Source: Ancylonema sp.
Lineage: Eukaryota
Reading direction: 5' to 3'
NCBI GenBank assembly: GCA_050230475.1
Contig: JBFLGF010000024.1
Location: 62,001 to 112,844, forward strand
DNA: 50,844 bases
Shown here: positions 1 to 50,844 of the stretch, in pieces
Numbering within the stretch: position 1 is the stretch's first letter
Layout of the letters: each line of letters opens with the position of its first letter
Position numbers and translations under genes: made by a program
Notes under the pieces: generated by a model
Database searches by the model: none
The model's input: the letters and a program-made list of their open reading frames with translations, nothing else
What the model was told of the DNA's origin: nothing

Positions 1-1097
1 ATCGGATTCTTTATAGCGAAGTTTGAGGTGGCGACGAACAGTTGTTAGGGCAGAGTGGGAAACTAGTCGAAGACGAGACGATGATTGCAATATGGCGAGG
101 CGGAAGAAAGGATAGTAGGGCAGGGTAGTAGGGCAGTCATAGGTTGGTGTGAGAGAGTTTGTCATGAGAGGAACGTAGCTTTGTGAGGAGCAACCATTTG
201 GGGTTTATGTTCATTTTACCACCAATCCAACTCAATTCAAGCACATGTAACGAGAAACGGATAAATAAACCAATAAAATGTATTCATCGTGGGTTTTCTA
301 CGGGATGTGCTTGGAACGTGTGTGACACGTGTTTAACTTGTGTGACACGTTTAACGGGACACCCCAAGAAGTCGTCAAGATTGCTTGATTGGCTGATCGG
401 AAGTCAAGGTGCTAAACAACTCTGACAAAGCATAACAAATGGAGTAGGGTCGTGTTCCCACAACGCAAGAAGGAGTAACGGCAGGTGACCAGGACCAAGC
501 CACGGTTGCGGCCTTTCCCTACCCGTACTTGAGTACAACTAAATTTGTCTCATGCAATACAGTCTAAGGGAGTATGTTGACTGAACAAATATAAATTCCT
601 CCCTCAAGTTGGGTGATTATTCCAAACTCGTCACGGACTTTTTTTAAACAGTCTCGGAGAACGTGGAAGACATTGAGTAATTCGTGTATATTCGTATAGA
701 TCCGTGCATGTTGGTACACGTCCGTATCATGTGTGTGTATTTGTTTGATCGGTAGGAAGATCCGGAAAAAATGGGAAGAATAATACTTGGCCACCCTTCT
801 CAGGTTGAGTCAGCAAGATGCATCACTTAATCTTAAGCTAAAATAAGTGATAATGAGTACAATTACCCCGGTCCGAGAAGCACGGATTCGGCCAAAATAT
901 GAACAACAATTTCCGCAGGTGAGATTGGCGCTTGGGGTTGCTCAAATTTTCAATCAAACGCCTAACATTGACATCTCCGCTGATTTTGAACTTTCGAGAA
1001 TTGCGCCTCGGAAAATTCGAAATCTAGGCTACGTTAGATAGAGAGAAAGAATTATAAATGAAAAGGATGATGGATAAAGGAGCAAAGAGTGAAGGAG

Positions 1098-1340
1098 CAA
1101 TCGGTGTTGGTGGATTGCACTCAGCGTGCTGAGCACTTGAATGGGTGGTCGGCGCAAAACTCTAGTTTGCTAGTTACTTGGTTTCGGCACCGAGTGCTTG
1201 TTGCGTTACAACGATCGCTAGCTCATGCAATCCATCCTAGAGTGTTGCGGCTAGAGCAGGGTAGGGCTTTGTTACCCCCCTCCCCTCCACAAGTGATGTT
1301 GTCGTCAACGAACTTACGTATTGTTGCTCGGGTATTTTAG
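1098..1340 (+). mobile_element. 5'-truncated 3' fragment of the CRE-like non-LTR retrotransposon (same family as 5711-8942)
   Basis: ORF 1089-1340 (LVDCTQRA...WFRHRVLVALQRSLAHAIHPRVLRLE...LRIVARVF*) matches the C-terminus of the minus-strand element (LVDCVHRA...FRQRVSVALQRSLAHAIHARTLRLE...LRIVARLF*), and the DNA similarity is visible. Confidence 0.85.
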
Positions 1341-1857
1341 GGTATGCTTCATTCGTTATGTTCCTTTAGGGTGATCAACTATTGGCGTTCTTGTAGGTTT
1401 CAATCGTGCTTGAAGAAAATTCATCTCTCTCATGAAGGATGATTCCCTTTCTTTTTGTACAAGTTTGTAGTATCGAAATGTGTTCGATATTACGAGTCAT
1501 AGAACTCGGCGTTCTCCCGAATCGACGATCACGCGTAGATTTTGCCACGTCGGGACGAATCGACGAGTCGCCGAGTCCGACTCCTCGAGTCGGAACGAGG
1601 GATGCCGAGCCGTGGAAGTTGCACGACTTCCCGGTGCTTGCCTGCTCCTTCTGATAATCCTCTCAGAAGATATTAGGAGTGCGAGGAACCTGACAGCCGT
1701 CTGGAGCTTCTAGCAAACTAACCTGCGGGAAATACAGCGGTGGGACGCTTCTGCAGGCAACTGCAGAACCGTGATGGTTTCCGTCATGTTTTCACGTCGC
1801 ACTGCTCTCTGATCGTCTGGCTGAATATTTTCGAGCATTTCCCAGCATTCTCAAGGT

Positions 1858-3799
1858 ATGTCACGAAATGTGACAGCCCGGGTAATAAATACGTCATGCA
1901 ATTCACCAGTGTCGGCGCCAGAGACCAGCCGGCATCACTCTCGGTCTCCTTCTGCAACTCCTGGGGAAGGAGGAGACTGTCTCATATGCTGGGTAAGCAA
2001 GGTTACATACAGAACCTTACTTCACCTTCTCTCTTATGGTAGCCCCTTCTTCACTTCGAGTCAGTACGCTGGAAAAGGATCATAATCATTGGTTTTCGAT
2101 ATTGTTTCCAGCCTTTATGCCATGGCTGTACTGCAATGAAGGTGAAGCAGACTACTGATAATGGAATGAGGCTTGGGTGACCTTCTCCAAGTCTCCTGCT
2201 CCAGGAGAAGTACGTATAATATACGTGACTTCTATAAGCTCACTTCGTTCGTCTTGGCTCTACGGTTACGGCGAAATAGAACATGTCGGTAAGTAATAAG
2301 AAATTTGTGTGCAATACAAATATTACCACAGATATCAGATGTAAATATCGCTCGTAGTACTTCAATTCTTGTGTCAGGTCGTGGTCTGTCGGAAGAGAAT
2401 TCTAGGGGTTCTGTTGGAAGCGTAGTCCCTTTGTACAGCAAGTTGTGGGACCTCTAACAGTTTTTTTGGTTTCCAATTGTGCTACTGCCTAGCAGTGAGC
2501 AAGAGTCCTTGGTGCGTTCTACGATAAACGTTCAGAAGCGTAAATAAACCGCCTGATCCGGCTGCATGACCTCATCGTCGCACCTCTTGGTCGACCCCTC
2601 ACATTCTGCTCCTGTTGTCTGTCATTTAACGTGGGTTCAGGAGAGGTTCAACAGTGGCAACCGTAGCCCCCACACCCTTCTTTGTGGCCATAGTCTCTGC
2701 CGAAAATGCGTTCTGGGCCTTCCCACCGGCACCTTCCCAGGTCTCCAGCTCTTGCTTCCCTACTCCATTTCGTGCCCCTGGTGCAAGTGGCTCACCCCTC
2801 GACTGCTGTGGAAGGGCGTGCTTGCGTATCCTGCCAAGAACTTCTCTCTGGTGAGCTAGGTGCTCTGGGCCTATCCTGCTTCCAGCTTCTTTTCTTAGAC
2901 TGAGATTTACGGGTGGCTGTGTCACTTGTATGAACCAACATCGGACTTTGGGCTTCATGCTTTTTCGTCATTGAAGTACAAAGAGGTGTGCATGTCCTGC
3001 AGTGGATTTTGCCAGAGAAAGCAGTCTGCTTCCTGCCTGTGGAGTGGATGGCAGGAAAGCTTCTTGTTATCAAGTCTGAAAACCAGGCTTCGGATTTCTT
3101 TCTCAATCCAGAACCTCTCTGTTCCTCGCTCCTCTCTTGTGCAATCCTACACGTGACATTAGCTCCATGCGTTCTCATGTCCTGCAGATGTGGCTGCTGG
3201 AGTCCCTGAGATCCCCACTCCTTTCCCCTCGATCCCCCCCTCCCGTCTCCCTCATCTCCATGCGGTCCTCTTCCCGTGCCACAATGTTTATGAGCCCGTC
3301 ACCAACGCAGCATGCAATGTCACCGTCTCCTACTCCGACCCGTCAAGGACAGCAGGGCAGCGAGCCACGTGGTTCAGACGATGTTGAGCCTTGGCAACCA
3401 GACAGTGGCACCCCCCGCTGGGGTTTGCGGACGAATAATTATCAAACCGAGGAAGAGAGACTCGAGAGGGCCACTCAACTCACACAAGAAGAGAGGCCTT
3501 GGAACTCAGTGTCGAGTTCGTTGTTCGCGTACGCAGTGTGGTTTGAGCGACAAGAGAGGTCTTGGGTTTCATCGCTGGGGTCTCTGCTCTTGTGTGGCTT
3601 GTGGTTTCTACGCAAATTGCCATATGTTTTGGCTCTGTTGTTCCTAATTATGATTGTTGCCCCTATCCCAACTATTATCCTAGGGTCCTTTTTCGCCATC
3701 TTCTCGACTTCGGCAATTTTGGTTCTTCCATGTTCGTTTAGCATTGCAGCCGTTATCATGTTTGCGTGCCGCCTAGTGCAAGAAATGAGGCGTACATGA
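1858..3799 (+). CDS. RING-type E3 ubiquitin ligase with C-terminal transmembrane segments; exons about 1858-1992, 2641-2850, 3188-3799
   Basis: Spliced translation gives DCLICW|ERFNSGNRSPHTLLCGHSLCRKC...ISCPWC...LLWKGVLAYPAKNFSL|MW. Donors are GTAAG at 1993 and GTGAG at 2851, acceptors CAG at 2640 and 3187, all phase 0. The C-terminus is hydrophobic (KLPYVLALLFLIMIVAPIP...). It resembles the plant At3g29270/At1g69330-type RING family from memory. The start codon is uncertain. Confidence 0.85.
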
Positions 3800-4546
3800 G
3801 ATGCAACATTGAGCGGGACATGCACATTTTTTTTTATAAAAGAGGTGTGTCCGTATATTAGTTGTGGTATGTAGAATTTGCACGTGAACTTCATTGACAT
3901 GACAGATGGTGGAGGTGTCGAGTCATTTTAAAGTGCATGCTAGAGTGAGGAGTATGGATTGGAGTACGGAAGTGATGGGTTATGTGTACATAGCAATGAT
4001 ATCATGATTGTAACCGGCCCTGACGGCTATGCCATAATTGGCCTTTTAAATGCAAACGCTGCTCACGTGCGAGCACTTCCGCTTTCCAAATAGAAAAAGG
4101 TTGTTAATATTTTGCAAGGTATTTCCATAGATACCTGTGCTATTCGGTTTTCGCATGGTGGCTCGTAGTGGTCCAGGTTATGGACTTACGAGACCTTGTG
4201 ATTTGTATGGTATTGCTTTTGCAAACTAGATACAGCGAAATAAGTTTATAAAAGAGTGGACGCCTATGAGACGGGCATCAGTAGAGAAATGGTGTTGGAA
4301 GCATGGATGTTGAGAGGCTATTTTTGCGCAAGAAAACTCGGTATTTGATTAGAGGAAATCAGTCGCTACCAATCGTATGTGAGCCGTCTATACCGTGGTC
4401 CGAAATTGCTCCAAATGTGACTCCAAATGTGTTGATTTAATCGCTTGTTATTGACTGGTGACAATGATCGGTTAATTGGTTGGTTTACAATATAACGTTT
4501 AAAAGTTTCAGTAGATGATGCGCCGGAAATAAAGATACGAGCCATG

Positions 4547-4775
4547 CATAGTTGCTCCCCGGACGCGTCCGGGCCCGGACACGTCCCGGACGCGTCCCGG
4601 ACCCGGACGCCAGAGCCAAAGTCTGATATTCATATATTTGGAACCCCCATATTTGTGTAACTTCAGATTGAAAACCTTTATCTTTCTTTCTGCATCTTAG
4701 TTGCGTCCCGGACGCGTCCGGGGCCTGACGTGTCCCGGACGCGTCCGGCATCCTCGCGTCCGGGACGCAACTATG
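4547..4775. mobile_element. hAT-like MITE
   Basis: TIRs CATAGTTGC...GCAACTATG, perfect 8-bp TSD GAGCCATG (4539-4546 and 4776-4783), and internal palindromic CCGGACGCGTCCGG subterminal repeats. Confidence 0.9.
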
Positions 4776-5148
4776 GAGCCATGTGCCTCAAGCGGGCCGC
4801 ACACTATTTGTAGCTCTCTGTAAATAAATGGAAAACATAGTCTTCGTAGTCAAAATTATCGAGGGGAAGAGGCGCAAAATAAAACAAAACGAAATAAAGA
4901 ATGGAGCCTTCTCTTCCTTCAAAGGCCACACACATACAAATGGCTAATGACTTGGTCGCAAAGGATGGGGTGCACGAAGGCAAGCGATAAGATATCATCA
5001 CCGGATTCCAAAATGTACGAACAATAATCACATTGTCGAACACAAAGCGAAGAGAAGAAATCGAAACGATTTTATTAAGTCGAAGAGTTAGAAGCAACTC
5101 GAAAGCCAAGTTGCATACCATAGGGGCCTCTGGGAGCACAGTTTCATC

Positions 5149-5497
5149 TAGGGTTGTGAACACTACACCTATGCTTTACATTTTACAATGTATGTTACTT
5201 TAGTCGTATCGTAAAACCGATTCTTACCGTAAATCATACAGACTGCGCATGTTCGTTAATTTACGGCTCACACGTGCCCAAAAGCGTCAATTATTGTAAT
5301 TTTTAAAAATCGTGAAACTCATCTACATTACAAGTTAGCGTATTATTACGCGAGTATTAAAACTTAGCGTACTATTACGCGTAGTCCTACGTTTAAAGCG
5401 AGTGGGATTAACGTAACATACGTGCTACATTAAATCGTTTAAAATGACGAACATATGTGGAGTCGAAATCCAGTCTAGTGTAAATTTTACAACCCTA
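5149..5497. mobile_element. Old putative MITE (hAT-like TAGGG ends)
   Basis: Imperfect 20-bp TIRs: TAGGGTTGTGAACACTACAC versus TAGGGTTGTAAAATTTACAC (reverse complement of the right end). No clean TSD. Confidence 0.5.
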
Positions 5498-5710
5498 GTG
5501 AGCACTGGATTGTGAACGTTATTGTGACAATTACGTATGATGGTAAACCACGAGTAATATTTACTCGGAACTACCAAAATCCCCGGTGAACACCCGAATT
5601 AGTGCGATTCATTACAGAATCAGTTTGTCTGTATTACAGACAATGATGACAATTTCCACAGATGACAATTTCCATAGATACGCAATTATCTAGGATTTTC
5701 GAGAGACGCA

Positions 5711-8700
5711 TTTTATTAAAGCACGATGGGAACCCCATCTGAGTACAACACCAACGTTATTGTACCAACCTAACGGAACAGAAGAAGGAAAACAACCCCA
5801 GCCCTAAAACAACCGAGCAACAATCCTTAACTCTGCTGACGACAATAACACCCGCGGAGGGGGGGGGGTAAGAGAGCCATACCCTCTTCCAATCGCAACG
5901 TCCTAGCATGAATTGCATGTGCTAGAGAACGTTGTAAAGCAACAGAAACTCTCTGCCGAAAACCAAAGTAACTAACAAACTTAACATTCCTGCCCCGATC
6001 GCCCAGTCAGTTGCGCCGCACGGTGAACACAATCCACCAATAACCGATTGCTTGCATCGGAAAGCGCACCGTACGTCTCTAACGCAAACAAGATAAACTT
6101 GGTCCCTGCCGCGCGATTTACGATTCTGAGTATCTTTGCGCCGTTCTGCATCTTGTGCGGCCACCAGCTCTCAACAAGCCGCGCGATCCACCAAGTCACG
6201 CCGCGTGGGGTCAGCAATAACCACATCCACCAAAATATGCCCCTCCACCAAATCCGAAATAACAATATCCACTCGCCCCCCTCGACCGCTCGGAGCAGAG
6301 GACGGAAGAAACCCCGTACGTTCACGTTGAACATGCTGACTTGACTCGAGGAGGATGTGATATACGGAATCTCGCACCGAGTCATGAGATGAAGTGCGTT
6401 CCCCCCCTCGACTGCAGAGCATAAGATGCGTACCCAGGGCGTCCATAGAGTTGCCGCACGCGCACGTATCATAGGGAGCAAGGCAAGGGTGGGGAAACCC
6501 GAGGCGCAGGCGCACGGCAGTAAGGAATAGGGGAGGGGGGATACGAAGGGAGGGAATGATGGGGGACGCCTGTAGCCAATGACCCGCACCGGATCCACTG
6601 GCGGACCGAAGCCTCGCCCTGCTCGTCTAAAGGAATACTGTCTCGCCACAAGCACCTCAAACGCAACAGCGTGGGTAGCATCAAGAAGTGTCGGCTGCAA
6701 GTGAGGAACAGAAGCCACGGCCAAAGTGGCGTATAGAGGCACTGCCGCGCGTGCTGTTGGGTGAAAAAACTCTCGCGCTTCTCGAAGCACGATCTGTGTT
6801 CGTAGACCTCCCTCGTCCACAGTCCTGAAAAACGGGTCGAATGATAAACCGTGCTGCTGGAAAGCTTGTGCGAGTGCAGACGTGGCGAGAGCATAAGAGC
6901 CAATAAAAACAACTGGGGCAAGAACCCGAGTACGAACCAAATCCACGCCCCCCCGAGGGATCGGTAAACAAGTTTGGTCACGCAACAAACCAATATGGTC
7001 CAAAGTGCAACCAACCACCCTGCCCAATAGATTTGCCTCTACAACCCTCCACAGCGTGGCATCGTACTCCCCAAGCCAGTCGAGGAAAGAAGAGGTCGGG
7101 TGACAAGTACGTAGCAGATACGATGGTCGAGCAGCAAACACCTGCGTAAGTAGGCGGAGGGCCACCTGCGGATCCTCAAAGAGGCATACTTGTTGAAGAC
7201 CCCGCGTATCTTCGTCCAATGCAACTCCCAGGAAGCCTCGCACAAACTCGTCCGTCCGAAAAGGCGCCCCCAACACAGGAATGCCATTTGTAGCATATGA
7301 ACACCCCTCCGAAAGAATCGGAAACACCTCCCGACCAGATGGTGACCACGCCACACACTTGGACGGCTGCCGAGAAAGACCGGGTTTTGCGAGCTCTTCC
7401 AGAAAAAACTTAAAAGCCCCCACCACACGGGGAGGGGACCCCACAATATGGGTGTCATCTGCAATTGAAGGGAATGCGCAGTCCGGAAACGCCGCTGCGG
7501 TGGATCGAAGAGCCTGCTTGTAGCCGAGGGCGAACAATACCCGTCCAAGGGGATCCCCCTGACGAGTCCCGGTCGAAGACGCCAACTGCACTACCTCCTC
7601 CCCCCCCGCCAAATCACTAGCACGTAAGAATAGGGGGGAAGACCCCCCATAAAAAGCTCGCACAAACGGGAACAAACTACTCAATCCCCACCCAGAATCA
7701 CGAAGCTCCTTGAAGAACGCCTGGCGGTTGATGGTGCTAAATGCGTTCTTCACGTCCACTGTATGACACCCCAAGATAGACGCGCGTCCAAAAAAAATCG
7801 CACCCCCCAGATTACCATCTCACACCCCCCTTTAAAAGCAAAGCCGTACTGCCATTCAAAATGGTCGAGAAGCGCCTCCCGGATCTGAAGGCATATCGCA
7901 CGGCTGATCAAACGATAAAACCCCTCCCCCACAGCAAGAGAACGTACCGCCCCGCCACCCTTATCCAACGCCACCAGCCGAGATGCCCCCAATAGATGAC
8001 AAATAGACGCCGGAATGCGACCCCTCGCAACATGAGCAGCCACGTGGAACAAGGTCAAAACCACTAGCAGGGTCATCCGGATCGAGAGAACGTCACACGA
8101 AAATGTTCAAACACCATACTCCAGACAACCCTGCAGCAGAATGGCTTGGGGGCCCCCTCGCAACGCCACAGCGAATGAGTCCCTCTCGAGAATGAAATCG
8201 TCGGGAGGCCTAAAATCCCCACAAAATCTGGGAGAGCAGCTCAACTGGGGCAATGGGGTGCAAGTCACGCAGCTGTGCCACAGTCTCTTCCGTCCCACGC
8301 GCTAGAGGTTGTGACTCTACGACCCGAGCTAGCCGCGACAGCTCACCACTCCTTCCCAAGAGAAGCGCACGTTTAAGATTCCCCCCACCCCCTCCACCTT
8401 CCCCCACTTCTTCCTGCCTCCCTCCTCCCCCCATCCGTCCCCTTCCCCGCCCCCCCCCCTCCGCAGCCGCCTCTCTCCTGAGGGGATGGGGTACAGCGAG
8501 CAATATGCTCATGATGCAGCGATTCCCAATCCTTCCCAAGTAACACATCGCCAAATTTCCCTATGGCCAACCCGACCCCCGTGGTGTGGGAGGGGAAGGC
8601 ACCAAACATGGAACATAAAAAATACCTTCCACGCAGCAATATCCCCAGGGTCATCCCTCAAGCGACGGAGCGGAAGAACAAAAGCTGGACTTCTACCCAC

Positions 8701-8942
8701 ATGGCATAAGGAATCTTCCGATATAGGCGGGGCTGGCGCAATCCTGTGGCAGTAGGATCGCAAAGTGTAGTATCGAGGGCCCACGACCACGAAGACGGAG
8801 GTGGGAGGCCGGGAAGGGCCGGTGAAGCATGTGCGGGGTCTCCCCCACTCAATACAGGGGCCGGAACACATGATGCAACTTGACGTGCCAACCATGCGGC
8901 GCTCGTATATTGCTTTCCACAATTGTTGGGGCAGTAAATCAA
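5711..8942 (-). mobile_element. Degenerate CRE-clade-like non-LTR retrotransposon (N-terminal Zn finger, RT, CCHC knuckle, restriction-like endonuclease); coding about 5804-8942 with frameshifts
   Basis: N-terminal CPNNCGKQYTSAAWLARQV. RT motifs LVALDKGGGAVRSLAVGE, QYGFAFKGGCE, DVKNAFSTINR, GTRQGDPLG, IADDTHI. Knuckle CACG..MDALGTHLMLC, then HDSVRD, RVDIV, LVDVVIADP and FALETYG (RLE). Motifs are split over several frames. AATAAAA on the minus strand at 5711-5717. The 5' end is not defined. Confidence 0.88.
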
Positions 8943-11900
8943 AGGCGTACCCCTAGCTGAAAGCTGGGGGAGGGACTCAAGGGTCCCTCCCTCTCCGGCC
9001 GTTGCCGTAGGCTCTCAAACTAGGCCAAAATCAGGTGAACACGAAATGACATTGCGGAAGTAATACGGCGACCCCTAACACCTACTTGGGCTCAAAATGT
9101 AGCCTGTACAAAGGGCTACATACTGAAGTTTTTAAATCCAAGAATGAACAAGATATGTGACACTTAAGAAAGATCGCGTGACTGCCTCCCGGGCGCGGTG
9201 ATTATGCGGAGGCCAACGGATAATCACCACGCAGGCGATCCGTAGAATCACGTACTACGTGGCGCTGCTTAAACTGAAGCTGGTAAAAATAGCTACCCAC
9301 AGCACTTTACGGCGTAGAAAATGGAGGCGTAATGAGGGCACTAGACGAAGACACGTGGCAGGCGTCTTTCGTGTTTGTTTGGGTTTTTCGGGTCTTGAGG
9401 GATTTGTCAAAAACCCGAAACAGCTTCCAGGTCCCCGCCCCGAGCGATGTTTTCCTACGCTTGGAACGTGAATAGGGGCGGATTCTTTCAGGGCGGGAAG
9501 TGGCACGAGGCGGTAGAGCATCTCAGTAGACACGCATCTCATGAGCCCTTCCCTCCCACCGCTGGGAGATCGTTGGATGTACGCTAGAAGCGACAGATGC
9601 CTTTGAAACATACATAATTAGTACCAATATTATAGTATACCATTTTAGAGATAGATTCAACATGTCCATGTGCATGTCCACATGCATGACAAGCTTGAAT
9701 AAGCCTAACTGTGGTCTAGAATTTTCATGTTCCAAATTTGGTATTCAAAGTGCTGATACGATAGTCCGCCTGCCTAACACTTGCCCTTTAGGATTTAAAT
9801 ACTCCCGAATACGCGTAGGTCAACTAGGTAAGAGGAGGCGAAGGGAGGTCTTCGCGGAAGCTGGAGGCAGCTCATACTGGATTACAGTAGCACAAGCTTT
9901 TGGTGTCGGTAAGTGCTTCAGACAGTGCTGCTACCAAAATTCTCTCAACTATGGCGGATTCGTTGAGCTTTTTTGGCGGTTTGCTTCGTCGATGCCGGCA
10001 AACCCGCAGCTTGATGTTACATACTTTCTCCCTGATGAGTGGACCACTGCCTTGCAAGACTTCGATTTCTGTTGAACTTTATAGTTGTCTTCCAAACGAC
10101 ACCAACCAGTAGACTCAAAGGGCTGATGTATCTGTATCAACTTTTTATCACTGTTTACGGTTGTATGTATGTCCTCCGAGATCACATGAGCGCTCAACAG
10201 CCGTTTTTTATCAGATATGCACTCGTTGTAGAAACAGTAGTTGTGAATTTCGGAGTATCTGCATTCAGTTTCAACTCTTTTGTCTGTTGACATAAACGAA
10301 CCACGTCAAAGTTAGTTTGGAAAAACAATGGTTTGTGTCCATAGTGATGATATGTGTGGTCTGGTTCTCGTATGTGGCATATTATGCATGCACTATGACA
10401 CGTGGGGTGCACCGATGAAACAAAGCCCTCGTTGTAGTCGGGAGGTTTGATCCACATCGTGGTGGAACAAAAGCACGCGGTGTCATTCATTCCATCACAG
10501 TTGTCCAAGATGGCTGTATCTCAAGCTACGAGTGGAAGCAATTGCCAGAGAGTTGGCAAATAGTAGTGCCGACCCGCTCCAACTTATGAGTTCCATGTGA
10601 TCCATGTGAAAGTGACGACATGCATGCATGCTCCCCCACTTGCAGCTTTTGGTTTTGCGGGACTGGGAGTTATTGCTGGCTTTCTCCTGAATTACAGTCT
10701 CTGGAAGGAAGCTCAAGAAGATGTGAGTGCTCCTTTTAATGTCTAGACTATATCCGGGGTGGGGGGGAGGGCCGAAGTCGGGGGAAGAAACGATCCGCGA
10801 GGACAAATGTGATTCATTTCATTCTCCTGCTTTTGACGGGTGTAGGCCAAACAAGCGCTGGAAGATTTCAACTCGTCGGGAACACCTCTACCAACGAGTG
10901 TGGAGGAAATTATTGCGGCTCAGAATTCTGGAAAGGTTCGGAATAGACCAACAAGGAAGTCTAGCAATGGAAGGTGAGGAATTTGGAAGCTAGAATGAGA
11001 CGAGCTCAAGCCCCTTGTGAACACAAGTGTGTGTTCATGTGTGGACGTAATACGTGCTAAGGCCTGGACCTACAGGAAGATTTGACAACCCGTCTGTAGC
11101 CAAAGCAATGCATGCATGGTCTTAAATTGCCGATTTGCAATCATTAAAACCGGAAAATGAACGTTGGTAGAGCGCATGCACTATAAAAAGGACGATTCTC
11201 TCTGTTTATGCATCGTGAAACTGCACATCATTGTGTTGTCTTTGTAAGGTGTCGAGTGAATTGGACACCTTATATTTTTTATGTGATGGTCGGAAACGGA
11301 TAAAACATATAAATTAACAGTGAAAGAAGTACGTTTTCACATGAGAGTATCCTTGCTATATGCTATATGCTTAAAGCCATATAAGTCACCTAAATCGACC
11401 AAAATCTTATAAATCCGTTAAAATACGCATCCTCATCAGGGTTGGGCGATCACAATCCTCTCTTTCCTCATTGATGCCTTTTTTCTTTTCCATGTCAACT
11501 TCCAATATTATCTTGTTCTAAAAAAACTTTCAACTTTCGTCCACATTCGCCCGCGCAGATGGCCTGCTCATGCATTGTGTGTGAACATCTTTGTGTGCTT
11601 CCGTTTATTTACAAAATTTTAAACGTTTGTACTTATGCATGCATTAATGAATGCGCAATGCATGCAAATGACATTGAACCCGCTTTTGGGCACCCGGAAT
11701 GATATTGTGATGCATTTTCATACTTTCCACTTCTTTGTGTTGAAATATATTGCTACTACTTGCGTACCCCCTAGATCATAGTCGGTCGCACTCCGCTCGC
11801 GGAATTTGCGAGCCCAACTTCGAGCCGGCGTGCGTCCGCGAGCTGCCTGGCATCTGGCGGAGGGACAGGGCACTTAACAATGCTCACCCGTCCGATGCGG

Positions 11901-12118
11901 GTTTTCTTATAAAACTGATAGATTCTGTGGCACAAACGACAAACTAAATCTATGAGTGTCACACTTACGAAGGAATGGGAGGATAGCGATGATAGGGAAA
12001 TTTGTGATGAACGAGAAAAATGTTGAACGACAAAATTGCAGCTCGTAAACGACAAGGGGGAATTGCGAACGGGGACGGGATAATGACGGAATACAAAGTG
12101 TAATGAAACAGTTCTGTA

Positions 12119-12216
12119 CATAGTTGTGTCCGGACACGTCCCGGACCCGGACGCCAGAGGCAAAATCTGATATTCATATATTTGGAACCCCATATTTGTG
12201 TAACTTCAGATTGAAA
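12119..12216. mobile_element. Partial second copy of the 4547-4775 hAT-like MITE (left end)
   Basis: Begins CATAGTTG and shares CCGGACACGTCCCGGAC...GGACGCCAGAG...TCTGATATTCATATATTTGGAACCCC...ATATTTGTGTAACTTCAGATTGAAA with 4547-4673. Confidence 0.85.
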
Positions 12217-12449
12217 TTGTTTCGAGTCAGCGTTTGAGAAACATATATTCTTGTCTATATGAGCTTCTTCTACGAACATGTCTTACTATTTATAAGTTTA
12301 ATTCACTTCATTGACATGCACAAGCATGATACATTTGTTTTCATTTTTTTTCCTCCTCAATTTGAAGACAGTTTCACATTTTTTTTTTTTTTTTTTTTTA
12401 AGATAACATTGTGATGTGATTCACCAGATAATAAATGTTTTCTAGGAGT

Positions 12450-12540
12450 TTGGAATGCGCGGATTGGGTGAAGGGGTGGTTTTTTACCTAAATTTTTTTT
12501 AAAAAAAAAAATCGGTCATTATGTATGGCCACTACGGTAT
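12450..12540. mobile_element. One end of a Tc1/mariner-like MITE (same family as 23909-24151)
   Basis: TTATGTATGGCCACTACGG-TA is the reverse complement of the left TIR at 23909, and the adjacent GCGCGGATTGGGTGAAGGGGTGGTTT matches the internal sequence of that copy. Confidence 0.7.
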
Positions 12541-13725
12541 ATTAGATGTCAACACTCCAAGAACGTGGTTTTGCAACGCAAAATCTACTATGTTTTTGCA
12601 CGAGAATAAAAGATTGTCATATAACGTGAAATATGGAGAGAGTTGGGAAGTACTCGTGTCAATCCGAGCCACACCCAATGCAAATAAAAATGCGCGTCGT
12701 GATATTAATGATAATCATAATAAAAATGCGGATGCATTTTGGTGACAAGTATGCTAACAAAAAGCGGGGGAAGAAGTGGCGGGAGAGTAAAATTGCATTG
12801 CGACATTGAATTGTTGTTTGAGGGAGTATTATTTTATAAACGAATATACCTAAGTAATTATATGGTCAAGTTTTTATGAGAAAACACCCTCGTAGCTAAG
12901 AACAATATTTCCCACATCCCGGATAGTAAATTGCTGGGATTCAGATATTTCAGATGTGGTTGCTTTGATTGTGCTGTCGGAAAATAATTAGGTGATAGGA
13001 GTCAAGACTACATACACAGGCTACCAGCAAAACAAATAACTATTGTTCCTTCCACTTCAATAGTTTGACTGTGCCAAAGTCAATCCAAGATGTCACTCTC
13101 ACATTCTCAAATTACTCCATACTAATATGATATGCATATTATTTCGCTCATTTGTGGTACTACAAATATTTTGAAATTTTATTATATTTCATTTGTATAA
13201 GTTTATTCTAAAATAAATGGTAGAAAATGTCCTACTACTATGAAAAGTGTCTTGAGAGCTCACATATTTGCGTACGTAAATGGTATATGAATATGTGCAA
13301 ATTATAACACATAAATAGTCCATTGATTTAGTGCTCCATTACCCCAATATTATCAACCATGTACACAGGACAATTGCTACTCATTAACAATGAACGCAAG
13401 CTAATATACCTTCATTTTTTTTGAGTTGACATTAACATTGTTTCATTTACTTCTCATCTTCCACTTTGTACAAATTTGCAACACAAATATTTTTGAATGC
13501 GCCTATTTTCGATTTACAATCCAATCTTCTCCTTCACCACTTGCACACAGAGTGAACCTTGGTATTAGAATGCATATGATGGATATGTATGGCAGGATGC
13601 CAACTTATTCTTACAACACACTAAGAAGAAGTTGACATGCAGAAATATTATTACATCCGGACAGGACAAACATTCCCAGGCATAGATCGTCTGCTCGGTG
13701 TATACAGAATGGCAACGAGTAATAC

Positions 13726-15014
13726 CTGGAAGGTGGACTTGGTGTTGTCCTGGGCAGCTCCAGCAGTATCCTTGGCTGCCTGGCTTGTTTGATCAGCAGC
13801 TCTCTGGGCGTGGTGGCCAGCTTCGTGGGCACCATGTTGTGCGTGCTGACCAGCCTTGTGGCCATGCTGTGGAGAGAAAATAGAAGTTCAGTTGTCAATA
13901 CTCATCCGGTGCTGCGTATTTCTTGCCACTAATTTGAGTGATGCAGTGATAACTGTTGCACGACTTATCGATCTGGATGCAGATAACAGCCTTCTTCTGG
14001 CTGTACGTTCTGTCAACTGAGTGAGGGTTGTAGAAGATTTACGAGTACACTTAGCTAGATCCATACATATGTTTAGATCTTATGCACACTTACGTGTTGC
14101 ACTTTATCTCCAGCCATGCCGGGGGTCTCTTTGGTTTGCTGAGCGGCATTCCCCGCACTTTCCTTTGCACCCTGGTACATATCGGATGCCTTGTCACCCG
14201 CAGCCTGGCAGGAAGCACGAAGCAATGGTAGGAGAAATGAGTAAAAAAGCCGGAATGATGCAGCGATGAGTGCAAGTTGGATGGCATGCGGTGAAATTGT
14301 TCTCTACTATCTTACTGCCCTCTACTACGTATGCTGTGGTGCACCAGCACCATATTTTATTACTGTGCTTGTAAATTTCAAATTGACCGCACAATCACAT
14401 GCACATGCTCGTCCCTGCACAGTATTACTTTTCTTTGTTGGTGGTGATACATACATAGAAGTTGAGAGAAGCAAAAGTGTACCTGGAATGTGGATTTAGT
14501 GTTATCCTTGGCAGCTCCGGCGGTATCCTTGGCTGCCTGGCTGGTCTGATCAGCGGCGCGCTGAGCATGGTGGCCTGCCTGATGGCCGTGCTGCAAGGAA
14601 GAGGACAAGAGGATCTGAGGTCAGAGGTAGGCACCGTTTTGTGTGTGTGCTCAATGACGAGAATGTGATGCCGATACGAATTCCGCGTGATAATGTGCAG
14701 CATGCAATGTCGTTTCAATTGCTCACGTGGTGTGCCTTGACCCCAGCCATTCCGAGAGTCTCCTTCGTCTGCTGGGCTGTGTTTCCAGCACTCTCCTTGG
14801 CACCTTGGTACATTTCGGACGCCTTGTCTCCCAGGGTCTGTTCAAAGCAAGGCGGGAGATGAGGATCAGCGGATTCGAGGAATTCGGATTCAGTGTCACA
14901 TTCACGTGTCAACTTACCGAAATTTGAATTCACCATTTCCTCAGGATACAGTATTGGCATGCAGCTAAATGGAAACAAAGGGCTGGAAGTGGTTACTTGC
15001 TGGTTGGAAGCCAT
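13726..15014 (-). CDS. Late-embryogenesis-abundant (group 3 / LEA_4-like) hydrophilin; exons 14997-15014, 14727-14837, 14483-14590, 14094-14204, 13726-13866; last exon and stop unresolved
   Basis: Spliced translation: MASNQQ|TLGDKASEMYQGAKESAGNTAQQTKETLGMAGVKAHH|HGHQAGHHAQRAADQTSQAAKDTAGAAKDNTKSTFQ|AAGDKASDMYQGAKESAGNAAQQTKETPGMAGDKVQH|HGHKAGQHAQHGAHEAGHHAQRAADQTSQAAKDTAGAAQDNTKSTFQ. It is rich in A/K/Q/T/D with roughly 11-residue repeats, and all introns are phase-0 GT-AG. Confidence 0.82.
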
Positions 15015-15117
15015 TGTCGGGGGGACTGGTGAGAGTTGCAAACGTTGATTTGTTGTGATGCTTTCTAGTCACAGAAAGTGAGCAGCGGACTTGTGCACCA
15101 TTGGAGAGAGACATGGC

Positions 15118-15357
15118 TTTATATAGGAGATTCTGAAATCACGATCCAGTCAACCAGCGACGCGCTTACAGGTATTCCACGTCAGACCAGCCTGGCGTGC
15201 AGTGCATTTTCTGGCTCAGTCCACCAAGGGGACACAAGCGGCGATAGCATGTTGGCACTGGCTTCCCAGACGGCCCTGTGTGGTGCAACCTGTCGTTCAG
15301 ACAGAGGACGACGGCGATTCTTGCACGCGCGAAGTTGAGTGGATACGGCAACGTGGC
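15118..15357 (-). promoter_or_regulatory. Putative LEA promoter: TATA box plus ABRE/G-box-like elements
   Basis: TATATAAA on the minus strand at 15118-15125 (about 105 bp upstream of the ATG), TGACGTGG (minus) at 15177-15184, CACGCG (CE3-like) at 15324-15329, and ACGTGGC at 15351-15357. Confidence 0.6.
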
Positions 15358-15861
15358 AGTATCTGTATGGATACCCCGGTAAATCCAAAATCTTGCAAAT
15401 GGCACCCTCACATAGGCACAATCTTGGGGGAATGACTTTTGGGTGCGTAGGGGCGGGAGCCCACAAGGTCGAATCGGTTCCCCAAACGGGCTCGCAGTCA
15501 GAGCCCCCGGGCGAGCTCACGAGGTCAAGGATGGATGTGGCCAAGGGCGTATTGGCTCGTGGGCATCACATGTAGGGTTGTGAAATTAGCATTATCGAGA
15601 TTTTGACCTCGTAATTATCGACCAAATTACCGAAACCACGAAAAAAATGGTAATTCGTAACGTGGACAAGCGAAATTTTACGCTCGGCCAGCTGAGACAC
15701 GAGGTTTGGTCGATATTGAGTCGGAATTTTCACGTCCACACATGGAAGACCAATAGAAACACGGAAAATACAAACTCGTGAGTTTTCTATGATGGCACAT
15801 GTTTGCTTGTTTGCTTGTTCTCTTGTTTGCTCGTTTGTTTTGTTTCTTTGTTTGTTTGTAA

Positions 15862-16105
15862 CATAGTTGGTCCCGATCCATCCCAATCCTCCGCGCTAGA
15901 GGTCGGAAATATGTCTATCGGATCGGAACCATCAAAGAAAAAAAAAAAAAACACATAAAAAAAAAAGGTGGTTTAAGGGACTTTAACACCTTGATGGGTT
16001 GCACGTGAACCTTTTTTTTCTTCCGAATCGCATATAATGTTCGGCGCCTCCGAGCCGGATCACTACGGGAGCGGAAATTTCTCGATCGGATCGTGACAAG
16101 CTATG
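15862..16105. mobile_element. Putative MITE with CATAG termini
   Basis: Imperfect TIRs CATAGTTGGTCCCGATCC and CATAGCTTGTCACGATCC (reverse complement of the right end), with internal GATCGGA repeats. TSD not preserved. Confidence 0.6.
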
Positions 16106-18600
16106 AATTGAAGTATATGAGGTGGATATATAAGAATGGTTACCGAGGGTTTGAATGATTACGTGTCAAATGACGCGTAATTCACTGTCAAGCGTGATTG
16201 TCAAAGTAACGTTTTCAGCTGTAATAACATTCTAAGTTTATGATCAGAACTCTTTTTTGGGTTGAAGCGAGTGGAATCTACCATCTAAAGTTCCCGCTGA
16301 TGGTTTGCTCGTCTGTCCTCTACTCTTACAATTGTTGACTAATCTAGAACCCGCCCGTGAGAAACTATCACTGTCATCTCCGCAACAGAGTTTGGGTCGT
16401 CAAGCCATGATGTCGACAATCTAGGGTGTACGCTTTGCCTCTATCGAGAGCACATTGACCCACATCTAGTGTTTGGTTGAGTTGAGTTGTTTACGGTATA
16501 ATTACCCGATTGGAGTGCTAGTTATTCACTCCTATGAACTCATGTCCTTGCTCTGTTTATCTATCACATTGACCATCTCTCGTGTAGTATGAGTTGAGCA
16601 CTTGCAGTGTTTTACTAGATCCGTTTTTCCGCCTTCCGTAACAACAAGAGTTATTTAGAATTACGTGCAACTCAATTTTATAAATGCAACGTAGAAGGAA
16701 GTCGTTCTCGTTTTCTCGTGCCAATTTCCTTTCGTCATGTCGTTTACCATATAGAACAATTATATCATTGCAGTATCATATCGTCTTTGTCTTGACGTGG
16801 TGGAATACATCGGTAGGGGTAAGTTGTTGTTGACGTAGGTATTCGATGAAATATGTCGACTTTCTCACGAGTCGACATAATTGTGGAGGTATCAATGCCG
16901 TAGAAGTAATAAACAAGTGCGGGGTCCACGCAACGCATTTCGCTTCCTTCACTCGCGGAATGATTGCAAGCGATAAAGGTTATCGGGCAACTACCGTGCT
17001 TGATTCGCTTATGCTTGTCGTAAGTACTACCTTGCTTGCAACGTTACGTTCTCGCGACAACAAAAGCAACTTTTGTGGTATAAAATCAAGACGAAACCAA
17101 AATTGACGACGTCCATACCAATACTTATTTGATTGCAAGTGCAATATGTTGTTTGCAAAGGCTATACATAGCAACAAAGAGACGTGCGATTCGAACTGCC
17201 GGGTTGAGCGTTAACTTGTAAACAACAATCCGTAAACAACAAGATGAGAGTGCAACATATGCGGCAACTCTAATGATGAAAAAAACTCAATGAAATAATG
17301 ACAATGAACACGATGTGTGCAACAAAAAATACCAATAACAAAAATCAAGTAAATCAACATTCGAATATGCAAAACGATAAGTTCGTTACCAACGATGGCA
17401 TAGCTCGAAAATCACAAGATTCAAGAACGCAGAGTGAGGCGGCAATTGTGGAGACGATGAAAAATGTGATAATGCAAAAGTATTTCAACGACACATCTAG
17501 TGACGTCTCCTATTTGCGTGCCGGGTACAGAGCCATCAATGTACTTCATAGTTGGCTCTGCCCCGGGCGGAGAAAACGGGACGGATCAAAGGCCCAAATA
17601 CCCGGAAAACTCGCCGCAATGCGGAGATATGGTCGATTTTCTCCAAAATTGGCTTCCTGAGGAGTCTGCCTACCTGAAGCCATGCGCCACACGTGTGACG
17701 TCATCTCTTGTCGACCATGAGTCCGGCTTCATGGTGTGGCGTTGCATGATGCGGGAAAAATGGATTAATGAAAATTGGAAATTTGATGCACTCCAAAAAA
17801 ATATTAAACGGATGAAGTGCGCAGGCGTTTCTAAATGCATAAACACTCGAATACTTGTCGGATTTGATTTTTACAAAGATGCACATGATACATGCCGTTT
17901 GGATCCTTTTGCAATAAACATAAAAAACCTATATTACTCAATTTGGGCGGATTTTTATTCGCCCGTTGCGCCACCGAGAAGGAAAATTTTCCATCGGAAT
18001 TTGCAGGGTAGAGTCAACTATGGTGTAGGACCATAGTTGGCTCCTACAACCTACCTCACCTACCATGTAGGTGACGTACTTTCAAGTGTTTGCCATCTCG
18101 GGATACAAGTGATATCAACATGATAATCATCGTAATGTGGTGACATTAATGCCAAAAAGTGAACATCGCAAGCATTCATGATCTAGCATCATTTCAACAA
18201 GAATCGATGAAGGAAAGCATTCTAAGTACCATGAATGCTTACTACTTCAGAAAGCGAAATGACTATGCTACAAATTCGTATACTACTAATCATTATTGGT
18301 CGACAAAACAATAATGTACAAGGGGCTTATTGGTGACTCTTACCCTATGCAGTTGCAATACATCTACGTCTCTTGTGCACGAGAGAGAGCTAGACCCGGG
18401 TGAGATTCAAGCGCTACACGCTCAAGTGCTACAGCGGTCATGGCACATTCCCAAAGCCACGACTACCTCATCATGCATAATTTGTTTGCCTCCTCGAAGG
18501 CTACAAAGCAACACTCTTGTTGGGTAGTTGGCTTTGCGACCTCTCATACTAGACATTCCTTAGAGCATATTTCTTTGAATGTTACATAGCATCCTTATGC

Positions 18601-21600
18601 TCATGCCAACCCCACTTTCTTAACAATTTGCACCACGTCCTCGTCCTCCAACTCATGCTCCTACAAACGCACTCGGTAGCAAGTGTAAGGAACTCACATG
18701 GGAGGGAGTCGATGACTAGGCTAGGACGTTTAAATCTTTGCACAAAAGCCAACCACCCAAGTTCTTGCTCTATGCATGCACTCCCACCCACGAGGCCGCG
18801 AACAAAAAATGCAAGAGTAGATGACTTGTGAATCCAACATTTATGAATTCCATTTTCCTTGTCAAATGCGAGTGATTGGATCCCTAGAGCACCACTCTAG
18901 TCCTAAAGTTTCTTAATTGTAAACCAATTTGTAGTTCGAAAGTAAAGATTTCTGATTCGCTGTTTGAAACTTGCACTCGGTTAATTGTTGTATCGTTATC
19001 GTAATTTTGAAGCTTCAAGGGGCTCAAGTCCCTCCAATGCCATGACATATCCGACACTCTCCAAAGGGTTTGTAGACTCACCTTCCCCACCCTTTGGGGT
19101 TTATGCTTTGCACTTGAACCCCACACCAGCGCACTGCCACCCACCCCCCAACCCCACCCGAACTCGTTACCCCACCCCCTCCCACACTCTCTCCCTCAAA
19201 AAGGTGGTCCAGACCCCTGCTCACTATTTGAACTGTTTCGCCATGTCCTTATGAATCCGCGTGCAATAGTCCTCCACGCTCCTCCTATTGGCCGAGCAGA
19301 TGACGGGGTCCTCGTAGTCCGGATTACACCCCCTCGGTTTGGTGTACACCCGGATTAGGTTCAAATACTCCCACACCTTCTCCAGCAGCCCGTCCAGATT
19401 CCACTCCAGGTGCGCGCTCACGGGGCAGTAGTGGGGTAAGCGGTCCAACACCTGCAGCTCCTCCAGCGAAATCTGGTCGATTTTGTTGACGGCGTACACG
19501 CAGGGGATGTACATTCGACTGCCCTCGATGACGTCGATCAGGTCGTCCACGGTGGCGTCGTACCGCAGGCTGACGTCGGCGTTATGGATCTTGTACTCGG
19601 AGCAGATGGCTTTCACGGTTTCCAAGTCAAGGTTGGTGACGGTGCAGGTGGAGGTGAGGGAGACGCCGCCCTTGTCTTTGCGGCGGAACGTCAGGTTTGG
19701 GGGCTCCTTGTTTAGTCTGGGCAAAGGGGGGGAGCACGGCATTTTTTTGGTCCATTCATTGCTCTCGGATGTCCCTATGTCTCTTTGAGCACTCTGACAC
19801 AGCCCCCTGTAATCTCCTCAGATCTGAAGTGTCATCTAGATGCCCCCCCCTGCTTCACTATCAGCACTCCAGCACAGCCAATGACACATAAACTTATGGA
19901 GGGACTTGTTGATATTAATGTACTTACTACTTACTACTTACTACTTACTACTTACTACTTACTACTTACTACTTACTACTTATTTCGCAGGCACTTTTCA
20001 TGGTCCCATGCACAATTGTGTCCCTCCACCTGATTCCGAACCCCTCCAGCTCCTTCTCTATCAGTCTCTTGTGCGTGATTGGTTTGATGGCGTCAAGCAC
20101 AATCACAATGCAGTTGCACGTACGTGCTGTTGAAATCACCTGAAGGCATCCATCCCCCACAGAAGACTCAACCTATGAATAACTGGTCCCCCCCCCCCTC
20201 TGTGCTGCCCACGTGGCACTCCATCCCCCTGCCACCTGCCTAGCCCCTACCCTTCTGACCCCTACCCATAGGATTATCGACTGTGACTCCCATTTTTTCT
20301 GGTCCCCACAGGTAAGAGGTGAAGCCTACATGTTTCTTCAGATGTTTTGTGTGCCTTTCAATTTATGTTGGTCCTCATCCCGAACCCACCCTGTTTCCTC
20401 TACAGTACACTGATATTGATCTGCACATGTCTCCTTGGTGCCTGTATGCCAGATAAAGTTGATAGCTATTGATTTCTGCTAAGCTTTTCTTGCAAAGCGA
20501 GGATTTGCTGACATGCCTACGTCCACCCTTGTTGCGTCAGTAGCACTTGTTTCGCCCTCGCGTTTCCTTCCTCTTTCTTGATTTCTTGACATATCCCTTT
20601 GGTTTTCAAATGGTCGTGATATTTCACCATAGTATGTCTCAGACCTTCAATCGTGTCCCACGACTGCCAACAAAAAAAGGGCAAGGTCATGAAGCCTCTT
20701 TTTCTTTCATACTCATCAAGGATGGAACAATATAGCCCCTGCATTCTTCAACCCTACACCCGACACCTAGATTCGAACTCCACACCCCACCCTTCCAAAC
20801 TCAAACTGCTTCTACGACCGTTTGTTTTATCATAAAATTTTGTTTCATTTCATGTCTTGTCCTCTCCCCCGACCCCGGTCCTCACCTGCCACCCTCTCCC
20901 CTTCCCGTCCTTGGCCCCCTCAATGATTCCGGGCAGGTCTAACAACTGCACAGGAGCAGAACACACCCAATAAATAACCACATAAGGTTATTGTTTAAAC
21001 CCCTGGACTATCCAAAAAACAATAGAAAAAACAGAAACCCTAAAAAAGGAATCGGTAAAAGCCCCTGCTGCTATGATGCCTTATGATAATAATACACCTG
21101 TCCAAGGTCGACCACAAAACCCTAGCCAAATTATCCCACCAATTTGATTCCCCACCCTACCTGAATCTTTGCACCTCTATAACGGATGACTCCAGGAATA
21201 CAAGTCAAGGTGGTGAATTCGTATGAAGCCACCTGGAGACACCCCAGCATCGAAATCAAGCCAACTCACCACCTAGTAGCACATGCTTGCCACCTGGCAG
21301 CTGTGTCTCCGTTTACCCGGAACCTATTTCTGGGAAAAAAATTCTGCGCAAATTATTCTTCTTTTGACTGTTCCCAGGTGGCAAGACAACACAACAGAGT
21401 CATAAACTCAAACCCGCCCCGCTCTTACAGTACGTGTGCAACCTCAATTACTATTTGCCAACCCTTCCCAGCTCGTACAAAAGACCGTTTACAACTCATA
21501 CACGTGAGACCAAATTTCAGAACCTAAATCGCAGCGACCAATAGTAGGTCCATCATGAGAGTCTCCATCCACACCAACCTCGGAAAAAGTGCCCGTTAAT

Positions 21601-22577
21601 TTATTCAGCAGAGTGGACTTGCCGACAGAGGGAAATCCCACAAGACCCACGCGGGAATCCCCGCTTTTCGTCTCATCAAAACCCTCGCCAGCACCCCCCG
21701 CCTTGCCTCCGCTGGGGGGAGCGAGAATTTCTCGCCTTAATGTGGCTAGTTTGGCCTGCAAACAGGTGTTCGAGTTCAGGATTAGGGTTTCTTAGGGTTC
21801 AGGGATTGCCAAAGGGTCAAGGTGTGACATGGACTCCGCACAAAGCAATAATGACTCAAAAAGTTTCTTCATAGGGTGAAGCTTCAATGGATGTCAAAAA
21901 ACGAGCTAAATTGTCTCCATCTACCCGCAAACCAGACCTCTATCTAGGCAGAAACTAGTTATAGGTTATTAGTAACTAGTAATTGGTACCCAATATTTAA
22001 TGTTCATAACTCTGCTGCTGTTATTTTCGTCCACATCACAGCAGTCTTGTCAAACAGTTACCACTGAGGTTTATCAGGTAAAGAGCCCTCAGGCTCTCGA
22101 GCTTACGTGTGCGACGTATGTCCCTCTCTCCCCATGTCAGTCAGCAATGCCAAACCGAGTAATTGGACCTAGTCATTCAAAGGTGATGTGGTGTTACCTT
22201 TAGTGGTCCCAAGTGATGCGACGTGGCTTTATTTTTTTGCGTCTTCGCCATCTGTTCAAAGCATGCAACACAGCGCGAGGCAGAATACTTGAATTAACTC
22301 TTGGTAGAAGCGAGCTTTTTTATTGCAAAATTGCAATTCCTAAAAATATATAATTTCTTTGCCAATATTCTGCCTATAACATGGTACTCGAGTGAATTAC
22401 AGAGTATTGAACAACCTCGTTATCAGGGGTACGAATATAAATGACATATGGCAATCCTATATTATCTCGAAGAATAGCCCAAGCAGGATATATACATATC
22501 GAAGATTTTATTTCTTACGTATTAAAGTGACATACCTCGTCCTCGACATCTTTGATTTTCTGCATTATTGTCGCCAT
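18601..22577 (-). CDS. DRG1: Developmentally regulated GTP-binding protein (DRG1/Rbg1 type, OBG family); exons 22536-22577, 22198-22251, 21579-21755, 21161-21232, 20886-20945, 20030-20139, 19225-19716, 19082-19133, 18601-18660
   Basis: [30 protein letters not shown]1 [12 protein letters not shown]2 YEFTTLT, G3 DLPGIIEG, G4 NKID, and TGS domain RVYTKP...[34 protein letters not shown]. All splice junctions are GT-AG and frame-consistent. Confidence 0.95.
19921..19981 (+). repeat. (TACTTAC)n heptamer tandem repeat in a DRG intron
   Basis: About 8.5 consecutive copies, directly visible. Confidence 0.95.
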
Positions 22578-22949
22578 GGCTAAGAGTGGAGGTCACTTGC
22601 AGTGCCTTTGAGACTTCAAGCAACTGATATCCGGTCCAATATTTTACAATTCCTTCATAATTCCTTCGACCTGTAACAATCTAACCAGGAACTTGAGCAC
22701 CACAGACTGTGAGAATCAATGCACGGACTGTGAAAACAAATGCAGCGGATTACAGGCCACGTTCAGCTGCAAAGTCTTATTTTGCTCGTAATACTGATGC
22801 AATCATGCCAGAAATCCTATGTGCCATGGATTCTTGGAGCAGCAGATGACCTGTATTTTGTGGTATGGGGTTCAGGTTTCCTGTCGATTGAATAACAACT
22901 TGTAATAACGAATTTCCATTCCGAGTGGTGGCCATAATTACCAAACCAA

Positions 22950-23406
22950 ACCCTATGGCTTTGGACTCATCCAGAACCGAGCCCAAGATCGCGGGCTCGG
23001 AGCCGATTCAGAGCCGATTCAGATCTGAGCTCAGAGTCCAAGATCCGGGATCCGGCCTGGAGCCCGGACCGGAGCCCAAATCATGTCAAATTGCATGGAT
23101 TTTGGGAAATCCAAAACCTGACGTGTTAATTGAAAAACCTGTCTACATATATGATTTTTCCCCGTCCCGACTGTGTTAATTTAGACAGGTTTTACAGTTT
23201 TCGGTAAAACCTGTCTAAAATATCATTGTCCAAAAGTACAACCGCTATCAAAAGAACCAGAAAAGTATTATTTTAGACAGGTTTAATGTATTTCGAAGTT
23301 TTTTTTCGAAGTTTCCTTGATTTTGGGCTCGGAGCCCGGACCTGATCCCAGTTTCAGGCTCACGATAGTAAGGCTCGGATCCGGAGCCCATAGACTCCGA
23401 GCTCTA
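22950..23406. mobile_element. Degenerate hAT-like MITE upstream of DRG
   Basis: Inverted clusters of GAGCC/GGCTC and GAGCCCGGACC motifs at both ends, right end GAGCTCTA (TAGAG-type terminus), and central AACCTGTCTA/TAGACAGGTT inverted motifs. The left terminus and TSD are unclear. Confidence 0.55.
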
Positions 23407-23908
23407 GTTATTTTCTCATCTATAACCACAAACGTGGACAAAAAATAAAGTATTAGGATTTTGTAATCACATATTGTTGGGGTAGGTGGCGTGTCTAAGT
23501 AAATTGTTGTGCAAGGGCACCGATGACATCTTCAATAATCTTCGAACAATATTTCATTTCGATGTGTCATTATCTCCTTACAAAGTGGCGATTGTTTCAT
23601 TATCAAGGACCACGAGTGTGGACACAAAGATTTCAAATAACTTCCCTTTCGTCAAGGTACCAAGTATTCTTAGAGATGCCTCATTCATTGTCGCTACACC
23701 TTCGAACGCGGACTCACCATGCGACTTGATTGCTTCCGTATCAGGGCCCTGCTCGTCGAAAATGAGGCCAAGGATCGTGATGTGTTGAATCTTGTCAAGT
23801 TCAGTTGCTGATGTGGGCACGCGCTCAAGACGAGGGAAATGCAAATGCAAATGCAACGCAAACGCAATTTCTCTAAGGTCTTCTTTATCGCAGCTCATGG
23901 CACACATA

Positions 23909-24151
23909 CCGTAGTGGCCATACATAAGGACCCGGGTTTTTTAGAACGAATTTATTTAGCTAAGAAACCACCACTTGACCCAACCCGCGCACCCAATATA
24001 ATTTTTGTTAAAATCCTGAAAAATATTTAATATCTAGTGACCCTCATTATAGAATGACCCACTTTTATATATATATATAAAAAATGACTTAATTTGTCCC
24101 GACCCACCCTTTTCAATATTATTTGAGGGTCATTATGTGTGGCCAGTACGG
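23909..24151. mobile_element. Tc1/mariner-like MITE
   Basis: TIRs CCGTAGTGGCCATACATAA and TTATGTGTGGCCAGTACGG, each flanked by TA (23907-23908 and 24152-24153). The interior is AT-rich. Confidence 0.8.
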
Positions 24152-24515
24152 TAACGTGATTGAGTTTAAGGAATTCATGATTTGGCCACTCACATGGTCG
24201 AGGTAGCGAAAACAACATTTTACGTTGTGTAACTTTGGCTGATAGTAGGAACCCCATCGAAACGTGTCCCGAAAGTGAAGCTATTTAACAACTGAGTAGA
24301 GGTTGCCACTTCGCCTTGTCCCGTCCTAGTTGCGCTTGATCGTTGAAGGAGATATTTGCTGGCAGGAGAGGTAGATGCGGGATGTGATTTCCCATATTCG
24401 GTTCGGTTAGAAAGACAACCAAGTGTTTATTAATTGATTTGTTGCCGTATGTTGTCCAAGATTCAAGCACCAAATTATGTCGACTAGTTTACTGAAGTGG
24501 GTGATGTGCAGTAGT

Positions 24516-25175
24516 TAGAGTGGGGGTTAACCCTTAACCCCGATAACCCTTAACCCTTAATCTCGAGGTTAATAGCCTCATTTAACCCTCCTCCCCGAAA
24601 TAGGGTTAAAACCTCGAGGGTATTGGTTAACCCTGATTTAACCCGATAACCCTAAAATTATCAGGTTTAATCAGGGTTAATCAGGGTTAATCACGGTAAG
24701 TCAGGGTTAAAAAGGGTTAGTCAGGGTTATTGAAGGGCTAATTTTGCCGCCGCCGCCGCCGGCGGGACGGGTACTTCCGGGTACAGATAAGCTGGTCTAT
24801 ATTGCGGCTATTAATAACCTGTCTAAATTTATAAAAAATATTCCACCCGAGCTTCCGTCCGATAATTTGGGTGAATTATTAACCTCTCTAAATAAATAAC
24901 CTGTTGTAATTAATAAACTGCCCGATTTTTTTTTCTGTTTCGATTCCGTCATATTTATTTTGACAGATATTTCAGGGTTAATGACCCTAGGGTTAATCAG
25001 GGTTAAGCAGGGTTATCGGGGTTATTCAGGATATTCAGGGTTAATTAGGGTTAATTAGGGTTAATCAGGGTTAATCAGGTTTTTTCAGGGTTAAAAGGAT
25101 TTATCAGGGTTAAAAGGGGTTTTTTCAGGGTTACGACTTAACCCTGAAAATAATTTCAGGGTTACCCCCACTCTA
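24516..25175. mobile_element. hAT-like MITE with telomere-like subterminal repeats
   Basis: TIRs TAGAGTGGGGGT(T)AACCC, perfect 8-bp TSD GCAGTAGT (24508-24515 and 25176-25183), and arrays of T(C/T)AGGGTTAA and TTAACCC. Confidence 0.92.
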
Positions 25176-25835
25176 GCAGTAGTGCACTCAGTGGTGACAA
25201 GGTGATGATGTACACTTATCATCTGAAGTGTCAAGCTCCCAAAAGATTTTGGTGGAATAGACTCCCTGTTGTTTGAAAAATCAGAGGATTTTCCATTTCT
25301 GAAGCACAAAATGAGCATACAACATTCTTTCCATCATACTGATCACCACACCATAATCACCTCACTGTAAGCGCCACAAAACCCACCAGACCACCAACTC
25401 CGGTGCCAAGAGTATACACTAGAATTATATTGAGGACTACACAAGCAAACCCATTGAAAAAACCCGAAAAACACACGATGCTGATGAGGGCTTCTAGGTA
25501 CCCTTTCACCCTATCACCCTTATATTCGAGGTGTTCTCCAGGCTGTTTATATAACAAAACAAAAAAACATACTTGTACGTATGTACAGGCTGTTCATACA
25601 CCCTCCCTCCTATACAAAACAAGAAAACTTGCGACACACTACGGCCTCAAATATGACCTGCATATACTGCCACCTGGCAGTTCCCAAATGTGCCACTTGG
25701 CCCCTGCTCATATCTGCTGGAGGGTATCCGCTACTCTCCCAAAAACCCCTTGTGCCAGGTGTCAGGTGCCAGGAAGCACACCATGCCACCTGGCACAAGT
25801 GCAGAGGCAAAAAGAAGGCCAGGAAGCAGTTCAAC

Positions 25836-28800
25836 TCATGCCCTCGGGCCCCACACCTACCAGCAAACAGACACTCCGAGTAAGATGAAACACCCAAATG
25901 GAAGAATGAACGAACATCAGAATAACAAAACGGGGGGACGGCAGAATGGCAGAATGGCAGAACGAAAGAACCACATCAATCGGTGATGGCAGAATGCCCC
26001 CCTCATCGCCGCCACACCCACCCGACTGCACCTCACTTTGATTTTGGCGTCCGCCCCCCCCGTGTACAGTCTTCCACCCGCATACGCCATGGACAGAACC
26101 GCCCCCTTGTGAGCATGAAACTCCTTGTGATGCAAACGCAACCCCTCCCCAAACACCCGCGCCTACCCCAAACCCAACCCCAACCCCCCCCTGGATCAGG
26201 CTTACGTCAGCAGATCTGAGGTTCTGTCTGCCAGGACTATGACAGTGTGCCTAGAACCAGAATGCAAACCAGAATAAAATAGCAACAGGAATACAACTAG
26301 ACCCCCTGTGTTTGTCACCTGTATGTTTGAATCCCACCCTCCGCTGTAGACCCACCCCCCACCCTCCACCACACAGCTGGCCACCTTCTCATGGCAAACC
26401 ACACAGCAGCGACACGTGCTCTCCTCCCACACCTTGCATCAGGAGAAAACAACAGAGGAGACAGGGGACCCCTTCAGATAGCGGTCATCATCGAGTGCAG
26501 CATTCACAATGAAGAAATGAAAACAGAACGCATTCCCTTTCTCTGTACCGCCCCCCCACCCCCCCTTCCTCCCCCTTCCTCCCCCTTCCTCCCCCTTCCT
26601 CCCCCTTCCTCCCCCTTCCCTTTCTCCCCCTTCCTCCCCCTTCCTCCCCTTCCCCTCACCTGAATCTCCCCCTTCTCCCTTGCGCACACCACCTTCCCCC
26701 CCCCCCCTGCCGCCAGCGCCCTGATCCCCCCCCCCCCCTCCAGCCTGGCCAGGGGGGAGTGGTCTGCCCTCCACCACAGGAGCAGACACCCGTCCCACCC
26801 ACCGCTATAAAGGACTTCGGAATCCGCTACAAGGGCGGAAACTGGGGCACTGTGGCCGGGCATGCGGGCCAGGAGGGAAAAATCCTAAGGGGGGGATGGA
26901 TGGGGGGGGGGCGTGGGGAAGAGGTTGGGGATGAGTTGCATGTCTGGGGTGGAGGGTGGGTGGTGTCAGGTTACTGGGGGGGGGGGGGGGGTGCTGGATG
27001 GTTCAGGGGTTGTCGAATCTTTCAGGTCGGTAGCGTGCAACTACAAACGATTTGAGGGGATAAATAGACCCACATGGGACCCACAAAGAGTCACACCCCC
27101 TCCCTTGAGGACTGTTACAAGCTTATTATAATAGGTTTTTGACCATCAAAATGGAAAACATATGCATTTCATTTTTGTTGAGTATATTCAGATTGACTGG
27201 TAGTGGAAAGTTTGAGAACTGGAGAAATTAGAAATCTAGATTCTCAGAGATTTAGAATCACATAATATCTGTATTAATATGATAATGGAGTATTGATACA
27301 TGGTACATTAACTGAGAAGACTTGTGACATCTATAATTAGTAGAAATAAACACAATATCACACAACAATAATATCACGATGCATGTCAAGAAGAGAGGAT
27401 CAGCCATACAGATACACATACACCCATGCTTCAACATACACATACACAAACACATTTTCTAACCCGAATCGAAACATCGCCCTTCTTTCCTGCCATACAC
27501 TAGTGGATTGATATCATCATCCCACCCTCCTTCCCCCTCCCCCTACCTGCGTCGACCACCCCTTGACCACCCTGTCCCCCCCCCCCGTGTACACCACACC
27601 ATCCCCCGCACCCGCCAGCGCCACCACACCAACGTAGCGCCAGTCGCTGTGATCCTGCCACGTGGCGACCTCTGAAGGGCCCACGTCACCCGAACCCGAC
27701 ACCTGGCCCAGGTCCCAGACTGACACCTGGCAGCCGTAGTCCGCCGACACCAGCCCGTGCGAGGTTGAAGGGTGGGGATCGGTGGGGGTGTCGGTGACCG
27801 AAGTTATGGTGTTGGTTACTGTGGGTCGTAGGTTGGTTAGGGGCAGTAGGGCCATGATGCGGTGCGTGTGACTGGAGAGCGTGTGGAGAAGGGAACCCGT
27901 CTGGGGGGGGGGGGGGGCAGGCAGTATATTATATGAGAGGGGGGAGGAGAATGGTGGCGGAATTTAGGAGAGGGTGGTGATGTGCGCGCTGGTTCTCTCT
28001 CGTGAAGGAAGGGGGGAAATGAGTGTTGTCGCAATGTGTATTGTAGCATGTAGGATTGCGCACAGCTGTAGTGGGCGAACAGATATAGTGGACATGTCTC
28101 ATATATAATGTCAGGATTTCCTTACAAATGTGTTCGTCCATCGCGTTTGACTGTCAGCATTATTGTTACCCGTGGTTTGGTGCAAAAATAGTGCAGAAGA
28201 GCCGGTGGCTGTCCAGTAATTGCCTAATCCATTTCCATGGTCACAAGTTGTTGTTCCATAGAGGGGGGGGGGGGGGGCGATGTCTAGTCAGCGCGAGGCT
28301 CCTGTCCAGTCATCATGAGCCCCGTGCTCTTACCTCTATGGACCACAGGCAAATGGTTTTGTCGAAGGAAGCACTGCAGAGGTAGTTGCCTGCGGACACG
28401 TGGCGGAAGGAGAGAGGGCCATGGAGTGGGAATGGAATTCAACACGTGAAACAGCAGCCCTGTCTGTGAGAACAAAGATGGGCCAAACATGACTTGTGAC
28501 TCTGCAGTAAGTTAGGAGTAAAGGGATTAAGAATCACAATGTCTTGAATCCATTTACTTGCCTTATCGAACTGGTATACCCATCATACTTGCCTACAGAT
28601 GTATGTAACAGGTATGCCTACAGATGCATACAGATGTATGTGTATACTTATACACACGGATGTGGATGTATATGTAGATGACATGTAAATGTCATAAATG
28701 ACATGTACATGACATATAAATGACTTATAAAGACATATTTATGATCACATATAAATGACAAGATATCTTTACTGAGGTAGAGGTATCTACATGCAGATGA

Positions 28801-29677
28801 CGTTCCCTATCTGCTAATAGCACACCCATTCCATTCTTGTACCTGCTATTGCAAGAGCAGAAACTTGATCCAGATGCCCCTCATACACGCTCACCAGCTG
28901 AGTACAGGGCTCAGATAAAGCAGGAGGGCATCCCCCTGCGTCCCTCGTAGCATCTTGTCCACTGCTGGATCCGGATTCGAGGGATAACCGGGTGACAGGT
29001 AACCTGTCTGGCGATAGAGAACCTGGTCCCGAGTGGTTGGGATTGGGCAGGTCGATGTCAGCATCATCTTCCGAGTGTTTTATGCTACCTACCGCGAAAG
29101 CAGATTCGGTTTCGGAGGTAGAGCAATCTTTTGGAGCCAATCTAGGCAGTGGCGGAGGAGGTGACGTGGATGTCGAGGGCACGCAGGTGCCAAAGGGGGA
29201 TGGCTGTTTTCCAGTGTCTGAATCCGGTTCATCCGCATTGTGATGTATCCCGTCCTGGTTCACCGACAGAGAAAACTGAGGCCTCTGTGGGCGAGTCGGA
29301 TTCGTGAGTGAAGGCTGCCCTTTGAGTACCTCCACAAGGCGCATCAGCTCGATGTTCTTTGGGAGGCTCTGCGCACCTGCGCCTGTGAGGCGCGTGCGCG
29401 CACTGCATTCGGGGCATCGAATCAGAACGAGTTTTGATATACTCGGGGGATCGGAGGATTGTGACTGCCCACTTCCACTAGTTCTGGAGCTTGTCACGGG
29501 CAGAGCGCCCATTATCGTCCCAGATGGCACAGCGGTAGCTGGGGTCTGTGTGGAAATCAAGGAGCAGATGCAACCCTCACAAAGACTGTGACCGCAGTTG
29601 AGGACGCGTGGATAATGGAAAGTTTCTTCGAAGGGACAGAGGCAAACTATGCATTCAGGAAGAAGGTATCCCGTCAT
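25836..29677 (-). CDS. RING-finger plus WD40-repeat protein (At1g21651-like); exons about 28843-29677, 28314-28388, 27547-27900, 26661-27020, 26318-26430, 26037-26195, 25836-25856
   Basis: PECIVCLCPFEETFHYPRVLNCGHSLCEGC...IRCPECSART...LPKNIELMRL, followed by WD repeats GHLDQVSALAIA|GNYLCSASFDKTICLWS, YTGGGDRVVKGWS, GHSAPVSAL..LYSGGWDG, VYSGGWDSNIQ and AHKGAVLSM..LYTGGADAKIK|VW. Internal exon edges are approximate. Confidence 0.85.
26555..26655 (+). repeat. (CCCCCTTCCT)n pyrimidine minisatellite in an intron
   Basis: Directly visible tandem 10-mer. Confidence 0.85.
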
Positions 29678-30747
29678 AGCGGATGTAATTGATAATGGAT
29701 GTTTCACAAAAAATATATAAATTCGATCTTCCTCGATGTCCACCTCGCCTTCATCAACAATGACTTATGGAACGAGCAGGTCGTACAGCACAGATTTTTC
29801 GTTTACATTTTTCAGAACCCGGCTCGTCATCAATGTCTGGACATTGAATGAAATTGAATGACTGGTGTTTGTCGCACGCACCCTCCCGGATATACATAGA
29901 AGCCTAGGACAAAGAACCAAGAATATTGTCCCCTTCTGCGAAAGAAATGGCGAAACATCGGCAGTACAACTATATCACGGCAAGGAGGCCACAGAGGGCT
30001 CATTCTCCATACCTACTTTGTGGGGAAAACCCTGGTGACCCGTATGGACAAGGAGCGGTTCCCACATTTTTCGCGAGGAAGTGGTTTTCTTCCGCGGTCT
30101 TCAGATTCCTGCGAGATTCAGTCAGAAGTTGGGCAGCCCAGCGCCCAGCGCCCAGCGCCCAGCGCCTAGCGGTATCCGGCGGTTCGGACTCAGGGCGGGA
30201 TGGGGAAATTTAATAATCCAACCCCCTAATTAATGAACACTTAATTAGGTGGTTGTGGTTGTAGTTTTGAGTCAACACTAACCGGTTAAAACCGGATAAC
30301 GGCGGTAGCCGTTTCGGTGTTCCTTTCCTGCAGTCGGTGCTTCAGGTGTACGGCCTTTTTACTTCAGGTGTTTTCTTCCGTACATGTAGAGATACGCACG
30401 AGCCAAGCGAATCTCGATTATATCTCGCACACAACATTTCCGATCACGGGCAGCAATCAACTTCCAGGGCTCAAATATTCTCACTTGCCTTTCTTCCTGA
30501 CAGCAGGGAAGCGCTTGACCGTCATACAATTGGCATGCCTGGTCGCAGAGAGCATATAACGGCAACAGAGAACGACAGCTGAACGCCTCCATGCCATTCT
30601 GTTCCGAGAATCACTGAGGTACAGAAAGGGCCGGGGTGTTGACACGATTCTGTTAGAGGTATGGGTAGCACCAAGTGAACAAGGAACTGGCAATAGCTCG
30701 TTGGGCGTACGAACAGGACGACCACTTCGTTTTCCTGCTGTGTCGGT

Positions 30748-33700
30748 ATGGGAAATCAACAGAGTACCATCGACGCTCTTGTTGCGAAGGCTTTTCCGCC
30801 CCCTAGTCCAAACCAGGTGAAAGAGAAGGTGGATGCGGCAAGCATTCCCAATTTGGAGATACTGGCCTTTGAGGCAGCTGCCACAATGCAGAAAGCTCTC
30901 GAACTTTGGGACGTGCTTCAGCCCCACAGATTAGTTTTCCTACAGCAGAATTTACAGGTTCGTGGCATCTATCTGTGCAGCGATGACCCCGGCAACTTTT
31001 TGAATTTTCCAGATTTTATGTCTGGAAAACCAGTCTAGATATGCCAGCCAGCTGTATCTTACCTCCCAGGAGTGCGTACGTGACACTAAAGCTCATACTT
31101 TTGTATATGATGCTTGACCCTCCGTCTTGACAGACTCCATTTCCACTTCTTATCCCGACTTGTTGAAATTCTGTCTTCTTCTTGTATTTCTTCACTTCTG
31201 AGACGTGGTGACCTGACCGGGCGCATTGGGCGTGGGTACAGATGGAAGGAATCCTTAAGCTTGTGTGTCCTGAAAAAGAGATGCGGTGGCGACTCGCGGG
31301 TACATTACAGTTCTCTCTTTTACACAGTCCCTTCAAGTTTGGCTGCTACTTCTTCCACCTTAAGCTCCTGGCACGGAATTCACAGAGTACAAATTCTCCA
31401 TTGAGAACAAATAGTCCTTGTGTTTTCATCAATCCTGAGCTCATCAGAGCTGCAGTCTTGACGAGAGTTTTTGCGTCCATTTGCACTCGTGTTGCAGGTG
31501 CAGAACGGGAGAAAGATTTGCAGGTTTTGATATCTGCCGTAGTATTGATAGGGCGGAAGTCGCCTACCCCGGAGATTCAGGGTATCAAGGAGAGGCTTGC
31601 ACGCATATTTTCTCGGGGTTCAGACCTATCTGCCGGAGACCTTTCGGCCAAGGAACTCGAAATCCTGTTGCAGTGAGTCCACGCGTCGTCACCATCATCA
31701 TTAAGCAACACAAAAACATGTGAAGACTAAGACAGTCGTTACGACTTTCGGGAGTTTCCTGGTTTTGATGGATGCACAGGTTGTCAACTTTCTCCGATAA
31801 TCAATGTTAGAGCTGGCTAAATGAACGCACGTACGATGAATACAACAGAGTCATTTTTAATCGTCCCAATGCTGCGAAACTTCACAACATGACCAACTGG
31901 CTGCCACTACCAATAAACGAACCAGCCAACCGATTGTTCAGATTGTTAGCAATCGGTCCCACAGACAGTCCACTACCAATGATCAGCAGGAGGTACACAG
32001 TTAGCTCCCTGCCTGTAGTAGGTGGACACATAGGTGAACAAACCGCTTGTCTTTGTTGGGGGCTGGTAGGGGGCTGTTTGGGGACCGGTAGTCCTTTGGT
32101 CACTTAAACTGTGTCAAAAGGGTCATGCTGAGCCCAGATGATGTCATCTCCAACACCTCACAGATGGTTCCTTCGAGATACTTGGTAAAGGAATGTGGGC
32201 ACGTCTTTGAGCAATACTTGAGCAGGAAAAGCCCTAATCAGGTTTGGCGTATGCGCAGTCCCTCTGTGCCTTGGCACAAAAGTGTTTTTCACATGTAAAG
32301 TTGGAGTCATTGAGGTTGGTTGATTTCAGGTTCCTCCGAGACATGGTGAGCAGCACTGGCGAGCTACGTTCGGAACTGAACGTGTTGGATAACCTGAAAC
32401 CAAGGTGAGAGTCGGGATCAATATGTCAAGTTTAAGGTTCAGAAGCTCAGCGAAGCTCAGTAGTGCTCCTTCTGCTGGTCTCATGCACCAGTGCAACGTA
32501 TATTATTCGCGGCTTCACACCTAGTCGACTCCGTTCTTGCTCAACATGCCACATGGTGCGAGCTAGGGCCAAAAGAAGAGAGCAAGAAGGCAAACTGCCA
32601 CAATCCAAAATGGAGAATGGGCAAAATGGTAGAGACAGTGTGTCGGCAGGTCGATAGTTTCCCTCGTAATGTCGAGAAGCCGTCCTGGATCGATCTTCAA
32701 CTGAGCCTTAGTCATCAGAAGGGAGATCAGGAACCAGACCAGTGTGAGTAGGGCTAGGGATCTGCCCAATCTTTATGTTTGGAGCTTGTCTGGTTGTAAC
32801 GGGCTAAGTTCCAATCCGCTTCCTCCACGTCAGTTCCTCATGCGAGTCATATATACCACGTTCAGAGAGGACAAGAACGTCAGATACCAAACAACGACTT
32901 TGTTGGCAGAGAGCAGCAATTGTTCCTTTTGGCTTCACAAGCATGAGTTCTGTGACCCAAGGACGTACTTTTGGATGCAGTCACCCTCTGAGAGTGTCGA
33001 GACTTTTGCGCGAAATGATCACCAACGGCAACGGCAGCGTGAATCCGAGCCAGTTCAATAGTAAGATGAAGAAGGCGCCAACGCCCGAGGAGCGCCTAGC
33101 AGCACAAGTGAGTGCTCTGAGGGAAAGGAAGACAGAACGGAAGGTGCTGTTTTAGCAAGACCTATGGATGAAAGGCATGAAGAGTTCACGGAAGTACCGG
33201 AAGAGGCTCACAGAGCCTTTGACAGGTCGTCGTGGTTATGGTGAAGGTTATGGTTATGGTTATGGTTATGGTTATTGTAATGGGAATAAAGTTAGGGTGT
33301 GGGGATTCTGAGCGCATGATTTGCCACTAGTGTGCACAGAATTCATTTGTTCTAGTATTGATGAAGAGGATCCAACTGTGATCCCCCTCACTCATCGAAA
33401 GCTTCGATAGATCACAAATGCATCCCTGGACTCGTTCTCAGTGTGGTGGGAGGTCCTTCTTTGGTGCCGCAGTTGAAAGTGGTGAACAAGCTCAAGTCAA
33501 ATTCCCTGTGGATATTTCCAGTGGACAAGATGGTCCAGGTGAGGAGAAGACAGAGGAATAGGAGGGGGAGGGAGGAAGGGGCTGTGCAGAGGAGGGTCCT
33601 GAACTGCACAGGAGCTGAGTATCACCAATGGGAATGCACAATGGCATGGGCAAAGGACGTAGGAGGATAGTTGATGCTAGGATATGTCCTACCCCCCTTT

Positions 33701-35021
33701 TTTTTTCTTTTTTAAGAAAGAGACAGTATGAGATGAACGAGGAGGTTGCAGCACAGGTGGCAGCTGCACTCCGTATGGCGGAGGATTAAGTTTGAAGGAG
33801 GGGGTTGTGATCATTCTTTACTGACTTATAATCAGACATGGACAGCAAGTCGAGAAGTGAACTGTTGTTGTCCTGGAAATCGACTTGTGAGGCCATACAC
33901 ATGTTTTCGTTCACCAGGACACTGTTATGAACTCTCTGAGAGTGGGGGAGGGGAGACAGGCCGGCCTGTATAGAATGACCTGAACCCAAAGCAGATGTGA
34001 ACGAGAAATGCAATACGGAGGTTGGGTCTCTGTTCTTCAGGTCCTGGGGGTGGTGATCTACGTCATCCGATGTCGATTTGTGAACGTGTTCGGGTACCCC
34101 GTGGTAGACCCGGAGGAGATTTCCGATACCCTTGGGGCCGCGGGCCTGGCTCTCCACTACGCCCACCTGCTGGTGGCCATCAACAAAATGGTGAACAGGC
34201 CCACGCTGGTGCTGCGATCCGCCAGGTGAGGACTGGGGCTGGGGGCTGGGGGCTGGGGATTGGGGGTTGGGATTGGGGGCTGGGGGCTGGGGGCTGGGGG
34301 TATGTCAGGTGAAAATGATGCTGGTAGGGGATCTGGAAGGAAGTGAGGTGCGGTACTGCTGTGCTCATTATTGCACCTCCTTGCCCACAGACGTGGAGGT
34401 ATAGGTGGTGTCTGTGTACGTACGTGGGCGTGTATGGGCTGAAAAATAAAGTGGATTTGTATGATTGCAAGTAAAAGGGGGGGTGTCTTCAGATAGTTGT
34501 AATCCACAGCTGTCCTGTTGACCGCCTGTGTGGTGCCGCCACCTGTCAGAGAGGACCTGTACCACAAGGTCCCCATCCACATCAAGCGCGTCCTCAAGGA
34601 GCGCCTCAAAGGCCGCGCCCAGCCCTTCGACGCGGAGCTGGCGGCCGACCTCCGCCGCTCCATGGAGGGCATGCTGCGTTGGGTGATGCCCATCGCCCAA
34701 AGCACGCTGGTGTGGCAACAAGAACACTCGTGTGGTCAGCACTTCCAGAGGAGGACCCGGGTGCTGCAGGTGCAGACCCTGTTCATGGCCAAGATCGACC
34801 TGGTGGAGATGGCCATCCTCGAGCTGCTGGTGGGGCTGAGCTATATCGTGAGGCCCGTGGGGGCGCCCGCGTACGAGGGGGCGGACGGCGCCAAGTGGCG
34901 GGACTGGGTGGCGTCCGGGGGGCTGCTGGAGCCGCGGACGGGGTTTGTGCCTTCGCTGTCGCTCAGGTCGCAGTCGGCCGCGTACCAGAGTAGCCAGTCG
35001 TTCAGCGGACCCGCGAGGTAG
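30748..35021 (+). CDS. DUF3475/DUF668 protein (PSK SIMULATOR / PSI-like), multi-exon, with probable N-myristoylation site
   Basis: MGNQQS start, EILAFEAAATMQKA (DUF3475 signature), TLGAAGLALHYAHLLVAINKM, REDLYHKVP, LRWVMPIAQSTLVWQQEHS and RVLQVQTLFMAK..VEMAILELLVGLSYI (DUF668). Intermediate exons with GT-AG borders lie near 31500, 32120, 32330, 32990 and 33490. Confidence 0.85.
33235..33276 (+). repeat. (GGTTAT)n microsatellite
   Basis: Directly visible. Confidence 0.85.
34232..34300 (+). repeat. (GGGGGCT)n G-rich intronic repeat with G-quadruplex potential
   Basis: Directly visible just after the GT donor near 34226. Confidence 0.8.
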
Positions 35022-38000
35022 GAGAGACCGCCAGCTGGCGCGGCGGGGGCCAATGGGGGCTCGTCGAATGGGGGGAATGTGGAAGTGCCGCCTGAGCAAA
35101 AGCCGCAGAGAAGCCTGACGTTGTAAAGGACTGGCGTTGGAATCGTGTTGTAAATGATTTATTGATTGGGTCACGGGGTATGGCGTAGAATCTGTAGGCA
35201 GGCGAATCTTCACATGGTCCTGCCTGGGAGCCTCAGGTAGGTAGGTAGGTAGGTAGGAGCAGGTTTGTTGGCTAGGGTAGGTAGGTAGCTAGGTTGCACT
35301 GAGGGGCTGGGGGCAACAAATGAGGGGGAAACGAGGAGAGGAGATTGCAACCAAATAGAATGGCAGAGGGGGATCCACAACGGCGTCAGGGGAGAGAGGG
35401 GGGGGGCAGGCAGGCTGTGGCGTTTCATGCAAGATCAGCCCCAAGTAGACCACCTGAGAGGAGGAGGGGTGGTAAAAAAACAGGTGTGACTGGTGGGACA
35501 GCACAGAGGGGTTGTGGTGGGCATCCTCCTCATGAGGGCCACAGCTCGAGTGGTGTTGTGTGTGCGGGGGTGGGGGGGGGAGAGAGGAAGTCAAACACCA
35601 TGGCTGCAAGTGTGCCTTTTTGGACTGCCCTCTCCCAAGCCACTGAGGGGCATCCAATGATGCGGTGCCACAGGAGATGAGTGCACAGCAGCGTCCTAGT
35701 AGCGGATCCGGCATGTGGGCAGGTAGGATGGGGAGGAAGGACCAGGGTGTCATGGTGGGTGTGTTACGGCGAGAGTAGTGGGAGGACAGGTAGGCTTGTG
35801 CCTTGGGGGAGGTGTGAGCGAGGAGGACTGAGGTTTTGAAGTCCCTTGATTGGGGTATGGCAAATGACGAGCTTAGCAAAAGCATGATGTACTGGAGAGG
35901 TGGAGGGGCAAAGTTTTTATTTAATTCACACGCCCTTGAAGACAAGAAACAAGAGATATAGAGAGTCTGGCACAACATTCGAGAACTGCGCTTTTGTGCA
36001 TGGTGGTGACTGGACTTGTTTTTGGTGGTTGCAGTGGGGGAGCACCTCAGTAGGGGTGTACCGGAAAGAGGGGTGGAGGAGGAGTAAATGGAAGGAGATG
36101 CCTCTTTGCTCGCCAGGTGAGGACTACGAGAAGTACGCACAGTGTGGTTGGATGGTGCAACTGGTGTGCCATGTTCTGATTCAAGGGGATGTGGGGAGTG
36201 GGGGAATCTGGTGGAAGACGGAGGGAGACTACAAGATGATACACGGAATTTGGTCGCGAAGCAGTGATCAGAGTTGTTTATTTGTATATGGCGTTGTGAA
36301 ACATGTCTCTGTTTGAGGTATGAGGTCTTAAATTGAAGCTAGTCAACGAGGAATTTGGAACGGTCACATAAGGGTTGTAATGTAGGACAAATGGTGCATA
36401 CCCGGGTGTTAAAAGAAGTAAATGTTGATGATGAGGGGGGGAAATGTATGCCTTGTCTAGTTCTAACTGCTTTTGTGCTTGCTAACAAGAGATGGTGTAA
36501 GGGTTGCAGATGAGCACAATAATGGTTTACCTCCCTCTTGCTCTTGCGATTTGGACACCATATGAAAGCATTGCGACTGGGAAATCGCCACTTGCATATG
36601 TTTGAAGGTACGAATCTACTTGGTAAATTCCACTTGCGTTGAAAAGCAAAACAAAATTGAGCAATGCGCGAGACCTTGCTTTCGATACCTTAGTAAAATC
36701 GTTGGAAACATCAGATTACATATGGAGGTATCAATCTCTAACACTCATGAATATTACGTAATTAATATCGTTTTTCTATAAAATTGCAACTAAATACAAA
36801 TCAAAGACACTCGTTGGCACGAGGAAAAATTAATACCTCGTTTCTACCTCTTATCCAATCAACAAAGATTTAATCTTACCATTATGAGTCTATGTGCTTG
36901 AATCGATTTGGTTATTGTCGTTATGGTGACGTCCGTTTCGACGCCATTCACATAAAGTTGTTGCATGCCTATCACAAGGGCATGCATAGGAGCATACATC
37001 GCCTTTGACATAGGCAACTACACATGAGGATGAAAAGGGTATAAAAAAAATTGGTATGCTTTGTGGATGCGCGGATTAACAATAGACGGCCGAGGAGTCG
37101 AAGTCTTCTATAATGCTGCAACGCTCGTGACTTACAATTGACACACATTGAATGTGAGAGTATTTGAACTGCGTTCAGATTATCGGAGAATTATGTTACA
37201 ATCACACCACATAATCTGAATCAAGCAAACACACAAGGTCATCTCTAGCCTTGTGATAGTAGTCTATGATAAGAAAAAAACAATTTCTAAAATACCGGAT
37301 CATGAGCGATCGCTTGCAAAGACCTTGTGGGGTTTCGAGGGAAGACTCATCGATACGTCGAAGACAAGTATTGTTCCTTCTATAAAATGAGAAACATTTT
37401 TTTTAAAATATAAATTAAAGAAAATGGTTGACCCAATCTGAGATGCTTTATTTGAGTATTTAATCGTCGGACCAAAGACAAAATAACACGACGAGAAATT
37501 GTTATGCTAGGATACGCCGTGTCAAATATATGCAACACTGGTTGCAATGACATCTGTATCGGCCACAAGACACTGACCAAAAAGGAAACTAGATAGCTGG
37601 TGTATTTCACTGTATATCTAACATCTCACGTATGCCACACTGCTTGGAAACTACACTAAATACTCGTCAATCTTGCAAGCTCGTTAAAGACTTCGATGCT
37701 CAAAATATATTACACATAGCCAGCACCACCAACATCGCAGACATTTCTTCATCGCGAAACGTCTCACCTTAACTTCACGTGAATGTCAACGCACACTACC
37801 GGAGAAAGAACTTGCCTCAAAAAAAATGTTGAAGATGAAATCTTTGTCATGTCCTTGATTCCCTGAACTTTCACTAGAAGAGATAGATTCGAACCTTGAT
37901 GTAGGATAGCAAAGGGACGTTTCCCATGTGAGGGTTGAGTATTTAGAGCCTGCATCAGATTTCAGATCGAATATGAGTATAATTTGGAATGATCAATGTT

Positions 38001-38389
38001 TACATTCTCCCTCTCCCTCTTGAACCGTGGATGTATTTCGCTAAATTCGTAGTTGTTCAACTTTCCTACCATACATTGAAATATAAGCCCAATATATTAT
38101 TATATTCTTACTACGAGTTCACACCTCTCCTATATTGTTGTCCAATCCATGTTGAAGTTGAAGAATATGTAATTACATGCACGAGCCGTTACCTCGATTT
38201 ATGAATATTTTCACTGCTCGCTGAAGGGTCCAAACATTCAGAATTGAACTCATTGGAGAAGTCAACATGATATCTAAGAAGAACGTTGACCTTTGAAGGC
38301 ACATGTGATCTTTCCATCTGATAAATTGACCACCGATAAGTAGTACGTCAACAACTTCAAATCCGATATAGGACGAGCAACTTTTCGAT

Positions 38390-41300
38390 GCTCGGTTTCG
38401 ACGACGACTTGAAACTGCATGTAGCGCAGGCTGAAGAAGGAGGTGATGAGCATGCCGACGAAGATGACGTTCACGGGGGGCCACGGGAAACGGCAGCTCG
38501 TTCTTCGAGCAACCTCTCAACTCGATCCACGTCCCTACCTTTGTCTGCACCCTGGTGTCGACGTCATGCCTCGTCAAAAGAGGTGGGCTGAGCTTCTTAC
38601 AGGTGCCCACGGGTCCTGAATTGAAGAAGGGGAATGTGAAATGGGCGGATGTAGTTGAACAACCTAGTGGTCTCACTTTGCTAGCCGCTACCATCATCAT
38701 GCCTGGGTCTCACAATACCACAGCAAACTTATCCACAGGCATGATCTGGCATTACAAACTGGGTCACCCCGGTGCTGATGTAATGTCAGACTTTTTCAGA
38801 CGTGGGGACATCCCTAAGTTAAGTTCAGAGGACTTAGTTGAAGTCAAGGGTTTTCAGGTTTACTGTCAGGGGAAGATGCAACAGTTGAGTCACGACAAGA
38901 ACAGCGAAGATCTAGGGACATGCCCCAAGATGGGACGCATTCACTTGGACCTCTTTCTGTTAAGCCTGCTAATGGAGGTTTCACATATGCACAGACAAGG
39001 ATTGAGGTGTCCACACGTCAGTCATTTGTCAGTCTATTGAAAACAAAGGATGAAGCACTGGACCGAGCAAAGGTCACTATACAGTTGCTCGAGGTACAGT
39101 CAGGAATACCACTACAGTCTATCAGGACAGACAAGGGTGGGGAGTATGTGTCTCAGGATTGGATGAACTACTGTGGGGGGAAGGGTATTGATATACAAAC
39201 CACAGATGCGTACAGCCCTGAGCAAAATGGCATATGTGAGAGGCTGAATAGGAATTTGACAGAAAAGATGCGTTGTATACTAATTTGGTCAGGTCTACCG
39301 AAGTCTTATTGGGATGTCGCACTCTTGCATGCAAATTGGTTAAGAAACAAAACCCCAACTAAGTCGCTCGCTGGCAAAATACCCATAGAAGTCTGGGAGG
39401 GAAAGAAGCTGGAAATGAACAAAAGTCATAACTTTGGGTGTCTGGTGCATTACTTAAAAGTGGGGGCGGACAAGAACAGGCAAGGGGACAAGTTTGCCCC
39501 TCGCACTTGCTTTAGTGTGTTTTTGGGGATGACTGCGGGGAGTGCAGGCTACAACGTGTTCGACCCTCATAGGGCGGGGGTGATAGCGCGCACGGACGTG
39601 CGGTTCTTCTAGGAGGTGCCGGGGTACCCGAACTGATGGGGGGGAGAGCTCCCGAGGTTGAGGCCAACGCAGAGAAACACTTCTTCTATCTGTTCCCCGA
39701 CACCGACGATGAGCCCCCAGCAGCAGTTGTGCCAGCAGCAGCAGTTTCCCCAGCCATGCCAGCAATCCTGCCCGCAGTGCCAGCACCAGCAATTCCAGCA
39801 GCTCCCGCGCCAGCAGCTGCCAACAACCCCGCGCACGTACACCTCCAGCCACAAGCTGCTGAGGTCCCCATCGATGCGATTGAGTTGTTTGACAGCGAGT
39901 CGGGGATCAACAATGCAGGAGGTGGAGATGAAGGGGAGGAGGAGGTGCAAGGAGGGGGTGCAAACCCAGGAGTGGGGGAGCCAGGCAGCATAGCTGAGCG
40001 GGTCATGGCTAGGCGGAGGGCCAACTTTGCGCAGTATGGGGACATTCTGTGATGCGATGGGGAGGAGTTCGACGACGACGCTCATGCCAGTTATTCAGCA
40101 ACCGAGTGGGAGCCCAGTTGTTTCTTTACTGGCTTCAACGGTCCTGTGGATCCTGGCTACGCTTGCGTCGCATCGTCCAACAACTCCTCCGAGCCGCTCA
40201 CCCTCAACCATGCCATGAGGAGACCAGACTGGGACCAGTGGGACAGAGCCATCATCGAAGAGCTTGCTGCCCTGGAGACGTTCAACACCTTCGAGGTGTG
40301 TGTCCTTCCTCCAGGTAAAAAGGTTGTGGGATGTTGCTATGTTTTTAAGGTCAAAATCACATTTAAGGGGGATATTCAAAGATATAAAGTCAGACTGGTC
40401 GCACAAGGATTCTTACAGCGAAAAGGGATTGACTATAATGAAGTATTTGCACCAGTTATTGACAGTACATCTATCACCCTATTCTTCGCTATAGCAAACC
40501 ACTTTGACTGGGAACTGGAACAGATGGACGTAATCACAGCGTTCCTGTATGGACGTCTGGAATAAGAAGTATATATGAAAATACCACCGCGTATGTATAT
40601 TGAGGGGGGTGTTGAGGGCAAGGTCTTGCGACTGAAGGGTGCTTTGTACGGACTGAAACAGAGTAGCCACGTCTGGCAGGAAATGTTTAGGAAATTCATG
40701 CTTGCTCAAGGGTTCAAACAGTGTGTCATGGATACTTGCATCTACATGAGGGGGGAGGGAAATAACAGAATCATACTAGGCATTCATGTTGATGATCAGG
40801 TCATAACAGGTCCTAACGCCATGGTGGTGAAAATATTTAGGGGGGACATGGGAAAAAATTCAAGGTCAAGGATCTGGGTCCCCTAACCCATATCCTGGGG
40901 TTGGAAGTGAAAAGAGACAAATCGAGAAGACTGCTCACACTGGGACAGCCGGGCTTCTTGAGGGGGGTGCTTGAACGGTACGGAATGGACGAGTGTAATC
41001 CAACTAAACTCCCACTCGCCCCTAACACACAGTTTACGCAAGATGATGAACCAAACCTTCTCCCTACCCCTGAAGAAATAGCAGGCTTTCGAGGAAAAGT
41101 GGGATCTCTCATTTACGCCATGAAACAAACCAGACTGGACATCGCATATGCACTAGGGGTACTCGCTAAACACATGAGTAATCCTGGGGTCGCACACATA
41201 AGGGCTTTGCATCAACTGATATTCAGATACTTGAAAGGGACTGTCAACCACGGACTGACGTTTGTGGGAGAAGACAACTTTGAAGTCAAGGGTTACTGCG

Positions 41301-41728
41301 ATGCATCTTGGAACAACTGCAGCATGACAGGAAAGTCAGTCACTGGATGGGTCACCACGGTTGGGGGGACAGCACTTTGGAAGTCACAGAAACAGTCCAC
41401 CGTTGCACAGAGCACTGCTGAGGCTGAATACATCGCTCCCTGTAGTGTATCTAAGGAATGCTGTTATCCAAAGTCTCTCTTGAAAGAACTCAAGTTTCCC
41501 AACCAAATCACTATCCACACTGATTCCACAGCAGCCCTCTCCATGATCCAGAACCCCGTGCAAAGGCAGAAAGCAAAACATTTTAACGTCGTGTACCACT
41601 GGGTCCGGGAATGCCACAGCACTGGGCTGAAGAATGTGTACCTTGCAGGGGCAAATCAACCAGCAGATATGCTAACCAAGGCTCTCCCACAGGTTCTACT
41701 GGACAGACACAGCAAATGTCTAGGTTGA
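38390..41728 (+). mobile_element. Degenerate Ty1/copia retrotransposon pol (GAG-pre-integrase, integrase, RT, RNase H); 5' part and LTRs not identified
   Basis: WHYKLGHPG, IRTDKGGEY, PEQNGICERLNR, YKVRLVAQGF, MDVITAFLYG, ALYGLKQS, HVDD, YCDASW, STAEAEYIA and QPADMLTK, in INT-RT-RH order. Stops (39610, 40050, 40563) and frameshifts are present. Confidence 0.95.
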
Positions 41729-44119
41729 ACTGGGAGTGTCAGTCTTTTCTTTTATTTTATTCTGGGAGGTTTCAAATGCCATGTTGGCAGGGGGTGTGCA
41801 TGTTGTTGGGAGGGGGTGTGTTTTGTGTTTTCTTCATGCAGAAGTACACTTGGGGAGGGCACAACAACTTCAGCCCATCCAAAGTCACACTCTTGCCTTA
41901 ACACCTCCTAAAAACACTTAAGGACAGATCAGAAAGTGCAGATCTGCTCAGGTTTAAAGTTGTCAGTTTGTTCTGAATTTCGGAATTTATATTTCCATAA
42001 ATGTTGCAAAACTTGTGTCAAAATTTGGTGCTGATCGGTTCGGCAGTTTTGAATTTATGCTATTTTTAAATTTCTTCACTGTACAGTGAAAAAGTGAAAA
42101 GTTGAAAAAGTGAAAAAGACAAAAGTATTTTTTCTTAAGTTTTTGTTTTTCGCCTAACTTGTGGCATTTGTTTGTTTGTTCAGGGCTTCGGCCCGAAAAA
42201 CGACTAAGGTGCTGGAGCGCTCGGCTGCAAGACTTCCTATCGGCTGAGTTTTTTAGATAGCCCCCCCTAGCACGCTTGTATGCTAGGGAAGACCACAATA
42301 CTTCATATGCAATGGTTCCGCCATGATTTAGCCGTAACTAGGGTAGTCCCTTGGATGTCCACATCTATTCCAACTTTAGCATGGAATACGAGGGGGTGTG
42401 TAGGAATATTGGATAGCCATGCCTTATGCTTGCTAGTCCAGTTGTGACCGGTTACTCTAATAACCGGGCGCCATATTCCTAGATGTGCTTATATGCGGGG
42501 CCGGGCACGATTGTGTCCGGGCACCTGATCTGTTGTCAGCTTGATGTCGACACCTAGAGTCGTTAATAGCGGTTGGCATGCTTGACGGTGTTTTGATTGG
42601 TTTGATCTAGTCATGTCAGGAGTGTCCGGCATGTGCCGTTGATACATAGATGAGTTGTCACTCAAGGATAGGCCGACGGTCAATTGTACCGACCGTCGGC
42701 ATACAACGATCTGTAAAGCGCATCGGGTATTACCATCCCCGAAGCGATCACAATAATTAATTCGTTCCACACACGCAACTCTTGTCTTCGTTGATCATCA
42801 GTGATAGAGATCCTTTGCGTACGGTTCGTTTTGTCGCCCACCAAATCTCCTGCACGTCCTAATCGCTCACTTAATGTTCCTTCTTCCGCTCGTCAGTTTA
42901 TAGTAGATTCGTGTAGGTTGAATCCCTACTGACCACTCAATAATGTAATTCAAGCACGGTATGTGACTTATCAACGAAGTTTGCCGTAGCTACTACTCGC
43001 CGAAAGCTGAGATGCACTCAACGCTTAGTGGTGGGAGGTCTAGAAACAACACTCTGGTTAATCAGGCGTTGCAGGTTACAGCACTTCACAACAGGTGACA
43101 GCTACTGATAAAAAGAACGCAAGGCCAATAGCTATAGAGTTTCTACAAGGGTGCAAAATGAAGGATAGTTGGTTGCGACGGGGTGCGCACTCACTATTGG
43201 TTTCGAGAATCAAACTTTGTCGTGAATAAAACGATTCACTAGATCTGGAACGGGTGCAAGCATCAAAGGGCGAATTGTCTGACTGAGCGTGCACGAAACG
43301 GTGCAGCTAATAGTAACGATTTCTAACGTCAGCAAAACGGCTGACAATCAACGACTTGCAAGGGTCACGAATTTTGCAAGGGTAACGATAATTCTGACTA
43401 CGGCAGAATTTCACACGATGCGTATGCGAAACGGCACACGACTTTTTGTACTACTTGAGATGCGACCAGCACGCACAAGCAAAACAAGCAATTTTCGAAA
43501 AACTTACGGCTGGATGGAGCGACGCGAAGTTTGCATAAATTCATAGAGAATATCAAACGCGAAATGGCACACTTGATAACGATTGTTGACGATTGCATGC
43601 AGAATACATGAATTTACAGAGATTGCAAAGATAGCGATTGCAAAGAGGTGTTGAAATTCAGACAGCGTAAAGTGACAGCGGAAGTTGGCAGTTCAGAAAA
43701 CGACTTAGGCTTTCGTACAAATCGACGCGCCGTTTCACACGCGCGTGATCTAGATCTTATCTGCGATCTATGGTCGAAAAAAAATATCGACTAGACAGCT
43801 GATCGTGACGGTCTATTCTAGAGTTCCAGATTTAACACGTGCAGCGGTTCAAACGCCAGGCTGGCTGACTGAGATAAAGCTTGGCGCGCACTCGTCGATA
43901 CGACAAAATACTCCGAATTAAAATCTAAAAACTGGTACACCGACTTTTATAGATTGACTGAGTATAAATTTTTTATCAAATAAAACGTCTGACTGATCGA
44001 AACTCATATAGCGACAGAGTTCGATATAACGACTAAAAATCGACAATTACCAAAATTTCTATTTTTCAAGCGGATCAACAATTAAAAAGACGTTACTTTC
44101 TAACGATCTCTAGCGGCAT

Positions 44120-47100
44120 GATATTACAGATCCATGTAGTCAACACTTTCATTACCGCGTCGACTAGCATAAACAAGGTACACACCGTGCCTTAATTCCA
44201 GTCAAATACACCTTGCCACACGCGGAATCGTGACACTGTCAGTACATGGACGAAGGCGTTACTTACACTTCTACTGACACATTCATGCAAATTCCGAACG
44301 AGGATCTGTTACATTCAACAGAAGAAGCCGAAATTTTGACAGAATTTGAGTTTCGTATCATGGAAGAAGGTGTATACCACGAACCACAAAATTTTCCGGA
44401 TGGACCCATCGACAATGAGTACCAACCTCAGATGCAGGAATGGGAAACCAATACCATGGTTTACCTTGCTACAACCAAACATACAAACATTCGTCAAGCG
44501 CATCGACCACAACTTAATGCGGCAGCCAGAACAATGGCACAAGTAAATGAGCACCATGCAGTCAACAGACGTACAACCTTGCGTATCAACAGCGCACAGT
44601 ATTTACGCAAGGCCATCGACAAAATACAAAACCAGCCATTACCACAATGGAACGCATGGAAAGGTATACCGATTCGCGATGCTGTACCAATTGATCCATC
44701 TTATACATCACGCTTACAACCCAAGGCGCTGCAAGATGGTCTACACATTTGGGAACCATTTGGTGGCATGAGTTGCAGTGGCGCCATCATGCACCTTGAG
44801 GCTGGAAACAACATTGATACATATACCCACAGTGACATTGACCGAGATGCACGTGACATCACTCGTGCCACATTACCCAAACTTCAAGTTCGATACCCAA
44901 GACAATTGCCAACCAGTGCAATCAAAGGTTTCGATACTCGACTTTCTCATGATATTTCCAAAATATCAAACGAAATTCTGTATGAACTGATCCTACAACG
45001 AGGACCTATTGACTTCATCTTCGCGGGATGGGACTGTCAGATGGTCAGCAAATCCGGACAAGGCAAAGGCTACTATGATCGACAATTTCCATACTTCTTT
45101 GACCTCATCCGAGCCATCAACCATCTCATCAGAGTCCAAAAATACCCACCAGTATTTATCTTGGAAAACACATATCCATTTGGAGATCTGGTGAAGGAAA
45201 GTCGGGATACAACGACACTCATCAAGTCCTTTCTGGGCTTTCCAGCAGTTTCCGACGCATACAGTTTCGGTAGCACAGCCCACCGTGTTCGATGAATTTG
45301 GAAAAACTGGATATCACCAGATGTATTGGAACTGGCTATTCTTGACACCCCGGAATTACCACCATTGTCAACCATTCTTGAACCACATCATCGACCTAAG
45401 AAGGTACTCAAAGATGATGAACCACCATTCACCCCGGTTAACAAAACCGGAGAACTACGTTGTGCACTACTGATACTTGTTTTATACTCAGGTAGTTACC
45501 AATTTAAGTTTCAAGGGTACAATCAACCAGGCCCCGGAATGCTTTACAACACGGAAAAACATGACTACGAGGAAGCGAATGTCTGGGAACGTGAGCGACT
45601 CATGGGTTTTGACAATGGAGATACATGTGCACCCAGCATTTCGGAGAACACTCGGAAAGCAATGATGGGACGCACGATGGATCGCAACATGGCTAAATGG
45701 TTGGGAGGCATTCTTATGGCTATACATGCACTTCCGTCTTACAGCCTCGCATATGGTACACACCCAACCTTACCAACCAAGAAAAGTGGGGGGGGCAACT
45801 ACTCTATTGCTCCATTATACCACACACTTCGTTACGACTCTGGGACTAATGAATTTTACAATAATAAGAATCACTAGCATGACACTTCATATGAGCAACG
45901 CCAACTCGCTCAGGATGCAATTCCTATCACTCAAGCACTATTGAGTGAAACCGATTACCAATCAACAATTGTCACTGATGACAACGTGATTCCATCCAAC
46001 CCAGATTCACAACCAAAAACTGAGGTGAAACCCATTACATGGAAAATTGGCAACAAACTTACGGAGGAACAAAAACTTCAAGTTATTGACCTTCTAGAGG
46101 AAAACCGCGATTTCTTTGCATTTTCTCTCGAAGAGTTACTTCCATCAAACAATACTCCTATGGAAAATTATGTTGCAAACAGCTCAACCAATTTTTCAAA
46201 ACTCCCATCGTCTTTCTGACACCGAATGGAGTTTTGTTCGAGAAACCTGTCAAAAACTCTTAGAACTAGGCATGAATCGCAAAAGTGACAGTAATAATTA
46301 CGCCTCGGCAACCGTCGTGGTACGAAAGAAGGACGAGAATGGACAACCAACGGACTTTCGCCAATGTGGTGATTATATAGACCTATCAACAACCACACCC
46401 AACAAGACAAGTATCAGCTTCCAAGAATTGAGGACATCTTTCAAGACATGAAAGAAGAAATCTTTACCAAATTGGATTTACGACAAGGATACCACCAGAT
46501 CCCTATCTCTGAAACGGACAAATGCAAGACTGCATGTTGGGGAGCTGACCGTCAACTTTATGAATGGAATGTCGTACCATATGGAATAAAGAATGCACCA
46601 CCATTCTTACAACGTACCATGGACCGAATTTTGGCAAGACTCCGCAACTCGCGATGCTACATTGATGACATCAGCAACTGGAGCAATACTTCCGAGGACC
46701 ACCTCCAACACCTTCGACAAGTCTTTCATCGCCCTCGGTAGTTCAAATTGAAATGTCATCCAGGTAAGTGTTTATTCTTTGCAGATGAAATCGATTTTTT
46801 AGGCCATAAGATTTCTGGGAAAGGTATTGCACCACAAGATGAGAAGACCAGAGCCATTAAGGATATGCCGACACCTAAGGATATTCATCAACTTCGTGCT
46901 GCTCTAGGGTTGTTTTCCTATTACCGTAAGTTCGTTCCACACTTCTCCACGATTGCTTCTCCACTCAACGGACTTCTAAAAGGGGATGTCAAATGGCATT
47001 GGGATGAGACTCAAGAAACAGCCTTTATCACACTCAAACAAGCCCTTTGTTCAGAGCCAGTGCTCCGCAGACCAAATACCAATAAACCATACTTGCTAGC

Positions 47101-48855
47101 CACCGACTGGAGTGCACATGGTTAAGGTGCCGTTTTGAGTCAGACAGATGATGATGGTACCGAATATGCAGTCGCATTTGCTAGTCGCAACAATGCGGAA
47201 CGGAATTACAGCAGCTTCCACTGGGAGTGTCTTGTTGTAATTTGGGCAGTGCAATATTTTCGTCAATTTCTGATTTTGTTTGGTAAACCATTTACCCTCA
47301 TTACCGATCATGCACCCCTCAAATGGATCATGACAACAACCAAACTCATCGGCAAACTTGCGCGTTTGGTTCTTCTACTCCAAGAGTATGAATTTGAAGT
47401 GATTCATCGCCCCGGTGTTGCAAACTCCAATGCCGACGGGTGCACTCGTTGTCCACTACCAAAGACAGCCACTGACAACCATGAGATTGAAACATTTGGG
47501 GAGAAAACACCTTGCTACTACATGCAAACTTCACCCACGGGTCAAAGTCCACCATCATACATTCTGAGTTTTCACCAAGGTACACCACCACCAGAAGATG
47601 TCAAAGTGGACATTTGGGATGATAATGCCACAATGACAGTCCTCAAAATTCATGCATACTTACCAAACTTGAGACCACAACAAAGAGACCGTACATACCG
47701 ACGGGCTCTCAAATACACATGGATGGGGAAATATGTTTACAAAATCCCTACCTCTGGTCAGATGAAAATCGTTCCACTACCACCAGAACGAATTCCTCTG
47801 ATCAATACCATGCACACACGATACGGTCATTTTGGGGTTAAACGCGTGCTCCACGCTTTACAACATGATTACTGGTGGCATGGGATGGGTGTTCATGTCA
47901 TTCAAGTCATCAACGAATGTCCAGCATGTTCTCGAGCAAAAACAAACTTTGTTGATTGACGTACTCAACTACAACCATTACCAATTCGGGGACTCTTCTA
48001 ACGATTGGGAGATGACTTCGCTGGACCTATGCCAGAAAGTACACGTAAAAACCAATACGTTATGATCTGCATTGAACATTTCACCAAATGGGTTGAACTT
48101 ATCGCCTTACCTGACAACTCTTCAAAATCAGCAGCACATGCGTTACTCACTCATGTCCTTTCTCGTTTTGGAGCCCCTGGTGAAATCATCACCGACCAAG
48201 GCGCGGAATTTGAAGGGGCATTCACCGACTTACTTGTCGGACATCGAGTTACAACATCGTTACTGCAGCCCGGGAACACCCACCATCTGATGGGTTAGCA
48301 GAACGCATGGTTCAAACGATGAAACTATCTTTAAGGAAAATCCTCCTAAAAGAACATCGCACGGATTGGGACATTTACTTACCTTATGTCGCCATGGGAT
48401 ACCGCATGACAAAACAGGCCTCCACCGGGTATTCGCCATACTATTTGCTGTATGGAAGACATCCTATCCTCCACGCACAAATACAGGCAGCTGAACATGA
48501 CCCCTTACCTGAGGCACTCAAAGCATTACCAAAATTCATTCAAGAACGCACTAAACTATTTGAAGAGGTTATGCCTCTCGCAATGCGCAACCTTGACATT
48601 GCACAACAACGAGACAAGCATCAATACTTTCGTGTCCACAGTGGCGCATGGGCCCGACCTCGTCCTAGACTCCTCAAACATCAATATGTTTATGTGAAAC
48701 GTCAAACCAAAGGCACACTTGACATCAAAACACATCAACAAATCCTCCGGATTACACAAATCCGACGATCTGGAAATGTACAGTTACAGGGCAAAGATGA
48801 ACGCCGCATCTGAAACAGATGATAAACATTTCACCCTGCAGCCTCTCCATCAAAC
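44120..48855 (+). mobile_element. Degenerate Ty3/gypsy-type LTR retrotransposon pol: DNMT, RT, RNase H, integrase
   Basis: RT motifs YASATVVVRKK, KLDLRQGYHQI, PYGIKNAP, YIDD, KC..FLGH. RNase H motifs ATDWS, AERNYSS..ECL..IWAV, TDHAPL, NADG. Integrase zinc finger H..YGHFG...CPAC and core DFAGP, IEHFTKW, TDQGAEF, GLAERMV. Order is RT-RH-INT, with several stops and frameshifts. Gag and LTRs were not found. Confidence 0.93.
44246..45720 (+). pseudogene. C5 cytosine DNA methyltransferase domain embedded in the Ty3/gypsy pol
   Basis: Motif I WEPFGG, II HSDID, III HDISKI, IV IDFIFAGWDCQMVS, VI FILENT, VIII AHRVR*IWKNW, IX ERERLMGF and X MGRTMD, in canonical order. A single in-frame TGA at 45293 interrupts it. 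Confidence 0.88.
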
Positions 48856-49594
48856 ATGACTAGACAAAATCTCCTCGCTCAATCCATGCGGAAGTTGCTT
48901 GAAGATGGCACATTCACCGATGTGATTGTTGAAACGAAGGGGAGCGGAAATGTCAAGGCGCACCGACTTGTCTTGGTAATATATTTGAATGACAAATCGA
49001 ACATGAATCTCCATTGCGATTAGTAATTTGATTAGTTTATGTATGTTGTCATATCCATGTTGCTTAATATCAGGTTCAAGGCTCAACGCAATTTTTATTG
49101 TTCATGCGCATTCTTGCGGAGTGCGATGTCGCCTGTGTTTCAAAAAATATTTGACGAAAACATGATGGAATCGCGAACAAAGGTGGTCATCATCGATGAT
49201 TTTCCTAGGCCAGCGGTCGAGGCGTTGGTGGATTATTTCTATCACCAGAAACTGACGACACATGTTCTTGACAAGTACTCCGCGGATATGTGGGGCCCTC
49301 GGTGACAAATACCAAGTGGAATCTCTTCAAAAATACATCTTAGCAGTCCTACCGGAAATTGTGACGGTCGAGAATGTCATAGATCTGATTTCGCGTGCCG
49401 ATGAACTTAGCGCAATGGATATTAAGGACTATTGTTTGAAGTACATGCTATTGCACGCGGAAACCATCCCCGACCAAGAAGAAAAACTAAAATCACGTCC
49501 TTATCATTTGTACAAGGAGTTCTTTTGGCTATTGGTCCGGTGTCCAAAAATCTATTTTGATTCTCGTTATAGCAAGATTTTTTTTGAAATTTAA
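48856..49594 (+). pseudogene. BTB/POZ-BACK (SPOP-like) protein pseudogene; exon 1 48856-48975, exon 2 49120-49594
   Basis: LLEDGTFTDVIVETKGSGNVKAHRLVL|SAMSPVFQKIFDENMMES..VIIDDF..AVEALVDYFY..(MW)ALGDKYQVESLQKY..VTVENVIDL..A....DIKDYCLKY. There is a GT donor at 48976, the acceptor reads CGG instead of CAG at 49117-49119, and a +1 frameshift lies in the G-run near 49292. Confidence 0.85.
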
Positions 49595-50844
49595 TATTGT
49601 GTGAGTTCCTCTTGTTTTTTTTTTTTTTTCCCCGTCCGTTATCCAATATAATCCATAGTAGCATCGTATAACGTATAGTATCTATAGCTTCGTTATTAAA
49701 TGTAGCTTTAACGATTGAGCTTTCAAGAAAGCCGACGGTGACGATGTGAAAGTGAAGTTGCGCAATCGATTTCAACTTCCATTGAAAGATGTTGGTGGTT
49801 TGGTAAAACTGGTAAAACTACCTCGTGGCTTGACCTTGCTATAAATTTAAACACTGCCCGTAACGCTACCGGTCCATTTGTATGAAGCTTATCAATCGAT
49901 AAGAAACATACGAGCCTCAATTATGGAATATTTACGTACATATGATGTATGGGTATGTGTATATGCATGTGTATGTGTCTGTTGAAACGTAACAAGCAAT
50001 CATCAACATATTGCCTACTTGGTATTATAAACAAGCAAAGTACTCTCAACAAGTGGAATGCTCACCCCTAGTATGTGTGTACAACAAGTCGACATTCCTT
50101 TCATCACTTTCATCACTTTCAGCACGGCAATTGGGCAATGATCGCTAATTGCAACTCAATTGCTTGCTATAACACCGGTCGTGTCGGAAAAGACTTGCTG
50201 GTTTTGCAGCTTTACATTTCGCGTATTGCGGACCAATCACCGAGACTTATGTATCTTTTATATCTTTTATATAATTGTCGTAAATTAAGGGCGGAGAAAA
50301 AGTTACACATGGGTAACATTGAAAGACTAAGTAACATCCGAATAGTTAATCTATCGGAGAATATGCAAAAGTGAGTGTGCTCAAGGCTAAAATTATTACT
50401 TGACGTATTGTTTGCTAATGACCATGTAAACCATTTGTATAAGGTCAATGACTGCAATGAAAGCTAGAACTACAAGTTCGTAATATGATATAATCCGCAA
50501 GTAGGCAAGTCACAAAATCGATGTTACTAACTATGTATGGCAATGTCTTTCGACAACTTTAGTTGTTGGTTGAATACGGTGCGTCATAGTTGGGCCAAAT
50601 CCCGCTCGCCTCCCATGAGAGCCGGATCTGAACCAATTCGGAGATTACCCAATCATATGAGGCCTAAGTAGGCATTTTTGTTCATTGATTGTCAAAGAAA
50701 CTCGACTGATTGGGTTTTTAAGGCCAAATTTGAGGCATACGGACTTTCTTTTTTTATCAAAATTTTAAAAGGACATTTTTTAATGATATGACCCCAAAAA
50801 TGGGAAAAAAAAATCCAGATGACCAAATGACCGATGGGTCAATG

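What the first reader, a model, noticed from the sequence alone, without database searches (positions are those of the whole stretch)
44246..48855. Ty3/gypsy retrotransposon carrying its own cytosine DNA methyltransferase in frame with RT
Seen in the sequence: ORFs 44246, 45326 and 45941 share one reading frame, separated only by single stops (TGA 45293, TAG 45875). A complete C5-MTase motif set (I-X) therefore runs straight into the RT N-terminus (WKIGNKLTEEQK...FAFSLEEL), followed by RNase H and integrase. A possible protease C-terminal remnant (HFHYRVD*HKQG..ALIPV) sits at about 44120-44230. Established knowledge: DNMT-bearing retrotransposons have been described in Symbiodinium and the charophyte Klebsormidium (de Mendoza et al. 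2018), so the concept is not new, but they are rare and their function is unresolved. Inference: the element may methylate its own cDNA or insertion sites to mimic or manipulate host chromatin, and this may be an undescribed family or host lineage.
Basis: partly seen in the sequence, partly recalled or inferred. Interest (0 to 1): 0.88.

Follow-up and report, generated by a model that had tools for sequence, protein, structure and literature searches.

The report
Algal retrotransposon carrying DNMT3-type methyltransferase
This is a broken copy of an abundant jumping gene, likely from a conjugating green alga, whose replication protein has a built-in DNA cytosine methyltransferase that would likely methylate the element's own new copies; the kind was described in one other alga, and database relatives show it is widespread in green algae in two layouts.

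Summary
Observation confirmed. One reading frame runs from a DNMT3-type C5-methyltransferase (Pfam PF00145 above cut-off; predicted fold closest to DNMT3A) into gypsy RT, RNase H and integrase. It is not chance: contigs of other copies cover the methyltransferase as deeply as RT, one bridges the two, and an intact 2,138-aa relative aligns colinearly over 1,199 columns. This copy is dead: 8 in-frame stops, frameshifts, gag and most of the protease lost behind a likely copia LTR, and no 3' end. The host is likely a zygnematophyte (DRG tree). The closest known element is KnitGypsy-Dnmt3 of Klebsormidium (2018), so the concept is known. What is added: 766 related protein clusters; two layouts, protease-DNMT-RT (window, Closterium, Mesostigma) and RNaseH-DNMT-integrase (80 of the top 150, plus Monoraphidium), split the same way in DNMT and RT trees; and catalytic Cys/Glu/Arg kept while motif IV mostly reads EC, not PC. 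Self-methylation of cDNA is inferred and untested; no extra CpG loss is seen. This scan noted similar elements before on other DNA (moss elements; a protease-DNMT-RT branch).

The parts
42399..44118 (+). Likely 3' LTR (TG...CA, behind a purine tract 42390-42398) of the upstream copia element; it cuts the gypsy copy inside its protease
   Evidence: Sequence. Depth falls from 583,359 to 72,755 at ~44137, and 44 contigs run on unlike the window behind 44121. Joints 48141->42411 and 44120->46434 in other contigs. No second copy in the window, so the LTR call is inferred.
44119..44233 (+). Probable C-terminal remnant of the aspartic protease (stops at 44165 and 44231)
   Evidence: Best but non-significant hit of a profile of 10 relatives' proteases, E 0.39. 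Same position as in intact relatives P0279, P0282, P0280.
44234..44713 (+). Linker between protease and methyltransferase, in frame
   Evidence: Its C-terminal part aligns with P0123 and P0133; bridged to motif I by other copies' contigs (record 9; record 3).
44714..45754 (+). DNMT3-type C5 cytosine methyltransferase domain, motifs I-X in unpermuted order, broken by TGA at 45293
   Evidence: Pfam PF00145. Profile vs PDB best DNMT3A, E 1.5e-20. Model pLDDT 90. Foldseek best DNMT3A, E 4.5e-18. Residue tally.
45755..46027 (+). Linker to RT with TAG at 45875
   Evidence: A diverged copy's 1,036-nt contig spans 45662-46250 (record 6).
46028..46741 (+). Gypsy reverse transcriptase (YIDD 46658-46669), frameshifted ~46168-46376, stop 46739
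   Evidence: RVT_1 E 4.6e-20.
46742..47440 (+). RT thumb/connection and RNase H, stop 47123
   Evidence: RT_RNaseH E 1.5e-23, RT_RNaseH_2.
47600..48850 (+). Integrase: H2C2 zinc finger, core and C-terminal part; stops 47957 and 47999, frameshift ~48260; the element ends here with no PHD or 3' repeat
   Evidence: Integrase_H2C2 E 2.6e-13, rve E 1.9e-9. C-terminal NISPCSL resembles relatives' NCAPCHL. Depth drop to background.
48857..49594 (+). Neighbouring low-copy host BTB/POZ gene, abutting the truncated 3' end; not part of the element
   Evidence: BTB E 1.7e-7; depth ~190-250; frames.
38468..41728 (+). Neighbouring decayed copia pol (integrase, RT, RNase H) without its 5' half
   Evidence: gag_pre-integrs, rve, SH3_retrovirus; RVT_2.

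Best explanation
This is a dead, doubly truncated copy of an abundant Ty3/gypsy family whose Pol carries a DNMT3-type cytosine methyltransferase just before RT, in a host that is likely a zygnematophyte alga, and in intact copies the domain would likely methylate the element's own cDNA before integration. Shown: domain identity and fold, in-frame order, family membership of the domain, decay of this copy, and two layouts among relatives. Inferred: the missing gag and protease (from intact relatives) and the host class (one gene tree). Inferred from general retroelement biology (recalled): Pol is packaged with the RNA, so the methyltransferase is present when cDNA is made and acts in cis with SAM. 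Inferred by analogy with SymbioDIRS-Dnmt3: the target is likely CG. Speculative: the gain is that new insertions arrive looking like ordinary CG-methylated host DNA. I put the identity at about 0.95 and the cis cDNA-methylation mechanism at about 0.5.
For: Pfam hit above cut-off. DNMT3A is the best sequence-profile and structure match, ahead of DRM2 and M.HhaI. Colinear with intact P0279 (zinc knuckle-protease-DNMT-RT-RNase H-integrase) at 33% over 1,199 columns. X1 summed contig depth is 62,817-105,146 over the DNMT, 63,137-96,928 over RT-integrase and 186-251 on the BTB flank. Among the top 150 relatives, of rows with a residue in the column, catalytic Cys is kept in 137 of 140, motif VI Glu in 140 of 143, and motif VIII Arg in 140 of 141 and 136 of 140, at about 30% overall identity. 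The window's RT groups with protease-DNMT-RT elements, support 100. The DRG tree puts the host with Closterium, Mesotaenium and Spirogloea, 98/98. PMC5890265 showed de novo CG methylation by SymbioDIRS-Dnmt3 domains in yeast.
Against: No activity was tested here, and the KnitGypsy-Dnmt3 domain gave no methylation in yeast, which the authors call inconclusive. Motif IV Pro is replaced by Glu in 85 of 140 rows, with Pro in 40; the effect is unknown. This copy shows no extra CpG loss: CpG o/e is 0.80 against 0.53 for the neighbouring copia pol and 0.79 for the window, and only 1 of 16 listed window-private C>T/G>A changes lies in CG (one copy, partial list). Summed contig depth is not a copy number (tool caveat). 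The host tree had no named Klebsormidium, Chara or Coleochaete row.
Confidence: 0.6

Rival explanations
1. The domain is active but works on host chromatin around the insertion or in trans, or damps the element's own activity, rather than marking cDNA.
For: Layout A puts the DNMT next to integrase and a PHD finger, which suggests chromatin-site action. No CpG footprint in this copy. PMC5890265 lists such options.
Against: In the window's layout it sits between protease and RT, away from integrase, and intact P0279 and P0282 show no PHD hit. Co-translation with RT favours cis action (the authors' argument in the peer-review file).
Confidence: 0.2
2. The domain is kept for a non-DNA-methylating role: DNA or RNA binding, RNA methylation, or antiviral defence.
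For: EC in place of PC in most rows. The Knit domain was inactive in yeast. An antiviral role is speculated in PMC6338049 (passages).
Against: All covalent-catalysis residues are near-invariant. The fold and best matches are DNA enzymes, with DNMT2 far lower.
Confidence: 0.15
3. The copy is really intact, and its stops and frameshifts are assembly errors.
For: The adjacent BTB gene also has a frameshift near 49295, and the host DRG gene has two odd residues at conserved sites. At several sites no contig of X1 carries the window's letter.
Against: 99 differences at >=70% share in 2,351 nt against about 0-1% substitutions on the low-copy flank (table 8). Of 35 listed in-frame rows, 6 are silent, 27 change the residue and 2 fall in stops, as neutral decay predicts. 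Both ends are missing regardless of errors.
Confidence: 0.04
4. Chance juxtaposition of a host DNMT fragment and a gypsy pol.
For: None found; one contig skips 44567-45393.
Against: No introns, same frame, even family depth, a bridging contig, intact colinear relatives in Closterium and metagenomes.
Confidence: 0.01

Closest known systems
KnitGypsy-Dnmt3 of Klebsormidium nitens (de Mendoza et al. 2018, PMC5890265; read parts 1-5 of 7 of the text and passages of the peer-review file; figures and the main supplement not readable)
   Same: Gypsy Pol with an intronless, unpermuted Dnmt3-related domain in the same ORF as RT and RNase H; catalytic residues kept; streptophyte alga host.
   Different: The host is likely Zygnematophyceae. 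The family looks far more abundant (depth a few hundred times the flank, against 33 DNMT genes in all of K. nitens). The position of the DNMT in the Knit Pol is given only in a figure I could not see, so I cannot say which layout it has. Its DIRS-like repeat arrangement cannot be tested on this truncated copy.
SymbioDIRS-Dnmt3 and SymbioLINE-Dnmt of Symbiodinium (PMC5890265)
   Same: Retroelement-borne C5 methyltransferase. The DIRS type is Dnmt3-like, shares an ORF with RT, and also occurs in two domain orders.
   Different: Tyrosine-recombinase or LINE elements in dinoflagellates; here a DDE-integrase gypsy in a green alga.
EpiLTRs of Euglena gracilis and Cymbomonas tetramitiformis (bioRxiv 10.64898/2026.05.21.726589; passages)
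   Same: Ty3/gypsy-like LTR elements with a cytosine methyltransferase in pol.
   Different: Their DNMT is sister to DNMT4 and comes with DAM and a chromodomain. The preprint calls it distinct from streptophyte Gypsy-DNMT3. No DAM or chromodomain is seen in the surviving part here.
Unannotated database relatives: Closterium CAI5973665.1, CAI7855100.1, CAI7886383.1, GJP34393.1, CAI7911866.1; Mesostigma Mv19666; Monoraphidium MNEG_11595
   Same: Same DNMT lineage. The Closterium proteins share the protease-DNMT and/or DNMT-RT order, and Mesostigma shows protease-DNMT.
   Different: About 30% identity. The window's DNMT forms its own clade with five metagenome fragments (100/99). Monoraphidium has the RNase H-DNMT-integrase-PHD layout.

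Membership tests
Ty3/gypsy LTR retrotransposon | Pol order RT - RNase H - integrase with gypsy-type domains | tested here: met
   RVT_1, RT_RNaseH, Integrase_H2C2, rve in that order.
Ty3/gypsy LTR retrotransposon | gag and aspartic protease upstream | tested here: inconclusive
   Only a non-significant 38-codon protease remnant; no gag found in 41700-44400 and no Pfam hit in 36300-38500. Intact relatives have both.
Ty3/gypsy LTR retrotransposon | Own terminal repeats, PBS and PPT | tested here: inconclusive
   Both ends are lost; no repeat pair was found. The LTR-like 42399-44118 follows the copia's purine tract.
DNMT3-type C5 methyltransferase | Motifs I-X in unpermuted order (unlike DRM) | tested here: met
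   Profile alignment to DNMT3A from motif I to X; DRM2 matches only profile positions 3-133. Fold match TM 0.67/0.80.
DNMT3-type C5 methyltransferase | Catalytic Cys, motif VI Glu, motif VIII Arg-x-Arg | tested here: met
   Cys 45035, Glu 45164, Arg 45284 and 45290 present; near-invariant in relatives.
DNMT3-type C5 methyltransferase | Pro-Cys dipeptide of motif IV (textbook feature, recalled) | tested here: not met
   The window has Asp-Cys and most other copies read Glu-Cys. Relatives: Glu 85, Pro 40 of 140 rows. It is a lineage trait, and Pro survives in part of the same lineage.
DNMT3-type C5 methyltransferase | Falls in the DNMT3 clade of a rooted DNMT phylogeny | not tested
   No host DNMT1/3/5 sequences were held. 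The assignment rests on best profile and structure matches.
DNMT3-type C5 methyltransferase | SAM-dependent de novo 5mC activity | not testable with these tools
   Needs an assay.
Gypsy-DNMT3 (KnitGypsy-Dnmt3 kind) | Intronless Dnmt3-related domain inside the gypsy Pol ORF with RT and RNase H | tested here: met
   definition from PMC5890265.
Gypsy-DNMT3 (KnitGypsy-Dnmt3 kind) | Multiple copies with a conserved DNMT under purifying selection | tested here: inconclusive
   Many copies shown and residues conserved across families, but dN/dS could not be computed because no DNA of intact copies was held.
Gypsy-DNMT3 (KnitGypsy-Dnmt3 kind) | DIRS-like arrangement of terminal repeats (Fig. 4c legend) | not testable with these tools
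   The copy is truncated, no genome is held, and locus scans found no relative.
Gypsy-DNMT3 (KnitGypsy-Dnmt3 kind) | Same domain position, and one clade with the K. nitens sequences | not testable with these tools
   None of the 30 hits looked up by name was labelled Klebsormidium, and the figure was not held.
EpiLTR | DAM plus DNMT4-sister DNMT plus chromodomain | tested here: not met
   No DAM or chromodomain hit and the DNMT is DNMT3-like. Intact relatives lack them too.

The most novel reading that the evidence does not exclude
Gypsy-DNMT3 is not a Klebsormidium curiosity but an old, very diverse green-algal retrotransposon lineage (hundreds of families, in chlorophytes and streptophytes). 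One DNMT3-like capture was moved between two slots of Pol (before RT, or before integrase) and kept catalytically intact with an unusual Glu-Cys active-site loop. This window's family reached hundreds of copies in the sister group of land plants, where it could have shaped the host methylome.
Probability: 0.4. Interest if true: 0.7.

Novelty: new member of a known kind. Interest (0 to 1): 0.45.

Why it matters
The role of transposon-borne cytosine methyltransferases has been open since 2018, and the one gypsy domain tested was inactive in yeast. This family, with its named Closterium, Mesostigma and Monoraphidium relatives, gives many intact domains to test, in two layouts and with Pro-Cys or Glu-Cys active-site loops. 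It likely places such elements, at high abundance, in the algal sister group of land plants. The window copy itself is only a fossil marker of the family.

Tried and rejected
No whole genome is held, so copies, LTRs and dN/dS could not be collected. A word-based homolog search with the N-terminal DNMT piece found none, while the full HMMER search found 766. Locus scans found no relative in metagenome contigs or viral contigs. Phage tblastn gave only 6 weak records at E 4e-3 to 8e-3, so no viral donor was seen; these scans are insensitive. Run search: no RNA holder listed, which is no evidence on expression. No language-model look-alike search was obtained. A search for gag or the rest of the protease upstream found nothing significant. 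A search for a 5' copy of the 42399-44118 repeat found none. CpG depletion as a self-methylation footprint was not seen. One search's motif tally had an offset bug and was replaced. In one search, two rows (45568, 45754) looked like gained stops only because neighbouring changes were not listed; they are counted as residue changes. Tree rows left out: 31 short or redundant rows; 44 chosen rows; rows under 200 columns and 4 near-duplicates. Paper searches listed no report of Gypsy-DNMT3 in Zygnematophyceae or of two layouts; I saw most results as listings only, and the library lacks most subscription papers. The Penium genome preprint (10.1101/835561, passages) has no occurrence of DNMT or methyltransferase. 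PMC11982613 (passages) had nothing relevant.
Full report
1. Observation. One frame runs from 44114 to 46219 with stops at 44165, 44231, 45293 and 45875. Pfam finds DNA_methylase in 44234-45292 (27.4 bits, cut-off 22), then RVT_1, RNase H, Integrase_H2C2 and rve. The RT core, RNase H and integrase core lie in the same frame as the methyltransferase except for a frameshifted stretch at about 46168-46376. The copy is dead: 8 in-frame stops, frameshifts near 46167, 46376 and 48260, and both ends missing.

2. The domain. A profile of 35 sequences (window plus 34 of the top 150 hits) ranks DNMT3A first in the PDB (E 1.5e-20), then DNMT3C and DNMT3B, DRM-type enzymes (6e-15 and weaker, profile positions 3-133 only) and M.HhaI (2e-10). 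The AlphaFold2 model has mean pLDDT 90 and pTM 0.89. Its best Foldseek match is DNMT3A with DNA (E 4.5e-18, TM 0.67/0.80). Motifs run I to X unpermuted. Among the 150 best relatives, counting rows with a residue in the column, catalytic Cys is kept in 137 of 140, motif VI Glu in 140 of 143, and the motif VIII arginines in 140 of 141 and 136 of 140. The residue before the Cys is Glu in 85, Pro in 40 and Asp in 5 of 140. The window has Asp, and nearly all contig depth from other copies reads Glu. The canonical PC motif (recalled) is therefore not the norm in this lineage.

3. Not chance. Laying four public runs (at most 3 samples, 2 studies) gave, in X1, summed contig depth of 62,817-105,146 over the DNMT, 63,137-96,928 over RT to integrase, and 186-251 on the BTB gene next door. 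X2 shows the same pattern. The tool warns this is no copy number; I read it only as 'abundant, a few hundred-fold over the flank, DNMT as common as RT'. A diverged 1,036-nt contig spans motif X to the RT start, and others span the linker into motif I. At the stops at 44165 and 45293, other copies have sense codons; the other stops were not among the 40 of 99 rows shown. An intact 2,138-aa protein (zinc knuckle, protease, DNMT, RT, RNase H, integrase) aligns colinearly at 33% over 1,199 columns.

4. Ends. Upstream, 42399-44118 begins TG behind a purine tract and ends CA. Depth steps down about 8-fold at its end, and 44 contigs continue there with mixed sequence. Other contigs join its two ends to different internal points of the gypsy family. 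It follows a copia pol (38468-41728), so I infer it is the copia's 3' LTR inserted in the gypsy protease; no 5' partner is in the window. What remains of the protease is 38 codons that give the best but non-significant profile hit (E 0.39). Downstream, homology ends near 48850, directly against a low-copy BTB gene.

5. Host. A DRG GTPase gene at 18613-21737 groups with Closterium, Mesotaenium and Spirogloea rows (98/98) and is sister to a Closterium clade (95/82), about 90% identical to Closterium (the Mesotaenium, Spirogloea and Chlorokybus labels are my reading of gene-name prefixes). No named Klebsormidium or Chara row was in the tree, so Zygnematophyceae is likely (about 0.85), not proven.

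6. Relatives. 766 clusters (50% identity) hit at E<=0.001 and 391 at 1e-10; 150 were listed. By domain order: 80 have RT/RNase H before the DNMT and/or integrase right after it, often with a C-terminal PHD (layout A). 11 have protease before it and/or RT after it (layout B, as here). 3 carry a PCIF1-like domain beside it, and 56 could not be assigned. Of 30 hits looked up, the named ones were Closterium (4) and Mesostigma (1), all layout B, plus two 'hypothetical' JGI proteins. A profile search added Monoraphidium MNEG_11595, layout A. In the DNMT tree, layout A is one side of a 100/98 branch and the window lies outside it, in a 100/99 clade with five metagenome fragments (140-row FastTree agrees). 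In the RT-RNase H tree the window joins seven other rows with support 100: five assigned to layout B and two cluster-mates of a layout-B protein. The trees are unrooted and lack DNMT-less gypsies, so one capture plus relocation versus two captures is open.

7. Mechanism. Most likely the domain travels in Pol into the particle and methylates the new cDNA in cis, probably at CG. This is inferred from conserved catalysis, co-translation with RT, and the CG activity of SymbioDIRS-Dnmt3 in yeast (PMC5890265). Against it: the Klebsormidium domain was inactive in that assay, and this copy has no extra CpG loss (o/e 0.80 vs 0.53 for the adjacent copia pol; 1 of 16 listed private transitions in CG). 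Rivals are action on flanking chromatin, or a non-catalytic or RNA role.

8. Known versus new. The kind is KnitGypsy-Dnmt3 (PMC5890265; parts 1-5 of 7 read). A 2026 preprint mentions 'streptophytes (Gypsy-DNMT3)' without detail in the passages seen. PMC6338049 lumps DAM and DCM elements across green algae and charophytes (passages). It works like the known kind and meets the testable core feature; repeat structure and clade membership could not be tested. My searches listed no report of a zygnematophyte host, the two layouts or the Glu-Cys loop. The scan's own unchecked notes record moss elements and a protease-DNMT-RT branch on other DNA; I had found the two layouts before seeing them. Verdict: real, a new member of a known kind, interest 0.45.

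Noticed in passing
Proteins P0291 (4,799 aa), P0293 (3,665 aa), P0216, P0225, P0269 (ENA): Giant non-LTR-like ORFs with the order OTU - RT - PHD - PCIF1_WW - DNMT - RNase H. They pair a PCIF1-like domain (an adenine-methyltransferase family, recalled) with a DNMT of this same lineage, which forms its own 100/100 clade. One paper search listed only an unrelated review. Possibly a third, undescribed architecture.
   Followed up: partly
P0298, Monoraphidium neglectum MNEG_11595: A chlorophyte gypsy Pol with protease-RT-RNase H-DNMT-integrase-PHD-Tudor: the Gypsy-DNMT3 lineage outside streptophytes.
   Followed up: partly
window 42399-44118: The LTR-like repeat is CpG-rich (o/e 1.35), while the copia pol it follows is CpG-poor (0.53). 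Its first ~650 bases are far deeper than the rest (up to 2.0 million vs about 0.3-0.4 million in X1), suggesting a part shared by several families.
   Followed up: partly
window 48850-49594: The integrase end abuts the apparent ATG of a BTB/POZ gene (intron from ~48977, apparent frameshift ~49295). Either a deletion removed the element's 3' end and the gene's upstream region, or it is an assembly join.
   Followed up: no
window 18613-21737 (-): Seven-exon host DRG GTPase gene; two residues differ at otherwise conserved sites (near 21680 and 20890), either errors or decay.
   Followed up: partly
P0267: Copia-type gag (Retrotran_gag_2) joined to a DNMT identical to P0262's and nested among Closterium layout-B rows; probably a chimeric gene model from nested elements.
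   Followed up: no
P0145, P0152: Some layout-A polyproteins also carry a G-patch between the DNMT and the integrase.
   Followed up: no
window 5981-7819 (-): 612-codon ORF with a weak RVT_1 hit just under cut-off, a non-LTR-type element.
   Followed up: no
window 24624-25133: Two arrays of a 10-bp ATCAGGGTTA-like unit with short inverted repeats, telomere-like or a transposon subterminal repeat.
   Followed up: no
window 28814-29764 (-): RING-finger protein exon followed by what looks like the start of a WD40 repeat.
   Followed up: no
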